64,000 bases of DNA from Candidatus Omnitrophota bacterium (GTDB lineage: Bacteria; Omnitrophota; Gorgyraeia; Tantalellales; Tantalellaceae): assembly GCA_014728075.1 (NCBI GenBank), contig WJMG01000075.1:4262-68261 (forward strand), given 5' to 3'. The position numbers and the translations under genes were made by a program. Numbering within the stretch: position 1 is the first letter of the stretch; every line of letters begins with the position of its first letter. The notes under the pieces are model-generated. The model was not told where the DNA came from, searched no databases, and was given only the letters and a program-made list of their open reading frames with translations. Below are positions 1-64,000 of the stretch, one piece after another.

Positions 1-37
1 TTTTCCAACACACTGCCACATAAGGCTTTACACAGAA

Positions 38-448
38 TTATCCCGGCTCGTGCATACCGATAAGAGAGTCCAGGGTTATGCTCTTTAACTCCCCGGCTAC
101 CCCCTTCTCAATTTTGTCCAGTTTTTTCTTCAGCTTACATACCTTTAAATAGGGGCATCGCTCCCCTTTAAAGACATGTTCGTTCATCTCAAAAGGCCCC
201 TGGAATATCTCCATTAGCCTGAAAAGGGAGATCTCCCCGGGGGGTACAGCCAGTTTGAAACCTCCCCCTTTCCCTTTTATGGAGACCAATATGCCTTTCT
301 TGTTCAGTATCTGGAGTATCTTCCTGGTAAAAGGCCGCGGGACATCAAGCTTTTCCGTCAGGCTGGTTACAGACACGACGCCTTTCTCCCCGGCTATGCA
401 GCTCAGAGCCCTGATCGCGTAATCCGTATCTCTGGTAAGTAACTTCAT
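38..448 (-). CDS. Rrf2 family transcriptional regulator
   Basis: 136 aa; N-terminal winged HTH (TDYAIRAL...) and GGGF motif typical of Rrf2/IscR-like regulators; distal gene of ndh-doxX operon. Confidence 0.8.
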   Translation of the reverse strand: MKLLTRDTDYAIRALSCIAGEKGVVSVTSLTEKLDVPRPFTRKILQILNKKGILVSIKGKGGGFKLAVPPGEISLFRLMEIFQGPFEMNEHVFKGERCPYLKVCKLKKKLDKIEKGVAGELKSITLDSLIGMHEPG

Positions 449-462
449 GTGAACGGCCCGTG

Positions 463-891
463 TTAAAGTTTATCAAAAAGTGAGATCTTCCCCGCCCCGG
501 TAAATATAACGGCAACACAGCAGGCCAGGATCAAAAGCGGGTACTCAAAACCATTATTCGCCATAAAAAGACCGTTCCAGTGCACTTTGAATATCGCTAC
601 GGCCATAACGGAACCTATGAAAAAAGCGCTCAGCCTGGGAAGCACGCCCAGGACCAGCAAAGCTCCTCCGACGGTTTCGGATAAGCCCACTATCCACGCC
701 CAGACCACCGGGGGTTGGAACCCCAGGCTCTTTACAAAGCCCGAAAACCCTTCTATACCGGGACCTCCCCATAATCCCAGGACCTTCTGCAGCCCGTGAG
801 CGGCAATTATGATCCCCAGCGTGAGCCTTAAAATAAAAATACCGGCGTCAACAGGTTTAATGTCAGACATTGTCCCCTCCTTGTTCGGCAT
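463..891 (-). CDS. DoxX family membrane protein
   Basis: 142 aa, 4 predicted TM helices, DoxX-like hydrophobic pattern (GLQKVLG...GGALLVLG). Confidence 0.7.
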   Translation of the reverse strand: MPNKEGTMSDIKPVDAGIFILRLTLGIIIAAHGLQKVLGLWGGPGIEGFSGFVKSLGFQPPVVWAWIVGLSETVGGALLVLGVLPRLSAFFIGSVMAVAIFKVHWNGLFMANNGFEYPLLILACCVAVIFTGAGKISLFDKL

Positions 892-2074
892 GTTTTTTCT
901 TAAAGAGATAACCGCACCAGTCTCTTATTATATCTATTTTACAGGTAAAAGGCGCTCTGTAAATACTTACCGCGTAATGAAGAGCGTATCCCGCGGGCCC
1001 GGCTACGGGTACCCCCATCACCAGGCCGGGCGCTTTACCCGTGGCGAACGGCACCAGATATCCAAGATCGGCCGCTTTATAAGGCCTCATACGCTTTGCC
1101 TTTAAGGAATTTACAAGGTTGGCGGCGGCGGTCCTTCCCTGACCCATGGCGAACATAACGGCCAGACGCAAAGGTTTGGACCTTCCCTGAGAGAAGAACG
1201 CCGCGCTGTCCCCGGCAATGAATATATTGCCGGATTCCTCTCCCGCGGAATAAGGCCTCAAAAAGGAGTTTACCTTTATCCTGGACTTTTCCTGGTCAAG
1301 GCCAAAATTATCCACGGCTTCAGAGGAGCGTACACCGGCGGACCACACACACATGCAGTTCTCTATGCGGCTCCCGTCCTCCAATACTGCCGCGCCTTCA
1401 TCCACATCCGAAAGCCCGGAATCCGTCATTATTTCCAGCCCGATCCTTTCAAGTTCCTTACGGGCGCTGCGCCGTATCCAGGCGGGGGTCATGGAAAGTA
1501 TTTCCGGGGCCTTTTCGAGAAGCACGATCCTGAAAGGCTTCCCGGCGCGAACGAGCAAATGATATATATTGGTAGCGGCTTCGATCCCCGTATAACCGCC
1601 TCCCGCTACCGCTACATTGACTTTCGGAAAAGCCCGGCACCTTCGAAGAACTTCGCCCTTTATACGCTCGGCATCGGCACAACTGTAAAGTTTAAAGCAT
1701 TTATCCCTGATCTTCCGCTGCCCGAAAAAGTTCGTCTCCGCCCCGGTACAAACGGCAAGCTTTTCATATCCGAAGTCTCCTTCGGATGTCACGATCTTCC
1801 GGGACCGGACATCAGACGCTTTTACTTCCGCGCGCAAAAAATCCGCGCCTGTATTTCTGCACAGCCCTCTCAGTGAATAGCTAAGGCCGGAGGCGGAAAC
1901 CCTTCCGCTTATGATGTCGGGGAGCAGGGGAAGAAACTCGAAATTTTCCTTTCGGTCCACGAGAAGGACATCTCCTTCGGAAAGTACTCCTTTCCCGAAG
2001 CGGGAAAGATGCCTTAAAACGCTCACGCCCGCGAACCCTCCTCCCAGAACTATTATTTTATAATTTCGCCTCAT
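863..2074 (-). CDS. ndh: type II NADH:quinone oxidoreductase / FAD-dependent pyridine nucleotide-disulfide oxidoreductase
   Basis: N-terminal Rossmann motif KIIVLGGGFAG and second GG motif VAVAGGGYTGIE. Start set at MRRNYK (ATG 2074) rather than the track start 2107. Confidence 0.75.
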   Translation of the reverse strand: MRRNYKIIVLGGGFAGVSVLRHLSRFGKGVLSEGDVLLVDRKENFEFLPLLPDIISGRVSASGLSYSLRGLCRNTGADFLRAEVKASDVRSRKIVTSEGDFGYEKLAVCTGAETNFFGQRKIRDKCFKLYSCADAERIKGEVLRRCRAFPKVNVAVAGGGYTGIEAATNIYHLLVRAGKPFRIVLLEKAPEILSMTPAWIRRSARKELERIGLEIMTDSGLSDVDEGAAVLEDGSRIENCMCVWSAGVRSSEAVDNFGLDQEKSRIKVNSFLRPYSAGEESGNIFIAGDSAAFFSQGRSKPLRLAVMFAMGQGRTAAANLVNSLKAKRMRPYKAADLGYLVPFATGKAPGLVMGVPVAGPAGYALHYAVSIYRAPFTCKIDIIRDWCGYLFKKKHAEQGGDNV

Positions 2075-2996
2075 GTATTTTCCCCCGCATATATTCCAGA
2101 ACTTCAACCGCCGCGACGGGCAATTTCCCGGTCACGAGCGCCGCCTCGTCCAGAAGCCGTTCGGCACGGTCCAGACATTTAGTCAAAAAACCGTCAGAGA
2201 CCAAAAGCGAAGAAAGCTCTTCCGTTCTTTCTTTTCTAAACGCCGGGTCCCCGGCGTATACGGCGTCAACCATCTCCCTGCTTCCCGCTCCGCCTTCTCT
2301 GGCGAACGCGATGACAGGAAGCGTAACTATCCCGTTCGCCGCGTCCTTGAACGCTTCTTTATCGGTATAGCTGCCCGCCATATCGAGACAGTCATCAAGG
2401 ATCTGATAAGAAGTTCCAAGCAATATCCCGAACTTCTCCGATTCAAGCGCATCCGGCCCGTGCCCGCTTCGCATTATCGAAGCCACCTTGCACGCTCCGC
2501 CGAAAAGCGAACCCGTCTTCAGGCGGATCATTCCCATGTATTCCTCCTCGGTAAGCCCCAGGTCCCATTTCCGTTCCTGCTGGAGGAGTTCGCCCTTTAT
2601 CACTCCGGAAAGGGCCGCGTTGACCTCTTTCCATATCCTTTCGTCCTCGAGGCCGGCCAGCACCGAAAAACCTGTCGAAAAAAGAAGGTCCCCCAGAAGA
2701 ACCCTGGATACCGTATCCGCGCCGTCCGGGCCTGGACGACCTCGTCTTCTCATTGAGGCGTTGTCAATTATGTCATCGTGGACCAGTGTGGCGTAATGGA
2801 ACAGCTCAATTGAAGCCGCCGCCATCATCTCCTGTTCCCCCGCGCCCCCCGCAAACCCGAGAAAAAGACGCGCCCTCAGTTTCTTGCCGTTTCTGATCGC
2901 TTTCAGGAGAAAAGCGGCATCTCTGTCCGTGAGACCTTCCGCGCGCAGGACATCTTCCAGATAAAGATCCAGCCTGTTCAGGAAATTTTCGGACAT
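2058..2996 (-). CDS. polyprenyl diphosphate synthase (trans-isoprenyl diphosphate synthase)
   Basis: First aspartate-rich motif LVHDDIIDNASMRRGRP and second DD motif (ILDDCLD); 312 aa. Confidence 0.85.
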   Translation of the reverse strand: MSENFLNRLDLYLEDVLRAEGLTDRDAAFLLKAIRNGKKLRARLFLGFAGGAGEQEMMAAASIELFHYATLVHDDIIDNASMRRRGRPGPDGADTVSRVLLGDLLFSTGFSVLAGLEDERIWKEVNAALSGVIKGELLQQERKWDLGLTEEEYMGMIRLKTGSLFGGACKVASIMRSGHGPDALESEKFGILLGTSYQILDDCLDMAGSYTDKEAFKDAANGIVTLPVIAFAREGGAGSREMVDAVYAGDPAFRKERTEELSSLLVSDGFLTKCLDRAERLLDEAALVTGKLPVAAVEVLEYMRGKIHEAKL

Positions 2997-3895
2997 GATC
3001 CTCCGAAGAAAAAAGATAAGACTATAACTATACCGGCCGCGGTGTGAAGCCCCACCGTCAATTTACTGGCCTTATTGTATTCCGCGAACCCGCCGGAGAG
3101 ATCCCTTAAAAGAGATGCCGCCCTGTACCCGAGGATAAAAAAAGGCAGACAGACCAGAGCGGACACCGGAAAGAGGCCGTATAATACATTCAGGACGGTA
3201 AAACACGCCGCCATGCCTACAGGAACAATATAAAGGATCCAGGCTTTTCGCCTGCCCGCGGCGGTCATCAGGTTCTTTTTACCGGCCTCCGTGTCGGTCT
3301 TTATGTCCGGCACTTCGTTGCATAATATTACGGCAAGCACCAGAAAACCTATGGGCAATGACACCAGAAACGGCTCCGGCCCCAGCATGCCGGTGAATAT
3401 CAAAAAACTTCCTGCCGAAAGCAGGGGACCGAACAGAAGGAAAATAACGGCTTCCCCTCCCCTTCTGTAAGCCAGTTTTAACGGAGGCGCCGTATATCCG
3501 ACAGCAAGGACGCCTCCCGCGAGCATAAATAAAAGGATCCTGTAATCGAAGACTACAAGGAAAAGAGCCAGTCCTGAGGCAAAAGAGAGCGCCATGAGGA
3601 GCTTCCCCCAGAAAAGCACCCGGCGCGGGCTTGCCTGGCCCCGGGCTATGAGGCCGGACCCGCCGAAAAAGGCGCTTCTTCCCGATCCGATGCCGTCGGC
3701 GCCGCTTTTATGGTCCCAGTAATTATTGATCGCGTTCGCCCCGAGATGAGCGAAAGCCGTGCCCGCCAACCCCAGAAAAAGGACCAGCGGGTAAAGGGCA
3801 TAACCCCTGTAATGAGCGAAACCGGCGCCCGCCAAAAACGGGATAAGGCTGGCCGGCAGGAAATTCGCCCTTGTTATCTTTGGGAATAAAAACAT
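2978..3895 (-). CDS. UbiA family prenyltransferase (MenA-like 1,4-dihydroxy-2-naphthoate polyprenyltransferase)
   Basis: Multi-TM protein with NAINNYWDHKSGAD motif (NxxxDxxxD) of UbiA/MenA. Adjacent to the polyprenyl synthase and ndh, giving a menaquinone context. Confidence 0.7.
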   Translation of the reverse strand: MFLFPKITRANFLPASLIPFLAGAGFAHYRGYALYPLVLFLGLAGTAFAHLGANAINNYWDHKSGADGIGSGRSAFFGGSGLIARGQASPRRVLFWGKLLMALSFASGLALFLVVFDYRILLFMLAGGVLAVGYTAPPLKLAYRRGGEAVIFLLFGPLLSAGSFLIFTGMLGPEPFLVSLPIGFLVLAVILCNEVPDIKTDTEAGKKNLMTAAGRRKAWILYIVPVGMAACFTVLNVLYGLFPVSALVCLPFFILGYRAASLLRDLSGGFAEYNKASKLTVGLHTAAGIVIVLSFFFGGSCPKIS

Positions 3896-3914
3896 ATTTC
3901 GGGGTATTGCCTGC

Positions 3915-4397
3915 TCACAACCCTGTTTCTCTCTGCATATCCACTATATTGTGGCCCCGGTAAACGATCTCCCCCTCGCTGTTAACCGCTATTACCGCGG
4001 GGATACCCCTCACGCGGTAAGCGGAAGCGACCCTGCCGTCGAGATCAAGCGCCATCGGATACTTTATCCCCGTCCTCTCCACGAACGAAGCCACTTTAGC
4101 GGGGCTTTCCTGTATATTCACACCGATGATCCCGACGCTGTCGCCTTTATCGGTGTAATAATCGTTTACTTCCGGGATCTCCCTCACGCAGTAAGGGCAC
4201 CAGCTGGCTCCGAAGACCAGTACCGCGGCTTCTTTTGTCTTCAGGACTTCCGAAAGGGATATTTCGTTCCCGGCGAGGTCCTTAAGAGTGAAGTCAGGCG
4301 CTTTTCCGGCTCCACCCAGCCCCTGTGTATCCGCGGGAGTGCACGCGCTTAGAACGCAGACCGATAATACGGCTATGGTAAAAAGTTTAAGTTTCAT
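3915..4397 (-). CDS. TlpA/ResA-like thiol-disulfide oxidoreductase lipoprotein
   Basis: Lipoprotein signal peptide (LSVCVLSAC) and WCPYC thioredoxin active site. Confidence 0.8.
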   Translation of the reverse strand: MKLKLFTIAVLSVCVLSACTPADTQGLGGAGKAPDFTLKDLAGNEISLSEVLKTKEAAVLVFGASWCPYCVREIPEVNDYYTDKGDSVGIIGVNIQESPAKVASFVERTGIKYPMALDLDGRVASAYRVRGIPAVIAVNSEGEIVYRGHNIVDMQRETGL

Positions 4398-4476
4398 ATA
4401 TCTCCTCCTTTAGGATAAATAAGCCCGTTCCCGGCACTCAAACCCGGACCGGGCCTTAACCCGCCTTGATATCTCA

Positions 4477-5175
4477 TCATAAACTCAGCATTCCGGCTTT
4501 GTAAATATAATATTCCCCGAGTAAAATCAATAACAGGGCGAAAATTTTCTGTACCGCTTTCATCGCTTTCTCCGACCTGGGAAGGGAAGAAACTATCCCC
4601 GCGAAAGTTCCGATAACTATCAGAACAACGCCGAACCCGAGAGCGAAAGTAAAAAGCAGCGAGACCCCCAGAACCGGATTCTGGGTGGTTGCCACAAAAG
4701 CGAGCAAAGCCCCCAGCACCGCCGCGGCGCAGGGAGAGGCCACGAACCCGGAGGCGACACCCATAAAGAACACCGAAAGAGGGTGCCCGCTCTTTCCGGG
4801 CTTTCCGGCCCCCGCTCTTGCCAGCAGCAAAGTGGGAAGCGGGATCACATCAACAAGCGCCAGCGCAAAAAATATCATCACATTACCGACGACCAAATAT
4901 ACCAGGGGGTTGGTCTGGAACTGACCGAAAAGCTTTCCGGTCAAGGCCGCGGCGGCGCCCAGCGCGGAAAATGTGACCGCCATGCCCATGACATAGCTTA
5001 CCGAAAGGATAAAGTTCCTGGCCCTTGAGGAATCCCTGCCGGTACCTATCACGCCTACTATAATGGGTATCAACGGATAGACACATGGAGTGAAAGATGT
5101 GGCGAGGCCGCCGAGAAACACGGCTATGAAAGTGACCGGAGAAGGATTGTTCAGGTAATACGAAATATCCTGCAT
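4477..5175 (-). CDS. ccdA: cytochrome c-type biogenesis protein CcdA (DsbD transmembrane domain)
   Basis: Two conserved Cys in TM helices (FTPCVYPLIP, SPCAAAVL). Start set at MQDISYY (ATG 5175) with a GGAAAGGTGA Shine-Dalgarno sequence. Confidence 0.85.
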   Translation of the reverse strand: MQDISYYLNNPSPVTFIAVFLGGLATSFTPCVYPLIPIIVGVIGTGRDSSRARNFILSVSYVMGMAVTFSALGAAAALTGKLFGQFQTNPLVYLVVGNVMIFFALALVDVIPLPTLLLARAGAGKPGKSGHPLSVFFMGVASGFVASPCAAAVLGALLAFVATTQNPVLGVSLLFTFALGFGVVLIVIGTFAGIVSSLPRSEKAMKAVQKIFALLLILLGEYYIYKAGMLSL

Positions 5176-5231
5176 AAAATCACCTTTCCAAGAAAACACT
5201 CAGGGTTCAGGTACAGGTTCGGTTCCTCATT

Positions 5232-5867
5232 TCACTTGAATATCGTTCCGGTCTGTGCCGACCAGAAAAGTATATCGAGTTCATCCATGGGGATATCTAT
5301 ACTCCTGGAAAAACCCTCCAGTTTTTTTTCCAATTCAAAATAGCATTTCCTCGATATGCATACCGGTCTTTCGTCCACCAGCCCGTAACGGAGCATGTTC
5401 TTTATTATATGGACATCGAGTATAGCCAGGTCACGGCCGAAACCGATATTCCTCAGAAAATGACTGGCTTCCTTGTATCCGATACCCTTGATGTTCCTGA
5501 CAAGCCAGTCCCTGGTAGCCTTTATGTCCTTTTCGTCTATTCTCTCCTTTATGCGTATGTTCCCTTCCCTGGTCAAGCGCTCCCGGGTCTCGAAGATATA
5601 ACCGGCCTTATTGTTGGGGAACCTTACGGCTTTAAGCCCCTCCCGTATATCTTCCCTGCTTCCGGAAAAAAGCGCCCCGCTTTCAGCGAGCCCGGAAACT
5701 GCCCGGTCGCAGTATACCGCTTTGGACTGCGGTGTGCAGATACAGAAACAAAGCTCGGCGAATATATCCCGTTCGTCACCCTGCCACACTCTTTTGAAAT
5801 CTCTGAGCCTTTCCTTTATGGCTTCTTTCTTTTGCGCGTACTGTTCAAGTAGTTCTTTCATCATCAC
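5232..5867 (-). CDS. Ogg2-type 8-oxoguanine DNA glycosylase/AP lyase (HhH-GPD)
   Basis: About 210 aa, helix-hairpin-helix with catalytic Lys (IKGIGYKEASHFLRNIG) followed by Asp. Size and pattern match archaeal/Thermotoga-type Ogg. Confidence 0.6.
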   Translation of the reverse strand: MMMKELLEQYAQKKEAIKERLRDFKRVWQGDERDIFAELCFCICTPQSKAVYCDRAVSGLAESGALFSGSREDIREGLKAVRFPNNKAGYIFETRERLTREGNIRIKERIDEKDIKATRDWLVRNIKGIGYKEASHFLRNIGFGRDLAILDVHIIKNMLRYGLVDERPVCISRKCYFELEKKLEGFSRSIDIPMDELDILFWSAQTGTIFK

Positions 5868-6048
5868 ACATCTTCATGAGCTCGCGGGCGAGCTTCATGT
5901 GACCTTTTTCCTCTTCTGCTATCGAGTAAAGGACCTTTCTTATTTCCGGGTCCTCGACCTGTTCGGCGTAATGCCCGTAGAAGGCCTTCGCCCTCTCCTC
6001 GTGAACGAATATCTCCCTGAAATCCGCGTGCAGCATGTCAATATTCAT
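5845..6048 (-). CDS. ferritin-like (rubrerythrin-family) half-domain protein, C-terminal half
   Basis: 67 aa; resembles the C-terminal two helices of the neighbouring rubrerythrin-like protein (FY...V.DP..R..L.SIAEEEKGH.KLAREL, E-x-x-H metal-ligand motif). The ATG overlaps the stop of the upstream 80-aa ORF. Confidence 0.45.
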   Translation of the reverse strand: MNIDMLHADFREIFVHEERAKAFYGHYAEQVEDPEIRKVLYSIAEEEKGHMKLARELMKMCDDERTT

Positions 6049-6280
6049 TTCTGGGGTCCTTTTCTATATTCTTAATAAGGCCTTCAACTGTCTCCTTATG
6101 CCTGGAGGAATCGTTATAGAGCCGCGTAAGGATCTTCTTCATCTTTTGAGCTTTTTCGGCGGGAACGCCTTCGGCGTGATCCAGTATCCCCTTGGAAAAA
6201 TTCGCCAGTGTCGTGACCATTCCCTCCTCCACATAAACTACCTCGTTAAGACCGGCAAGAAGCCTTTCCCTGGATATCAT
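6038..6280 (-). CDS. ferritin-like half-domain protein, N-terminal half (translationally coupled to trxB)
   Basis: 80 aa from ATG 6280, which overlaps the trxB stop (ATGA). Two predicted helices with acidic residues; together with the 67-aa ORF it is about 147 aa, the size of one ferritin-like domain. Confidence 0.4.
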   Translation of the reverse strand: MISRERLLAGLNEVVYVEEGMVTTLANFSKGILDHAEGVPAEKAQKMKKILTRLYNDSSRHKETVEGLIKNIEKDPRNEY

Positions 6281-7197
6281 GCCCACCCCCTGTTCCTCGC
6301 CAGATAGCTGAAAGCCCCTAAAGCTGCCTTGGCTCCCTCTCCGGCGGCTATTATTATCTGTTTTTCCGGAATATCCGTGACATCTCCGGCCGCGTATATG
6401 CCTTCAACGCTCGTCTCGTTCCGAAAGTTCACTTTTATCTCTCCAGAACCGTTCTTTTCAACGGCGCTTTCGAACTCCGAATTAGGGATAAGGCCTACCT
6501 CGACGAAAACACCTTCTACGGCTAAATCCCGCCTGCCCGCGGGAGTCTGGACGCTTACCCCGCCGACCAGGCCATTACCGGATATCTCCAGTATCGTGCT
6601 GGAGTTCATAACGGTCACCTTATCCGAAGACATCACCTTTTCCCTTATTACCGCGTCACCGCCCGGTTCTTCGGTGTTATTTACAAGATAGACATGGTCC
6701 GCTATCCTTATAAGCTGGAGCGCGGCTTCCAGAGCGGAATTCCCGCCTCCGGCGACAACGACCTTTTTCCCCGCGAAAAGGGGAGCGTCGCAGGTCGCGC
6801 AATAAGTCACTCCCCTGTTACGGAACTCCTTTTCCCCCGGAACGCCCATTTCCCTGGACCTCTTGCCGGAAGCGATAATGACCGTCCTTGCCGCGTAATA
6901 CGCTTCCTCCGTCCCCACCTTCACTACGCCGCCGTCCTTGAGTATGGAAACGGCCTTTTCCCCTTCTCTCATCTCCACGGCGTATTTTTTCATGTGTTCT
7001 TCGAATTTCGCCGCAAGCTCGTTGCCGGTTATGAACTGGTATCCTGCATAGTTCTCTATTTCCCCGCTCCAGGCGGCCTGTCCGCCTATATCAAGAGATA
7101 CTACCAGAAGGTCCATCTTTTTCCTGGCGGCGTATATCGCCGCCGTAATTCCCGCCGGACCGGCGCCTATTATGATAAGGTCGTAAATTTTATCCAT
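6277..7197 (-). CDS. trxB: thioredoxin-disulfide reductase
   Basis: 306 aa, FAD motif IIGAGPAG, redox-active CATCD motif, NADPH-binding GGGNSA. Confidence 0.9.
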   Translation of the reverse strand: MDKIYDLIIIGAGPAGITAAIYAARKKMDLLVVSLDIGGQAAWSGEIENYAGYQFITGNELAAKFEEHMKKYAVEMREGEKAVSILKDGGVVKVGTEEAYYAARTVIIASGKRSREMGVPGEKEFRNRGVTYCATCDAPLFAGKKVVVAGGGNSALEAALQLIRIADHVYLVNNTEEPGGDAVIREKVMSSDKVTVMNSSTILEISGNGLVGGVSVQTPAGRRDLAVEGVFVEVGLIPNSEFESAVEKNGSGEIKVNFRNETSVEGIYAAGDVTDIPEKQIIIAAGEGAKAALGAFSYLARNRGWA

Positions 7198-7430
7198 GGG
7201 ATACGGCCCCGGGCCGTCAGAGGCCCCGCGCTTTCTCTATCCTGGTTTATCGAACCCTGCGATGACCTCGCCCTCAGTGTCGATAACGGGAACTCTTATC
7301 TGCCCGATATCCTGACCACCTCCTCTACGGCGGAGGGGTCATCCCCCACATCCACGGATCCGTATTGGATATTTTTTAGTCAAAATACCTCTTGAATTTC
7401 CCGCAGGACGAACAGACAGAAGTAATGTGT

Positions 7431-7922
7431 TTAACCTTCTTCACGGTCACAACCTCCCTTAAGGGAGCAAAGCCGGCTCAAATGTTCCTTTTCTTCCGAG
7501 ATCAGCCTCTCTACAAGGCCACGGTCGCTCTCCGGGACCATATTTTTCATTTCCTGGTAAAAGAGAATTGAATCTTTCTCGAACCCTATCCCCAGGGTTA
7601 TACCTTCGGCGTAATCGGATACCGACCCCGCTACTTCCGCGCCCTTGCCTTTTCTGGTAAATACATACTGGGAAGCAAGGGCGTTCATGTACGCGAAATA
7701 CTCTTCCGGGTAGGCTTCCCGGGGTTCATAATCACAGGCCCCTTTGAATATCTTTTCAAAAACGGAAATATGCTGTTCTTCAGCTTCGGCGAGTTCCTTA
7801 AAAGCTTTTCTGGCCTCGGGTTCACCGGTCTTGCCGGCGAGGGCCATATAAAACTCCTTTCCGTTCTTCTCTATCTGTATGCCGAGTTCCACTATTTCAC
7901 ACGCGGAAAAACTGTCAGCCAT
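7431..7922 (-). CDS. rubrerythrin-family ferritin-like diiron protein (no rubredoxin domain)
   Basis: 163 aa with two E-x-x-H motifs (AEAEEQH, SEEKEH) in a four-helix-bundle pattern. Confidence 0.7.
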   Translation of the reverse strand: MADSFSACEIVELGIQIEKNGKEFYMALAGKTGEPEARKAFKELAEAEEQHISVFEKIFKGACDYEPREAYPEEYFAYMNALASQYVFTRKGKGAEVAGSVSDYAEGITLGIGFEKDSILFYQEMKNMVPESDRGLVERLISEEKEHLSRLCSLKGGCDREEG

Positions 7923-8024
7923 ATCATCCTCCGGTAATAGCGTTCAGCGGCAGGCGTTAACACGGGCAAATAAAGAAAACAGCGCGGCCTCAACCCGGCG
8001 CTTAACGCCTGACGCTTGACGCCG

Positions 8025-8600
8025 TTAATAATTCTCAGCCAGAACTTCGTAATAAGACTGCGGATGTTTACACGCGGGGCAGACTTTTGGCGCTTCCTCC
8101 GATTCATGCACGAATCCGCAATTGCGGCAATGCCATTTCACGGGCCGGTCCTTTTTGAAGACCTTCTCCTCTTTGACATTTGCCAGAAGGGCCCTGTACC
8201 GGGCTTCGTGTTCCTTCTCCACCTTGGCTATTTCCCTGTAAGTCTCGGCTATCTCGGGGAACCCCTCTTCTTCGGCGTCCTTGGCGAAATTCTGATAAAG
8301 AACGGTCCATTCCTCTTTCTCGCCGTCCGCGGCGGCTTCCAGATTAGCGGCGGTATCCCCGATCACACCTGCCGGATATCCCGCTGTTATCTCCGCCATC
8401 CCGCCTTCAAGGAATTTGAAGAACCTTTTAGCGTGTTCTTTTTCGTTCTCCGCCGTTTCCGCGAATACAGCGGCTATCTGCTCGTAACCGCCCTTTTTTG
8501 CCACGCTGGCGAAATAAGTGTACCTGTTCCTGGCCTGGGATTCCCCGGCGAAAGAAGCCAACAGGTTCTTTTCCGTTTTCGTTCCTTTTACGCTTGCCAT
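8025..8600 (-). CDS. rbr: rubrerythrin
   Basis: 191 aa; N-terminal diiron ferritin-like domain ([10 protein letters not shown]) plus C-terminal rubredoxin-like CxxC...CxxC (CRNCGF...CPACKHP). Confidence 0.95.
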
Positions 8601-8791
8601 TTTTCCTCCTTTAATGAGACCACAACTTATGAAACGATAGTGAACATAAGTTGTGCTGTCGAATTAAACCCTTCACCCTTCCCGCATGTACCCGCAGGCT
8701 TTTAAAAGGCGCGGGGCCGCTCTATAACACGGGCCTCCTTTGTTTAGGACCGGAAGCCTGTCACCCGGAACCGGATACCCGGCACCTGGCG

Positions 8792-9217
8792 CTATACGCT
8801 GTTTTTCCACAACATATGGACCGTACAGAACTCCCTTACCTCCGCGATATCGTCTTTAGAGACGCAGCAGAAATGAGCTTCGGGCTTGTCGCCGGGCTTG
8901 AGCTCTTTTCTCAGGACACTGTCCTTTGTAAGTACTTCGATACACTTGATGTAATGTTCGTCGGTCATCGGGTGTTCGGTACTTCCTACCTTGACCTTGA
9001 TACAGACATTGTCCTCCCCGCAGGAATCGCAGGTACAGGTCGCGCTGCCTTCGTCTTCGACAACGGGGACATGCTTTTCCTGACCTTCATCCTCGGTCTT
9101 TGCTTCGAGTTTTTTCATCGGCTGGTCACAGCAGACAAGCGCCGGCTGGCCCTCGTTCACTATCTCAACCACATTTCCGCATACTTCACACCTGTAAAGT
9201 TCTCTTAATTGTGTCAT
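8792..9217 (-). CDS. dfx: desulfoferrodoxin (2Fe superoxide reductase)
   Basis: N-terminal desulforedoxin CEVCGN...CC, then the KHVP neelaredoxin centre-II motif and C-terminal His/Cys ligands. Confidence 0.95.
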   Translation of the reverse strand: MTQLRELYRCEVCGNVVEIVNEGQPALVCCDQPMKKLEAKTEDEGQEKHVPVVEDEGSATCTCDSCGEDNVCIKVKVGSTEHPMTDEHYIKCIEVLTKDSVLRKELKPGDKPEAHFCCVSKDDIAEVREFCTVHMLWKNSV

Positions 9218-9289
9218 TACGCGCCTCCTTATACTCTGGCGTTCAGCGTAAAGAGTACAGAGTATAGTCTGAATACTACACGCTGCACG

Positions 9290-10465
9290 CTATACTCTTT
9301 CGGTCAATTCTCCCTTCACCTTCTCCTTTATCTCATCAAGCCGTTCCTTGCGGGGAACATACTGGACCTTTAAACTCTCCATCATTTCGAACCCGCAGGA
9401 AGAAAGCACCTCGTTTATTCCGGGTATACTCTGGCCGCCCCATCCGTATGAACCGAATGCCATGGCTTTTCTGTTCCTGGGAGAAAGGCCTTTAAGATAT
9501 GTCAAGAAAGACCCCACCGTCGGCAGCATGCCGTTATTGAGGGTGGGTGAACCCACGCATATGTACCTGGAATCAAGAACATGGGTCATTATATCCGAAA
9601 TATGGCATGTCCTGAGGTTCTCTATCCTGGATACAATGCCTTTTTCCTCAAAAGCCTCCTGGAGGGAGTAAGCTATCTTTCCGGTAGAACCCCACATCGT
9701 GTCGTAGACAATGACCGCTTTATCGACGGATTCGTTAGCGGACCACTTGCCGTAAAGCTCCAGTATCTTATCGATGTTCCTGCGCCATATGAGACCGTGG
9801 CTCGGAGCTATCATGTCCACATCCAGGCCGGCGACCGCCTCAAGGGCTCTTTGGACCTGGTTTCCGTAAGGCAGTACTATGTTCGCGTAATATTTCGCGG
9901 CCTCGGACCTCACGATATCCCATCCTATCTCGTCGTCGAACCTTTCCTCCGAAGCTATATGCTGGCCGAAAGCGTCGTTAGGTATCAGAAGCCTGTCCCG
10001 GGGAACATAAGTGGCCATTGAATCGGGCCAGTGCACCATTTGTGTCAGAACAAAACTCAGGTCCCTTTTCCCTATATTTAGAGAATCCCCCGTGTTCACG
10101 ACCTTTATATCCCATCCGGAGGTATCGTAATGGAATTTCAGGCCTTTTTCCCCGTTAGGGGATGTGACAACGGTAGCCTCCGGGCAGATTTCCATTATCC
10201 GGGGCAGGGAACCCGAATGGTCCATTTCCACATGGTTACAGACCACATAATCGATCTTCGATGGGTCCGCTATTTTTTTGATCCTCTCGAGCATTTCATC
10301 GAAAAGGTAGTACTTGACGGTGTCTACGAGGACCAGTTTCTCATCCTTTATGAGATAGGAATTATAAGTGGATCCTCTCTGGGTAAGGTAGCCGTGGAAA
10401 TTCCTGAGGTCCCAGTCGATCCCCCCTACCCAGAAAATATCCTTTTTTATTTCAAGAGCTTTCAT
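9290..10465 (-). CDS. fprA: flavodiiron protein (FprA / rubredoxin:oxygen oxidoreductase family)
   Basis: 391 aa; metallo-beta-lactamase-like diiron domain (HVEMDHSG) followed by a flavodoxin-like domain. Confidence 0.9.
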   Translation of the reverse strand: MKALEIKKDIFWVGGIDWDLRNFHGYLTQRGSTYNSYLIKDEKLVLVDTVKYYLFDEMLERIKKIADPSKIDYVVCNHVEMDHSGSLPRIMEICPEATVVTSPNGEKGLKFHYDTSGWDIKVVNTGDSLNIGKRDLSFVLTQMVHWPDSMATYVPRDRLLIPNDAFGQHIASEERFDDEIGWDIVRSEAAKYYANIVLPYGNQVQRALEAVAGLDVDMIAPSHGLIWRRNIDKILELYGKWSANESVDKAVIVYDTMWGSTGKIAYSLQEAFEEKGIVSRIENLRTCHISDIMTHVLDSRYICVGSPTLNNGMLPTVGSFLTYLKGLSPRNRKAMAFGSYGWGGQSIPGINEVLSSCGFEMMESLKVQYVPRKERLDEIKEKVKGELTERV

Positions 10466-10484
10466 GGGTCCTTCTCCCTGACGC

Positions 10485-10994
10485 TCATTCCGCAGCAGGC
10501 GGACTGTACACTCTTTGAGACAGTTCCTTATCCAGCATCAGCAGGCCGTTCCCGTCTTTCCCGACGAGCTTGAACTTCTGGATAAGTTCGGTGGCGTTGG
10601 CCTCCTCTTCTACCTGCTCGGTCACGAACCATTGCAGGAATATCTCCGTCGCCCTGTCCTTCTCTTCAACGGCCTGTGAGACAAGGTCGTTTATGAGGGA
10701 GGTTACCAGCTTTTCATGCTCAAGCGTTTTTTCGAAAAGGTCCAGTGCCGAAGAAAAATCCTGAGGAGGTTCTTCTATGGCCTCAAGCAGGACCCTCCCT
10801 CCCCGCTGGGTAACATACCCGTACATCTTCTGGGCGTGGGAAAGCTCTTCCTGCACCTGCACATTGAACCAGTTGGCCACACCGTTAAGGCCCAGTTCCG
10901 TGGCGAAAGACGACATCCCCATATATAGGTACGCCGAATAAATTTCCCTGTTTATCTGATGATTGATACTTTTGACCATTTTATCGCTTATCAT
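10485..10994 (-). CDS. ftn: non-heme ferritin
   Basis: 169 aa ferritin-like domain (NHQINREIYSAYLY...QEELSHAQK). Confidence 0.9.
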   Translation of the reverse strand: MISDKMVKSINHQINREIYSAYLYMGMSSFATELGLNGVANWFNVQVQEELSHAQKMYGYVTQRGGRVLLEAIEEPPQDFSSALDLFEKTLEHEKLVTSLINDLVSQAVEEKDRATEIFLQWFVTEQVEEEANATELIQKFKLVGKDGNGLLMLDKELSQRVYSPPAAE

Positions 10995-11017
10995 ATCGGG
11001 CTCCCTGTCTTAATTCT

Positions 11018-11155
11018 CTAAACTGCCTCGAACTGATCTTTTCCCACTCCGCATTCGGGACAAGTCCAGTCATCGGGAAGGTCCGCAAAAGCCACATTAT
11101 CGTTTTCCGCCGGATCGTACACATACCCGCAAACAAGACATTTGTACTTTTCCAT
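11018..11155 (-). CDS. rub: rubredoxin
   Basis: 45-aa ORF absent from the supplied track (under 60 aa): [45 protein letters not shown], with canonical CxxCG...CPxCG knuckles. AAGGAGG Shine-Dalgarno 7 nt upstream. Confidence 0.85.
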
Positions 11156-11337
11156 TTTTCCTCCTTGGGATCCATATAGTATGTTGATAAATATAACACC
11201 GTATTGATATCATTATCTATCCTATACCAACGGCCCCTTATTTTCCACCATAATCTGTATTAATTAGCCCCGTATCCCCTCGTATTCCGAGAGCGGTACG
11301 GGGCTAATCGATCACCGTGAGCAGTTTCGCGTCTTGC

Positions 11338-11409
11338 TCAGGACATAATACTGCAGCCTTCTTTACAGTGCGACACCGGACGCAGCATGAACTTTTTCGT
11401 GAAATTCAT
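11338..11409 (-). CDS. candidate 23-aa small ORF / leader peptide (MNFTKKFMLRPVSHCKEGCSIMS)
   Basis: AAGGAGG Shine-Dalgarno 5 nt upstream of the ATG; sits between a sigma70-like promoter and a long hairpin upstream of rubredoxin. Confidence 0.25.
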   Translation of the reverse strand: MNFTKKFMLRPVSHCKEGCSIMS

Positions 11410-11444
11410 ATTCGCCTCCTTTTGTTTTATTGTCCTTTTACTTA

Positions 11445-11471
11445 ATGATACCATATTAGTATCTTTTGTCA
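11445..11471 (-). promoter_or_regulatory. sigma70-like promoter (TTGACA - 16 nt - TATCAT) reading towards the small ORF/rubredoxin/ferritin
   Basis: Consensus -35 hexamer and near-consensus -10 on the minus strand. Confidence 0.4.
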
Positions 11472-11482
11472 AGGGGAAAATA

Positions 11483-11674
11483 TCATATTTTTGACGGATT
11501 ACACAGGTTTTCTTTCTTGTGAGCGGCCCTTCCGCAGTTCTTGCAGTAATACCTGGACTCCCTCACAAGGTCCTTTATCCTCCCCAGGTCCCTATCCAGT
11601 ATTATCTGGCATATGTGGTTCTTCTCGTGGCAGGACCGTGACGATCTGCACGCGTGGACATATTTAATGGACAC
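11483..11674 (-). CDS. small Cys-rich protein (possible zinc-ribbon), function unknown
   Basis: 63 aa with six Cys including a CKNCG knuckle. Confidence 0.4.
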   Translation of the reverse strand: MSIKYVHACRSSRSCHEKNHICQIILDRDLGRIKDLVRESRYYCKNCGRAAHKKENLCNPSKI

Positions 11675-11800
11675 GGAAGCCTCCTTTGTTCCCGTTCTTA
11701 CCCCGGTCGCGGATATTTGCTTTTATGCTTCGACGCTTAGCTAAAGCTCCGTTGAGACGGTACCGTCAAATTGCGGGGCCTCATTAAAAATCAACGCTTC

Positions 11801-12007
11801 CTATCGGCAACCACACTTATTTTCTTCCCCTGCACCCAGTTTCCTTAGTATGGCCATAGCGGGGCACCAGTTAGTAAATGCGGATTGAAAAAGATTAATA
11901 CCCACAAAGGCCGTGAACCATAACCATCTCAAGTCTACATAATGAGCCAGCAAAATGCTAATAATAATAAAAAAACCCGCCATGCCCCTTAAAATTCTTT
12001 CGATCAT
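11801..12007 (-). CDS. DUF2892 (YgaP-like) inner-membrane protein
   Basis: 68 aa, two TM helices, conserved GINLFQSAFTNWCP motif of DUF2892. Confidence 0.7.
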   Translation of the reverse strand: MIERILRGMAGFFIIISILLAHYVDLRWLWFTAFVGINLFQSAFTNWCPAMAILRKLGAGEENKCGCR

Positions 12008-12098
12008 TGTTCGCCTCCTTCAACACACAAGTTGCAAGAAAAAGTATATCCTCCGGCTGAACCAACCACCCAGAAAAATACCTATTTCTTTTTCCTTA

Positions 12099-13391
12099 TC
12101 AAAAACTATATCTCAGCCTCGCGTAGACATTCTTGTTCTTCCTTACGCTTCCGAATTCCGTCCAGGAATCCCGCCCGAAAGGCAGGTTCGCGCCTACCGT
12201 CAGGTTCCAGGAATCCGTGGCGTCCCAGGAAAGCGAAGGCCTTATGTAGGCGTCCATATCGGACGGCGAGAAAAAAGCAAAGACCGTGGCTTTTACGGTC
12301 TGATTGGCGAAAAATTTTGTTATCCTGCTGGTCACTACATGCCTGAACTCGTCCCATCTGTAATCCATGGGCAGAAGAGCTTTCCTGTATTCCCCGTAGT
12401 CCAGGGTCTGTTCCAGGTAATACTGGAACCCTACCCTCAGGTCGTTCCCCAGGTCCTTTTCGTAACCAAGAAGATACTTCATCATTGAGTTCTGTATCGT
12501 CCTGATATCCCCGTCAGGGTCTTCCGGAGAATAGTAATAAGATACTTCGGCGCTACCTATCCCGCCCATTACCGGACCCCTCAAACTGCCGCCGTAAGCG
12601 TCCAGCCTCTGGTGGTATATCTGGTGACCGGCCTCGTTCTTATAACTCGAAGGGGACGGGTCGAAGCCCCTGTAATAATAAAGGGCCCACTCGTAACTTT
12701 TGATGTTCTTGTAAGCCCGGGCGGCGTACACGAAATTCTTAGGCGTTTCGGAGGGTTCTACCACATGAAGCTCCGAGCTTCTTCCGGCTATCCCTCCCTC
12801 GAAACTGTCGAAAAAACTCACCCTGTCCCCCGTAGGCACATCGTTGGGCTCAAAAAAAGGAATGAACGCGAAGTCAATATTGAACCATTCCGGGTAAACC
12901 ATGATCCGAAGCGCATCGTTAGGTTTTTTCAGGTATTCGTCATCCCGTCCGATAAAGAAAGAGACATAGTCTTTGGGGAACAGATCGTTCAGGAAAAGAT
13001 AGTCTCCCGTTCCCCAGGTAAGCACCTGCCGGCCCGCCCTGATATCCACTATATCCAGAGGAGTGAATACGGCGTTGAGCTCCCTCAGGTCCGTAAGCAC
13101 TTTTCCTCCGTAATAAAAGTCCAGCACGAAATCACATTTTGACTCAATGGCCGTCTGCCATTCCGCAAGGATATTATCACCCGAAAAGTAATAGTCGGCT
13201 CTGAGCTGAAGCCTGGCCTCGGCCATATTGTATTGACGGTGCTTAACATCGTCCGAACCGAACCCGGGCGCGAACGCCTCTTCCAGGAAACCGTGTATTT
13301 CCGGGAACTCAAACTCCTCCGCTTCCGCGTTGACCGTCAAAAAAACACAGACGATCATCAGAAATGCCATGGTAAAACCCGATCTTTTCAT
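12099..13391 (-). CDS. outer-membrane beta-barrel protein (signal peptide, C-terminal aromatic residue)
   Basis: 430 aa, cleavable signal peptide, alternating amphipathic strands, terminal ...RLRYSF. Clustered with LolA-like and MMPL genes. Confidence 0.55.
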   Translation of the reverse strand: MKRSGFTMAFLMIVCVFLTVNAEAEEFEFPEIHGFLEEAFAPGFGSDDVKHRQYNMAEARLQLRADYYFSGDNILAEWQTAIESKCDFVLDFYYGGKVLTDLRELNAVFTPLDIVDIRAGRQVLTWGTGDYLFLNDLFPKDYVSFFIGRDDEYLKKPNDALRIMVYPEWFNIDFAFIPFFEPNDVPTGDRVSFFDSFEGGIAGRSSELHVVEPSETPKNFVYAARAYKNIKSYEWALYYYRGFDPSPSSYKNEAGHQIYHQRLDAYGGSLRGPVMGGIGSAEVSYYYSPEDPDGDIRTIQNSMMKYLLGYEKDLGNDLRVGFQYYLEQTLDYGEYRKALLPMDYRWDEFRHVVTSRITKFFANQTVKATVFAFFSPSDMDAYIRPSLSWDATDSWNLTVGANLPFGRDSWTEFGSVRKNKNVYARLRYSF

Positions 13392-13485
13392 ATTTTCCCT
13401 CGTAAAAGCAGCGATTGTGAATTCATCAACGGTCTTGAGCCGGGATCCAAAAGCGTGAACCCCTGCACCCCTCCCGGCCCGTACT

Positions 13486-14268
13486 CTACCTGATATACCT
13501 CCTCGGAGGCCTTCTAAGATACCTTTCGGTAAAAATGTCCTCTTCCAGGCCTATATCGTAATCTATATCAGAGAACTCCGAAACTGTATTTCCTCCGGTA
13601 TTCAGGTCACTGGCCTTCATCTTGACCACCGTCGGATATCCTTCAATATCCTTTATTTCCAGCGCTTCTATCGTCTTGTAAAGTTTTCCCCTTTTATCAT
13701 ACAGCTCGGCCCTGACGGGTACGAAATTATCCTTATTTACCCATGTAACGAAATAAGAGAATTCTACCTCTCCCGGCTCCCTGGGGGTACTTCTTATCTT
13801 ATATTTTCCGTCTTCTTCTCCTTCCAGTTCGTGTGTATCCTCTTCCGGTCCTCTTCCGGATATCTCCTCGTACGCGAAATGAGACCCTACGAAACTCGAT
13901 CTTTTATCGCTCGCGGCCACACGCCTGACCAGGTCCAGCGCCGGCAGGTAAAGCCATCTGTCGTCATCCTCGCCGGGCTTCTTCCATACAAGATACGACA
14001 TCCCCTCGACATCGCTTGGACGGTGAAAATACACATAGAACCTCTGGGGACCGTTATCCTCGTGGTCATACCTCAATATGGTCATATACCTTTCCCTCGT
14101 CCTTCCCAGGGAATCTGTTATGACCATATTGACATCCGCCCTTCCGTCCTTGCCCTGATAGTACGAAGCTGCGCTGGCTTTCCGCACTATCTCATCCGCC
14201 GTGAGCGCGTACGCCGCTCCCGAAACAAAGAGCGCTAAAGTTATTGTTATCGCCGTTATTTTCCTCAT
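13486..14268 (-). CDS. LolA-like outer-membrane lipoprotein-sorting/carrier family protein
   Basis: 260 aa, signal peptide, sequence pattern of LolA_like proteins that accompany MMPL/RND exporters. Confidence 0.6.
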   Translation of the reverse strand: MRKITAITITLALFVSGAAYALTADEIVRKASAASYYQGKDGRADVNMVITDSLGRTRERYMTILRYDHEDNGPQRFYVYFHRPSDVEGMSYLVWKKPGEDDDRWLYLPALDLVRRVAASDKRSSFVGSHFAYEEISGRGPEEDTHELEGEEDGKYKIRSTPREPGEVEFSYFVTWVNKDNFVPVRAELYDKRGKLYKTIEALEIKDIEGYPTVVKMKASDLNTGGNTVSEFSDIDYDIGLEEDIFTERYLRRPPRRYIR

Positions 14269-14361
14269 CTCTCCTCCTTAGCATTATAGTTGCTCATAGC
14301 GCGCCGGGGACCGAGGGGCTTTCTGCCTCTTCACCCCGCGCCCCTGTACCCTGTACGCTGT

Positions 14362-16869
14362 TCACTCGCCGCTGACACATATCTTACGCTTTGAAACAAT
14401 ATTACACATTCCCGCCATAGCCCCTATTACCCCTATACTTATGACCGTGGTCGTCTTCCAGGAGGCAATGGAATATCCTCCAAGCACATAAGCTACACCC
14501 GAAGCCACTATTATACCGAAAATCACACAATAAGAACATCTGCAGGAAGGGTTTTTTCTCTCGTCGAATATCACCCCGGGCATAGCGGAGATCAAAGCGG
14601 GAAGGATGAACAAGGTTCCGATACTGGAAGCCACCATTATAAGGAACATGAAAACACCCACCGTTTTATACGGGACCAGGGGCGCCGCCAGAAGCGGAAG
14701 GAAACCTATCGATATTATAAGCGCGTTCCTCAGTATGGCGCGCGAAGGTTCCCGGAACATCTCCTTGGCCGTGCTTTCCCAGGAAGCCTTGCCGGCGTCT
14801 ATCTCGCGGGCTCTTTGCAGAAAATGTATCGCGAAATCTATCGACAACCCGAGAGTAAGGGCCGAAAGGACGGCTACGGGCATATCGTAGTTCTTTCCGG
14901 AATATCCCAGGAGACTGTAGATAAAGACTATGGTAACGGTAAGCGGTATCATGGAAACCAGGCCTCTTACCGGAGACCTGAAAAGAAAGACCATCATAAA
15001 AAGAACGATCAGGAAACTGCCCATGAAATTCCTCAGCATACCCACGACCATTCTGTCCTGCCAAACCACATTTATGTAAGTAAGTCCCGCCCATCCTTTT
15101 TTGATATCGAACGGCGGAGGATCATCCGAAATGTAGTCGGACACCTGGCGCTCCACCCTGCTCATGTCCACATTATCCCCTGAAGTAAGCTGGATCCAGA
15201 TATTGACCTTGGAATAATCGGGAGTAACAAAATGCCAGAGATCATCGGGCTTGTGAGAGTTCTGGAAAGAGATCAGGCTCTGGGCCACGGCCGGCTTTGT
15301 CGGAGGCACCACACTGTTCTTCCTGTCACCGCCCAGCAGCTCGTAATATATCTTTTTAGCGACATCCGCCAGAGAGGTGGATTTCCCCACGGCGCCTTCC
15401 TCGCCGAGGTATTCCTGCAGATCTTCGATGTATCTCAGCATGTCCGGTTCTTTAAAGACCTCCCCGTCACCGTCCGCGGCTTCCAGGACGAGATAAGCCA
15501 TATATGTCCCCCCGAAATGCTCGTTAAGGACTTCGTCGGCAACCCTTATTTCGTGGCCGGGGGTAAACCACTTGACCGGATTATCGTTTATGACTATTTT
15601 GGAGATCCCAAAGGCGGAAAAGCCCACAAGGAAGACGGTAACGGCAAGCACCACTTTCCATCTCCTAAGGGCCGTCCTTTCGGTGAATTTCAGAAAAGCG
15701 TTCATGGCCCCTTCTTCGTGGTGCTCCTCACGGGCGCCGAAACCTTTCAGGGACGAGGCTTTCGTTAAAGATACGGCAGCGGGTATAAAAGTCATCGTAA
15801 GAAGCCAGGCCAGCATCACACCGAAAGCGACAAAAACACCGAAGACCTGCACAGGGGGTATTTCGGCAAAGGCCAGCGAAAAGAACCCGGCGGTAGTGGT
15901 AAGCGAAGTGAAAAGCATGGGCATAAAAAGATCGTCTATGGTGTCCAGCACCGCCTTTTTCCTGTCCCCGGCCTGCCTGTATTTCTCATAGAACTCACTC
16001 AGGATATGGACAGAATCCAGAACGGCGATCGGCATGAGAAAAATAGGTATCATTGAACTCATTATGTGTACGGTAAAACCCAGGCCTATGAGCGTTCCCA
16101 TGGTCACGATAACGGTGATACCGGCAAGGAAAAGCGGCGACATCACCAGCCTGGGATTCTTAAAGAAAGCCAGCATCAGCAGGAATATTATCAGCATTGC
16201 CAGCGGCGCGGATATCGCCATCTGTTTGAACATCTCGAAACCGAAGGTATCTTCGGCTACCGGCAGTCCGGTTATATAATAATCCTCGCTCCCCGGATAT
16301 TCGGAAATGATCTGTTTTATCTCACCGGAAATGCGGTAACTCATGTCTTTTTTCTCTATCGGCACATACACGCTGAGCGCTTTGCCGTTCTCGGAAACCA
16401 GGGTCCCGTAAAAGAGCGGGTTCTCCATAGCTCTTTTTCTTATCTTGAGAGCCTCTTCCTTATCGTAAGGAGGCTGCCCCATAAGCCATTTGAACCTTAC
16501 AGCTCCCGGGCCGGCCTGCTCGATATCGTCTTTAGTGGAAAGGCTTATCAATTCGTGGGAGATAACCCCCTCTACGCCTTTTATCCTTTCCGTGATCTTA
16601 TATACTTTTTCGAGGGTCGATGGGTTGAATACGCCTTCCGGATGGTCCTCGTTGACCACCCCCAGCACTATGAGGTCATACAGGCCGAATTCCTCCTTAA
16701 CGCGGTGATGGAAAACCCTTGCCTCTTCGTTCCCGGGGAGCATGTTCTCGGGGTCAGTGTCCACTTTCATCTTAGGGAACTGGATAAGACTGACGAAGAC
16801 CAGGACCGCTATGATACCCATAACGACCTTAGGCCTGTCCACGGAGAATTTTATGATACGCCTGAACAT
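14362..16869 (-). CDS. RND-superfamily exporter, MMPL family (HpnN-like)
   Basis: 835 aa, 12 TM helices in two 6-TM bundles with two large periplasmic loops. Confidence 0.85.
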   Translation of the reverse strand: MFRRIIKFSVDRPKVVMGIIAVLVFVSLIQFPKMKVDTDPENMLPGNEEARVFHHRVKEEFGLYDLIVLGVVNEDHPEGVFNPSTLEKVYKITERIKGVEGVISHELISLSTKDDIEQAGPGAVRFKWLMGQPPYDKEEALKIRKRAMENPLFYGTLVSENGKALSVYVPIEKKDMSYRISGEIKQIISEYPGSEDYYITGLPVAEDTFGFEMFKQMAISAPLAMLIIFLLMLAFFKNPRLVMSPLFLAGITVIVTMGTLIGLGFTVHIMSSMIPIFLMPIAVLDSVHILSEFYEKYRQAGDRKKAVLDTIDDLFMPMLFTSLTTTAGFFSLAFAEIPPVQVFGVFVAFGVMLAWLLTMTFIPAAVSLTKASSLKGFGAREEHHEEGAMNAFLKFTERTALRRWKVVLAVTVFLVGFSAFGISKIVINDNPVKWFTPGHEIRVADEVLNEHFGGTYMAYLVLEAADGDGEVFKEPDMLRYIEDLQEYLGEEGAVGKSTSLADVAKKIYYELLGGDRKNSVVPPTKPAVAQSLISFQNSHKPDDLWHFVTPDYSKVNIWIQLTSGDNVDMSRVERQVSDYISDDPPPFDIKKGWAGLTYINVVWQDRMVVGMLRNFMGSFLIVLFMMVFLFRSPVRGLVSMIPLTVTIVFIYSLLGYSGKNYDMPVAVLSALTLGLSIDFAIHFLQRAREIDAGKASWESTAKEMFREPSRAILRNALIISIGFLPLLAAPLVPYKTVGVFMFLIMVASSIGTLFILPALISAMPGVIFDERKNPSCRCSYCVIFGIIVASGVAYVLGGYSIASWKTTTVISIGVIGAMAGMCNIVSKRKICVSGE

Positions 16870-16879
16870 ATGGTCTCCT

Positions 16880-17179
16880 TTACCCGTTACAGCACTTCCT
16901 TATACAGGTCATTAATTTTAATATCTCTTTTTTCTTTATGAAATAATACACCTCATTGGAGATCTTGTCCTTGCCGAGAACGCCTTTCCCGAACATCCTT
17001 GACAGATGCTGTGAGGTGATCGACTGCTTCAGGCCGAGCTCGTCCTGTATCTGACGGACATTCATGCTGCCTTTATTCTCAAGAAGCGATATTATCGCCA
17101 GCCTTACCGGATGCGCCACGGAACGCATGACCTCGGCGGCTTCCTCGAAAGGATATGCATTTTTATTGTTCTTCGCCAT
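16880..17179 (-). CDS. ArsR/SmtB family transcriptional regulator
   Basis: 99 aa; HTH (VAHPVRLAIISLLENKGSMNVRQIQDELGLKQSITSQHLSRM) and C-terminal Cys cluster. Confidence 0.85.
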   Translation of the reverse strand: MAKNNKNAYPFEEAAEVMRSVAHPVRLAIISLLENKGSMNVRQIQDELGLKQSITSQHLSRMFGKGVLGKDKISNEVYYFIKKKEILKLMTCIRKCCNG

Positions 17180-17473
17180 TGCCGCGCCCTCCCTTGAATT
17201 ACAATATTAGTGTATTCTAATTTTCTGTTTTTGTCAAGAGGTATTCCGTTCTCCGCGCCGTATCCGGCTGAGGCGCCTTCCTTCCTCCGCGCCGTATTTT
17301 TCCGGCCCGGGGACAAGCACACTGTTTACGGGCGCCCCAAAGCCCTCTTCCTGCGAAACCTTCTGAAAAAGGGCCTTTCAGACTGCGTCACTCTGATACT
17401 CCTTTCACACAGAGTTTACGGGAAGGCCTGCCTCTGCTCCGGCCTTCAGGCCCTGAAAAAAAACACATTGTTG

Positions 17474-17502
17474 TTGACAAGTATTTTTACTTGTTTTATA
17501 CT
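17474..17502 (+). promoter_or_regulatory. consensus sigma70 promoter TTGACA - 17 nt - TATACT
   Basis: Perfect -35 hexamer, 17-nt spacer and 5/6 -10 hexamer, upstream of two small plus-strand ORFs. Confidence 0.55.
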
Positions 17503-17546
17503 TGGTACATAAGGCACTAAAAACCGCTTTTTTTCAGAAAGGATGA

Positions 17547-17693
17547 CATGAAATACCTTACTGTTATCGAGGTTATCTGTGACGCCGCCGACGAAGAAGA
17601 AGCGTATCACACGGCGGGCGAGTTCCTTAAAGGGAGCGAGGATCTTGTTGTTTCTATGACCTGCAGGACGGCGCCTCTGCAGGTCAAATAAGC
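17547..17693 (+). CDS. hypothetical small acidic protein (48 aa)
   Basis: MKYLTVIEVICDAADEEEAYHTAGEFLKGSEDLVVSMTCRTAPLQVK; AAAGGA Shine-Dalgarno, not in the track (under 60 aa), downstream of a strong promoter. Confidence 0.3.
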
Positions 17694-17727
17694 CTATCGG
17701 TTGGTTTTAAAAATGAGGGGGCATCCG

Positions 17728-17919
17728 ATGATCAAGAAAAGATACATTCAGGCGTGTGAACTCGGGGGTTCGATCTACGGCAAAAGGTCAGCAGGGAAAA
17801 AGGTCAGCCCGCTTCACAACGAAAAGGTCAACAAGAAAGATGTAGCGGATATCTACAATAAATTCTACAAGAACCAGGTCACTGCCCTGTACAAAGCCAT
17901 TCACGGCAGGAATATATAG
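17728..17919 (+). CDS. hypothetical small basic protein (63 aa)
   Basis: GAGGGGG Shine-Dalgarno 7 nt upstream of ATG 17728; MIKKRYIQACELGGSIYGKRSAGKK...; ends just before a bidirectional terminator. Confidence 0.4.
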   Translation: MIKKRYIQACELGGSIYGKRSAGKKVSPLHNEKVNKKDVADIYNKFYKNQVTALYKAIHGRNI

Positions 17920-17925
17920 ACCCAA

Positions 17926-17965
17926 AAAAGGGCCCGGTAACGATAGTTCCCGGGCCCTTTTTTAC
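17926..17965. terminator. bidirectional rho-independent terminator (AAAAAAGGGCCCGG...CCGGGCCCTTTTTT)
   Basis: GC-rich 8-bp stem flanked by an A-run and a T-run; serves the small-ORF pair (+) and the convergent LTXXQ gene (-). Confidence 0.8.
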
Positions 17966-18006
17966 AGCTCAAACGCAATATAGAAACCTTTCCGGTTTTT
18001 ATATTT

Positions 18007-18471
18007 TTATCTTTTGCATTTTTTGCCTTTCTTCTCTTCCCTGCAAAGGTCTTTCATCTCCTCGTATTGTTCTTTGCTGAGTATCTGCTTTAATTCCGCG
18101 CATGCAGCCGCTACTTTTTTAGCCTTTGCTTTCTTTATGTCGTACTTCTTATCTATCAGACCGTCTACTTTATCCAGGTCGATCTTGTCTTTCCACATCT
18201 CTTTCTTTATGTCAAGATAGACCAGGTCCTTTTCCGCGTCCCTGGTTATGACCTCTTTTTTCAGATCGTACTTCATTTTCTTGAGCTTTTCGTACTGGTC
18301 AGCGGAAAGGTCCAGTTCCTTTTTGTTCATTAGAGCTACCTTTATCTTTTTAAGGACCTTGTCCTCCCATCCCATTTTCGAGCAATGGCCGCCGGCGTAC
18401 GAAACGCCGCCGAAAACGAAAGATAAGACCAAAACGGTTACCGCGGCGCACTTGATTATCTTTCCAGACAT
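18007..18471 (-). CDS. periplasmic LTXXQ-motif protein (CpxP/Spy/ZraP family)
   Basis: Signal peptide from MSGKII; repeated LSADQYEKLKKM / LSKEQYEEMKDL motifs, lysine-rich helical protein. Confidence 0.65.
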   Translation of the reverse strand: MSGKIIKCAAVTVLVLSFVFGGVSYAGGHCSKMGWEDKVLKKIKVALMNKKELDLSADQYEKLKKMKYDLKKEVITRDAEKDLVYLDIKKEMWKDKIDLDKVDGLIDKKYDIKKAKAKKVAAACAELKQILSKEQYEEMKDLCREEKKGKKCKR

Positions 18472-18525
18472 TTTCTCCTCCTTTACCGGTTTGTGTTCAA
18501 GATACCCTTTAGCCAATATCAAAGT

Positions 18526-19134
18526 TTACCCTGTACCCAGCACATAGGCAAGTACGGCATCCGCCTGCTTGGCCGCCGCGACGCTGACCCCGGGAGATAA
18601 AGGGGGCTTCTGCGCTGTATCCGAAGAAAGATCTCCCACCAGGACCAGACCTTTTTTCAGGTTTCTCACCCTTATCCCGTCAGTATCACCGTATCCGGAT
18701 ATGCCCGAGGCAGAGACCACGAACTTACCTGTATTCATCAGAGCGGCTATCAGTTTTGATTTATATTCGGCCGCGTCGAACGCTTCCACCACAATATCAC
18801 ATTCCCCGAAAACCGCCATAATGTCGGGAGATTCCAGCTTTCGGCAGACCGCCTCTATCTCTACATCACGGTTGATCCTCAAAAGATTGGCCTTAAGGGC
18901 TTCCACTTTACTATCACCAACCTGGTCCTCAAAATAGAACTGCCGGTTGAGATTCGATAACTCGACCCGGTCGAAATCAACTATGAGAAATCTCCTGAAA
19001 CCCGACCTTACGAGACAGGCGGCGCAATTCGACCCCAAACCCCCTGCCCCGGCTATGCCCACCCTCACGGCCTGTATCTTTTTCAGGTTCTCTTCACCTA
19101 TATATCCGGCTATGGCTTTTTCGAAATTGTTCAT
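18526..19134 (-). CDS. thiF: ThiF/MoeB-family E1-like adenylyltransferase (sulfur carrier ThiS adenylyltransferase)
   Basis: Rossmann motif VGIAGAGGLGS; start set at MNNFEK with a GAGGT Shine-Dalgarno sequence; last gene of the thi operon. Confidence 0.8.
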   Translation of the reverse strand: MNNFEKAIAGYIGEENLKKIQAVRVGIAGAGGLGSNCAACLVRSGFRRFLIVDFDRVELSNLNRQFYFEDQVGDSKVEALKANLLRINRDVEIEAVCRKLESPDIMAVFGECDIVVEAFDAAEYKSKLIAALMNTGKFVVSASGISGYGDTDGIRVRNLKKGLVLVGDLSSDTAQKPPLSPGVSVAAAKQADAVLAYVLGTG

Positions 19135-19216
19135 GATATTACTGACCTCTGACCACAGACCACGGACCACTTGCTATTATATTAAAATATGCGGTCTGTC
19201 GGCCGATGTCTGTCAT

Positions 19217-20329
19217 CTAAATATCCATCCAGTCCTTTAATACGGGCTGATACCCTTTTTCCTTAAGCATCGCGCGTATCTCAGCCACATCCCTTCTGTC
19301 CGCTATGTCGAACTGCGTGATGTACGGCCCGTCCGGGGCCTTGAGGGTGTGACCACCCACGGCGGTAGTAGACCCCGCGGACATACGCGTAACCCCGAGA
19401 GGTATGAGGTTCTCACGGAACCGGGCGCCTTCTCTTGTTGAAAGCGTTATTCCAACCCTGGGAAGGAATATCCTGAAAGCGGTTAAGATCTGCGCGACTT
19501 CCACCTCCGATACGGTACACGCCGGCAGGAAATCTCCGGAACAGGGCCTGAGGCGCGGCACGGATACGCTTATCTCGGCCGCGGGGAACTCTTTCTGCAG
19601 ATAAGCGGCATGCAGTCCGGTAAAGAATACCTCTTTTCTCCAGTCGTTCAGACCCAGCAAAGCGCCTATATTAATGGTCCTCATTCCCGCTCTGCCCGCC
19701 CTTTCGGGGGCTTCCAGACGGAATTCATAATTCTTTTTAACTCCCGACACATGCACTTTGTCGTATACGCCACGGTCATAGACTTCCTGATATATGGTAA
19801 GACCGTCAACACCCGCGCTTATGAGCTCCCTGTATTCTTCTCCGGAGAGCGCGTATACTTCTATCGATATGGAACTGAAATATGCCTTAAGGACCCCGAC
19901 ACATTCCTTTATATAAGATACGGGACTTGCTTTTCTGGACCCGCCCGTAAGGATAAGCAGGTGTTTCAGGCCCGTGGAAGAAATGAACTCCGCCTCTTTT
20001 TCAACTTCCTCAAGGGTAAGCTTTCTGCCGGCCCTTACGCCGCGCGAACTGAATCCGCAATAGGCGCAATCGTTCTCGCAATGATCGGCAAGGTACATGG
20101 GAGTATAAAGCTGTATCACCCTTCCGAAATTCTTCAAGGTCAAACGGTGAGCCCTCTGAGCCATCTCTTCAATAAGACCTTCCGCGGCCGGGGAAAGCAT
20201 CGCCAGAAAGTCCTTCTCTCCCGGCCTGCCTGAACGGACGGCCCGTTCAACATGCTTTACGGACACTGAATCCAGAAACGCTTCCAGATCCGTATTGTCA
20301 TATTTATCATATATGGGAATAAAGCTCAT
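19217..20329 (-). CDS. thiH: 2-iminoacetate synthase ThiH (radical SAM)
   Basis: CENDCAYCGF radical-SAM motif, about 370 aa, thi operon context. Confidence 0.85.
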   Translation of the reverse strand: MSFIPIYDKYDNTDLEAFLDSVSVKHVERAVRSGRPGEKDFLAMLSPAAEGLIEEMAQRAHRLTLKNFGRVIQLYTPMYLADHCENDCAYCGFSSRGVRAGRKLTLEEVEKEAEFISSTGLKHLLILTGGSRKASPVSYIKECVGVLKAYFSSISIEVYALSGEEYRELISAGVDGLTIYQEVYDRGVYDKVHVSGVKKNYEFRLEAPERAGRAGMRTINIGALLGLNDWRKEVFFTGLHAAYLQKEFPAAEISVSVPRLRPCSGDFLPACTVSEVEVAQILTAFRIFLPRVGITLSTREGARFRENLIPLGVTRMSAGSTTAVGGHTLKAPDGPYITQFDIADRRDVAEIRAMLKEKGYQPVLKDWMDI

Positions 20330-20427
20330 GATCTTTGATCTCCGAAGCACTGACGACGGGCCAAATACTTATACTGCAAAAACATGTGGCAGGTAGCCCG
20401 TGGTCTGCCGGTATTTCTTCTTCGCAA

Positions 20428-21198
20428 TTAGCCTCTCAAAAAACCCGTAAGAGGGGAAGAGGCTTCCGCTTCCTTTGTCTTCGGGCCCTTTCCCGCAAGA
20501 TAAGCGAGCCTCCCCGCTTTCACCGCGAGAGAAAAAGCTTCCGCCATGGAAACGGGATCTTCCGAAGCGGCGAGCGCCGTATTGACGAGCACGGCGGCAC
20601 AACCCAGTTCCATACATTCCGCGGCTTCCGACGGGCTTCCTATTCCGGCGTCCACTATGACCGGAAGCGCTATCTCCTCTACCAGTATCTCCACGAGCTC
20701 CCGGGTCCTTAAGCCCCGGTTGGTACCTATAGGGGCTCCCAGAGGCATTATCGCCGCGGCGCCGGCATCCTGCATTCTCCTGGCTGCCGTAAGGTCCGGG
20801 TTCATGTAAGGAAGCACCGTAAACCCTTCACCCGCCAGGATCTCCACGGTTTTCAGGGTTTCGGTATTATCGGGCAGAAGGTACTTGTTATCGGCTATCA
20901 CTTCCACCTTTATCCAGCTGCCGCATCCCGCCGCCCGGGCCAGCCTGGCTATCCTCACCGCTTCTTCGGCATTACGGGCTCCCGATGTATTGGGCATAAG
21001 TATACATCTTTCGGGTATATGGTCCAGGATGTTCTCGTCTTCGGAGTCCGCGTCAACGCGCCTCAAGGCGACGGTAACGACCTCCGCGCCGGACCTTTCG
21101 AGAACTTCCCTGACAAGTGATTTCCTCGCGAATTTGCCCGTCCCCACGAACAACCTGCTGGCAAGTTCCTTTCCGCCTATATTAAGAAGATCTGACAT
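20428..21198 (-). CDS. thiG: thiazole synthase ThiG
   Basis: [24 protein letters not shown]-terminus characteristic of ThiG; AAGGAG Shine-Dalgarno sequence. Confidence 0.9.
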
Positions 21199-21259
21199 GG
21201 TAACTCCTTTTTCAGGTTTAGGTTTAGGAGGCATTCGGCCTGTATTTTCTGGACCTGCC

Positions 21260-21886
21260 CTAAAGACTTATTCTCTCTTTAAATTCTCTTACCTTTCCCC
21301 CGATATCCCCGGCCTGCGTTATGGCTCTTATGACCGCGATATTGCGCACTCCCTTATTTATCAAAATATCAATATTTTTCATATCGATCCCGCCGATGAA
21401 AATAACCGGCTTTTCGGCTGTCCCAAGGACCTCTTCAACATTATCGGCACCTATATGATAATCCTTGGTCCTCGTTTCGAATATCGGCCCGAACGCTATA
21501 TAGTCAATGTCCTTTTTATTCGCGTCGCCGAACTGTTCGACCGAATGCGTAGACAGCCCGATCATCTTTTCCCCGCCGAGGATCTCCCGGGTCTTCTCAA
21601 TCGTATATTTCTCCGCGTCTTCCTGACCCAGATGAACACCGTCGGCGTCAAGTTCAGCGGCTAAAAAGGGATCGTCGTTCACTATGAACTTAACGCCCTT
21701 TTCCCTGCAGACTCTCAAAAGTTGGGACCCCAGAGCCTTAAGCTCATCACGGGTCTTGCCCTTCTCCCGCATCTGCAGTATATCTATACCGGCTTCTATC
21801 GCCTCCAGCGCGACTTCAAGGGTGCTTCTACCGTTAGAGTGTTCTTCAGATGTAACGAAGTACAGATTCGAGTTATCAGGGTTCAT
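21260..21886 (-). CDS. thiE: thiamine-phosphate synthase ThiE
   Basis: TIM-barrel ThiE motifs ([22 protein letters not shown]). Confidence 0.85.
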
Positions 21887-21955
21887 GGTATTATGTTTAG
21901 GTCCAGAAGGCATTCGGCCTGTATTTTCTGGAGAGGGGGGATCTGCCCAAAGGGC

Positions 21956-22153
21956 TTATCCCCCTCCAACGAAGCTGATTATTTCTATATTATCGCTCTC
22001 GTTAATTATCACCTCTGCCCATTTATCCTTCTCAACGACCGAAAGGTTATATTCAATAACTATATTATCAGGGATGAGTTCTTTGCTCTCGACAAGAGAC
22101 AACAAAGTACCCCCTTCGAATTCCTGTTCTTTTCCGTTTATGCGTATCTTCAT
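21956..22153 (-). CDS. thiS: sulfur carrier protein ThiS
   Basis: 65 aa from MKIRINGK to the C-terminal GG. Confidence 0.8.
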   Translation of the reverse strand: MKIRINGKEQEFEGGTLLSLVESKELIPDNIVIEYNLSVVEKDKWAEVIINESDNIEIISFVGGG

Positions 22154-22231
22154 AGTTTCACTTCTAAAACAATATGTTAGGTTTAGGAAGAGCCTGCAGA
22201 CCAAAGGTCTGATGAGTCTCAAACTGGACCC

Positions 22232-22370
22232 ACAACAAAAGAACTCCCTGCTTTTTCCGCGCAGGGAGTTCTTTTGTTTTCTCCTCCCTACGCCGGCATT
22301 AACCGGATCAGGTCAACGGGTAATCCGACTTCATCGGAACTCTCAGAAGGACCAGCCTCCTCCCCGGGAT
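22232..22370 (-). ncRNA. TPP (thiamine pyrophosphate) riboswitch with terminator expression platform
   Basis: Minus-sense sequence carries the conserved GGGGAG...CUGAGA...ACCC...UGACCUGAUCCGGUUAAUGCCGGCGUAGGGA core. It is followed by hairpin AAAAGAACUCCCUGC/GCAGGGAGUUCUUUU plus a U-rich tail, about 80 nt upstream of thiS. Confidence 0.85.
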
Positions 22371-22505
22371 ATCTTTTTTTTCACATATTATAAAGGACCT
22401 CCCGGTCATATCCTGTCGAGCGGCCTTTATCCAAGACCTCAAAAAAACCGAAGATCCTCAAATGAAATTAGACCATAATACTACAGTAAAGTCAATATAT
22501 TGATA

Positions 22506-23855
22506 TCACTCTTTCTCTTTCAAGTAGCTGTCCATGGCCCTGGCGGCGCGTTTCCCGGCGCCCATCGCCAATATAACTGTCGCGGATCCCGTGACTATAT
22601 CACCGCCGGCAAAAATATCCCCGACGCTCGTCCTTCCTTCAGGATCAGCCTCAATATAGCCTTTCCCGTTAAGCTTTAATCCTTTTATAGTACTTAAGAG
22701 AAGTGGATTGGGTCCGCTTCCTATAGCCACGATGACCGTATCGGCGGGGATTTCGAACTCCGAATTCTCCAAAGGCACGGGCCGCCTCCTTCCGCTTTCG
22801 TCGGGAGGGCCGAGCTCGTTCCTCGTACAGACCAGGGTTTTTGCCGCGCCTTGAGGACCCGCGAGTATTTTCGCGGGAGAAGAGAGAAAAAGGAATTTTA
22901 CGCCTTCCTCACGGGCGTGGGTTATTTCATCCCTGCGCGCGGGCATCTCTTTTTCGGTGCGCCTGTAAACTACGGTAACTTCGCCTGCTCCGCACCTCAA
23001 AGCGCTGCGTGCGGAATCCATGGCCACATTCCCCCCCCCTACGACCACGGCCTTACGCCCGACATTAACGGGGGTATCGTATTCGGGGAATTTGTATGCT
23101 TTCATGAGGTTTATCCTGGTCAGGAATTCGTTCGCCGAATAGACGCCTTTCAGGTTCTCTCCTTCTATCCCCAGAAAATAAGGAAGCCCGGCGCCGGAAC
23201 TTATGTAAAAGGCCTTGAACCCTTCTCTCCTGAGGTCCTCTATGGTCTTTATCTTCCCTATTACATAATTAAGTTTTATCTCTACTCCTTTGCCCCGGAT
23301 ATTATCCACTTCCCCCGCGACTATCCCGTTGGGCAGCCTGAATTCCGGTATACCGTAAGCCAAGACGCCTCCGGCCTTATGCAGGGCCTCAAAAACCGTG
23401 ACCCTGTAGCCTTTTTCCGCCAGATCGGCCGCGCAGGTAAGCCCTCCCGGGCCGGATCCTATTACCGCGACGGCGGGGCCCTCCGGCTTCTTTTCGCTCG
23501 CTCTCTTAACGGAAAATTCAGAGGCAAATCTTTCCAGGGCCCCGATATTGATAGGCTTTCCCGTCTTGTTCAGCACACAACGGACTTCACACTGATCCTC
23601 CTGGGGGCAGACCCTCCCGCAGACGGCCGGCAGGTTGCTGGTCTCGCCGATAACGGAGACGGCTTTTTCGAATTTTTTTTCTTTTATCGCCCTGATAAAA
23701 CCGGGTATGTTTATCTCCGCGGGACATCCTTTCACACAGGGAGGATCAGGGCACTGAAGACATCGGGACGCTTCCCTTACGGCTTCTTCTTCGGTGTAAC
23801 CATAAGGAACCTCATTGAAGTTCTTTACCCTGTCTTTCGGACATTGTTCTCTCAT
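22506..23855 (-). CDS. nfnB: NfnB / sulfide-dehydrogenase-alpha-like subunit (glutamate-synthase-small-subunit family, FAD/NADPH, 2x[4Fe-4S])
   Basis: 449 aa; N-terminal Cys clusters (CLQCPDPPCVKGCP, CGRVCP), two dinucleotide-binding motifs (VIGSGPGG, VVGGGNVAMD). Confidence 0.8.
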   Translation of the reverse strand: MREQCPKDRVKNFNEVPYGYTEEEAVREASRCLQCPDPPCVKGCPAEINIPGFIRAIKEKKFEKAVSVIGETSNLPAVCGRVCPQEDQCEVRCVLNKTGKPINIGALERFASEFSVKRASEKKPEGPAVAVIGSGPGGLTCAADLAEKGYRVTVFEALHKAGGVLAYGIPEFRLPNGIVAGEVDNIRGKGVEIKLNYVIGKIKTIEDLRREGFKAFYISSGAGLPYFLGIEGENLKGVYSANEFLTRINLMKAYKFPEYDTPVNVGRKAVVVGGGNVAMDSARSALRCGAGEVTVVYRRTEKEMPARRDEITHAREEGVKFLFLSSPAKILAGPQGAAKTLVCTRNELGPPDESGRRRPVPLENSEFEIPADTVIVAIGSGPNPLLLSTIKGLKLNGKGYIEADPEGRTSVGDIFAGGDIVTGSATVILAMGAGKRAARAMDSYLKEKE

Positions 23856-23926
23856 GACTTGAACACCAGAACACGAAGTCTCAAGGATGACCTATAATGT
23901 ATTCCCTGATCTGTTGTTTTTCCTTT

Positions 23927-24781
23927 TTACTTTCCCCTTCCCGCCGAAGGCGGGACAAGGCCTATCCTGCATTTATGCTCGAGAGCTTGCCGCTCTTTTT
24001 CCACATAACTGCTCACCCTTCTGCCGAGATCCTCAAAATCGACTTTGCTGGCGTCGAAATCAGGCCCGTCGTAACAGGCGAATCTCTTTTCGCCGCCGTA
24101 CAATATCCTGCAGCATCCGCACATGCCGGTGCCGTCGACCATGAGAGCATTAAGCGATACTCTTGTTTCCAGGTTCTCCGACAGGGTCATTCCGCTTACG
24201 GCTTTCATCATGGCCACCGGGCCTACCACAAAAGCCAGATCGTACTTTTTCTTTGTGAGGAGGCCTCCGAGAACATCGGTCACGAAGCCTTTCCGGCCGT
24301 ACGACCCGTCATCGGTGGTGACATGAACTTCACGGCAGAATTCTTTGAGCTCTTTTTCGCAAAGAACGAGTTCTTTCGTTCGAAAACCGGCAATAACCTC
24401 GACTTCCGAACCGTTACCGGCGAAAAGCCTGGCAACGGGATATGCTTCCGCGACCCCTACCCCTCCGCCTACCACTATAACTTTTCCGTACCCCGCCCCG
24501 GAAACCCTGTGGCCCAGAGGCCCGGCGATATCCGCCACATGACCGCCCTCCCCCAGAGAGCAAAGTTTACGGGTGCTTACGCCCACCGCCTGGCAAACGA
24601 CCGAAACCGTACCTCTTTCCGGATCCATGTCGTGTATAGTCAGGGGAAACCGCTCGCCTTTTTCATCCACTCGAAGGACGAGGAACTGTCCCGGCCCCGC
24701 GGCGGCGGCAATGTCCGGAGCATGGAACTCCACAAGGCAGGTTTCAGAGTTAAGCTGTTCTTTTGAGAGTATTTTGAACAT
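23927..24781 (-). CDS. nfnA: NfnA / sulfide-dehydrogenase-beta-like ferredoxin-NADP reductase subunit (FAD, 2Fe-2S)
   Basis: 284 aa PyrK-like; C-terminal CGCC...C cluster motif (TGMCGCCRILYGGEKRFAC). Confidence 0.8.
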   Translation of the reverse strand: MFKILSKEQLNSETCLVEFHAPDIAAAAGPGQFLVLRVDEKGERFPLTIHDMDPERGTVSVVCQAVGVSTRKLCSLGEGGHVADIAGPLGHRVSGAGYGKVIVVGGGVGVAEAYPVARLFAGNGSEVEVIAGFRTKELVLCEKELKEFCREVHVTTDDGSYGRKGFVTDVLGGLLTKKKYDLAFVVGPVAMMKAVSGMTLSENLETRVSLNALMVDGTGMCGCCRILYGGEKRFACYDGPDFDASKVDFEDLGRRVSSYVEKERQALEHKCRIGLVPPSAGRGK

Positions 24782-25776
24782 CAGAGCCTCTCTAAAACGG
24801 CATCGGTAAAGCCGCCGGTGGTACCCTTTCCCCCGAGATCAGGAGTGAGGCGGTCTTTTGTAGACAGAACATCCTCCAGGGCGGATCGTATGTTCCCCGC
24901 TCTCTCTCCCATGCCTATATGATCGAGCATAAGGGCGGAGGCAAGTATCAGCGAGGAAGGGTTCGCTATGTTCTTTCCGGCTATATCCGGGGCCGATCCG
25001 TGTACCGCTTCGAAGATAGCCGCGTCGTTCCCGATATTGGCCCCCGGGGTCAACCCCAGCCCTCCCACCAGACCGGCGCAAAGATCGGAAATAATATCAC
25101 CGAAAAGATTGGTGGTCACGATCACATCGAACTGTCCCGGATCCATTACCAGCTGCATGCAGCAATTATCGACAAGCATCTCCGCCGTCTCAATATCGGG
25201 ATATTCGGGCGCGATCTCACGGGAAGTCTTAAGGAACAGGCCCGAAGTGGACTTTAGTATATTGGCCTTGTTGACCACGGTCACTTTCTTTCTTCCCTTT
25301 TTTCTGGCGGTTTCGTAAGCGAATTTGAGAACACGGCGGCATCCTTCCCTGGTTACTACGCTTACGGCGGTGGCTTCCCCTTCCTCGGAAACATGCTGCC
25401 CCACGCCCGAATACATACCCTGGGTATTTTCCCTTATGGTGATTATATCGACCCCTTCGTATCTGGACAATGTCCCGGGGAAAGACCTGGCCGGCCTGAG
25501 GTTCGCGTAAAGGTCGAACATTTTGCGCAGCGTAACATTTACGGAAGTAAAGCCTTCACCTATGGGCGTTGTCAAAGGCCCCTTGAGAACTATCCTGTTC
25601 CGCTCGATGGATTCTATGGTCTCCCGCGGTATAAGGTCTTTGCCCTCATCCAGCGCGCTCCGGCCCGCGACAGCCGTTTCGTATTCCAGTCCCGCACCCG
25701 CCTTTTCAAGGACCTTCAGGGCCGCGTCGACTATCGAAGGACCTATACCGTCGCCCGGTATCACGGTTATCTTCAT
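24781..25776 (-). CDS. isocitrate/homoisocitrate dehydrogenase family (NAD-dependent IDH-like)
   Basis: 331 aa, IRENTQGMYSG and NLFGDIISDLCAGLVGGLGL motifs of beta-decarboxylating dehydrogenases. Confidence 0.75.
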   Translation of the reverse strand: MKITVIPGDGIGPSIVDAALKVLEKAGAGLEYETAVAGRSALDEGKDLIPRETIESIERNRIVLKGPLTTPIGEGFTSVNVTLRKMFDLYANLRPARSFPGTLSRYEGVDIITIRENTQGMYSGVGQHVSEEGEATAVSVVTREGCRRVLKFAYETARKKGRKKVTVVNKANILKSTSGLFLKTSREIAPEYPDIETAEMLVDNCCMQLVMDPGQFDVIVTTNLFGDIISDLCAGLVGGLGLTPGANIGNDAAIFEAVHGSAPDIAGKNIANPSSLILASALMLDHIGMGERAGNIRSALEDVLSTKDRLTPDLGGKGTTGGFTDAVLERL

Positions 25777-26047
25777 CTCATCCCTTTCGGTTCGGGAACT
25801 TTTAAATTTACGCCTTGGTTTCCCTGGAAATGCCGGCGCTCAAAAGATCCCTAACAAAAACGCCCAGGCGGTGCTTTTCCGTAACGCCGCACGCATGAGC
25901 GTTTATCTTAATGCTTATGCCGGAAAAGGAGAAATCCTTCACCGTATATTTCCCGGCGGGTCACCTGCGTCACAATAATGTCTCGAACGGGCAATTCTGG
26001 CAAGCAAATACGCAACCCCCTGTAAGGCATACGGCATCCGCCTTGCT

Positions 26048-27217
26048 CTAGAGGACATCTTCGAGCAGGCGCTTTATCTCGGTCTCGGAGAACTGATCCA
26101 AACCCTCGAGCGAGGCCCTTACTTTAACGGTGTTCTGCGCCATTGCGTCCGTATCGGGGTTATCTATTCCTATCCCGCCCAGAGACGAGGGCAGGCCGAT
26201 AGAGATCAGAAAGGCCCGCGTAAGCTCTATCGCTTCCTTCGCCGCCTCTTCCGGCGGGTCTTCGGGTGATATCCCCCAGACATTTCTGCCGTAACGGGCG
26301 ATCTTTTCGGGGCCGTATTTTTCCGCCATCCTGGACATAAAGGCCGGCAAAAGTATAGCGAGCCCCGCGCCGTGGCTTATATCGTAGACGGCGCTTATTT
26401 CATGCTCTATCATGTGGAGCGTCCAGTCGGCGATCTTGCCTTTACCCAGAAGGCCGTTCAACGCGAGGGTGGATGTCCACATTATATTGGCCCTGGCCCC
26501 GTAATCACGGGGAGATTCCACGCATACCGGCCCGTATTCTATACACACCCGGAGGAGGCCCTCGGCGATGGCGTCCTGTGCGGCCGCGTCCATCTCGAAA
26601 GGCGTCAGATAGGACTCAAATATATGGGCCATTATATCGGCTATACCGGCAGCGGTATGGTACCTGTTGACCGAAAAGGTATAAACGGGGTCCAAAATGG
26701 AAAAGACCGGCTGCAAACAGGGAGAGATCAGGGGCACCTTTCTCTTCGAGCCTTCCCTGGAGATCACGGTGTTAGGGTTCATCTCCGTGCCTGTCGCGGC
26801 AAGAGTAAGCACCGTTCCCAGGGGCAAAGCCTCTGCGGGGCATTCCCCTCCTTCAAAAAAATCCCAGACATCACCTTCGTATGGGACGCCGGCAGCGATC
26901 GCCTTTGCCGCGTCTATTACGCTTCCTCCGCCCACCGGCAAAAGAAAATCTATTTTCTCGCTCCTGCATATATCAATACCTTCGTAAACGCTTTCCAGCC
27001 GGGGGTTAGGCTTTATCCCGGAAAGGTCCGTATATTCGACTCCCGCCTTATCCACCTGCTCAAGGACCTCGTCGAGTATACCGTTCTTTTTCACGCTCCC
27101 GCCGCCTGTGACCACAAGGACCCTTTTAGCCCTTTTCTTGAGCTCTCCGGAAAGGTTGCAGACCTGCCCTTTGCCGAAATAGACGCAGGTCGGATTGAAA
27201 AAGATGAAATTCTGCAT
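26048..27217 (-). CDS. iron-containing (group III) alcohol dehydrogenase
   Basis: 389 aa, GGGS NAD-binding motif, His-rich iron site (HMIEH...H), similarity to BdhA/YqhD family. Confidence 0.85.
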   Translation of the reverse strand: MQNFIFFNPTCVYFGKGQVCNLSGELKKRAKRVLVVTGGGSVKKNGILDEVLEQVDKAGVEYTDLSGIKPNPRLESVYEGIDICRSEKIDFLLPVGGGSVIDAAKAIAAGVPYEGDVWDFFEGGECPAEALPLGTVLTLAATGTEMNPNTVISREGSKRKVPLISPCLQPVFSILDPVYTFSVNRYHTAAGIADIMAHIFESYLTPFEMDAAAQDAIAEGLLRVCIEYGPVCVESPRDYGARANIMWTSTLALNGLLGKGKIADWTLHMIEHEISAVYDISHGAGLAILLPAFMSRMAEKYGPEKIARYGRNVWGISPEDPPEEAAKEAIELTRAFLISIGLPSSLGGIGIDNPDTDAMAQNTVKVRASLEGLDQFSETEIKRLLEDVL

Positions 27218-27234
27218 ATCGGTTCTCCGGGGGG

Positions 27235-27618
27235 CTAAAGCTCTTTCTCTTCCTCCTCCTGGGGAGGTCCGGTCTTGGAAAGGAAAAAATCAATAAGGTA
27301 GTCCAGGCCCATGGTCTTGGGGATGAATCCGTCCGCGCCCAGCCTCTCGGCCTCGTCCATAAAATCCTGATCGTCGTATCCGCTGAACATGTATACGGGC
27401 ATGGAAGGATGTTCTCTTTTTATCTTTTCAAGCAAAGGAAAGCTTGTGCCCTTTTCGAGCATTATGTCCAGCAGGACAAATTCATATTCCGGTCCGAAGG
27501 CCTTTTCTGCCTCTTCCAGGGTGGAAGTCACATCCACTTTATAGCCTCTGCGCCCCATAAAATCGGATATCAATTCCCCCATACCGGCCTGGTCTTCCAG
27601 TAAAAGGATCTTCTTCAT
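27235..27618 (-). CDS. single-domain response regulator (CheY-like receiver)
   Basis: 127 aa; ILLLEDQ...LLDIMLE with phospho-acceptor Asp, downstream S/T and K. Confidence 0.75.
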   Translation of the reverse strand: MKKILLLEDQAGMGELISDFMGRRGYKVDVTSTLEEAEKAFGPEYEFVLLDIMLEKGTSFPLLEKIKREHPSMPVYMFSGYDDQDFMDEAERLGADGFIPKTMGLDYLIDFFLSKTGPPQEEEEKEL

Positions 27619-27654
27619 ATAAAACCCGGCTTGTCCGTGCGGACGATATGTTCT

Positions 27655-28062
27655 TTATTTTATCGACAGGTACTTGAGAAGAGCCTGCTTTGTCTGCGAC
27701 CCGACTATACCGTCAACTTTTAGACCGTGGTCCGCCTGGAACTCCCTGATCGCCCTTTTTGATTTGTTCCCGATCTTGCCGTCTATAGGCCCGTAATAAT
27801 AACCCGCGTTCTTTAACGCTTTCTGGATCTCTCTCTTCGACATGCTTATATCACGCGTAGAGGAAGGATCGGTCGCTGCCGGGGCCACAAAGGTCACGCT
27901 TTCGGAAGTTTCGGAAACCTGGTTCTCGAGCGATTGCTGCTCTCTTTCCATGCTGTTGACGCGGCTTTCCAGGGAATCCACTCTTTCTTCTAGGCCTGAC
28001 TGGAAGATAGCACATCCCGAAACAAGGGGCAGAACCGTAAGAATAGCCAATAACCTTTTCAT
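27655..28062 (-). CDS. lipoprotein with coiled-coil and C-terminal peptidoglycan-binding domain
   Basis: Lipobox LVSGC; C-terminal PG_binding_1-like YYYGPIDGKIGNKSKRAIREFQADHGLKVDGIVGSQT. Confidence 0.6.
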   Translation of the reverse strand: MKRLLAILTVLPLVSGCAIFQSGLEERVDSLESRVNSMEREQQSLENQVSETSESVTFVAPAATDPSSTRDISMSKREIQKALKNAGYYYGPIDGKIGNKSKRAIREFQADHGLKVDGIVGSQTKQALLKYLSIK

Positions 28063-28157
28063 GCTTCCTCCTTATATTGTTTTTCCGGTAACAAGTTGCC
28101 GTTACATACAATATTATATTATACAGGATGAGTTTGCAACAGAAATCTGGGAAAGTG

Positions 28158-29600
28158 TCACATGGAAGGAAGAGCGCTTTCGCCCATAAGGAACCTGTCG
28201 ATATTATAAGCCGCTTTCCGCCCTTCGGATATCGCCCAGACTACAAGCGACTGACCTCTGCGCATATCGCCGGCGGAAAAGACCTTGTCCCTGGATGTCC
28301 TGAAAGAGTCGTCGGTCTTAACATTACCTCTCTCGTCAAGTTCAAGCCCGAGATCGGAAACAAGGCCTCCGTGCTCGGGGTGTACGAAACCTATGGCCAG
28401 GAGGGCCATATCGGCTTCCAGGCGGAATCCGCTTCCCGGAACCTCTTTCATCACCGGGCAGGCCCCTTCTGTTTTTTCGAACTCGACACGAACGCATTCA
28501 AGGGCCGTGAGCTTCCCCCCGGAACCGATAAACTTTTTCGTGAGGACCGACCACTCTCTTTCACTGCCTTCCTCGTGGCTCGAGGATGTCTTAAGGATAA
28601 GGGGGTAAGAAGGCCAGGGGTAGGCGTCCGTCCGGCATTCCTCCGGCCTGGGCATCACCTCTATCTGGACCACACAGGAAGCTCCCTGCCTGTTGGCCGT
28701 CCCGACACAATCGCTGCCCGTGTCCCCGCCGCCTATAACTACAACTTTTTTCCCGGCGGCATCTATGGATTCTTTTTCATCCGGGCCTTCCCCGGAAACA
28801 CGCTTGTTTGACTGGGTGAGGTAATCCATCGCGAAATGAATACCCTCCAGGGCCCTTCCCTCGATATCAAGGTCACGCGGGGTCCTGGACCCTATGGCCA
28901 GACAGACGGCGTCAAAATCATCCAGCAAATCACCGGACCGGTAATCCCTGCCGACCTTAACCGAAGTCCTGAAATCTATCCCTTCCTGCCTGAGAAGATC
29001 AAGCCTTCTTTCAACTATCCGTTTTTCAAGCTTGAAATCGGGTATACCGTATCTCAAAAGCCCGCCCGGCTTATCGTCCTTTTCGAAGACGGTGACGCTG
29101 TGCCCGGCCCTGTTAAGCTGCTGCGCGCACGAAAGGCCGGCGGGCCCCGAACCTACAACGGCGACTTTTTTCCCGGTCCGCTGTCCGGGAGGCTTTGGTT
29201 TGATAATACCTTTCTCGAAAGCGTATTCTATCGCGTCAAGCTCGTTCTCGCGTATAGTTACGGGGTCATCGTTTATCCCCAGGACACAGGAATACTCGCA
29301 CGGGGCGGGGCATATCCTGCCCGTCATCTCAGGAAGGTTGTTGGTAGCGTCCAGGAGCTCGAAAGCCTTATCCCGGCAACCCTCGAAAATAAGGTCGTTC
29401 CATTCCGGTATATAGTTTCCCACCGGGCACGCCCAATGGCAGAAAGGCGTGCCGCAATCCATGCACCTTGCCGCCTGTTCACCGGACTCCTCTCCGCTGC
29501 GCATAATATTGACATACTTGTAATCTTTGACCCTTTCGCACACGGGCCTGTACCCTGCCGTTTTTCTTCCTATTTTCATGAACCCTTTAGGGTCTCCCAT
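28158..29600 (-). CDS. gltD: glutamate synthase (NADPH) small subunit
   Basis: Start set at MGDPKGFMKIGRK (ATG 29600); Cys clusters CMDCGTPFC, CPAPCE; FAD/NADPH motifs VVGSGPAGLS and VIGGGDTGSD. Confidence 0.85.
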   Translation of the reverse strand: MGDPKGFMKIGRKTAGYRPVCERVKDYKYVNIMRSGEESGEQAARCMDCGTPFCHWACPVGNYIPEWNDLIFEGCRDKAFELLDATNNLPEMTGRICPAPCEYSCVLGINDDPVTIRENELDAIEYAFEKGIIKPKPPGQRTGKKVAVVGSGPAGLSCAQQLNRAGHSVTVFEKDDKPGGLLRYGIPDFKLEKRIVERRLDLLRQEGIDFRTSVKVGRDYRSGDLLDDFDAVCLAIGSRTPRDLDIEGRALEGIHFAMDYLTQSNKRVSGEGPDEKESIDAAGKKVVVIGGGDTGSDCVGTANRQGASCVVQIEVMPRPEECRTDAYPWPSYPLILKTSSSHEEGSEREWSVLTKKFIGSGGKLTALECVRVEFEKTEGACPVMKEVPGSGFRLEADMALLAIGFVHPEHGGLVSDLGLELDERGNVKTDDSFRTSRDKVFSAGDMRRGQSLVVWAISEGRKAAYNIDRFLMGESALPSM

Positions 29601-29778
29601 AACTGCTGCTCCTTCTTGCGTGTCATTCCCGCATGCTCTAAGCGGAGGCCGGACAAAAGTATTATTTTGATGGGATCCCCGCTCGACCCCGCTGGCCGAT
29701 TCCCCTCTGGCCGCGGCACTTTCCCGGCAACCTATACCCCCGGTCGCGGGAATGGTAATTTCTGTTCCTTCTTTTCCA

Positions 29779-32700
29779 TTATCCGTCAAATGTTTCCGCC
29801 AGGCCCAGTTTTTCCTCCATCTTCCTGGCTTCGAGTACCCGCTTATACTCTATGGGCATTACCTTAACAAAACGCCCGATAGCCTCGTGCATGTTATCCA
29901 GTATTTTTTTCGCTTTCTCGCTTCCCGTGTAATTCAGATGGTTATGCAGAAGATTATGTATGGTCTCCCTGTCCCCTTCTTCAGGTTCCTCCAGATCCAC
30001 CATGTCCATATTGCATTTCGCCGGGAAAGAACCGTCTTCGTCGTAAATGTAGGCTATGCCTCCCGACATCCCGGCACCGAAATTCCTGCCGGTCGGACCT
30101 ATTATGACCGCCCTCCCGCCTGTCATGTATTCGCATCCGTGGTCCCCGACCCCCTCTGCCACGGCGTAAACACCCGAATTCCTGATACAGAACCTTTCTC
30201 CCGCGACGCCTTTTATGTAAGCTTCACCGGAGATAGCCCCGTAAAAGGTCGTGTTCCCTATTATTATGTTCTGTCCGGGATCGTAATCCGATCTTTTCCC
30301 GGGGTAAATTACGATCTTTCCCCCGGACATGCCTTTGCCTACATAATCGTTAGCCAGGCCCTCAAGCTCGAAAGTTATACCTTTAGCCAGCCACGCGCCA
30401 AAACTCTGTCCCGCTTCTCCCCGGAACCTGCAGTGGATAGTACCTTCCGGAAGACCCCGTTCGCCGTGTTCCATACATACGGCACCGGAAAGCATGGCGC
30501 CGGTAGTCCTGTTCACATTCCTTATAGGAAGTTCTATTTCGACCTTCTCCTCGTTCTTCACGGCCTTTTCCGCAAGCGATATAAGCTCCCTGTCGAGCAC
30601 CGAATCGATACAGTGGTCCTGGGCCCTCTCGCACCTGGTCCCCACCTCCGGGGCGACCTGCGGTTTATAAAGTATCCTCGAAAGGTCCAGGCCCCTCGCT
30701 TTTTCGGGGATGATGTCCCTGTTCACTTCAAGAAGGTCGGTTCTTCCTATCAGCTCGTCAAGCTTTCTTATTCCCAGTTCGGCCATTATCTCCCTGAGTT
30801 CCCGTATAACGAAACGCATATAGGTCTCCACATATTCCGGACGGCCCCTGAACCTTTTCTGGAGCAGGTCGTCCTGAGTAGCAACACCCACGGAACAGTT
30901 ATTGAGATTGCAATGCCTCAGCATAACACACCCGACCGTTATAAGCGCGGCGGTACAGAAACCGTACTCTTCGGCGCCGAGCATAGCCGCCACGGCGACA
31001 TCCCTTCCCGTCCTCATCTGGCCATCGGTCTGGAGCCGCACCCGGCTCCTGAGATCGTTCAGGACGAGCGTCTGGTGTGTCTCGGAAAGCCCTAATTCCC
31101 AGGGGAGTCCGGCATGCCGTATGGAGCTCTTGGGCGAGGCGCCGGTTCCGCCGTCCGCGCCGGAAATAAGTATCATGTCGGCGTGTCCTTTGGCCACGCC
31201 CGCGGCGATGGTACCTACGCCCACTTCCGATACGAGCTTAACGCTTATACGCGCGCCCGGATTGGTGTTCTTCAGGTCAAATATCAGCTGGGCCAGGTCT
31301 TCTATGGAATAGATATCGTGATGCGGCGGAGGGGATATGAGAGTAACCCCGGGAGTAGTATACCTGGTCCTGGCTATGACCGCGCTTACTTTATGACCGG
31401 GGAGCTGGCCGCCCTCGCCCGGCTTGGCTCCCTGAGCTATTTTTATCTGCAGTTCGTCCGAATTGACCATATAATTGGTGGTAACACCGAATCTGCCTGA
31501 AGCCACCTGTTTTATCGCGCTTCTGGCCGAATCCCCGTTAGGCATGGGAACGAACCTCGCGGGATCCTCCCCGCCTTCTCCCGTATTGGATCTGCCTCCG
31601 AGGCGGTTCATCGCTATTGCCAGCGATTCGTGAGCTCCCCTGGATATGGACCCGAAGCTCATCGCGCCCGTGGCGAACCTCTTCACTATTTCTCCCTCGG
31701 GCTCGACCTCTTCCAGGGGCACCGGCGTGTTCTTTCTGAACTTCAGCAAGCTTCTCAGCGTAACGGGCGTATCGGACTGGTCGTTTATCATTTCGGAGAA
31801 AGACCTGTATTTCCGATAATCGGAGTTCCAGACCGCGTCCTGCAGTGCCGCTATCGACTCAGGGTTCCATAGATGTTTTTCCCCGTCCTTTTTCCACTGA
31901 TATATGCCTCCCGTGACAAGATTGTCCGTTTTGAGCGTTTCCACTTCAGGAAAAGCTTCCTTGTGCCTGCTCAGCGTTTCCCGCGCTATCGTGTCGATAT
32001 CCGCTCCGCCTATCCTCGAAGGGGTTCCCGTAAAACATCTGTCGACAACCTCCTCCCCAAGGCCAATAGCCTCGAATATCTGCGCCCCCCTGTAGCTTTT
32101 AAGCGTAGATATGCCCATCTTGGAAAGTATTTTCATTATACCCTTGTTGACCGCCTTACGGTAATTCAAGTGCGCGGTCCCTGCATCGGAACGCAGCCTC
32201 TTTTCCCCGACAAGTTCCGAAACGGCCTTTAGCGCGAGATAAGGGTTCACGCAATCCGCCCCGTAACCGAAAAGAAGGGCGAAATGATGCACTTCCCTGG
32301 GTTCTCCGCTTTCTACGATAAGACCAATCCTGGAGCGAAGGGCCTTTTTAACGAGGAACTGGTGAACGGCCCCGGCGGCCAGAAGCGCGGGAAGGGCGGC
32401 ATGCTCCCTGTCGACGCCCCTGTCGCTTAAAATGACGAAACTATAGCCGTCCTCGATGGCTTTTTCCGCGTCAAGGCATACCCTGTCGAGAGCCTGTTTG
32501 AAAGCTTTTTTATCAGAGGCGTTGAACAGGGTGGATATTGTGGCTGTTCTGAACCCTTTTTCGTCTATCCCCCTGATCTTTTCAAGCTCGTGGTCCATAA
32601 GCACAGGCTCTTTTATCCTGAGTTTATGGGCGTGTTCCGGCGTTTCCCCCAGTATGTTCTTCTGTGACCCCACATAACTTTCCAGGCTCATCACGACCTC

Positions 32701-34311
32701 TTCCCTTATGGGATCTATGGCGGGATTGGTAACCTGGGCGAAAAGCTGCTTGAAATAATTATAGAGGACCTGCGAATGTTTCGAAAGTATCGCGTGAGGC
32801 GTATCGTTCCCCATCGCGCCGATAGGCTCTTTACCTTCCCTGGCCATAGGGACTATTATCTCTTTAAGGTCTTCCCGGGAATACCCGAACGACTTGAGCA
32901 GTGAAGTCACCTCCTCTTTCTCTTCTTTGGCCGGCCCACCGGAGGACAGGTCATCCATTTCAACAAGATTGTCCCTGACCCACCTGCCGTAATCCTGCCG
33001 CCCGCAGACATCTTTCTTTACATCTTTGTCCTCTATTATCTTTCCGGCTTCGGTATCGATAAAAAATATCTTTCCGGGTTCGAGCCTGCCCGACTTGAGT
33101 ATGTCGGCGGGATCGATATCCAGCACTCCCACCTCGGAAGCCATTACGACGGTATCGTCCTTGGTAACTATGTACCGGGCGGGTCTAAGACCGTTACGGT
33201 CGAGCACGGCGCCTATCCTGGTGCCGTCCGTAGCGGCGATGGCCGCCGGTCCGTCCCATGGTTCCATGAAACAGGAATGGAATTTATAAAAATCCCTTAG
33301 CTCCTTATCCATGAGATCATTATGCTCCCAGGCGCCGGGAACGAGCATCAGCATGACATGGGGCAGGGACCTTCCTGAAAGCTCCAGGAGCTCGAAAACA
33401 TTATCTATCGTGGCGGAATCACTGCCGCCTTCGACTATAACGGGTTTTATCTTCTCCAGGTCCCGTCCGAAATCGCCGCTTTCGAGAAGCCCTTCGCGGG
33501 CGCGCATCCAGTTTATGTTGCCCCTTAAAGTGTTTATCTCTCCGTTATGGGCAAGAAAGCGGAAAGGCTGGGCGAGGTCCCATGTAGGGAAAGTGTTCGT
33601 ACTGTACCGGGAGTGCACAAGAGCCAGGGACGAAACGACATCTTTCTCCCTGAGGTCGACAAAGTAATCTTTTACCTGATGCGGCATCAGCAGACCCTTG
33701 TAGCTCAATGTCCTGGAAGAAAGATTGGTTATGTAGAAAAAGGACTTCTGTTCAATAGTCGAAGCCTTAACCTGTTTTTCAGCTATCCTCCTGATAACAT
33801 AAAGCTTCCGTTCGAAGTCCATTATCGCGTTTACCGACCCGCCCGCTTTTATGATAGGCTGTTTGATGACCGGCTGGGTCTCGAGGGCGCCTTTGCCTAT
33901 GATCGAATCGTCCACGGGAACTTCTCTCCAGCCCAGAAATTCCTGTCCTTCTTCCTTTACGGCCTTTTCCAGGGTTTTCTCGCAAAAATCCCTGTCTTCC
34001 GGCTCTTCCGGAAGGAAAACAAGCCCGGTCCCGTATTCCCCCGCCGCAGGAAGCTCTATTCCCAGCGTTTTGACGGACCTTCGAAGAAAAGCGTCCGGCA
34101 TCTGTATAAGTATCCCCGCGCCGTCACCGGTCTCGGGATCAGCGCCTACCGCCCCTCTGTGGCTCATGTGCTCAAGGACATTTATGGCTTTGCTGATTAT
34201 GTCGTAAGACCTCTCTCCTTTTACATTGCAGACAAACCCTACACCGCAGCTGTCGTGCTCGAAAAAAGGGTCGTAAAGGCCCTGTTTCGGAGGTAAATGC
34301 TTAAATCCCAT
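29779..34311 (-). CDS. gltB: glutamate synthase large subunit
   Basis: 1510 aa; N-terminal Ntn amidotransferase (FEHDSCGVGF), FMN and 3Fe-4S domains, C-terminal GXGXG beta-helix. Confidence 0.95.
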   Translation of the reverse strand: MGFKHLPPKQGLYDPFFEHDSCGVGFVCNVKGERSYDIISKAINVLEHMSHRGAVGADPETGDGAGILIQMPDAFLRRSVKTLGIELPAAGEYGTGLVFLPEEPEDRDFCEKTLEKAVKEEGQEFLGWREVPVDDSIIGKGALETQPVIKQPIIKAGGSVNAIMDFERKLYVIRRIAEKQVKASTIEQKSFFYITNLSSRTLSYKGLLMPHQVKDYFVDLREKDVVSSLALVHSRYSTNTFPTWDLAQPFRFLAHNGEINTLRGNINWMRAREGLLESGDFGRDLEKIKPVIVEGGSDSATIDNVFELLELSGRSLPHVMLMLVPGAWEHNDLMDKELRDFYKFHSCFMEPWDGPAAIAATDGTRIGAVLDRNGLRPARYIVTKDDTVVMASEVGVLDIDPADILKSGRLEPGKIFFIDTEAGKIIEDKDVKKDVCGRQDYGRWVRDNLVEMDDLSSGGPAKEEKEEVTSLLKSFGYSREDLKEIIVPMAREGKEPIGAMGNDTPHAILSKHSQVLYNYFKQLFAQVTNPAIDPIREEVVMSLESYVGSQKNILGETPEHAHKLRIKEPVLMDHELEKIRGIDEKGFRTATISTLFNASDKKAFKQALDRVCLDAEKAIEDGYSFVILSDRGVDREHAALPALLAAGAVHQFLVKKALRSRIGLIVESGEPREVHHFALLFGYGADCVNPYLALKAVSELVGEKRLRSDAGTAHLNYRKAVNKGIMKILSKMGISTLKSYRGAQIFEAIGLGEEVVDRCFTGTPSRIGGADIDTIARETLSRHKEAFPEVETLKTDNLVTGGIYQWKKDGEKHLWNPESIAALQDAVWNSDYRKYRSFSEMINDQSDTPVTLRSLLKFRKNTPVPLEEVEPEGEIVKRFATGAMSFGSISRGAHESLAIAMNRLGGRSNTGEGGEDPARFVPMPNGDSARSAIKQVASGRFGVTTNYMVNSDELQIKIAQGAKPGEGGQLPGHKVSAVIARTRYTTPGVTLISPPPHHDIYSIEDLAQLIFDLKNTNPGARISVKLVSEVGVGTIAAGVAKGHADMILISGADGGTGASPKSSIRHAGLPWELGLSETHQTLVLNDLRSRVRLQTDGQMRTGRDVAVAAMLGAEEYGFCTAALITVGCVMLRHCNLNNCSVGVATQDDLLQKRFRGRPEYVETYMRFVIRELREIMAELGIRKLDELIGRTDLLEVNRDIIPEKARGLDLSRILYKPQVAPEVGTRCERAQDHCIDSVLDRELISLAEKAVKNEEKVEIELPIRNVNRTTGAMLSGAVCMEHGERGLPEGTIHCRFRGEAGQSFGAWLAKGITFELEGLANDYVGKGMSGGKIVIYPGKRSDYDPGQNIIIGNTTFYGAISGEAYIKGVAGERFCIRNSGVYAVAEGVGDHGCEYMTGGRAVIIGPTGRNFGAGMSGGIAYIYDEDGSFPAKCNMDMVDLEEPEEGDRETIHNLLHNHLNYTGSEKAKKILDNMHEAIGRFVKVMPIEYKRVLEARKMEEKLGLAETFDG

Positions 34312-34328
34312 CGGTCACCTTTTCCGGT

Positions 34329-34550
34329 TCAAATTCTGTACTTTTTGACATCTATCCCGAGCTTCCGTATCTTCAGCCTGAGAGTATTCCTGTTTATTCC
34401 CAGAAGCTTCGCGGCGATCGACTGGTTGCCGAAAGCCCTTTTCAGGGCTTTTTCAATAAGCAGTTTTTCAGTACCGCTGATCACCCTGTCGTAAACGCAT
34501 CCCGTATCCGCCGCCGAAAAAACCTCATCGATATTAATATCTTCCCTCAT
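34329..34550 (-). CDS. Fis-family helix-turn-helix DNA-binding protein
   Basis: 73 aa; C-terminal HTH_8 (EKALKRAFGNQSIAAKLLGINRNTLRLKIRKLGI); first gene of the unit containing gltB. Confidence 0.6.
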   Translation of the reverse strand: MREDINIDEVFSAADTGCVYDRVISGTEKLLIEKALKRAFGNQSIAAKLLGINRNTLRLKIRKLGIDVKKYRI

Positions 34551-34628
34551 AACGCTCTCCTGGAATTAGGTTAGTGTTGAACGGTATTTCCAGGACTCCG
34601 CGAACAGGTCTTTTGTATTTCGCCCTTG

Positions 34629-34669
34629 AAATAAAAAAAGCCTTACCAAGCGTCGGAGCTTGATAAGGC
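34629..34669 (-). terminator. rho-independent terminator inside the leader of the fis-like/gltB unit
   Basis: Minus-sense GCCUUAUCAAGC-uccgac-GCUUGGUAAGGC (12-bp stem) followed by UUUUUUUAUUU. Confidence 0.6.
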
Positions 34670-34787
34670 GTCTTTGCCTTAAAGCGAAGTCTTACAGACC
34701 TTTATGAAGCCTAAAAACTCATCGATGAGCATCGGAACTCCCGGGACCGCCCGGTCCCCGGTTCGGTACAGCTTCACTCAGGTGCCC

Positions 34788-34816
34788 ATTCTACCATTCA
34801 TAAATACATATGTCAA
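34788..34816 (-). promoter_or_regulatory. sigma70-like promoter TTGACA - 17 nt - TAGAAT
   Basis: Consensus -35, 17-nt spacer, 5/6 -10; fires towards the terminator and the fis-like gene. Confidence 0.5.
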
Positions 34817-34851
34817 TATGTAAATCCGGCGGTTTTTGAGCCTTTTTAGGC

Positions 34852-35571
34852 TTATAATCGCTCATTTTCCGACCGGTATCGCATTATGTTCTCGAAGTTA
34901 CGGCATATCCTATAGGCCTCATTTTCAAGAGTTTTTCTGAAGTTTTTCTCATCTTCAAGTAATTTTCCGGCCTTTTCAGAGTATTCCTTTCCCTCTTCGG
35001 AATATTCCTTTATCCACCTTTTCACCATCTCCGAAGTAACCTCGAAATGAAATTGAAGCCCGTAGGCATGATCTCCGATCCGGAAGGCCTGGTTGGGACA
35101 GAGCTCTCCGGCAGCGAGGGCCTCCCCATCAGGCGGAATATCGAAAGTATCCTCGTGCCACTGAAAGACCCTCATCACCTCTCCCATTCCGCTGAAAAGA
35201 GGGTCTTCTCTGCCCTTTTCGGTCAATTCCGCGGTATAATAGCCTATCTCGGGTACAGGAGACCTTTTTACGGCCGCGCCGAAAGTTTTTGCCAGCAGCT
35301 GTGCCCCGAGACAGATGCCCATAAACGGTATTCCGCGGTCCGCGGCTTTTCGGATGAACTTACACTCTTCGGACAGGTAAGGGTATTTTCCCTCTTCGTA
35401 AACATTCATGGGCCCTCCGAGGACGATAATACCGTCAGTGCCTTCGGGACTTTGCGGCAGCCTGTCTCCCTGATAAAGGTCTATTGTCACGGAGGGATGA
35501 TCCGCGTTATCGAAAAAGTCCCCTATAAGCCCCGGGCCCTCAATGGAAATGTTCTTTATGTAAATTATCAT
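34852..35571 (-). CDS. class I glutamine amidotransferase-like protein
   Basis: 239 aa; catalytic-triad context GICLGAQLL and HED. Confidence 0.8.
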   Translation of the reverse strand: MIIYIKNISIEGPGLIGDFFDNADHPSVTIDLYQGDRLPQSPEGTDGIIVLGGPMNVYEEGKYPYLSEECKFIRKAADRGIPFMGICLGAQLLAKTFGAAVKRSPVPEIGYYTAELTEKGREDPLFSGMGEVMRVFQWHEDTFDIPPDGEALAAGELCPNQAFRIGDHAYGLQFHFEVTSEMVKRWIKEYSEEGKEYSEKAGKLLEDEKNFRKTLENEAYRICRNFENIMRYRSENERL

Positions 35572-35672
35572 ATGGCCCTTCTAACGGCCGCAGGCCACTG
35601 ACAGCAGACAACATATTTTCATACGCGGTCCTTTGTCGGTGGCCCGTTGCCGGCGGATCTTCTTCTATATTA

Positions 35673-36014
35673 CTACCCTATCGCCTCGTGCCCGGTCTCT
35701 CCGGTCCGTATGCGGATGCAATCGGCGAGATCCAGGACGAGTATCTTCCCGTCCCCTATATTTCCGGTCCTCGCTCCTTTTACGATAGCGTCTATAGTAG
35801 GCTGGACGAACTCCTTGTTCACCGCTATCTCAAGCCTTATCTTCTTGAGAAGGTTCACTTCGTGGACCACGCCCCTGTATGTCTCGGTAAAACCTTTCTG
35901 CTGGCCGCAACCGAGCGCGTTAGTAACTGTCATCTTATGTATGTCCGCCTCAAAAAGCGCTTTTTTGACATCGGGCAGCTTGTGAGGCTGTATCATCGCT
36001 ACTATCAACTTCAT
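35673..36014 (-). CDS. glnK: nitrogen regulatory protein P-II
   Basis: 113 aa from [10 protein letters not shown]; T-loop (GFTETYRG) and B-loop (TGNIGDGKI); AAGGAG Shine-Dalgarno sequence. Confidence 0.9.
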
Positions 36015-36091
36015 GGCGATCACTCCTTGTTCAGTTATTAGTTAAGAGCCTCCGGACCGGACCGGTTCTTTCTCCGGACCCGTACTCTGAA

Positions 36092-37438
36092 CTACTGCGT
36101 TGTAAAGATCTGGAAACCCGAATACGCCTCCATGCCGTGTTCGGTTATGTCCAGGCCTTTGAGTTCTTCTTCCCTCGAGACCCTGAGCCCGATAACCGCG
36201 TTGATGGTCTTGAAAACAACTGTCATGGCTACCAGGACGAACGCTACTACGGCAAAAGCGCCGAGCGCCTGTATGCCGAGCTGTTCAAATCCCCCTCCGT
36301 GCAATAGGCCGTCACGGGCAAGCCCCAGAGCTTTACGCCCGAATATACCTACGGCGAGGGTCCCCCAGATACCGTTGACCATATGCACGGGGACAGCGCC
36401 TACCGGATCGTCTATCTGGACCCTGTCAAGGAACAAGGTCGCGGCTACTACCAGTATACCCCCGATGGCCCCTATCAGAAGAGCTTCGGCAGGTATGACA
36501 TACGCGCATGGCGCCGTTATGGCCACAAGGCCGGCCAGAGCGCCGTTCATGGTCATGGTCAGATCGGGCTTTCCGCACTTTTTCCAGGCGTAGAACATTG
36601 CCACGAGAGCTCCGCTGACGGCCGAAAGGTTCGTGTTAACGGCAACCTTGGCTATAAGGCTTCCGTCACCGACAGCAAGCGTGGATCCCGGGTTGAACCC
36701 GAACCAGGCAAACCACAGTATAAGGGCTCCCAGCGAGGCCAGGGCCATGGAATGCCCTTCTATGGCATTGGCCGAACCGTCCTTATTGTATTTACCTATT
36801 CTCGGGCCCAGCACCATGGTCCCTACCAGCGCGGCCGTGCCGCCGACGGCGTGTACCACCGCGGATCCCGCGAAATCGCCGAAACCCAGCCCGGCGAGCC
36901 AGCCGCCGCCCCAGACCCAGTGGCCTACGAAGGGGTACACGGCAGCCGATATAATGAAAGAATACATGAGATACGCTTTGAACTTCATCCTTCCCGCGAT
37001 GCCTCCCGCGACTATGGTCGCGGCCGCTCCGCAAAATACGGCGTGGAAGAACCAGGTAGCCTCAAGCGGAAGCGCGCCTTCGTGTGCGGCGTTTATGAGC
37101 ATCCATCCTTCCCAGCCCATGAAACCGTTTCCCTTGCCGAACATTATGGCGTACCCGAACATGAAAAATCCCATTGAAGCCATGCAGAAGTCCAGAAAGT
37201 TGTTCATCAGGACATTACATACATTCTTCGTCCTCAACAGACCCGCTTCAAGCATACCGAAACCGGCCTGCATGATAAAGACCATAAAGGCCGCTATCAT
37301 CACCCAAAGGGTATCGATACCGGTAGTAGTGGCATACTTTTCCGTTCCCTCGGCCAGGGCGGGCCCGGCGAGAAAGCCGAACGCGAAAGCGGCAGAGGCG
37401 GCAGCGAATACCGTTCTTCTTAACCATCCCCTCTTCAT
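36092..37438 (-). CDS. amtB: ammonium transporter Amt
   Basis: 448 aa, signal peptide plus 11 TM helices, Amt signature. Confidence 0.95.
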   Translation of the reverse strand: MKRGWLRRTVFAAASAAFAFGFLAGPALAEGTEKYATTTGIDTLWVMIAAFMVFIMQAGFGMLEAGLLRTKNVCNVLMNNFLDFCMASMGFFMFGYAIMFGKGNGFMGWEGWMLINAAHEGALPLEATWFFHAVFCGAAATIVAGGIAGRMKFKAYLMYSFIISAAVYPFVGHWVWGGGWLAGLGFGDFAGSAVVHAVGGTAALVGTMVLGPRIGKYNKDGSANAIEGHSMALASLGALILWFAWFGFNPGSTLAVGDGSLIAKVAVNTNLSAVSGALVAMFYAWKKCGKPDLTMTMNGALAGLVAITAPCAYVIPAEALLIGAIGGILVVAATLFLDRVQIDDPVGAVPVHMVNGIWGTLAVGIFGRKALGLARDGLLHGGGFEQLGIQALGAFAVVAFVLVAMTVVFKTINAVIGLRVSREEELKGLDITEHGMEAYSGFQIFTTQ

Positions 37439-37459
37439 CTCTCTCCTCCTTTTCGGTTA

Positions 37460-37503
37460 AAAAAGATAAGGCGCCTTCCGGCCTACACGGCCAAAAGACG
37501 CCT
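37460..37503 (-). terminator. terminator-like hairpin with U-tract in the amtB(1) leader
   Basis: Minus-sense GGCG..GGCCGUGUAGGCC..CGCC followed by UUAUCUUUUUU, about 40 nt upstream of the amtB ATG. Confidence 0.4.
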
Positions 37504-37531
37504 TCGTCGTTACCATTACCCGTAATATCGC

Positions 37532-37582
37532 GCACATCACTGTGCTTGATAATACAAGTAAACCGGGGATGGTTATGGTAAC
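37532..37582 (-). promoter_or_regulatory. conserved nitrogen-operon upstream element, copy 1
   Basis: About 50 nt shared with copy 2 at 40648..40702: GTTACC-N9-CCGGNTTTACTTGTATTATC(A/G)AGCAC-N6-GTGC. Confidence 0.5.
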
Positions 37583-37659
37583 TTTTATTTAAGGTTTGTT
37601 CGTAAAGGAGACCGGAACAGCCCGGAACTATACCCCGTTCTCTTTATCCGATACTCTTT

Positions 37660-38001
37660 TTAACCTATCGCCTCACTTCCCGTCTCCCCTGTCCTTATCC
37701 TTACACATTCCGCGAGATCCATAACAAAGATCTTCCCGTCTCCTATATTGCCCGTCCTCGCCCCTTTTACGATAGCGTCTATAGTGGGCTGGACGAAGTC
37801 CTTGTTAACCGCTATCTCCAGCCTTATCTTCTTGAGAAGGTTCACTTCGTGGACCACGCCCCTGTATGTCTCGGTAAAACCCTTCTGCTGGCCGCAGCCG
37901 AGGGCGTTGGTGACCGTCATCTTGAAGACCTCGGCCTCGTACAAAGCCTTCTTAACATCGGGCAGTTTGTGCGGCTGTATCATCGCTACTATAAGTTTCA
38001 T
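37660..38001 (-). CDS. glnK: nitrogen regulatory protein P-II (second copy)
   Basis: 113 aa from MKLIVAMIQ; AAGGAGGG Shine-Dalgarno sequence. Confidence 0.9.
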
Positions 38002-38013
38002 GACCACCCTCCT

Positions 38014-39360
38014 TTATTTGGATTCTGTCGCGAATATCTGGAACCCGGCATAGGACTCCATACCGTGTTCGCCTATATCCAGCCCTTTAAGCTGTTCCTC
38101 ATCGGAAGCCCTCAGGCCCATGGTCAGCTTAATAATACCGAAAAGCGCGAAGGCGGCCCCGAAAGTCCACAGAAAAACCGAACCCACACCTACGGCCTGC
38201 GTTATTAACTGGGACAGACCTCCACCGAAGAAAAGGCCGTTGGCTCCCCCGTAGGCCTCCTGGGCGAACAGCCCGACGGCAAGGGTGCCCCAGGCTCCGC
38301 ATACGCCGTGTACGGAGACCGCGCCGACGGGATCGTCGATCCTGAGGACCTTGTCGATGAACTCGACGCTGAAAACTACCAGTATCCCGGCTACCGCACC
38401 TATGATGATCGCGCTGGAGGGAGATACATTGGCGCAACCCGCGGTTATTCCGACAAGCCCGGCCAGCGCGCCGTTAAGCGACATACTGACATCCGGCTTA
38501 CCGAACTGCAGCCAGACCGTTATCATGGCCGCCACCGCGCCCGCGGCCGCCGCAAGATTGGTAGTAACCGCTATTACCGCTATGCTCAGGTCGGTACCGG
38601 CCGTCGTACTGCCGGCGTTGAAACCGAACCATCCGAACCACAATATGAACACACCGAGCGCGGCAAGAGGTATGTTATGGCCCTGTATGGCGTTGGATGA
38701 CCCGTCACTGTTATACTTACCGAGTCTTGGCCCCAGAAGCAGGGCTCCGGCGAGAGCCGCCCATCCGCCTACCGAATGCACTACGGTGGACCCGGCAAAA
38801 TCGATCATTCCTTTCGCCGAAAGCCATCCGCCTCCCCATATCCAGTGCCCCACTACCGGATATATAACAGCGGTAAGAAAAGCGCTGTAGGCCAGATAGG
38901 AAGAGAACTTGGTCCTTTCCGCCATCGCTCCCGAAACGATAGTGGCCGCGGTCGCCGCGAACACCGCCTGGAAGATCCAGAAAGTGAACTGCCAGAGACC
39001 GTCGGCGGTCGACGGGTCGGCACTGCTTAAAAAGAAACCGCTCTTTCCGAAAAGCCCGAAAGCGCTCGCCCCGAACATTATCGCGAAACCCACGGCCCAG
39101 TAAGCCAGTGAACCTACGGCGAAATCCATAAGGTTCTTCATCATTATGTTACACGCGTTCTTGGCCCTGGTAAACCCGGTTTCCACCATCGCGAAACCGG
39201 CCTGCATGAAAAACACCAGTATCGCGGCGAGAAGGGTCCACACGGTGTCGATAGCCACCGCGTTGGAAGCCGCTGTGGCCCCGTCATCCCCCCACGCCCG
39301 CGGCACCAGACCAAGGACCAGAGCCGGCATTATCCTGAGTATTTTACTTAACATCTTCAT
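38014..39360 (-). CDS. amtB: ammonium transporter Amt (second copy)
   Basis: 448 aa; paralogue of 36092..37438. Confidence 0.95.
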   Translation of the reverse strand: MKMLSKILRIMPALVLGLVPRAWGDDGATAASNAVAIDTVWTLLAAILVFFMQAGFAMVETGFTRAKNACNIMMKNLMDFAVGSLAYWAVGFAIMFGASAFGLFGKSGFFLSSADPSTADGLWQFTFWIFQAVFAATAATIVSGAMAERTKFSSYLAYSAFLTAVIYPVVGHWIWGGGWLSAKGMIDFAGSTVVHSVGGWAALAGALLLGPRLGKYNSDGSSNAIQGHNIPLAALGVFILWFGWFGFNAGSTTAGTDLSIAVIAVTTNLAAAAGAVAAMITVWLQFGKPDVSMSLNGALAGLVGITAGCANVSPSSAIIIGAVAGILVVFSVEFIDKVLRIDDPVGAVSVHGVCGAWGTLAVGLFAQEAYGGANGLFFGGGLSQLITQAVGVGSVFLWTFGAAFALFGIIKLTMGLRASDEEQLKGLDIGEHGMESYAGFQIFATESK

Positions 39361-39394
39361 GATATCCTCCTTCCCGTATCCTAATGGTACAGGA

Positions 39395-40222
39395 TCAATA
39401 AGAGAATCCTAATGTCACCCCGCCGAAGAACTCGTTCTCCTGCGCGTCGTTATAGGTATCCCTGTCCAGTATTACCGAATAGGAAACATTGGGCACCAGA
39501 TAAAAATGGTTGAAGAACGGTATTGTAACATCAAGCGACAAAAGCATATCGCTCCATCCGTGTTTATCCGTCCACTGTTCGTAATTGTAGCCGAAGGCAG
39601 CGCCTATATCGGCCGTGATATCGTTCCCCAGGTCAAAAGTATGTCCGCCGCCGAACTGGAGATATGAACCGTGGCCGGCTTCGACATCCCAGTACCAGGT
39701 AAAGAAAGGCTGGAGGAGAATGTCGTAAGAAGTTCCCACAAAGACCTCATGGGAAGTGGCTCCCTTCTCATCCAGGTCCATGTTGGGAAAAGTGTAAAAG
39801 GTATATCCCATCGAAATGCTCCACGGGTCCAGCGCCTCCGCGTCTTCAACGCCCATGTAACCCATCATCTCTCCGACGGAAAACTCGTAACTGGCTGTAT
39901 AATCAAGTTCAGTAAGCTCCTGGTACGACCCGTTCGCCTTGTCGCGGCTCATGCTGTAGTTCCCCCAGAGATCCAGAGTGAACCCGTATTTTGACAGGTT
40001 GACATCGAACTGCATTACCGGGGCGTCGACCAGGTTCTGCCCTCTCCAGATGTACTTGCTCATGAAAGCGGTGCTTGCGTCAAGATCGGGCATGCCCTCC
40101 GGCTTCGCGGGCAGATAATCCTCCTCCATGTCAAGTACGGCATGAGCGCTCGCGCACATTAAGGTAATCCCCGCAAAAAGCGTGAACGCCCTCAAAAAGA
40201 TCTTTTTCCTGAAACTGCACAT
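39395..40222 (-). CDS. putative outer-membrane porin (beta-barrel)
   Basis: Start at MCSFRKK with AAGGAGGG Shine-Dalgarno; signal peptide; alternating aromatic/hydrophilic strands; ends GFSY. Confidence 0.5.
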   Translation of the reverse strand: MCSFRKKIFLRAFTLFAGITLMCASAHAVLDMEEDYLPAKPEGMPDLDASTAFMSKYIWRGQNLVDAPVMQFDVNLSKYGFTLDLWGNYSMSRDKANGSYQELTELDYTASYEFSVGEMMGYMGVEDAEALDPWSISMGYTFYTFPNMDLDEKGATSHEVFVGTSYDILLQPFFTWYWDVEAGHGSYLQFGGGHTFDLGNDITADIGAAFGYNYEQWTDKHGWSDMLLSLDVTIPFFNHFYLVPNVSYSVILDRDTYNDAQENEFFGGVTLGFSY

Positions 40223-40518
40223 GATACCCTCCTTCTTTTCGTTTTCGAGAGACTTTCTCCCCCTGATATGTAACATTCTTCCACCGACATGACCTCCAGG
40301 TCAAGCATTTTGATCCCTTTTCCGAACATGCGCTCGAAGTCAGATGTGATCCTCGGCAACTCCTCTCCCGTAACATATGCTTCTATTCTGACATCGAACC
40401 ATATTTCGGGGATTTCACCGAAGTCGAGGACCAGCATCCTTTTCACTCCGGCCCCGGAAAGTCTTGAAAGGACCGGGTCCAGCTCGGAGCGTTCGCACCT
40501 TAACTCGATCTTCTTCAT
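40192..40518 (-). CDS. small PII-like (GlnB-fold-like) protein, function unknown
   Basis: 108 aa from MKKIELRCERSELDPVLSRLSGAGVKRMLVLDFGE (AGGAGGGGAAGG Shine-Dalgarno sequence); the N-terminal pattern mirrors GlnB. The 3' end overlaps the porin start by 31 nt. Confidence 0.4.
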   Translation of the reverse strand: MKKIELRCERSELDPVLSRLSGAGVKRMLVLDFGEIPEIWFDVRIEAYVTGEELPRITSDFERMFGKGIKMLDLEVMSVEECYISGGESLSKTKRRRVSCAVSGKRSF

Positions 40519-40532
40519 CCTTCCCCTCCTTT

Positions 40533-40580
40533 CTTTAAAAAAAAGCGCCCTGCCCCTTCCCGAATCTCCGGAAAGAGAGG
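40533..40580 (-). terminator. hairpin plus U8 tract in the leader of the PII-like/porin/amtB operon
   Basis: Minus-sense CUCUUUCC-ggagauucg-GGAAGGGG ... GGGCGCUUUUUUUU, about 20 nt upstream of the Shine-Dalgarno sequence. Confidence 0.35.
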
Positions 40581-40647
40581 ACGCCCTTGTCAAAAAAGAC
40601 ATTCCTCCCGGAACGCCTTTGTCTGATAACATCTTTGTGTTCTTTTA

Positions 40648-40702
40648 CCGTGCACTGCTACGTGCTCGATAATACAAGTAAATCCGGATACTTTCCGGTA
40701 AC
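40648..40702 (-). promoter_or_regulatory. conserved nitrogen-operon upstream element, copy 2
   Basis: See copy 1; contains CCGGATTTACTTGTATTATCGAGCACGTAGCAGTGCACGG. Confidence 0.5.
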
Positions 40703-41223
40703 TACATAAGCTCTTCCTTGAGCGCCGAGCATTTTTCCCTTATGTTCTTAGTTATCTTCCCCACCATTACATGCGAAACCCCTATTTTATCGCCTATCTC
40801 CCTGGTGGTGTAACCTTCCAACCTGTAGAAAAACACATTCTTTTCCCTTTCCGTGAACATTGACTCCGTTTCGTCCAGAAGAAGGTATATCTCCAGGGTC
40901 CCCGTATCCTTTGTATAACTATCGGAGACCAGGGTATCCTCGATGGTGATATCCTCCTCGATAGGGGTATACATGCTGATGGAATTCCTGTCCACGCTCT
41001 TGCATATTTTCCTTATATAGTTCTTCAGGAAGAAATATGACCCCTGAAGTATATAGCTGTCGGTCTTTCCTTCCAGCTCGCCGTTCTCGAACCTTAGCCA
41101 GAGGTCAAGAAGGGCTTCCTGAAAGAAATCGTCCTCGTCGCAGTAAGAATATCTGTTCCTTACCTTGTACGAAATAGCTCTTATCCTGGGCGAATATTTT
41201 GCGAGAACATCTTCGTAGCTCAT
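40702..41223 (-). CDS. RNA polymerase sigma factor, sigma-70 family (ECF-sized)
   Basis: 173 aa from MSYEDVL; region 2 (FFQEALLDLWLRF) and region 4 HTH (REKNVFFYRLEGYTTREIGDKIGVSHVMV). Confidence 0.7.
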   Translation of the reverse strand: MSYEDVLAKYSPRIRAISYKVRNRYSYCDEDDFFQEALLDLWLRFENGELEGKTDSYILQGSYFFLKNYIRKICKSVDRNSISMYTPIEEDITIEDTLVSDSYTKDTGTLEIYLLLDETESMFTEREKNVFFYRLEGYTTREIGDKIGVSHVMVGKITKNIREKCSALKEELM

Positions 41224-41254
41224 CCTGACCACCTCCTTTTTTGGCTTTATAAAG

Positions 41255-41300
41255 AAAAAGCCCTTTCGGGTCCTTTTCAGGACCCGAAAGGGCTTCGATG
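41255..41300 (-). terminator. rho-independent terminator after the GAF-ANTAR gene
   Basis: Minus-sense GAAGCCCUUUCGGGUCC-ugaaaa-GGACCCGAAAGGGCUU followed by UUUUCUUUAU. Confidence 0.75.
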
Positions 41301-41440
41301 CCTTAACCCGGCCGCGGGCTTTATGAACTAAAAAAGAGGCTTCCATTCCGGTAAGCCTCTTCGCGTTTTGTACATCCGTGTACGACTTTTATTATACTAC
41401 TTTCCCGGATCAAAGTCAACAACTATCGTCTTTCACAAGG

Positions 41441-42148
41441 TCACTTTTTACCGCCCGATATCTCGAAGGACAGTATAACGGCCTCTGCCACTTCCTTCAT
41501 GGAAATACGCTTGTTCATGCTGGACTTCCTCAAGAGCTTGTATGCCTCGTCCTCGGAAAGGTCCTGCTGCCTCATCAGAATACCCTTTGCTTTCTCGACC
41601 TTTTTCCTGGTCTCGAGCTCTTCCTGGATCACTTTGGTCTTTACCATCAGTTCTGTATTCTCTATCGCTACAGCCGCCTGGTTGGCGACGGCGCTCAGAA
41701 GTTCAATATCACTTTTGGTAAAATCGTGTTTCTCGACCGTGTAAACATTTATAACGCCTATGACCTTTTCCTTGACCATCATAGGCACGCTTAACATCGA
41801 AATAAGGCCTTCTTTCTTCGCGAGCTGCTTTTCCTTATACCTGTCGTCCTGGGAAACATCCTTTATAACAAGCGGCTCGGCTTCTTCGGCTACCAGGCCC
41901 ACTATACCCTCCCCCACCTTTATGGCCCTTTCTTTCAGATATTCCTGGCTCATTGCCTGCGTTGCCCTTATCCTGAGTTCCCCGGCTTCTTCGTCGAGAA
42001 GCCAGAGAGCGCATATTTCGGCCCCCATGACACCCGCGGTGAGATTAACGATCAGCTTAAGTATATCCTCGAGGTAAAGGTCGCTGGTTATAGCGTGGCT
42101 TATCCTGGTCAAGGTCGAAAGATATTCTTTTTCAGAAGATTTCGGCAT
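41441..42148 (-). CDS. GAF-ANTAR RNA-binding antitermination regulator
   Basis: 235 aa; N-terminal GAF domain, C-terminal ANTAR motif (AKGILMRQQDLSEDEAYKLLRKSSMNKRISMKEVAEAVI). Confidence 0.8.
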   Translation of the reverse strand: MPKSSEKEYLSTLTRISHAITSDLYLEDILKLIVNLTAGVMGAEICALWLLDEEAGELRIRATQAMSQEYLKERAIKVGEGIVGLVAEEAEPLVIKDVSQDDRYKEKQLAKKEGLISMLSVPMMVKEKVIGVINVYTVEKHDFTKSDIELLSAVANQAAVAIENTELMVKTKVIQEELETRKKVEKAKGILMRQQDLSEDEAYKLLRKSSMNKRISMKEVAEAVILSFEISGGKK

Positions 42149-42264
42149 GATTTTTCCCCGGTTTAAATATTTATCGCTGCCCTGTCCTCGGGCATTCTCG
42201 AAACATATCCCCCGCTTTCACCCGGGCTTCTTCGCCGCGGAAGTTCCCGGGACATTCCGAGTTT

Positions 42265-42297
42265 ATGAGTTACGGGCGCAAAGCGCCCGTAACTCAT
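42265..42297. repeat. 33-nt perfect palindrome ATGAGTTACGGGCGC-AAA-GCGCCCGTAACTCAT
   Basis: 15-bp perfect inverted repeat with a 3-nt centre, 9 nt past the glnN stop codon and upstream of the GAF-ANTAR gene. Confidence 0.8.
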
Positions 42298-42306
42298 GTG
42301 CTCATT

Positions 42307-44400
42307 TTACATCATGAAGAGCATTTCCGCGTAAGACGGGAGCGGCCAGATCTCGTCCGGAAGAAGTTCTTCCAGACGGTCGACGGCTACTCTGAGCTCG
42401 TTCATAGCGTCTATCTTTTCGGAAGCCTTGCCTCCAAGAGCGGCTTCGAGTTCCTTTATACCCTTGAGCATCTTCTCGGTCTCGCCGCCTACTTCCTTGA
42501 GAAGGTCCATAGTACCGTCCGACTTGCACCCGCATGTTTTCATGTCATCTATGGTCCCCGCGAGCGAAGACTGGTACTCCAGGGCTATGGGAACTATCAT
42601 TGTCCTGGCCATTTTGAGCGCGACACTGGCTTCGATAGTAATGGTCTCTTCATACTGCTCCTCGTAGATATCGTGCCTTGAAGCCAGCTCCTCGGGTGTG
42701 AGGACTTTATGTTTCTTGAACATCTCGATCACTTTAGGATCTTTTGTAGCTTCGAGAGCCGCTTCGGTGTTCCTCAGGTTCGGAAGCCCTCTCTTTTCGG
42801 CTTCCTTGTGCCAGTCTTCGGTATAATTATCACCGTTGAAGAGTATTCTTTTATGTTTTTTGACTATACCCTGAAGCACGACCTGTAGAGCTTCGTTAAA
42901 ATCCTTACCGGATTTCACATCAGACTCGAGTTCCGTGCATATCTCATCGAGAGCATCCGCGACTATAGTGTTAAGCACGATGTTAGGCCCGGCGCAGCTC
43001 TGGTTGGATCCCGGCGCCCGGAACTCGAACTTATTCCCCGTAAAGGCGAAGGGGCTCGTCCTGTTCCTGTCAGTCACATCTTTGGGAAGCTGCGGCAGGG
43101 AATCCACCCCGAGTTCAAGGAGATCCGCCTGCTTTGAGCTTTTTGCGCCACCCTTTTCTATCTGGTCGATTATATCCGTAAGCTGGTCTCCCAGAAATAT
43201 GGACAGTATCGCCGGCGGAGCCTCGTTAGCGCCCAGCCTGTGGTCGTTACCGGCGGTAGCTACCGAAGCTCTAAGCATCGGCGCGTTAGTATCGATCGCC
43301 TTCATGAGCGCGCATATCATGGTAAGGAACTTGGCGTTCTCGTGCGGATTATCCCCCGGGGAAAGCCAGTTCTTGCCGTCCGGACCGACCACCGACCAGT
43401 TGTTATGCTTACCCGATCCATTGACCCCGGCGTATGGTTTTTCGTGAAGAAGGCATACAAAACCGTGCTTTTCCGCCACCTTTTTCAGCGTCTCCATACA
43501 TATCATGTTGTGATCTATCGAAAGGTTCTGCTCCTCAAAAACCGGAGCTATCTCGAACTGCGCCGGACAGACCTCGTTGTGACGGGTCTTTGCCGGTATA
43601 CCCAGCCTCCAGAGCTCCCTGTCCAGATCGTCCATAAAGGACATGACCCTTGTCCTGATAGCTCCGAAGTAATGATCGTCCATCTGCTGGTGTTTAGCCG
43701 GGGCGCTGCCGAAAAGGGTCCTTCCCGTCTGTATCAGGTCAAGCCTGGCTTCGTAAAACGACCTGTCGACAAGAAAATATTCCTGTTCGGGGCCGAGGGT
43801 GGCGTAAGCTCTCTTGTCTTTAGTGTCTATACCGAAAAGCCCAGCCAGGCGGCATACCTGTTTTGAGAGAGCCGCGACCGACCTTAAAAGAGGTGTCTTC
43901 TTGTCAAGCGCTACCCCTGTATAGGAATAGAAAGCCGTCGGGATGCACAGGGTCGCCCCTATTTCCCCTTTCTTTATGAAAGCGGGCGAAGTCGGGTCCC
44001 ATGCGGTATACCCTCTGGCTTCGAAGGTAGCCCTGAGCCCTCCGGACGGAAAACTTGAAGCGTCCGGCTCGCCTTTAATAAGCTCATTGCCGGAAAATTT
44101 CATAATAACGCCGCCTTCCTGGTCCGGCTCTATGAAAGAATCGTGTTTTTCGGCCGTCGCCCCCGTGAGCGGCTGGAACCAGTGGGTAAAATGGGTCGCG
44201 CCCTTAGCGACCGCCCAGGTCTTCATGGCGTCGGCGACCTCGTCGGCTATGGAAGGGTCTATCGTCTTGCCTTCCTTTATTGTCGCGATAAGCGAACCAT
44301 ACGCTTTTTCCGAAAGGTAATTGCGCATGTTCTTGATGCTGAAAACATTCTCGCCGTAAATATCCGCTACCGACCTTACTCCCATTTCTTCCTTACACAT
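42307..44400 (-). CDS. glnN: glutamine synthetase type III
   Basis: About 697 aa from MCKEEMGV (AAGGAGG Shine-Dalgarno sequence); length and conserved segments typical of GSIII (GlnN). Confidence 0.9.
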   Translation of the reverse strand: MCKEEMGVRSVADIYGENVFSIKNMRNYLSEKAYGSLIATIKEGKTIDPSIADEVADAMKTWAVAKGATHFTHWFQPLTGATAEKHDSFIEPDQEGGVIMKFSGNELIKGEPDASSFPSGGLRATFEARGYTAWDPTSPAFIKKGEIGATLCIPTAFYSYTGVALDKKTPLLRSVAALSKQVCRLAGLFGIDTKDKRAYATLGPEQEYFLVDRSFYEARLDLIQTGRTLFGSAPAKHQQMDDHYFGAIRTRVMSFMDDLDRELWRLGIPAKTRHNEVCPAQFEIAPVFEEQNLSIDHNMICMETLKKVAEKHGFVCLLHEKPYAGVNGSGKHNNWSVVGPDGKNWLSPGDNPHENAKFLTMICALMKAIDTNAPMLRASVATAGNDHRLGANEAPPAILSIFLGDQLTDIIDQIEKGGAKSSKQADLLELGVDSLPQLPKDVTDRNRTSPFAFTGNKFEFRAPGSNQSCAGPNIVLNTIVADALDEICTELESDVKSGKDFNEALQVVLQGIVKKHKRILFNGDNYTEDWHKEAEKRGLPNLRNTEAALEATKDPKVIEMFKKHKVLTPEELASRHDIYEEQYEETITIEASVALKMARTMIVPIALEYQSSLAGTIDDMKTCGCKSDGTMDLLKEVGGETEKMLKGIKELEAALGGKASEKIDAMNELRVAVDRLEELLPDEIWPLPSYAEMLFMM

Positions 44401-44448
44401 GACTACCTCCTTGGATTGTATGACACACACTAAATTTTACTCTTTTTC

Positions 44449-44584
44449 GCCTGAAAAAGAAAGAACATCCTTTCCGGGCCGCTATAAAAGAAGCCTTAAA
44501 AGGATGTTCTTCCCTGAACTTCCCGTTTATCCCTCACAACAAAGTGGGGGTAAAAAGAAAAGGCACTCCCGTAAAAGGAATGCC
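44449..44584 (-). promoter_or_regulatory. glnN leader with two terminator-like hairpins (candidate attenuator)
   Basis: Hairpin 1 GGCAUUCC-uuuuac-GGGAGUGCC plus UUUUCUUUUU (44551..44584). Hairpin 2 AGAACAUCCUUUU...AAAGGAUGUUCUU plus UCUUUUUC (44449..44510). Confidence 0.5.
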
Positions 44585-44690
44585 TCTTTGCTTTCAAATC
44601 CGCACTGCTTCGTGCAGTTTTTATTTTACCCTATTCCTGAATTTTGTCAACATCTTTTTTTGCCCGCTTTTCCCGCTTCTTCTGCCTGCC

Positions 44691-45392
44691 TTTTGTACCG
44701 GGTTCCGACCCCACTTTGTACCGGGTACGAACATAAAGCTGTAGCTGTCCCCTCAGTTTTTTGAAAGAATTACATCAAAAAAGTTGTATCTAATAGTGAG
44801 GGGGGATATTTATACGATCGTGTAAAAATCAACACAACCAACAGGAGGTGCTCAAAATGTCCAGAACGAAAAGAATACTTATCGACAACAGTTATTACCA
44901 CATAATAAACAGGGGAAATCGAAAAAAAGAGATCTTCAAACATGGATCAGATTACAGGCATTTTCTCTCTCTACTTAAAAAGGCGAAGAAAAAACATAAA
45001 GTAAAGATAAACGCTTACTGCTTAATGCCGAACCATATACATATCATCGCTTATATCCGGGAAGCAAAGACCATCTCCAGCTTAATGCACTATGTTTCCC
45101 GAAATTACGCCTCGTATTTTAATTCCAGATATGAAAAAGTAGGCCATCTTTGGCAAAGCAGGTTCAAGAGTTATCCTCTTCTCACGGAAGAATATTTGAT
45201 ACATGTGGCCAATTATATTGAAATAAACCCGGTAAAAGCAAAGATAGTGGATGACCCATCAAAATACACCTGGAGCAGTTACAATGAAAGATGCCTTATG
45301 CAAAAACAGTATCTTCTGGATCCTATTACGGTATAGGGACAGGTACAAGTTCAGATCGGTACCCGGTACAAAGCTGACACGGTACCCGGTAC
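44691..45392 (+). mobile_element. REP-RAYT-REP unit (REP-associated tyrosine transposase flanked by inverted REP sequences)
   Basis: IS200-like Y1 transposase ORF bracketed by inverted copies of a ~45-bp element GGGGACAG(G/C)TAC..-N8-GTACCCGGTACAAAG. Confidence 0.7.
44857..45336 (+). CDS. REP-associated tyrosine transposase (IS200/IS605 TnpA-like, Y1 HUH)
   Basis: 159 aa from ATG 44857 (AGGAGG Shine-Dalgarno sequence); HUH motif NHIHII and a downstream Tyr-containing helix (YVSRNYASYFN). Confidence 0.8.
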   Translation: MSRTKRILIDNSYYHIINRGNRKKEIFKHGSDYRHFLSLLKKAKKKHKVKINAYCLMPNHIHIIAYIREAKTISSLMHYVSRNYASYFNSRYEKVGHLWQSRFKSYPLLTEEYLIHVANYIEINPVKAKIVDDPSKYTWSSYNERCLMQKQYLLDPITV

Positions 45393-45399
45393 TGTTTTG

Positions 45400-45714
45400 T
45401 TACTTCCGTATCATCACCAGCACCATCTTAACCCTTTCCGGCGCACTCACGGAATGAGGGACATCCGCCGGCATTATTATGGACTCGCCCGCCGATAGCC
45501 CGTGCTTCTCACCGGCTATGGTGACTTCCGCGCGGCCGTCCACCACATTGACAAGAGCATCGAAAGGCGCGGTGTGCTCACTGAGCCCCTGATCCTTGTC
45601 AAAAGCGAAAACCGTAACGGTACTTTCCTTGTCTATTATCGCCCTGCTGACCACGGACCCTTCCTGGTAATCTATAAGGTCGCCGTATTTGAACACTTTA
45701 GCTTTTATATCCAT
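45400..45714 (-). CDS. cupin domain protein
   Basis: 104 aa from MDIKAKV (AAGGAG Shine-Dalgarno sequence); conserved-barrel cupin pattern (G...H..P.D). Confidence 0.65.
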   Translation of the reverse strand: MDIKAKVFKYGDLIDYQEGSVVSRAIIDKESTVTVFAFDKDQGLSEHTAPFDALVNVVDGRAEVTIAGEKHGLSAGESIIMPADVPHSVSAPERVKMVLVMIRK

Positions 45715-45805
45715 TTCAACTCCTTTCCACAGCGTCGAGCGTAAAGAAAACCCCGCCGGTCCGATACGGCGATACATCTCACCTCTTCAAGCTGAACGCT
45801 AAGGG

Positions 45806-46660
45806 TTAGATCCATTTCTCCTCTTTTACATCACCGTTTATGCCAACCACTATCTTCTTTACGGGAACTTTCCGCTGCGCTCTCCCAACAGCTTCCTCAG
45901 CTAATGCTAAAAGGCCTCCACAGCAGGGAACTTCCATTATCATAACCGTAAGCGTATTTATAAGCGCCCCATCTATCATTGAAACGAGCTTCTCGAGATA
46001 CACCTCCCGGCCCGTATCGAGCTTGGGACAAGCTATTGCAAGGGCTTTCCCCTTCAGGTAGTTTCCGTGAAAATCACCCAGGGAATAAGCGACACAGTCG
46101 GCCGACAGCACAAGGTCTTTTTTCTTAAGAAAAGGCGCGGCCGCGGGGATAAGGTGCAGCTGGACCGGCCACTGGCCCAGTTCTGAACTTCCGTCCCCTC
46201 TTTTTCCGGATATCGCCGGGGATTTTTTTGAAAGCCGCATTGTCCGGGATCCGGGACACCCCGAAAACTTCTCTTCCGGCCTCTCATTTTTCTGTTCACC
46301 CGTTCCGTCCTCCGGGATCCCGATGCCCTCGCGCCTCAAAAACTCAACAGCCGTCTTCAGGTATCCTTCTTCCCCGTGGGCTCTCAGATGGTCAAGATGC
46401 GCTTTTATGACATTGGCCCCCTGCTTTACGATATTCCGCATCACCTTTTCCTCGTCGTAGGCTTCGGCTTCCCTTTCCTCTACGGTTATAGCGCCCACCG
46501 GACATTTCCCGATACAGGCACCCAGCCCGTCGCAGAAAAGATCGCTTATCAGCCTGGCCTTGCCGTCGATCATCTGTATAGCGCCTTCCGGGCAGTTCGG
46601 TATACATTCGCCGCAGCCGTTACACTTTTTCTCGTTTATTTGTATTATCTTTCTTTTCAT
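45806..46660 (-). CDS. 4Fe-4S dicluster domain iron-sulfur protein with uncharacterised C-terminal domain
   Basis: Two CxxCxxC...CP ferredoxin motifs at the N-terminus (CNGCGECIPNCP, CDGLGACIGKCP) and a Cys-containing C-terminal domain (PCCGG). Confidence 0.55.
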   Translation of the reverse strand: MKRKIIQINEKKCNGCGECIPNCPEGAIQMIDGKARLISDLFCDGLGACIGKCPVGAITVEEREAEAYDEEKVMRNIVKQGANVIKAHLDHLRAHGEEGYLKTAVEFLRREGIGIPEDGTGEQKNERPEEKFSGCPGSRTMRLSKKSPAISGKRGDGSSELGQWPVQLHLIPAAAPFLKKKDLVLSADCVAYSLGDFHGNYLKGKALAIACPKLDTGREVYLEKLVSMIDGALINTLTVMIMEVPCCGGLLALAEEAVGRAQRKVPVKKIVVGINGDVKEEKWI

Positions 46661-47072
46661 GGGTATTCTCCGTGTCTTCCAGAAGATCTCTGACCGTTAT
46701 ATTCCTGAATTCATCTGCCAGTTTCTTTTCTATCTTCTTCAACCTTTTTCTCAGAGGGCAGGTCGAGCGATTCGGACATACTCTCTTCCGGAACATGCAC
46801 TCTGATATCTGTATGTCGCCCTGGTAAAGTTCGATCAGTTCGCTTACTGAAATATCACCGGGCTTCTTTACCAGCCTGACCCCTCCTCCGGCGCCCTCCC
46901 TGGAAACCAGATATCCCTCCCGCACCAGGTCCTGGAGTATCCGCCTGACAAAATGCAAAGGGATATCCTGTCTTTCGGATATTTCTCTTGATGAGACCAC
47001 CGATTCTTTCCGGCCCGCGAGGTATACGATCGCCCTGACGGCGTAATCTGTATTTTTATTCAACAGGTTCAT
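46620..47072 (-). CDS. Rrf2 family transcriptional regulator (three-Cys, likely Fe-S binding)
   Basis: 150 aa; wHTH N-terminus (TDYAVRAIVYLA) and C-x5-C-x5-C cluster (ECMFRKRVCPNRSTCP) like IscR/NsrR. Confidence 0.85.
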   Translation of the reverse strand: MNLLNKNTDYAVRAIVYLAGRKESVVSSREISERQDIPLHFVRRILQDLVREGYLVSREGAGGGVRLVKKPGDISVSELIELYQGDIQISECMFRKRVCPNRSTCPLRKRLKKIEKKLADEFRNITVRDLLEDTENTHEKKDNTNKREKV

Positions 47073-47086
47073 GCGTCCTCCGACGC

Positions 47087-47115
47087 TTAACTAACACTAG
47101 TTTACTCCTAGTTAA
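47087..47115. promoter_or_regulatory. candidate Rrf2 operator (TTAACTAACACTAGTTTACTCCTAGTTAA)
   Basis: Inverted repeat AACTA-N4-TAGTT and outer TTAACTA...TAGTTAA, 15-45 nt upstream of the Rrf2 start. Confidence 0.35.
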
Positions 47116-47177
47116 AGGCAAAGTCAAGTCTTTTTTTGATGATTATCCGGTCAAAAAACAGGTATCAGCAGGAAGGC

Positions 47178-47636
47178 CTAAAAGGCGGAGAATAATTGTT
47201 CTTTAACGATGTCCAGAATATCTGATATTCTGGATTTTACTGTTTCGGAGAGATCAAGGTCATATCCCGTGTTCTCGGGCTGTACACCGATCACGGTTAT
47301 CCCGCAGTCGATCCCGAGCTTTTCGGCCAGCGTGAGGGTCTCGAGAAGCGCCATGCCGTGGGTCGAAACACTGTCGGAAAGATCGGCCTTTTTGATATCG
47401 CCCGGGCCGAACACCCGGATATCGCCCGGTTCAAGGTTCATGTCCGCGGCATCGATTATAATGGCCCGGCCTCCCTCGGGAAGGTATTTCAAAAGGTCCA
47501 TACCCGATATATCGGCTCCGTGCAGCTCGACATCGGGAGGGAATTTTTCCTTCTTGAGCTCGTCTATGACGCGCATTCCTATTCCGTCATCGCCCCGCAA
47601 TATGGAACCGACACCGATTATGAGGGTTTTTTTCAT
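47178..47636 (-). CDS. hydrogenase maturation protease
   Basis: 152 aa HyaD/HybD/FrhD family (IIGVGSILRGDDGIG...). Confidence 0.85.
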   Translation of the reverse strand: MKKTLIIGVGSILRGDDGIGMRVIDELKKEKFPPDVELHGADISGMDLLKYLPEGGRAIIIDAADMNLEPGDIRVFGPGDIKKADLSDSVSTHGMALLETLTLAEKLGIDCGITVIGVQPENTGYDLDLSETVKSRISDILDIVKEQLFSAF

Positions 47637-47721
47637 AACAACTAAAAGGCACAGGTAAAGGCAGAGGCATAGAAAAAGGTATTATTTCTTTACCTTTACC
47701 TATGCCTCTATCCGAGCTCTC

Positions 47722-49062
47722 TTATACGAACTTTACATCCAGAAGATGGCAGGAGCAGGAAATGCAGGGATCGTAAGCCCTTACCAGCATTTCCGAGAGA
47801 AGCGTTATCTCCTCTTCCGACTTGCCGATGATCTCCGGTATCAGCTTCTTCATATCAAGGTCCACATTGGCAAGGTTCTGGTTCGTTGGTATACAGCAGT
47901 TCGCTTCGGTAACCACGGCTTTTTCGTCGGCCGTGTAGTCGTGGATAAGAAGGCCCCTCGGCACTTCCACGGCGCCTACTCCCCTTCCCTTCTTCACTTT
48001 GAAAGAAGGCCATTCGTCCCTGGTGGGCCAGGATGTCACAACATCATCGTAATCCACCCCGTTCTCCAGGAAATGGTCTATTATCCTTATCGCGTCGTAA
48101 GTACAATGCGCTATCTCGACCACCTGGGCTACGGTGTTCATGAACGGGTTGTAACAGGGAGCCTTCAAGCCCAGCTCTTCCGCGACGGCCTTGGCCTCGT
48201 CGTTAAGCTGTCCGCTGTTTATATTGAACCTCGCGAGGGCACCCACCATGTAGGAGTCCCGCTTGTTACGCGAATGCTTGGCCGTTGAATGGGCGGCATG
48301 GTACTCGTGGACTATTTCCATATAGTCCCCGGGCTTTACCGTGCCCGAAATATCGCTCGTCGTAAGTTCCCCTTCGTAGAACGCGTATTCGTCGGGATGC
48401 GTTAACGCCACATATTCCGTCTCCCTTTCGAAGTCGGGAAGCTTCACGGATTTGAATATCTCGACTGTCTCTTTCAGGTCGTCAAGCTGCCCGGTGAAGA
48501 TCTCCTTCATCTTTTCCAGTTCTTTTTTCGAAGGCAGCTTGGTCCACCCCCTCGGGCATACGCTGATAGGATGGGTATGCCTTCCGGCCATTATATCGCA
48601 CATGTCACTGTACTGGCGTTTCATACGAAGAGCCCTAAGCACCACATCTTTATGGGTCTTTATGAGAGGGACCACGCTCGGAGCCCCGAGCGCGTCCGGA
48701 GCCACCAGAAAATACGCGTGAAGAAGATGGCTGTCAAGGGTCTCGAGGTGAAGTATCAGCTTCCTGAAAAGTTTGGTCTGCTCGCTCACCTCGTAGCCCA
48801 TGGCCCCTTCCGCGGCCTGCACCGAGGCCATGCAATGGCCCGTCGAACAGATACCGCATATCCTGGAAGTTATATGCTGGACCTCAAAAAGGGACCTTCC
48901 TCTTACCATGGCCTCGAAAAAGCGGGGCGCCTCGACTATTTCCAACTGGCACTTTTCCAGCTTCCCCTCTTTCACATTGACCACGATGTTCCCGTGGCCC
49001 TCCACCCTGGTTATATACTCGACATTTATGTTCAGGTCTTTTTTGGCAAGTTCTCCGCTCAT
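47722..49062 (-). CDS. hydA: [NiFe]-hydrogenase large subunit, group 3 (sulfhydrogenase alpha-like)
   Basis: N-terminal RICGICSTGH and C-terminal DPCISCSCH Ni-binding motifs (Cys, not Sec) followed by a short cleavable extension. Confidence 0.9.
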   Translation of the reverse strand: MSGELAKKDLNINVEYITRVEGHGNIVVNVKEGKLEKCQLEIVEAPRFFEAMVRGRSLFEVQHITSRICGICSTGHCMASVQAAEGAMGYEVSEQTKLFRKLILHLETLDSHLLHAYFLVAPDALGAPSVVPLIKTHKDVVLRALRMKRQYSDMCDIMAGRHTHPISVCPRGWTKLPSKKELEKMKEIFTGQLDDLKETVEIFKSVKLPDFERETEYVALTHPDEYAFYEGELTTSDISGTVKPGDYMEIVHEYHAAHSTAKHSRNKRDSYMVGALARFNINSGQLNDEAKAVAEELGLKAPCYNPFMNTVAQVVEIAHCTYDAIRIIDHFLENGVDYDDVVTSWPTRDEWPSFKVKKGRGVGAVEVPRGLLIHDYTADEKAVVTEANCCIPTNQNLANVDLDMKKLIPEIIGKSEEEITLLSEMLVRAYDPCISCSCHLLDVKFV

Positions 49063-49829
49063 TTCTTCTCAGCCTCCTTTTCGGCGTCCATCCTGCACCT
49101 GTTGTAGAGATCGAACTTTTCGGTGATATCGTCTATAGTGTACCCGTACTTCTCGAGAAGCTCGGTCTGTCCCTGCTCGGCGGGATCATCGAGCAATCCC
49201 CGGCAGGAATAACAGGTATTCCCCCAGCTCGGGCACCAAGCGCCGCATCCGGCCCGGGTCACCGGCCCCATGCATACCTGCCCTTTCTCGAAAAGACAGA
49301 CATTCTCCTTGAGCTTACACTCGACGCATACCGGATAATCCGGCGGGGTATATCCCTTGCCGAGAAGGATGCTCTTGACGGCCTTAATGGTCTCGTCGTT
49401 ATTGCTGGGGCAACCGTGTATGAAATGATCCACCTTCACCACTTCGTGGACAGGCCTCGGCCAGCCCGCCTCCAGATGGGAATCTCTTCCCTTGTAAACG
49501 ATCTCTTTAGCTTCTTCGTCGGAAAAACGCCTCCTCAGGCCGTTAACTCCCCCGAGCGAGGCGCACGATCCGTAGGCAATTACTATCTTGGCGTTCTCCC
49601 GTATCTTCCTGACCCTTTCCTCGTCGTGTTTCCGCGTGATCGAGCCTTCCACAAAAGCTATATCGTATTCGTCGCTGCGCTCTGACATCGCTTCCCGGAA
49701 ACTCACTATTTCGCAGTGCTCGAGGAGGCCCAGAAAATTCTCGTTAAGATATGTCAGCTGCAGCTGACATCCTTCGCAGTCCGCGAAATCAAAAAACGCT
49801 ATGCGCACTTTCTTTTTATCTTCGCTCAT
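49059..49829 (-). CDS. hydD: [NiFe]-hydrogenase small subunit, group 3 (delta)
   Basis: 256 aa; N-terminal proximal-cluster motif (FADCEGCQ), no Tat signal, so a cytoplasmic enzyme. Confidence 0.85.
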   Translation of the reverse strand: MSEDKKKVRIAFFDFADCEGCQLQLTYLNENFLGLLEHCEIVSFREAMSERSDEYDIAFVEGSITRKHDEERVRKIRENAKIVIAYGSCASLGGVNGLRRRFSDEEAKEIVYKGRDSHLEAGWPRPVHEVVKVDHFIHGCPSNNDETIKAVKSILLGKGYTPPDYPVCVECKLKENVCLFEKGQVCMGPVTRAGCGAWCPSWGNTCYSCRGLLDDPAEQGQTELLEKYGYTIDDITEKFDLYNRCRMDAEKEAEKK

Positions 49830-50686
49830 AATGCCTCCTCCAATCCTTTTATCTCGTCATAAGTAAATGTAGGCCCGTCCTGGCAGACATAATTGTCGTT
49901 TATCTGGCAGTGCCCGCATTTCCCGAGTCCGCACTTCATCCTTCTCTCCAGCGAAAGTACTATGTGCTTCTCGGCGAGGTCCTTTTTAAGAAGCTCCGCC
50001 ACGACGAATTTGTACATGATCGGAGGCCCTACCACTACCGCGTAGGTCCTGTTGACATCAAGGTCCACGCCCGGTATGAGGGTGGTAATTACCCCTACAT
50101 TGCCCTTCCAGTCGGGAGCGGCCTTGTCCACCGTACACGCGTAATTTATATCGGCCATCTTCTCCCATTCGGCTATCTCGTCCGTAAAAAGCCGGTCTTT
50201 GGGCTCTTTACAGCCCAGGAGTATATTGACATCTCCGAAATCCCTTCTGCGGTCTATGACGAAGTTTATCAAACTCCTCAAAGGTACCAGGCCTATGCCC
50301 CCGGCCACGAAAAGAAGGTCGTTACCTTTAAGGTCATCCACCGGAAAAGGCCTTCCGAAGGGACCTCTTACTCCTATCTTGTCGCCTTCCCCTAGTTTAT
50401 GCATCTGCTCGGTAAAAGTGCCTACCTTTCTCACCACCACCTCGAAAGTGCTTTTGTCCTCTTTCGTGGGAGAGGAGGACACCGATATGGGCGCCTCTCC
50501 GATACCGAACAGGGAGAACTGCACGAACTGGCCCGGCATGTGGCCCAGCTCCTTCCCGCCTTCCAGCCTGATCTCGAAGAACTTCTCGTTCTCGGTCATC
50601 TGACACGCCTTCACTATAGTCCCCTCAACGGGAGAATACAGCGGGTCTATTGTAATGACTTTTTTATTTTCGCTGCAATTACACAT
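49826..50686 (-). CDS. hydG: sulfhydrogenase gamma-like subunit (FAD/NAD(P)-binding, 2Fe-2S)
   Basis: 286 aa PyrK/SudB-like with C-terminal CGLGKCGHC cluster. Confidence 0.8.
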   Translation of the reverse strand: MCNCSENKKVITIDPLYSPVEGTIVKACQMTENEKFFEIRLEGGKELGHMPGQFVQFSLFGIGEAPISVSSSPTKEDKSTFEVVVRKVGTFTEQMHKLGEGDKIGVRGPFGRPFPVDDLKGNDLLFVAGGIGLVPLRSLINFVIDRRRDFGDVNILLGCKEPKDRLFTDEIAEWEKMADINYACTVDKAAPDWKGNVGVITTLIPGVDLDVNRTYAVVVGPPIMYKFVVAELLKKDLAEKHIVLSLERRMKCGLGKCGHCQINDNYVCQDGPTFTYDEIKGLEEAL

Positions 50687-51722
50687 CCTGTTCTCCTTTT
50701 GCTAGGTCGTTAACGGTTTCTATCAGACTTATTTTGGCCATACAGGTCCTGGTGCACCGGCCGCATCCCGTGCAGAAGAACTTATCGTGTTTTCTTACGG
50801 GGTAATCGAATTTCCTGTAGTAACGATGTCTCTGACGGGAGGATCTTTCTTCGCGGAAGTTCTCGCCGCCGGCGACCTCCGCGAACTCGTTAAGCTGACA
50901 GGAATCCCATACACGGCCCCTCTCTCCGCCGGACATGTCGAGTTTGACATCGTCGTAGACATCGAAACAGTAACAGGTAGGGCAAACGGCCGTACAGTTG
51001 CCGCAGGACACGCAGCGCCTGCCCACATCGTCCCATACACCGGTATTGTTGTAGGACTTCTCGAAAAGCGGCTGAAGCTCCTTATACCCGGGATTGAGGG
51101 CCCTTTTGAACTTAGGCAGTTTCTTCTCCCGAAGGTCTTTGAGCTCTTTTTTTATCGCGTCCTGGTCAGCTTCTTTAAATATATTCCCGGAACCGATTAT
51201 CGCGTCGCCTTGTTTTGAATTTACATGAAGTATGTATTTATCCCCGGCATCCGTCATCATTATATCGTAGCCCGCCTTAGGAACATGGGTGTCCATGGTC
51301 ACGCAGGTGGCGTACTCGTCGCACGGGAACATGCATTCGTAGCCTATTATCGTTACATTCTTTCTTCTCTTCTTGTAATAGGGGTCGGCCGGATCTTTAT
51401 GGAAGACCACATCCAGGCACTCCAGTCCGTCTATGTCGCAGGTATGCATACCGAAGATCACCGTGGGTTCCATCTCTATGGAAGTGTCCTTCATCGATAC
51501 TTCTCCCATGTCGAATTTTCCCAGGGACTCTTTTTGAGGCATGATATATTTTTTCGGGGGAATGATCGTGGGTATGTACTCAAGGGACATATCTTCGCCC
51601 CCGGAAATATCGGCGAAAACAAAAAGGTTCTCTTTTTTCACCGGGGCGACGACCCTGTGCTTCTCCTTGAGGAGGTCTATGAATTTGCCCAGGTCGTCCT
51701 TTGCCAGGTAAACATATCTCAT
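50679..51722 (-). CDS. hydB: sulfhydrogenase beta-like subunit (4Fe-4S)
   Basis: 347 aa with C-terminal CxxCxxC..CP ferredoxin motifs. Confidence 0.8.
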   Translation of the reverse strand: MRYVYLAKDDLGKFIDLLKEKHRVVAPVKKENLFVFADISGGEDMSLEYIPTIIPPKKYIMPQKESLGKFDMGEVSMKDTSIEMEPTVIFGMHTCDIDGLECLDVVFHKDPADPYYKKRRKNVTIIGYECMFPCDEYATCVTMDTHVPKAGYDIMMTDAGDKYILHVNSKQGDAIIGSGNIFKEADQDAIKKELKDLREKKLPKFKRALNPGYKELQPLFEKSYNNTGVWDDVGRRCVSCGNCTAVCPTCYCFDVYDDVKLDMSGGERGRVWDSCQLNEFAEVAGGENFREERSSRQRHRYYRKFDYPVRKHDKFFCTGCGRCTRTCMAKISLIETVNDLAKGEQDV

Positions 51723-52390
51723 GCGTTTTTCTCCTTTTTGATTTTTATCTCATCCTTGATCCAGTCAATAAAACCGTCTATGCCATCTCCTGTCCTGCAG
51801 GATATCTCGAGTATTTTTATCCCGGGATTGACCTTTTTTATACTTTCCCTGCAGTATTGCGCGTCAAAATCCAGATAAGGCAGCAGGTCCGTCTTGTTTA
51901 TTATGGCCAACTTTCCCTCTTCTATGAGAAGAGGATATTTGGAAGGCTTGTCGTGACCTTCCGCGGTACTTAGAAACGCTATCTTCATATCCTCCCCGAG
52001 ATCGAACTCGGCCGGACATACGAGGTTACCGACATTCTCCACTACGATAAGGTCGGTGCCTGCAAGGTCGATCCCCTTCATCGCGCTGTCTATGAGCTGG
52101 GCATCGATGTGGCACGCGTTACCGGTGTTTATCTGAACTACCGGAAGCCCCAGGGCATCCATTCTTTCGGCGTCCCTGGAAGTAAAACAATCCCCTGTAA
52201 GAACGACGAAGGCTATCCCCTCTTCCCGAAGAAGAGGCCCTGTTCTCTCCAGAAACGCGGTCTTACCCGCGCCGGGGGAAGATATTATATTTATCATAAG
52301 GGTGCCTTGCGCGTCAAGGCGTTTCCTTATGCTTTGCGCTACATCGTCGTTCGCTCTCAGGATATTCTCTTTTATCACCTTAAACGCCAT
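51719..52390 (-). CDS. hypB: hydrogenase nickel incorporation GTPase HypB
   Basis: P-loop SPGAGKT and G-domain motifs. Confidence 0.9.
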   Translation of the reverse strand: MAFKVIKENILRANDDVAQSIRKRLDAQGTLMINIISSPGAGKTAFLERTGPLLREEGIAFVVLTGDCFTSRDAERMDALGLPVVQINTGNACHIDAQLIDSAMKGIDLAGTDLIVVENVGNLVCPAEFDLGEDMKIAFLSTAEGHDKPSKYPLLIEEGKLAIINKTDLLPYLDFDAQYCRESIKKVNPGIKILEISCRTGDGIDGFIDWIKDEIKIKKEKNA

Positions 52391-52411
52391 CTTTTTCCCT
52401 CTCCCGACCGT

Positions 52412-52759
52412 TCACCGATCACTGTACTCTATTTTCGATATCGTGAACTCCTTGCCGGATGTTATTTCTGTATCACTTTTCCCGCAACTCCCGCAGGTGA
52501 AGTCCATCTCTTCAACTTCCCTCTCGGTCGAACAGTTGCGGCATCTGACCTTTAGCGGAAGGACCTTTATCTCAAGTTCGGCCCTTCGGAGCTTCCGGCT
52601 TCTGGGAGTCCCTTTAAAGCCCGTTTCAAGTATCTCCGGCACTATATAATGCATTTTGCCGACCTCGAGGCATATCTTTTTCACATTTCCTATCCCGGGG
52701 TCCTTTACGACCGGCTCCAGCGTTTTCACTATATTTTCTGCAAATTTGATCTCATGCAT
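52412..52759 (-). CDS. hypA: hydrogenase nickel insertion protein HypA
   Basis: MHEIKF N-terminus and C-terminal CxxC...CxxC zinc site. Confidence 0.85.
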   Translation of the reverse strand: MHEIKFAENIVKTLEPVVKDPGIGNVKKICLEVGKMHYIVPEILETGFKGTPRSRKLRRAELEIKVLPLKVRCRNCSTEREVEEMDFTCGSCGKSDTEITSGKEFTISKIEYSDR

Positions 52760-52840
52760 TATCCTGCTTCCCCCGGCCGAAGAATAGTACAAAGCGTAAA
52801 ATCCTCAGCTCTTTACACTACGCGCCATTTTCTTGCTTTA

Positions 52841-53845
52841 CTAACAGATCCTCGGCAGCTGTTCGCCCGTTAACATATCGATTATCCTGGCGACCCCGTA
52901 TTTTGTCCTGACACAGACCTTTCCCGGGTTTTCGCCGGTAACTTCGCCGATCACGGCCGCCTCGCGCCCGTATTCGCAGGATCTAAGGGCCGCCAGGACT
53001 TCCTTCCCGGCCGCCGGGTCTACCATCATCACCGCTTTTCCTTCGTTGGCCATATAAAGCGGATCAAGCCCCAGAAGTTCGCACCCCCCTCTTACCGCGT
53101 CCGATACAGGTATACTCGCCTCTTCCAGCGTTATCCCCAGCGCGGTCCCCCGGACAGCTTCGTTAAGTGTCGTGGCCAGGCCGCCTCGCGTAGGATCACG
53201 CATAAAATCCACACCGGGAACATCACGAACAAGGGCTCCCAGCATTCCGTTAAGCGGAGCGCAATCGCTCTCGAGAGGGGTATCGAATTCCAGCCCTTTG
53301 CGTTTACTGAGAACGGCAAGCCCGTGATCCCCGAGAGTTCCCGTGACGATCACCTTATGGCCGGCCCTGATCTTCCCGGCCGAAGGCCTGGACTCCGAGG
53401 TAAAGACCCCTATACCCGAAGTATTTATGAACAAGCCGTCAGCTTCTCCCCTCCCCACGACTTTAGTATCCCCGGCTACTATTTTAACCCCGGCCTCGTT
53501 CGCGGCGGAGGCCATTGAAACAACTATTCTCTCAAGCTCTTCAAGTGAAAAACCTTCCTCAATTATGAACCCGCAGCTTATGTACCTGGCTTCCGCTCCC
53601 TGAACGGCGAGATCGTTCACCGTACCGCATATCGCGAGCTTGCCTATATCTCCTCCCGGAAAGAACACCGGCTTTATGACGAACGAATCTGTCGTAAAAG
53701 CTATTTCCCCGCTTTCGACAGCTACAACGGCCGAATCCTCCGTCCTCTCCAGGACCTCGTTGCCCAGTTCCCTGAAGAAAAGGCCCTTTATAAGCTCGTA
53801 TGTCTTTTTCCCGCCCGATCCGTGGGCAAGCGTTATTCGTTCCAT
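52841..53845 (-). CDS. hypE: hydrogenase maturation protein HypE
   Basis: 334 aa PurM-like; C-terminal ...PRIC. Confidence 0.9.
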   Translation of the reverse strand: MERITLAHGSGGKKTYELIKGLFFRELGNEVLERTEDSAVVAVESGEIAFTTDSFVIKPVFFPGGDIGKLAICGTVNDLAVQGAEARYISCGFIIEEGFSLEELERIVVSMASAANEAGVKIVAGDTKVVGRGEADGLFINTSGIGVFTSESRPSAGKIRAGHKVIVTGTLGDHGLAVLSKRKGLEFDTPLESDCAPLNGMLGALVRDVPGVDFMRDPTRGGLATTLNEAVRGTALGITLEEASIPVSDAVRGGCELLGLDPLYMANEGKAVMMVDPAAGKEVLAALRSCEYGREAAVIGEVTGENPGKVCVRTKYGVARIIDMLTGEQLPRIC

Positions 53846-53974
53846 CGTATTCCTTCGGAATAAAGTTACAATTTACAGACTACAAGGAAAAAGCAGACCA
53901 TCAAATTAAAATAACTATCCCGAAAAAAGCATCTATTTCTTTTTCCTTTTTCCTTGTAACTTTTTCCTTTTAGT

Positions 53975-55060
53975 CTAATTTCCGTATTTATACCATGCGG
54001 CGCAGGCGCCTTCGCTTGAGACCATGCAGGCGCCTTTTGGACCTTCCGGAATACAGGCCTTCCCGAAAAGAGGACAATCCGACGGGTCCTTAGCTCCTCT
54101 TAATATGTCCCCGCAAATACATCCGGGGAATTCCGCCGACGGCGGAACATCCACCTTGAACCTTACCCCGGCGTCAAGACCGGAATATTCTTTTCTGAGC
54201 TTCAGCCCGCTGTCAGGGATCATTCCCAGCCCTCTCCACTCAGCGTCACAGGGCTCAAAAACCCGGTCTATTATCGCGCAGGCCTTTCTGTTCCCTTCTT
54301 CCCTGACGGCGCGCCGGTAAGCATTTACCAGGCGCGGCCGGCCTTCTTCATGGGACTCTACCAGAAAATATATCGCGGAAAGCACATCGGCCGGCTCGAA
54401 CCCGGACACACAGCAAGAAACGCCGAGATCGTTCACTATCGGCCTGTATATCCCGGTGCCCGTTATCGTACTTACATGCCCCGGACAGATAAGGGCGTCT
54501 ATCCTGGAATCCTCGCCGGAAAGAACGGCCTTAAGCGCGGCGGGCATTGTCTTGTTCAACGAAAGAACGAAAAAATTATCGATATTCTCCTTTTTCGCCT
54601 GCAATACCGCGGCGGCGGCGGTAGGAGCTGTCGTCTCGAACCCTATACTCAGGAAAATAAAATCCTTATCCTTCTCTTCGGCCGCAAAAGACAGGGCGTC
54701 GTGCACCGAGTAGACCGTTCTTACATCCGCTCCCCCGGCCCGCGCCTTTTCCAGGCTGCTCCGGGAACCGGGCACACTGAACATATCCCCGAAAGTGCAG
54801 AGAACGGTGTTCCCGCATTCTGAAAGAGCTATGGCTCTGTCCATGTCCGAAATGGAAGTAACGCAAACGGGGCATCCCGGCCCGGATATCAGATTGATAT
54901 TATCACCGACAAGTTCATGAATACCATGCTTCCTTATGGACATGGTATGCCCTCCGCAGACTTCCATTATGTTCAGCTGTTTCGAGGAGAGTCCCTTTAT
55001 CCTGGAGGAAATTTCCCCGACGAGCCCGGCGTCCCTGTACTCATCAAGATATTTAAGCAT
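53975..55060 (-). CDS. hypD: hydrogenase maturation protein HypD
   Basis: CGGHT, GPGCPVC and CPVC Fe-S motifs; start set at MLKYLDEY. Confidence 0.9.
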   Translation of the reverse strand: MLKYLDEYRDAGLVGEISSRIKGLSSKQLNIMEVCGGHTMSIRKHGIHELVGDNINLISGPGCPVCVTSISDMDRAIALSECGNTVLCTFGDMFSVPGSRSSLEKARAGGADVRTVYSVHDALSFAAEEKDKDFIFLSIGFETTAPTAAAAVLQAKKENIDNFFVLSLNKTMPAALKAVLSGEDSRIDALICPGHVSTITGTGIYRPIVNDLGVSCCVSGFEPADVLSAIYFLVESHEEGRPRLVNAYRRAVREEGNRKACAIIDRVFEPCDAEWRGLGMIPDSGLKLRKEYSGLDAGVRFKVDVPPSAEFPGCICGDILRGAKDPSDCPLFGKACIPEGPKGACMVSSEGACAAWYKYGN

Positions 55061-55274
55061 CCCGACCGCCCTTTTTGAAAAAATCCAGGGTGAACTTCGC
55101 TCTTTCCTCGTCGACTTTCTGTATGGCGTATCCGGCATGGACCAGAACATACTCTCCCGGGGCCGGGTCATCTATAAGGTCCGTTGAAACGGGCCTTTTT
55201 ATCCCCGACAGTTCAATAACCGCGGTATTATCGTTCCTGACCTCAAGAATTTTACCGGGGACGCTCCAACACAT
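55053..55274 (-). CDS. hypC: hydrogenase maturation protein HypC
   Basis: 73 aa starting MCWSVPGKI (the MC(L/W)(A/S)VP signature); overlaps hypD start by 8 nt. Confidence 0.85.
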   Translation of the reverse strand: MCWSVPGKILEVRNDNTAVIELSGIKRPVSTDLIDDPAPGEYVLVHAGYAIQKVDEERAKFTLDFFKKGGRDA

Positions 55275-55340
55275 ATATCGATCTCCTGTCACCTTATTTT
55301 ATTTCGCGTACCGCTGCACGAGGCTCCCGTCACGCATCAG

Positions 55341-56423
55341 TTACATACTCGCGGCTATCACTGCCTGGCCTACGGATATCCCGAGATCGGTCGGAGAGTA
55401 TCTTTTATGAGTAAAAAGCTCCAGGCCCGATCCTTCAAATCTTTTTTTTACATATTCCAGCAGGTATTTGTTCTGGAAACATCCTCCGGAAACAACTACT
55501 TTCCGGACCCCTGTCCTTCGCGATATCCCTTCAGAAACCCGGTAAACGATCTCTCCCATCGTATTGTGAAAACGGGCGCTCACCTCTCCCGGAGACAGGC
55601 CCCTTTCCAGGTCGCGGGAGATCTCCCGGACCATGGGAAAAACATCGATCTCGTTACCGGACAGATCATAGTTATATGATCCTTCGATGCCCGGAAAGGC
55701 CGCTTTTTCAAGTTCAATGGCGGCTTCCGCCTCATAGGAGGAAGAATCGCGTATACCCGCTATGGATGACACCGCGTCAAAAAGGCGCCCGGCACTGGAA
55801 GTAAGGGGACAATTAATATCTTTATCTATCATTTCCCTTATAAAGGAAACCTTTTCCGGGCCTATCCTGTCAAAAAGAGGCGTCCTGATCCGGGCCATAT
55901 CACTGCCATATGCTTTAACGAGATAGGAGACCGCCATCCTCCATCCTTGCCGGGCGGCTATATCCCCTCCCGGCTGGGGCACATATTTAAAATGATATTC
56001 CCTGCTGAAATCTTTTCTGTCGCAAACGAGAAATTCCCCGCCCCATGCCCTTTCGTCCGTCCCGTAACCTGTACCGTCGAAAGAGACCCCTACTACTTTT
56101 TCCTCAAGACCGTTATCTTCCATGCAGGAAACCACATGAGCGAAATGATGCTGCACCTTAACGAGCCTTGCTCCTTCGATCTCGCCCCGGAAAGATTCCG
56201 CCAGGCGGGTTGAACCGTAATCCGGATGCAGATCACAGACCAGGCATAAAGGTCCTTTCCGGTCAGCGGGAAGGTGTTCTCTTATACCGGCCTCATAATC
56301 CTTAAGGACCCTTATGTCAGCAAGGTCTTCCAAAGGGGCGCTGACATAAAACTTTTTACCGTCCCTGACCGCGAAAGATGTTTTGTTCTGTGCTCCCAAA
56401 GCTATTATCTTCTTCATCTCCAT
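55341..56423 (-). CDS. hypF: HypF-like carbamoyltransferase, Kae1-like domain only
   Basis: 360 aa; HypF C-terminal signature VQHHFAHVVSCMEDNG and LGAQNKTSF Kae1 start. No room upstream for the acylphosphatase, Zn-finger or YrdC domains, because rex overlaps. Confidence 0.7.
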   Translation of the reverse strand: MEMKKIIALGAQNKTSFAVRDGKKFYVSAPLEDLADIRVLKDYEAGIREHLPADRKGPLCLVCDLHPDYGSTRLAESFRGEIEGARLVKVQHHFAHVVSCMEDNGLEEKVVGVSFDGTGYGTDERAWGGEFLVCDRKDFSREYHFKYVPQPGGDIAARQGWRMAVSYLVKAYGSDMARIRTPLFDRIGPEKVSFIREMIDKDINCPLTSSAGRLFDAVSSIAGIRDSSSYEAEAAIELEKAAFPGIEGSYNYDLSGNEIDVFPMVREISRDLERGLSPGEVSARFHNTMGEIVYRVSEGISRRTGVRKVVVSGGCFQNKYLLEYVKKRFEGSGLELFTHKRYSPTDLGISVGQAVIAASM

Positions 56424-57055
56424 CCGCCGTTCCCGCTTGCAAGAAAATAAGCGAGTATTTCCAGTTCCCTGGAAAGATCAACATTATTAACCTTGATCTT
56501 CCCGGGCACATCAAGATTGACAGGCGCAAAGTTCAATATGCATTTTATACCGGAATCCACGAGCACATCAGCCGCTTTCTGGGCTTCTCCGGCGGGAACG
56601 GCGATTATGGCCATGGGTATACCGTTCTCCTTGACGGCTTCACGCAGTTTTGCGAAACTTTCAACTTTAACGCCTTTTACGGAAGCACCTACAAGATCTT
56701 CAGAAACATCAAAAGCGGAGACTATGTCTAGGCCCTGTTCAGTGAACCCTGAGTAGGAAAGAAGCGCTTCCCCCAGATGCCCGACCCCTACCAGAGCGAC
56801 CTTCCACCGCTTATCTTTTCCCACGATCCTCTCGAGGGCCTTCTTCAACTCCAGGACATTATATCCCGAACCGCTCACGCCGAACTGGCCGAAATATCCG
56901 AGGTCTTTCCTTACCTGAGCGTCGCTCAGGTTCGTTCTCTCACCAAGTTCCGAAGAAGAAACCGTTCTTATGTTGAATTCGGAAAGTTCGGTCACTTCCC
57001 TCAGGTATATGAAAAGACGCTTTACGGTCGTCTCGGGTATACGCTTGGTGGCCAT
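56414..57055 (-). CDS. rex: redox-sensing transcriptional repressor Rex
   Basis: 213 aa; wHTH N-terminus and NAD(H)-binding Rossmann (VALVGVGHLGEALL). Confidence 0.85.
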   Translation of the reverse strand: MATKRIPETTVKRLFIYLREVTELSEFNIRTVSSSELGERTNLSDAQVRKDLGYFGQFGVSGSGYNVLELKKALERIVGKDKRWKVALVGVGHLGEALLSYSGFTEQGLDIVSAFDVSEDLVGASVKGVKVESFAKLREAVKENGIPMAIIAVPAGEAQKAADVLVDSGIKCILNFAPVNLDVPGKIKVNNVDLSRELEILAYFLASGNGGWR

Positions 57056-57228
57056 CGATGCCTTCAGTTCGTTACTTTTTTCACAAAGTTCGTTCTTAAT
57101 TTCACAAAGATGAATATATACCTTTTAATATAAAAAGTCAAGTATATCGCAGCGGGCGCGAGGAATGGGGCTAATCAGCTTTCAGACATCAGACATAAGC
57201 TGTCAGTCTCCGGCAGGCTGTGATGGGT

Positions 57229-57267
57229 GGGGACAGGTACCGCCTTGGCTGCGTACCCGGTACAAAG
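57229..57267 (+). repeat. REP-like element copy c
   Basis: GGGGACAGGTACCGCC-N8-GTACCCGGTACAAAG; same family as the RAYT-flanking REPs. Confidence 0.7.
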
Positions 57268-57268
57268 A

Positions 57269-59101
57269 TCAAGTCCTTTTCCTTTTTCCCAGGAGTATAA
57301 TGTCCCTCAGGCCGGCCTCGTCCTCCGCATCCATCCATTTTTTCTCAAACGCGGGATCTTCCACTATCTGGGCAATGGCGGAGAGCGCCCTCAAATGAAA
57401 AGGCCTTTCGTCCCTGGACCCTGCGATAACGAAAACCGCGTTCACACCGCTGTGGGCTCCGGGAAAGAAAATACCCTGCCGGCACCTGGCGATAAAAAGC
57501 AGGAACTGGTGCTCGCCGTTAACTATTATATGCGGAATGGCCAGTCCGGGCTTGAGCACGGTACTTGCCTGCTCCTCCCTGTCAAGAAGAAGCCTGAAAA
57601 CCTCCGAGGGAGAACAGTCCAGGCGACTGGCTATCTCGACGGCTATATCCCGAAAAAAATCCTCGGCGGTCATTTTGTTCGGTATATCGACCACGACACA
57701 TTCCTCGACTATCCTGTCAAAACGGTCTTTTTCTATATTATCCCTCTCCCTTATAATATCCCTCAGTTCCGTTTCAAGCGAGATATCCATGAACTCCTTG
57801 GCCGCGACCCTTTCGATAAGGTGCAGAAAAGCGAAATCTTTTTTTCCTCTCTGTCTTCCGTAGAACCAGTAAACGCTTAGGCCCGCCGCGAAAAGAAAAG
57901 ACCCCAGTATGAGCGCCGCTTTGCCTATATTAACTACCAGAAGCCAGCAGCCGAAAACACCGGCTATCTGCAGCCAGGGATAAAAAGGCGCCCTGAATTT
58001 GGGCTGGTAATTACGCACACCGCTTTCCCTCATAACTATTACGCACAGGCAGGAAAATATAAAGGTGAAGATCAGGACCGTAGAGGCTACTTTCACCAGG
58101 AGATCGAGTTTAAGGAAAAGCGCGCTTGCCATAAGTATTCCGGTAAGAAGAATAGCCGCGAAAGGTGTGCTTGTCTTCCTGTTTATCTTACCGAAGGCTG
58201 GAGGAAGCAGCCTGTCCCGGCTTAAAGCCAGCGGATAGCGTGAAGCAGACATTATCCCGGCGTTGGCCGTTGATATAAAAGCCAGTATGGCGGCAAAACC
58301 CAGAGCGATCCTTCCCGGGTGGTTTAAAAAGGCTTCCGCGCCGTCGGAAATAGGCGTCAGCGACTTGTCAAGTTCCCCGGAATCCAGAACCCCGCTTGTA
58401 ACATAGACCACAAGAGCGTAAACCACCGTTATCAAAACAAGAGAAAGTATCATGCCTCTGGGCACCGTCTTTCCGGGATCCTGCACCTCTTCAGCTATGC
58501 TGGCTATCTTCAAAAGGCCTCCGTAGGATACGAACACGAAACCGGCCGCGGAAAAAACGGGCACCATGCCGTACGGCGCGAAGGGTCGCAGGTTCGCGTG
58601 ATCTACCGCGGGAAACCCTTTCACTACATAAAAGGACAGTATACCGAGAAGAAGCACCACTATCGCTACCTGCACGCGGCTGGCTTCTTTTACTCCTACA
58701 AGGTTCAACGCGACAAAAAGCACACAAAGGCCAAGAGCGATGTATTTGATATCCCAGGGAACCACGGCGGAGGTAAAGGCCGCCATCCCTATAAGGGCGA
58801 AAGAGCTTTTGAGAGTTATGGACATCCATGTCAAAAGACCGTTTATGGTGCCGAGGGCGGGGCCCATGCTCCGTGTAACATAAAAATAGGTCCCTCCCGC
58901 CCTGGGCATAGCGGAAGCCAGTTCAGCCTGGCTGAGCATACCTGTCATAGCCAGAAGTCCCGCGAGCAGATAAGACACTATAACGGCCGGTCCCGCCATC
59001 GCGTGCGCAAGACCGGGAAGTATGAAAAGGCCCGAGCTTATCATCGCGCCGGAAGCGATACAGAAAACATCCAGCAATTTCAGTTCTCTTTTGAGTTCCA
59101 T
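57269..59101 (-). CDS. APC-family amino acid permease fused to a C-terminal PTS EIIA(Ntr/Fru type-2)-like domain
   Basis: 12 TM helices from MELKRELKLLDVF; C-terminal soluble domain with the LAIPH active-site-His context of PTS_EIIA_2. Confidence 0.7.
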   Translation of the reverse strand: MELKRELKLLDVFCIASGAMISSGLFILPGLAHAMAGPAVIVSYLLAGLLAMTGMLSQAELASAMPRAGGTYFYVTRSMGPALGTINGLLTWMSITLKSSFALIGMAAFTSAVVPWDIKYIALGLCVLFVALNLVGVKEASRVQVAIVVLLLGILSFYVVKGFPAVDHANLRPFAPYGMVPVFSAAGFVFVSYGGLLKIASIAEEVQDPGKTVPRGMILSLVLITVVYALVVYVTSGVLDSGELDKSLTPISDGAEAFLNHPGRIALGFAAILAFISTANAGIMSASRYPLALSRDRLLPPAFGKINRKTSTPFAAILLTGILMASALFLKLDLLVKVASTVLIFTFIFSCLCVIVMRESGVRNYQPKFRAPFYPWLQIAGVFGCWLLVVNIGKAALILGSFLFAAGLSVYWFYGRQRGKKDFAFLHLIERVAAKEFMDISLETELRDIIRERDNIEKDRFDRIVEECVVVDIPNKMTAEDFFRDIAVEIASRLDCSPSEVFRLLLDREEQASTVLKPGLAIPHIIVNGEHQFLLFIARCRQGIFFPGAHSGVNAVFVIAGSRDERPFHLRALSAIAQIVEDPAFEKKWMDAEDEAGLRDIILLGKRKRT

Positions 59102-59267
59102 GTCTTGAATCCTTCCGAATATTTTTAACGGCAAACATTAAGAAGATCTTAGCTGGAGGTCATAGCCGTTTGGAAAGCGTCAAAGTGTCATCCCTCGGCC
59201 TAACCTCGCTTGTGTCAAAGTGTCAAAGTAAAACCAGACGATAGAATCACATATTCAAGGCACAGTA

Positions 59268-59323
59268 GGCCTTTCGCCCTTCGCCTTTTGCCTTTCGCCC
59301 TTCGCCTCTCGCCTCGTCCCCCC
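59268..59323. repeat. 21-bp tandem repeat (CCTTTCGCCCTTCGCC...), about 2.5 units
   Basis: Direct tandem copies in the divergent permease/GT2 promoter region. Confidence 0.7.
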
Positions 59324-59445
59324 GATCCTTACTGAATGTACTAAAATTATACCTTATTACTCCCAAATAACAAGCAAAGCTTCCGGAACGATAATCCTTT
59401 GCCAAAACCGGAATGTACTATATAATATTGCGAAAGGTATTTCCC

Positions 59446-60180
59446 ATGAATAAGCTAAAAGAACTTTCGGTATTTTTTCCCGCGTACAACGAGGAAGGCA
59501 ACATAAAGGATACGGTTTCAAAAGCCCTTTCCTTTCTGCCCGATATCTCGGAAACCTTCGAGGTCATTATTGTCAATGACGGCTCCATCGACGGTACGCC
59601 ACGCGTAGCCGGGGAGCTCGCGGCGGAATTCCCTCAGGTCAGACTGGTAAACCATGACCATAACAGGGGCTACGGAGCAGCTGTGCGAACGGGTTTTTCC
59701 GAATCCAGATACGGCTATATCTTTTTCACCGACGGGGACGGCCAGTTCGATATCCGTGAACTGCGGGATTTTCTCCCCCTTATATCCGAATGCGACATCG
59801 TAGCCGGATACAGGATCAGACGGAACGACCCTTTCTACCGCCTGATAAACGCGAAAGCGTACAACCTTCTGGTCCGCCTGCTCTTCGGGTTAAAAGTCCG
59901 TGATATAGACTGCGCCTTCAAGATAATAAGGAAAAAAGTAGTTGATTCCCTTGAACTCAAGAGCGAAAGCCAGTTCGTAAGCGCCGAGTTCCTGGTCAAA
60001 GCCCGAAAAAAAGGCTTCACCATAAAACAGAAAGGCGCTCACCACTTTCCCCGCAAGGAAGGGGCTCCCACGGGTAACAGCATATCTGCGATAGTGAATT
60101 CCTTCCGTGAACTTTTCGCTCTGCGGGGAGAGTTGTCGCGAAAGGAAAACAATGAAAATTCTCAGGGCTTACGAAAATAA
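59446..60180 (+). CDS. family 2 glycosyltransferase (polyprenyl-phosphate sugar transferase, DPM1/ArnC-like)
   Basis: FFPAYNEEGNI ... VIIVNDGSIDGT ... DGDGQ motifs. Confidence 0.85.
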   Translation: MNKLKELSVFFPAYNEEGNIKDTVSKALSFLPDISETFEVIIVNDGSIDGTPRVAGELAAEFPQVRLVNHDHNRGYGAAVRTGFSESRYGYIFFTDGDGQFDIRELRDFLPLISECDIVAGYRIRRNDPFYRLINAKAYNLLVRLLFGLKVRDIDCAFKIIRKKVVDSLELKSESQFVSAEFLVKARKKGFTIKQKGAHHFPRKEGAPTGNSISAIVNSFRELFALRGELSRKENNENSQGLRK

Positions 60181-61531
60181 GATCTCGCCGGACATTCTGA
60201 TCATCCTCACGGTCTCTTCGATCGTTCTCTTATGGAACCTCGGAACCGGCAGCCTGTGCTCATGGGACGAAGGATTATACGGCGGGGTTACCCGTGAAAT
60301 AATACATACGGGTAACTGGATAGACCTTAGGTGGGCCGGGCAGCCCTGGAGCGATAAACCCCCTCTTTACATGTGGGTAACGGCTCTTTTCTCGAGGGTC
60401 CTAGGATTAAATGAGTTGTCCGTAAGGTTGTTTTCGGCGCTTGCCGGCGTAGGGACGGTTCTGCTCACTTACCTTACGGCTCTTAAGCTTTACTCCAGGA
60501 AAGAAGCCTTTTCCTCAGCCCTGGTCCTTCTTTCAACCTGGGCTTTCCTATGGTCCTCTAAAATGGGCATGCTTGACATTCCCATGACCTTTTTTATCGC
60601 GCTCGCGATATGCCTTTTCGAATACGGAAAAGACAACAGGCTATGCCTTTTCCTCTCCCCTCTGGCTTTTACGGGAGCCTTCCTGACCAAAGGTATGGGC
60701 GCCATGCTCATACCGCTGATACTGGGGCTTTATATCCTTATATCAGGCAGGATAAAAATCCTCAAAGACCCGGCTCTGATCTGCGGTACTATTACCGCTC
60801 TGGCGCTTTCGGCGATATGGCCTCTCGCGGCCGCGGGAGCTTACGGCAAAGAGTTTATCGATGACTATTTCCTAAAACATCTGGTCACCAGGACAACAAA
60901 AGCCGTTGAAGGCCACACGGGAGGGCTCTTCACCTATTTCGGCGTTCTGCCTAATAAGGGGCGGCCATGGGCAGGTATAGGCCTCGCCCTCTCTCCTCTG
61001 CTCATCTGGAGGACCATACGCTTCCGCGAAAAAGAGCACCTGCTTCCGCTCGTGTGGACCTTTACAGTGCTTCTTCTCTTCAGCGCGGTCCGCACCAAAC
61101 TGCACTGGTATGTGATGCCCGTCTACCCGGCGCTGGCGATCATCACCGGATGGGGCGCCGCAAAGCTCTTGAAAAGCCGCGTTTTCATAATGATGCCTCT
61201 TCTCTGCGCCCTTTCTCTTTTTTATCTTGCGACGGAAAAAAACATCTTTGATCTCGACTATTCCCCGGAGACAAAAATGTTCGCCGAAAGCGCTTTGAAC
61301 CTCGGGGAATGCGGCAAACCTCTCTATGCCTACAAGGTCAGCGATCCGGGGCTTCAGTTCTACCTGACCGGAAAAACGCTTCGCGTATACGATACCGAAA
61401 AGATAAAATTAACGATGAGATCCGGCAAGAATTATGTGGTCACGAACAGAAGAGAACTTAAACACCTGAAAGGCGAGCCTTACAGCATTGTACTCGAAGA
61501 GGATAACTTCGTGCTGATACGGAGTGAGTAG
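60152..61531 (+). CDS. GT-C family glycosyltransferase (family 39 / ArnT-PMT-like)
   Basis: About 460 aa, multi-TM; first periplasmic-loop motif SWDEGLYG and downstream KPPLYMW. Confidence 0.8.
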   Translation: MKILRAYENKISPDILIILTVSSIVLLWNLGTGSLCSWDEGLYGGVTREIIHTGNWIDLRWAGQPWSDKPPLYMWVTALFSRVLGLNELSVRLFSALAGVGTVLLTYLTALKLYSRKEAFSSALVLLSTWAFLWSSKMGMLDIPMTFFIALAICLFEYGKDNRLCLFLSPLAFTGAFLTKGMGAMLIPLILGLYILISGRIKILKDPALICGTITALALSAIWPLAAAGAYGKEFIDDYFLKHLVTRTTKAVEGHTGGLFTYFGVLPNKGRPWAGIGLALSPLLIWRTIRFREKEHLLPLVWTFTVLLLFSAVRTKLHWYVMPVYPALAIITGWGAAKLLKSRVFIMMPLLCALSLFYLATEKNIFDLDYSPETKMFAESALNLGECGKPLYAYKVSDPGLQFYLTGKTLRVYDTEKIKLTMRSGKNYVVTNRRELKHLKGEPYSIVLEEDNFVLIRSE

Positions 61532-61551
61532 CCGGTTTACCGCCGCAACCG

Positions 61552-61588
61552 TTGTACCGGGTACGAAGGCAAGGCGGTACCTGTCCCC
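61552..61588 (-). repeat. REP-like element copy d (inverted relative to copy c)
   Basis: Reverse complement reads GGGGACAGGTACCGCCTTGCCTTCGTACCCGGTACAA. Confidence 0.7.
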
Positions 61589-61606
61589 GCCCCTTCATCG
61601 TGATAT

Positions 61607-62593
61607 TCACATGAACCTGATCTTCTTTCCGGCACCCCGCTTGAGCGCCTTTCTGTAGATAAGGTCAGCTACAACTATATCCTGCACAGCCAGCCCGGTG
61701 GAATCAAATACGGTTATTTCTGTTTCTTTAAGCCTTCCTTTCTTTTTTCCTGATACTATCTCCCCTATATCAGCATATACATTTCTCCTTGTAATGCTCT
61801 TTCTCCGCAGCGGAACATTGATCTCCCCGCTATGGGAAGCCTGCTCCCATGAGTCCACCACAAGCCTCGAATGCTTAAGGATAGACGGCTCCAGCTCCTG
61901 TTTCCCCGGGGCGTCGGCGCCTATGGCGTTTATGTGAGCGCCTTCTTTAAGCCAGGAAAGCTTCACGATGGGCTTTCTGGCGGGTGTCGTCGTCACTATT
62001 ATATCGGCCCCTTTTACACATTCCCGAGGGGTCCCCGCAGGCAAAAGATCAACACCTCTTACCTTTACGCTGCTGCAGAAGTTTTCGGCCTCTTTGCCGG
62101 TTTTTCCCCAGACCCTCGCCTCCTTAATGACGCGAACCGCCGCAAGCGCTTCCAGCTGTGAACAAGCCTGTCTGCCGCATCCAACGAGAGCGACCGTCTC
62201 CGAGGCCTTTGCCGACATATATTCGGCAGCGACCCCGCCCGCGGCTCCCGTCCTCAGCGCGGTCGCGAGAGTAGCGTCCATAACCGCCAGGGGGAAACCA
62301 CTACGGGGGTCGCTCAATATCATGAGCCCCATGACCGTGGGGAGCCCCTTTCTCCTGTTCCCGGGATGCACATTGACCCACTTTATTCCGGCCCTATCCA
62401 CCGCTTCGTCATATACGGGCATGGCCCTCAGGTCTCCGTTGTGTTTTTTGAAGTACAGATAAACTTTAGGCGGCATCTGGACCTTTCCTCTTCCGTAATC
62501 CTTAAAACCCTTTTCCACTGCCTTTACGGCATCTTTTATAGAGACCAGTTTTTTTATCGTTTTCTGATCGATGATAAGAGTGTGTTTGTTCAT
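61607..62593 (-). CDS. ornithine cyclodeaminase / mu-crystallin family protein
   Basis: 328 aa, NAD-binding VGCGRQA motif, OCD/mu-crystallin sequence pattern. Confidence 0.75.
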   Translation of the reverse strand: MNKHTLIIDQKTIKKLVSIKDAVKAVEKGFKDYGRGKVQMPPKVYLYFKKHNGDLRAMPVYDEAVDRAGIKWVNVHPGNRRKGLPTVMGLMILSDPRSGFPLAVMDATLATALRTGAAGGVAAEYMSAKASETVALVGCGRQACSQLEALAAVRVIKEARVWGKTGKEAENFCSSVKVRGVDLLPAGTPRECVKGADIIVTTTPARKPIVKLSWLKEGAHINAIGADAPGKQELEPSILKHSRLVVDSWEQASHSGEINVPLRRKSITRRNVYADIGEIVSGKKKGRLKETEITVFDSTGLAVQDIVVADLIYRKALKRGAGKKIRFM

Positions 62594-62695
62594 AAGTGTC
62601 CCCGTTGCACAGATAAAGGCACAGGCAGAGATATAGATATTGGTTGCTCCAGGATACTGTTTCTTTACCTTTACCTATACCCGCACCTTAAATAA

Positions 62696-64000
62696 TTACT
62701 TCCCATGGATCTTCCGCGCTATCCTTAATCGCCTGTCGTAGTCCCTGACCATTTTTATCACCACCCCGCTCAGCCCCAGAAGCGCTACGAGGTTCGGAAA
62801 AGCCATAAAGGCATTGGCTATATCGGCCAGGTTCCAGATAAATTCCAGTTTAACTACAGCCCCCACCGGTATCAAAACACAATAAATCCATTTATAAGCT
62901 CTTACTGCTTTTTCCCCTAAGAGGTAATACACACACCTGTCCCCGTAATAAGACCAGGCGATGGTAGTGGAAAGCGCGAAAAAGACAAGTCCGAAACCTA
63001 CGACGATATCTCCTCCCACTCCTCCCATTGAATGATTGAAAGCGGACGCGGTAAGAGTGGCGCCGTTGAGGCCGGTCGACCATTTTCCTGATACGATTAT
63101 TACAAGAGCCGTAAGAGTACATATGACCAGCGTATCCACGAACGGTCCCAGCATGGCGACAAGGCCTTCGCGCACGGGTTCGTTCTCCCTGGCGGCCGCG
63201 TGAGCGATCGGCGCCGACCCCAGGCCCGCCTCGTTGGAAAAAAGACCGCGGGCTATGCCCATCCTCATCGTGTAAAGTACAGCCGACCCGGCAAATCCTC
63301 CGGCAGCGGCGGTAGGCGTGACGGCGTGACGGCATATCAGACAGAATGCCGGCGCTATCTTTTCGGCGTTGGCGATAAGGATATATAACGCACTTAAAAA
63401 ATACACACCGCACATCAACGGCACTATTACCTGTGTTACACCGGCTATTCTCCTTATACCGCCCACTATCACAAGCCACACGAGCACTGCCAGAACGACG
63501 CCAGTTATCGCGGGCGCAACGCCGGCGGAACTTTCCAGAACATCCGCGACCGAATTCGACTGTACCATATTGCCTATGAAAAGCGCCGTTACCATCCCGC
63601 AAAACGCGAATATAACGGCAAGCCACCTGGCGTTCATACCCTTTTCAAGATAATACATGGGACCCCCGGCTACTTTCCCGCGGGCGTCGAACTGCCTGTA
63701 TTTCAAGGAAAGAGCGCACGAAGCGAATTTGAGCCCCATACCGAAAAAGCCGGTTATCCACATCCAGAAGACGGCCCCGGGTCCTCCCAGGGCTACGGCA
63801 GTAGCTACTCCCGCTATGTTCCCGGTCCCTATGGTAGCTGATAAGGCTGTGCTGAGAGCCTGAAAATGCCTGATCTCTCCCTTGTGCCTGGGGTCTTCAA
63901 AGTGCCCCAGGGTAACCCTGACGGCGTGGAAGAATTCCCGGACCTGGATGAACCGGGAACGAAAAGAATAATATATTCCCGTACCGAGAAGCAGCGCCAT
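62696..64000 (-). CDS. sodium:alanine (AGCS family) symporter, N-terminus probably beyond the window
   Basis: Multi-TM; GTGNIAGVATAVALGGPGAVFWMW signature of alanine/glycine:cation symporters; ORF runs to the window edge. Confidence 0.85.
   Translation of the reverse strand: MALLLGTGIYYSFRSRFIQVREFFHAVRVTLGHFEDPRHKGEIRHFQALSTALSATIGTGNIAGVATAVALGGPGAVFWMWITGFFGMGLKFASCALSLKYRQFDARGKVAGGPMYYLEKGMNARWLAVIFAFCGMVTALFIGNMVQSNSVADVLESSAGVAPAITGVVLAVLVWLVIVGGIRRIAGVTQVIVPLMCGVYFLSALYILIANAEKIAPAFCLICRHAVTPTAAAGGFAGSAVLYTMRMGIARGLFSNEAGLGSAPIAHAAARENEPVREGLVAMLGPFVDTLVICTLTALVIIVSGKWSTGLNGATLTASAFNHSMGGVGGDIVVGFGLVFFALSTTIAWSYYGDRCVYYLLGEKAVRAYKWIYCVLIPVGAVVKLEFIWNLADIANAFMAFPNLVALLGLSGVVIKMVRDYDRRLRIARKIHGK

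What the first reader, a model, noticed from the sequence alone, without database searches (positions are those of the whole stretch)
55341..56423. Minimal HypF consisting only of the Kae1-like domain
Canonical HypF is about 750 aa: acylphosphatase, two Zn-fingers, YrdC and Kae1 domains. Here the ORF is 360 aa and starts at the Kae1 domain; the QHHFAH signature is present. The upstream gene rex overlaps it, leaving no space for the N-terminal domains, and no YrdC-like ORF is in the window. The carbamoyl-adenylate-forming activity for CN-ligand synthesis must therefore be supplied in trans, or follow a different route.
Basis: partly seen in the sequence, partly recalled or inferred. Interest (0 to 1): 0.5.

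Follow-up and report, generated by a model that had tools for sequence, protein, structure and literature searches.

The report
Kae1-only HypF of Omnitrophota
The hydrogenase-maturation gene hypF in this Omnitrophota genome really is cut down to its last domain, as in a large set of related uncultured bacteria, so the activated carbamoyl group that supplies the enzyme's cyanide ligands must come from an unidentified source.

Summary
ORF 55341-56423(-), more likely starting at 56417 (358 aa), covers only the Kae1-like domain of HypF: Pfam HypF_C plus HypF_C_2, and TIGR00143 positions 390-740 of 741. It overlaps rex upstream. It heads a hypC-D-E-A-B, group-3b [NiFe]-hydrogenase and protease operon. 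No acylphosphatase, zf-HYPF or YrdC domain occurs anywhere in the window.

The truncation is neither an artefact nor decay. The source is an Omnitrophota MAG. At least 90 related HypFs of about 360-400 aa have the same architecture, and 18 fetched loci show no N-terminal module within 10 kb. Catalytic residues are invariant, and conservation equals that of full-length HypFs. The window's clade has 91/100 bootstrap support.

A clade member, SKK-01 (98-100% complete), is published with hypA-E but no TIGR00143 hit. A full-length copy elsewhere is therefore unlikely.

The architecture has a precedent, Cupriavidus necator HypF1 (394 aa, 31% identical). It arose independently, and that genome also carries a full-length HypF2.

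Most likely this protein is the HypE S-carbamoyltransferase half-enzyme, fed carbamoyl-AMP in trans by a YrdC/Sua5-type enzyme. That supplier is unidentified, and a split N-terminal gene elsewhere is not excluded.

The parts
55341..56423 (-). Kae1-only hypF (360 aa from the first ATG; probable true start at 56417, giving 358 aa)
   Evidence: Pfam HypF_C plus HypF_C_2 only. TIGR00143 positions 390-740/741. Matches PDB 3vth_A residues 401-746, E 2e-66. AF2 model pLDDT 94.3, TM 0.90 to the HypF Kae1 domain.
56414..57055 (-). rex (redox-sensing repressor), overlapping the hypF start
   Evidence: NF003995, 251.7 bits, above cut-off. rex also lies directly upstream of hypF' in L003, L095 and L097.
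57113..57141 (-). sigma-70-like promoter candidate upstream of rex (TTGACT-17-TATATT)
   Evidence: Consensus scan only. Function not shown.
55053..55292 (-). hypC (real start probably the ATG at 55274, giving an N-terminal Met-Cys)
   Evidence: PF01455 86 bits; TIGR00074 77 bits; the match starts at residue 7.
53975..55171 (-). hypD (real start probably about 55063, 'MLKYLDEY')
   Evidence: TIGR00075 444.5 bits, above cut-off.
52841..53845 (-). hypE, ending in the acceptor motif PRIC
   Evidence: TIGR02124 459 bits, above cut-off 251.6. Sequence.
52412..52792 (-). hypA
   Evidence: PF01155 94 bits.
51719..52390 (-). hypB
   Evidence: TIGR00073 243 bits, above cut-off.
50679..51722 (-). group-3b (sulfhydrogenase-type) hydrogenase beta subunit
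   Evidence: Fer4_22. Best NCBIfam hits ShyB/HydB.
49826..50686 (-). hydrogenase gamma subunit (FAD/NAD-binding)
49059..49829 (-). hydrogenase small (delta) subunit
   Evidence: Oxidored_q6. Best hits HydD/ShyD.
47722..49062 (-). [NiFe]-hydrogenase large subunit with RICGICSTGH and DPCISCSCH motifs
47178..47636 (-). hydrogenase maturation endopeptidase
   Evidence: TIGR00072 121 bits.

Best explanation
This is the functional hypF of an Omnitrophota hyp operon, and it consists of the Kae1-like domain only. [quoted passage not shown] HypE then dehydrates the product to the thiocyanate that gives the Fe-CN ligands.

The steps normally done by the missing domains are carbamoyl-phosphate hydrolysis (acylphosphatase and Zn-fingers) and adenylation (YrdC). 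I infer that these are done by a separately encoded enzyme. The simplest candidate is a YrdC/TsaC/Sua5-family adenylate-forming protein, either the housekeeping one or a paralogue, which would hand carbamoyl-AMP to the Kae1-only protein. TsaC hands threonylcarbamoyl-AMP to TsaD in t6A synthesis in the same way.

Shown: the architecture, its conservation, its operon position, and the absence of the N-terminal module nearby and, in one near-complete relative, of any full-length HypF. Inferred: the catalytic role towards HypE and the in-trans origin of carbamoyl-AMP.
For: All active-site signatures are invariant in 30 clade members: Q91-H92-H93...H96, D116-G-x-G-x-G-x-D123, G212-R-L-F-D216, S312-G-G and D346. 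The same columns are conserved in 140 full-length HypFs.

The gene sits exactly where full-length hypF sits in another Omnitrophota genome: hycI-hypA/B-hypF-hypC-D-E in L078, against hycI-hypF'-hypC-D-E in L006 and L064. The rest of the pathway is intact: HypC, HypD, HypE ending in PRIC, HypA, HypB, the protease, and a large subunit with both CxxC motifs.

The same architecture and synteny recur on contigs of 100-250 kb. Eighteen Kae1-only loci have no ACP, zf-HYPF or YrdC within 10 kb, while 149 other loci carry the full N-terminus in frame.

Constraint is not relaxed. The window's clade has 91/100 bootstrap support.

SKK-01 carries the Kae1-only P0057 and is 100% (CheckM) or 97.8% (CheckM2) complete. 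It is listed with TIGR00072/73/74/75/100, TIGR02124 and TIGR00057 (TsaC/Sua5 family) but without TIGR00143.

Two further clade members, Ca. Tantalella remota and Ca. Aadella gelida, are 91-93% complete. Each has a single hydrogenase, of group 3b (PMC8542988).

Diffusible transfer of an acyl-adenylate between separate YrdC-type and Kae1-type proteins is established for t6A (PMC6004061). The same proposal has been made for C. necator HypF1 (PMC9100943).
Against: No supplier has been identified. Nothing YrdC-like is in the window or conserved next to the gene.

Carbamoyl-AMP and carbamate are described as highly labile. In full-length HypF they travel through an internal channel (PMC6022934).

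The only studied Kae1-only HypF, C. necator HypF1, failed to complement an E. coli hypF mutant and appeared inactive anaerobically in E. coli (PMC5350229 and PMC9100943). A housekeeping TsaC is therefore not generally sufficient.

The whole genome of this MAG could not be searched. The SKK-01 evidence rests on a TIGRFAM presence list and does not exclude a separate N-terminal half-gene.
Confidence: 0.5

Rival explanations
1. Split HypF. The acylphosphatase, Zn-finger and YrdC half is encoded as a separate gene elsewhere in the genome. It associates with the Kae1-only protein and rebuilds a canonical two-chain HypF.
For: This cannot be excluded genome-wide with these tools. The TIGRFAM list for SKK-01 would not necessarily register a half-length protein. 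The Pfam lists held for that paper do not include SKK-01.
Against: No such gene lies within 10 kb of 18 Kae1-only loci. A search with the N-terminal 400 aa of an Omnitrophota full-length HypF returned only two Omnitrophota-named clusters, both contig-end pieces of full-length genes. The N-terminal-only proteins on long contigs were frameshift halves lying beside their Kae1 ORF, on contigs with other broken genes. The 'S-x-H-I-G-D-L' motif is near-invariant in full-length HypFs (H 92%, I 97%, G 100%) but is lost in the Kae1-only clade. That fits loss of a former domain contact, although the motif's structural role was not verified.
Confidence: 0.2
2. The Kae1-only protein is self-sufficient or uses another donor. 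Its ASKHA nucleotide site would carbamoylate HypE directly from carbamoyl phosphate (with or without ATP), or from another carbamoyl source, with no YrdC-type step.
For: The clade is old, diverse and strongly conserved without any visible partner. Six residues are nearly fixed in the clade but variable in full-length HypFs: F17, C63, F115, Y147, M163 and Y167 in 360-aa numbering. Omnitrophota genomes are reduced (PMC10066038).
Against: No precedent is known. In HypF and TobZ the adenylate is made in the YrdC domain. There is no added domain or large insertion relative to the Kae1 domain of 3VTH. C. necator HypF1 is not self-sufficient in E. coli.
Confidence: 0.15
3. Accessory or redundant copy, as in C. 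necator. A full-length HypF elsewhere in this genome does the chemistry. The Kae1-only protein is then a helper, a regulator, or a decaying duplicate.
For: In C. necator H16, HypF1 (Kae1-only) coexists with the 807-aa HypF2. Full-length HypFs do exist in some Omnitrophota, namely L078 and P0242.
Against: SKK-01, from the same clade and 98-100% complete, has no TIGR00143 hit while hypA-E are all listed. The gene occupies the hypF slot of the only hyp operon seen. There is no relaxation of constraint. Full-length Omnitrophota HypFs were rare in the searches compared with 90 or more Kae1-only clusters.
Confidence: 0.1

Closest known systems
Cupriavidus necator (Ralstonia eutropha) H16 HypF1, pHG1 10034-11218, 394 aa
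   Same: The architecture is the same: Kae1-like domain only (HypF_C plus HypF_C_2). It is encoded in a hyp operon directly before hypC-D-E. The HxxxH and D ligands are retained. The literature already proposes that it needs externally made carbamoyl-adenylate (PMC9100943).
   Different: It is only 31% identical and lies outside the Omnitrophota clade in the trees, so it is an independent truncation. It coexists with the full-length HypF2, and with a HypF3, in the same genome. SKK-01 of the present clade has no full-length HypF. HypF1 belongs to an aerobic H2-oxidiser with O2-tolerant hydrogenases. The present gene belongs to a small-genome anaerobe with a group-3b enzyme.
Canonical HypF (E. 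coli; Caldanaerobacter subterraneus 3VTH/3VTI; Thermococcus kodakarensis 4G9I)
   Same: The Kae1-like domain is homologous over its whole length: 35% identity, TM 0.90 and rmsd 2.5 A to 3VTH. The operon partners are the same.
   Different: The roughly 400 N-terminal residues are missing (acylphosphatase, two zf-HYPF, YrdC). It fails the TIGR00143 cut-off. The SxHIGDL motif is lost.
TsaC/Sua5 plus TsaD/Kae1/Qri7 (t6A synthesis)
   Same: A YrdC-type adenylate-forming enzyme and a Kae1-type transferase exist as separate proteins, with a diffusible acyl-adenylate between them (PMC6004061). This is the arrangement proposed here.
   Different: The protein is not a TsaD: PF00814 scores 18.7 against a cut-off of 24.8, and TIGR03723 scores 24 against 296. 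The acceptor is a protein thiol, not tRNA A37.
TobZ/NodU/CmcH O-carbamoyltransferases
   Same: They use the same two-step chemistry, with Kae1-like and YrdC-like domains and no acylphosphatase.
   Different: Those enzymes keep both domains fused, in the reverse order. The window protein gave no Pfam hit to that family.

Membership tests
HypF carbamoyltransferase (TIGR00143 equivalog) | C-terminal Kae1-like domain (PF17788 plus PF22521) | tested here: met
   81 and 263 bits, full-length matches. TM 0.90 to 3VTH.
HypF carbamoyltransferase (TIGR00143 equivalog) | Metal and nucleotide site of the Kae1 domain (HxxxH, DGxGxG, C-terminal Asp) | tested here: met
   H92, H96, D116 and D346 are invariant in 30 clade members and in 140 full-length HypFs. 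They are aligned to 3VTH.
HypF carbamoyltransferase (TIGR00143 equivalog) | YrdC-like domain (PF01300) that makes carbamoyl-AMP | tested here: not met
   Absent from the protein and from the whole window.
HypF carbamoyltransferase (TIGR00143 equivalog) | Two zf-HYPF motifs (PF07503) and an acylphosphatase domain (PF00708) | tested here: not met
   Absent. rex ends at the start codon.
HypF carbamoyltransferase (TIGR00143 equivalog) | Whole-protein score above the curated cut-off | tested here: not met
   252.6 bits against 466.1. NCBI names P0001 'hypothetical protein'.
HypF carbamoyltransferase (TIGR00143 equivalog) | Encoded with hypC, hypD and hypE next to a [NiFe]-hydrogenase | tested here: met
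   Window. Relatives.
HypF carbamoyltransferase (TIGR00143 equivalog) | S-carbamoylation of the C-terminal Cys of HypE | not testable with these tools
   HypE with C-terminal PRIC is present. The activity needs biochemistry.
HypF1-type truncated HypF (C. necator) | Kae1-like domain only, about 360-400 aa, in a hyp operon | tested here: met
HypF1-type truncated HypF (C. necator) | Shared descent with HypF1 | tested here: not met
   31% identity. HypF1 groups with the Omnitrophota forms in only 11/100 bootstrap replicates.
HypF1-type truncated HypF (C. necator) | Coexists with a full-length HypF paralogue | tested here: inconclusive
   Not testable for this MAG. Not met in the clade member SKK-01, which has no TIGR00143 hit at 98-100% completeness.
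TsaD/Kae1/Qri7 (t6A transferase) | Score above the family cut-offs | tested here: not met
   PF00814 18.7 against 24.8; TIGR03723 24.1 against 296.

The most novel reading that the evidence does not exclude
Members of this Omnitrophota lineage have no HypF-type adenylation module at all. The cyanide ligands of their [NiFe]-hydrogenases would then be made through a relay in which the housekeeping t6A enzyme TsaC/Sua5, or a so-far unrecognised enzyme, supplies carbamoyl-AMP or another carbamoyl donor to a free-standing Kae1-only HypF. That would be a route to Fe-CN not described for any organism.
Probability: 0.35. Interest if true: 0.7.

Novelty: new variant of a known kind. Interest (0 to 1): 0.5.

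Why it matters
HypF is treated as an indispensable four-domain enzyme. Its internal channel is thought to protect two labile intermediates.

A large, old and well-conserved bacterial lineage appears to mature group-3b and group-4 [NiFe]-hydrogenases with only the last domain. In at least one near-complete genome there is no full-length copy. This gives a natural system for asking where carbamoyl-AMP can come from. The question has stood since C. necator HypF1 was described.

There is also a practical consequence. These genes fail the TIGR00143 cut-off and are often deposited as 'hypothetical protein'. Metabolic reconstructions of Omnitrophota may therefore score hypF as missing.

Tried and rejected
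1. Looking up the source contig by exact protein failed: P0001 is not on record.

They returned mostly full-length HypFs of other phyla. They are useful as a control set but not as a census of Omnitrophota.

3. L007 (P0087) first looked like a YrdC-Kae1 intermediate form. The HMM scan then found acylphosphatase and Zn-finger pieces upstream in other frames, on a contig with several broken genes. It is a frameshifted full-length gene.

4. The N-terminal-only proteins P0140, P0222 and P0190 were candidate split HypFs. Each lies beside its Kae1 ORF on an error-prone long-read contig, so they were rejected.

5. I searched for a conserved non-hyp neighbour that could be the adenylate supplier. Only a MetE-like gene, an AbpE-like gene and a NIL-ferredoxin recur, and only in one sub-group. 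None is adenylate-forming.

6. The ThiH-like radical-SAM gene at 19217-20350 was considered as a HydG-like cyanide source. It was rejected because it sits in a thiamine operon behind a TPP riboswitch.

7. A Rex operator search gave a match with 3 mismatches at 57069-57086, which is not above chance.

8. Shomura & Higuchi 2012 (PMC3436534) is not held. The structural role of the SxHIGDL motif could therefore not be checked.

9. The Pfam presence lists in the Seymour et al. source data are cut before SKK-01. PF07503 could not be read for that genome.

10. The third protein-database search was not used, because no query would have targeted one genome.

Full report
**1. The observation**

The minus-strand ORF 55341-56423 encodes 360 aa. 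Pfam finds only the two halves of the HypF Kae1-like domain: HypF_C (residues 4-102) and HypF_C_2 (112-353). NCBIfam TIGR00143 aligns residues 3-357 to model positions 390-740 of 741. The score is 252.6 bits, far below the 466.1 cut-off.

The best solved relative is Caldanaerobacter HypF 3VTH, residues 401-746 of 761 (E 2e-66). An AlphaFold2 model (pLDDT 94.3, pTM 0.92) superposes on the Kae1 domain of 3VTH, 3TSP and 4G9I with TM 0.89-0.90 and rmsd about 2.5 A. TsaD and Kae1 proteins follow far behind.

The rex gene (56414-57055) ends inside the first codons of the ORF. Homologues begin 'MKK(I/V)(I/L)ALGA' and NCBI's protein is 358 aa. The real start is therefore probably 56417, giving an ATGA stop-start overlap.

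There is no room for N-terminal domains, and none is encoded elsewhere in the window. A profile of the zf-HYPF+YrdC region finds nothing in the six-frame translation (best E 0.8). Pfam scans of essentially all ORFs of 130 aa or more show no Sua5_yciO_yrdC, zf-HYPF or Acylphosphatase hit.

**2. Surroundings**

The gene heads a co-directional block. In order it holds rex, hypF', hypC, hypD, hypE (ending PRIC), hypA and hypB. Four subunits of a group-3b (sulfhydrogenase-type) [NiFe]-hydrogenase follow, and then the maturation endopeptidase. The large subunit carries RICGICSTGH and DPCISCSCH. Every other maturation function is thus present and canonical.

A promoter-like site lies upstream of rex. 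The Rex-box match there is not above chance.

**3. Source and relatives**

The identical protein is MBD3380093.1 from a Candidatus Omnitrophica MAG, deposited as 'hypothetical protein'.

The protein database holds 56 further clusters at 48-58% identity (P0002-P0057). Nearly all are 349-392 aa. Where named, they are Omnitrophota, including Ca. Tantalella remota, Ca. Aadella gelida and Ca. Omnitrophus magneticus. A further set of about 360-405 aa lies at 41-46% identity. All start at the first strand of the Kae1 domain.

On contigs of 89-247 kb the same context recurs. The upstream neighbour varies (rex, LeuRS or a polyamine operon). Then come hypF', hypC-D-E, sometimes hypA-B, and a group-3b or Mrp-linked group-4 hydrogenase.

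In a search of 1.84 billion representatives, 44 of the best 150 are 356-413 aa with the match beginning within the first 45 residues.

**4. How unusual is it?**

I fetched 160 HypF-encoding loci from species-representative genomes and from metagenomes. I scanned them together with the loci already fetched, 171 in all, using local profiles for the Kae1 domain, the zf-HYPF+YrdC region and the acylphosphatase domain.

- 149 loci carry the N-terminal module in frame directly upstream.
- 18 loci have none within 10 kb despite at least 700 nt of upstream sequence.
- 4 loci start too close to a contig end to classify.

The 18 comprise C. necator HypF1 and 17 loci that are Omnitrophota wherever the record names a taxon. 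The one exception is a bin labelled Planctomycetia. In-frame stops lie within about 100 nt upstream of the Kae1-only starts checked.

Not all Omnitrophota are like this. L078 and P0242 encode full-length HypFs of 763 and 775 aa, and L078 has it in the same operon slot.

**5. Phylogeny and constraint**

In a neighbour-joining tree of 271 Kae1 domains, 91 sequences form a clade that is entirely Kae1-only. The full-length Omnitrophota HypFs group with other full-length proteins. C. necator HypF1 lies outside the clade.

Bootstrapping a 65-taxon subsample gives 91/100 for the window's sub-clade. The Omnitrophota Kae1-only forms group to the exclusion of all full-length HypFs in 75/100 replicates. 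HypF1 joins them in only 11. A single old truncation in Omnitrophota is therefore favoured but not firmly shown. Independence from HypF1 is well supported.

The active-site columns are invariant in the clade and identical to those of full-length HypFs. At matched HypD divergence the Kae1-only proteins are at least as conserved as the Kae1 domain of full-length HypFs. For HypD at 60-70% identity, the figures are 55.9% against 48.7%. This is not a decaying gene.

One difference stands out. The motif S-x-H-I-G-D-L is near-invariant in full-length HypFs (H 92%, I 97%, G 100%) but is lost in the clade. The window has S-A-P-L-E-D-L. I could not verify what that motif does.

**6. Is there a full-length or split partner elsewhere?**

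Direct whole-genome search was not possible, so three indirect tests were made.

(a) I searched with the N-terminal 400 aa of the Omnitrophota full-length HypF (L078). Only two Omnitrophota-named clusters came back, and both are contig-end pieces of full-length genes. The N-terminal-only proteins on long contigs lie beside a Kae1 ORF on long-read contigs with other broken genes. They are frameshifts.

(b) No non-hyp gene is conserved next to hypF' across the clade.

(c) The source data of Seymour et al. 2023 list TIGRFAM hits at the noise cut-off for genome 104. That genome is SKK-01 ('Omnitrophus magneticus', GCA_000954095.1; CheckM 100%, CheckM2 97.8%). The list contains TIGR00072, 00073, 00074, 00075, 00100 and 02124, which are the protease, hypB, hypC, hypD, hypA and hypE. 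It also contains TIGR00057, the TsaC/Sua5 family. It jumps from TIGR00136 to TIGR00149, so TIGR00143 is absent.

SKK-01's HypF is P0057, which is 361 aa, Kae1-only, and in the window's clade. A near-complete genome of this clade therefore has no full-length HypF. A separate N-terminal half-gene would not necessarily reach that cut-off, so it remains possible.

Williams et al. 2021 also report a single hydrogenase per MAG for Ca. Tantalella and Ca. Aadella, which are 91-93% complete.

**7. What is already known**

The architecture has a precedent. C. necator H16 HypF1 (pHG1 10034-11218, 394 aa) is Kae1-only by Pfam and 31% identical to the window protein.

Fan et al. [quoted passage not shown] They found it apparently inactive in anaerobic E. 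coli (PMC9100943). Lamont et al. 2016 found no complementation of an E. coli hypF mutant (PMC5350229). That genome also encodes the 807-aa HypF2 and a HypF3.

I found no paper linking Omnitrophota and HypF.

**8. Mechanism**

In canonical HypF the acylphosphatase domain releases carbamate from carbamoyl phosphate. The YrdC domain then adenylates it, and the Kae1 domain transfers the carbamoyl group to HypE. The labile intermediates move through an internal channel (PMC6022934; PMC9633730).

The protein here can only perform the last step. I consider it most likely (about 0.5) that carbamoyl-AMP is supplied by a separately encoded YrdC/TsaC/Sua5-type enzyme. In t6A synthesis TC-AMP diffuses in the same way between separate TsaC and TsaD proteins (PMC6004061).

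The rivals, in order of weight:

- a split N-terminal gene elsewhere (about 0.2);
- a self-sufficient Kae1 enzyme or another carbamoyl donor (about 0.15);
- an accessory copy beside a full-length HypF (about 0.1).

Against the favoured model stand the lability of carbamoyl-AMP and the failure of HypF1 in E. coli.

**9. Verdict**

The kind of protein is known from one proteobacterial case. What appears to be new is an independent and widespread Omnitrophota lineage in which it sits in the hypF slot. In at least one near-complete genome of that lineage it is the only HypF.

Noticed in passing
window 22268-22376 (-): A TPP riboswitch (RF00059, 73 bits) lies ahead of a thiamine operon: ThiE 21260-21913, ThiG 20428-21234, a ThiH-like radical-SAM gene 19217-20350 and ThiF 18526-19170.
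   Followed up: partly
window 28158-44430 (-): A nitrogen-assimilation block. It holds two tandem amtB-glnK pairs (Amt 36092-37438 with P-II 35673-36023; Amt 38014-39360 with P-II 37660-38007). It also holds type-III glutamine synthetase 42307-44430, a GAF-ANTAR regulator 41441-42148, and glutamate synthase large and small subunits 29779-34311 and 28158-29789.
   Followed up: partly
window 7431-10994 (-): An oxygen-stress cluster: two rubrerythrins, desulfoferrodoxin, a flavodiiron protein (ODP plus flavodoxin) and ferritin. This fits an anaerobe.
   Followed up: no
window 44848-45336 (+): An IS200-type Y1 transposase. It is one of very few plus-strand genes, lying between the nitrogen block and the hydrogenase block.
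   Followed up: no
window 1-64000: Almost every gene is on the minus strand, and GC skew is negative in every 2-kb bin across the 64 kb.
   Followed up: no
window 12099-13391, 39395-40276, 40702-41346, 18007-18522, 40192-40632 (all -): ORFs of 146-430 aa with no Pfam match at E<=1e-4.
   Followed up: no
window 53975-55292 (-): The mechanical ORF starts of hypC, hypD and hypA are too far upstream. Family matches begin at residue 7 (hypC, giving the required Met-Cys N-terminus), about residue 37-40 (hypD) and residue 12 (hypA).
   Followed up: partly
window 57269-59134 (-); L003 6582-8411: An amino-acid permease fused to a PTS EIIA-type domain lies upstream of rex, both here and in a relative on a 247-kb contig.
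   Followed up: no
L022 8959-9990, L026 2868-3902, L027 1027-2058, L062 8838-9872, L005 7477-8529, L080 6804-7823: In the second sub-group of Kae1-only loci, a conserved gene of about 345 aa lies directly or closely upstream of hypF'. It has only a weak match to the cobalamin-independent methionine synthase catalytic domain (E 0.011). An AbpE-like gene and a NIL-ferredoxin follow hypE. Their relation to maturation is unknown.
   Followed up: partly
window protein residues 28-34 (SAPLEDL); alignment: The S-x-H-I-G-D-L motif is near-invariant in 140 full-length HypF Kae1 domains but is lost in the Kae1-only clade. Six other positions are fixed in the clade only. The structural meaning was not checked.
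   Followed up: partly
L007 9101-11398; L089 6001-8404; L090 6001-8332; L091 6001-8048: Long-read metagenome contigs carry full-length hypF broken by frameshifts into an N-terminal ORF and a Kae1 ORF, alongside other broken genes. They can be mistaken for genuine split HypFs.
   Followed up: yes
L026 (CAZTIQ010000043.1): A Kae1-only hypF locus whose bin is labelled 'uncultured Planctomycetia' groups tightly with Omnitrophota loci (L022, L062, L027). This could be mis-binning, mis-classification or gene transfer.
   Followed up: no
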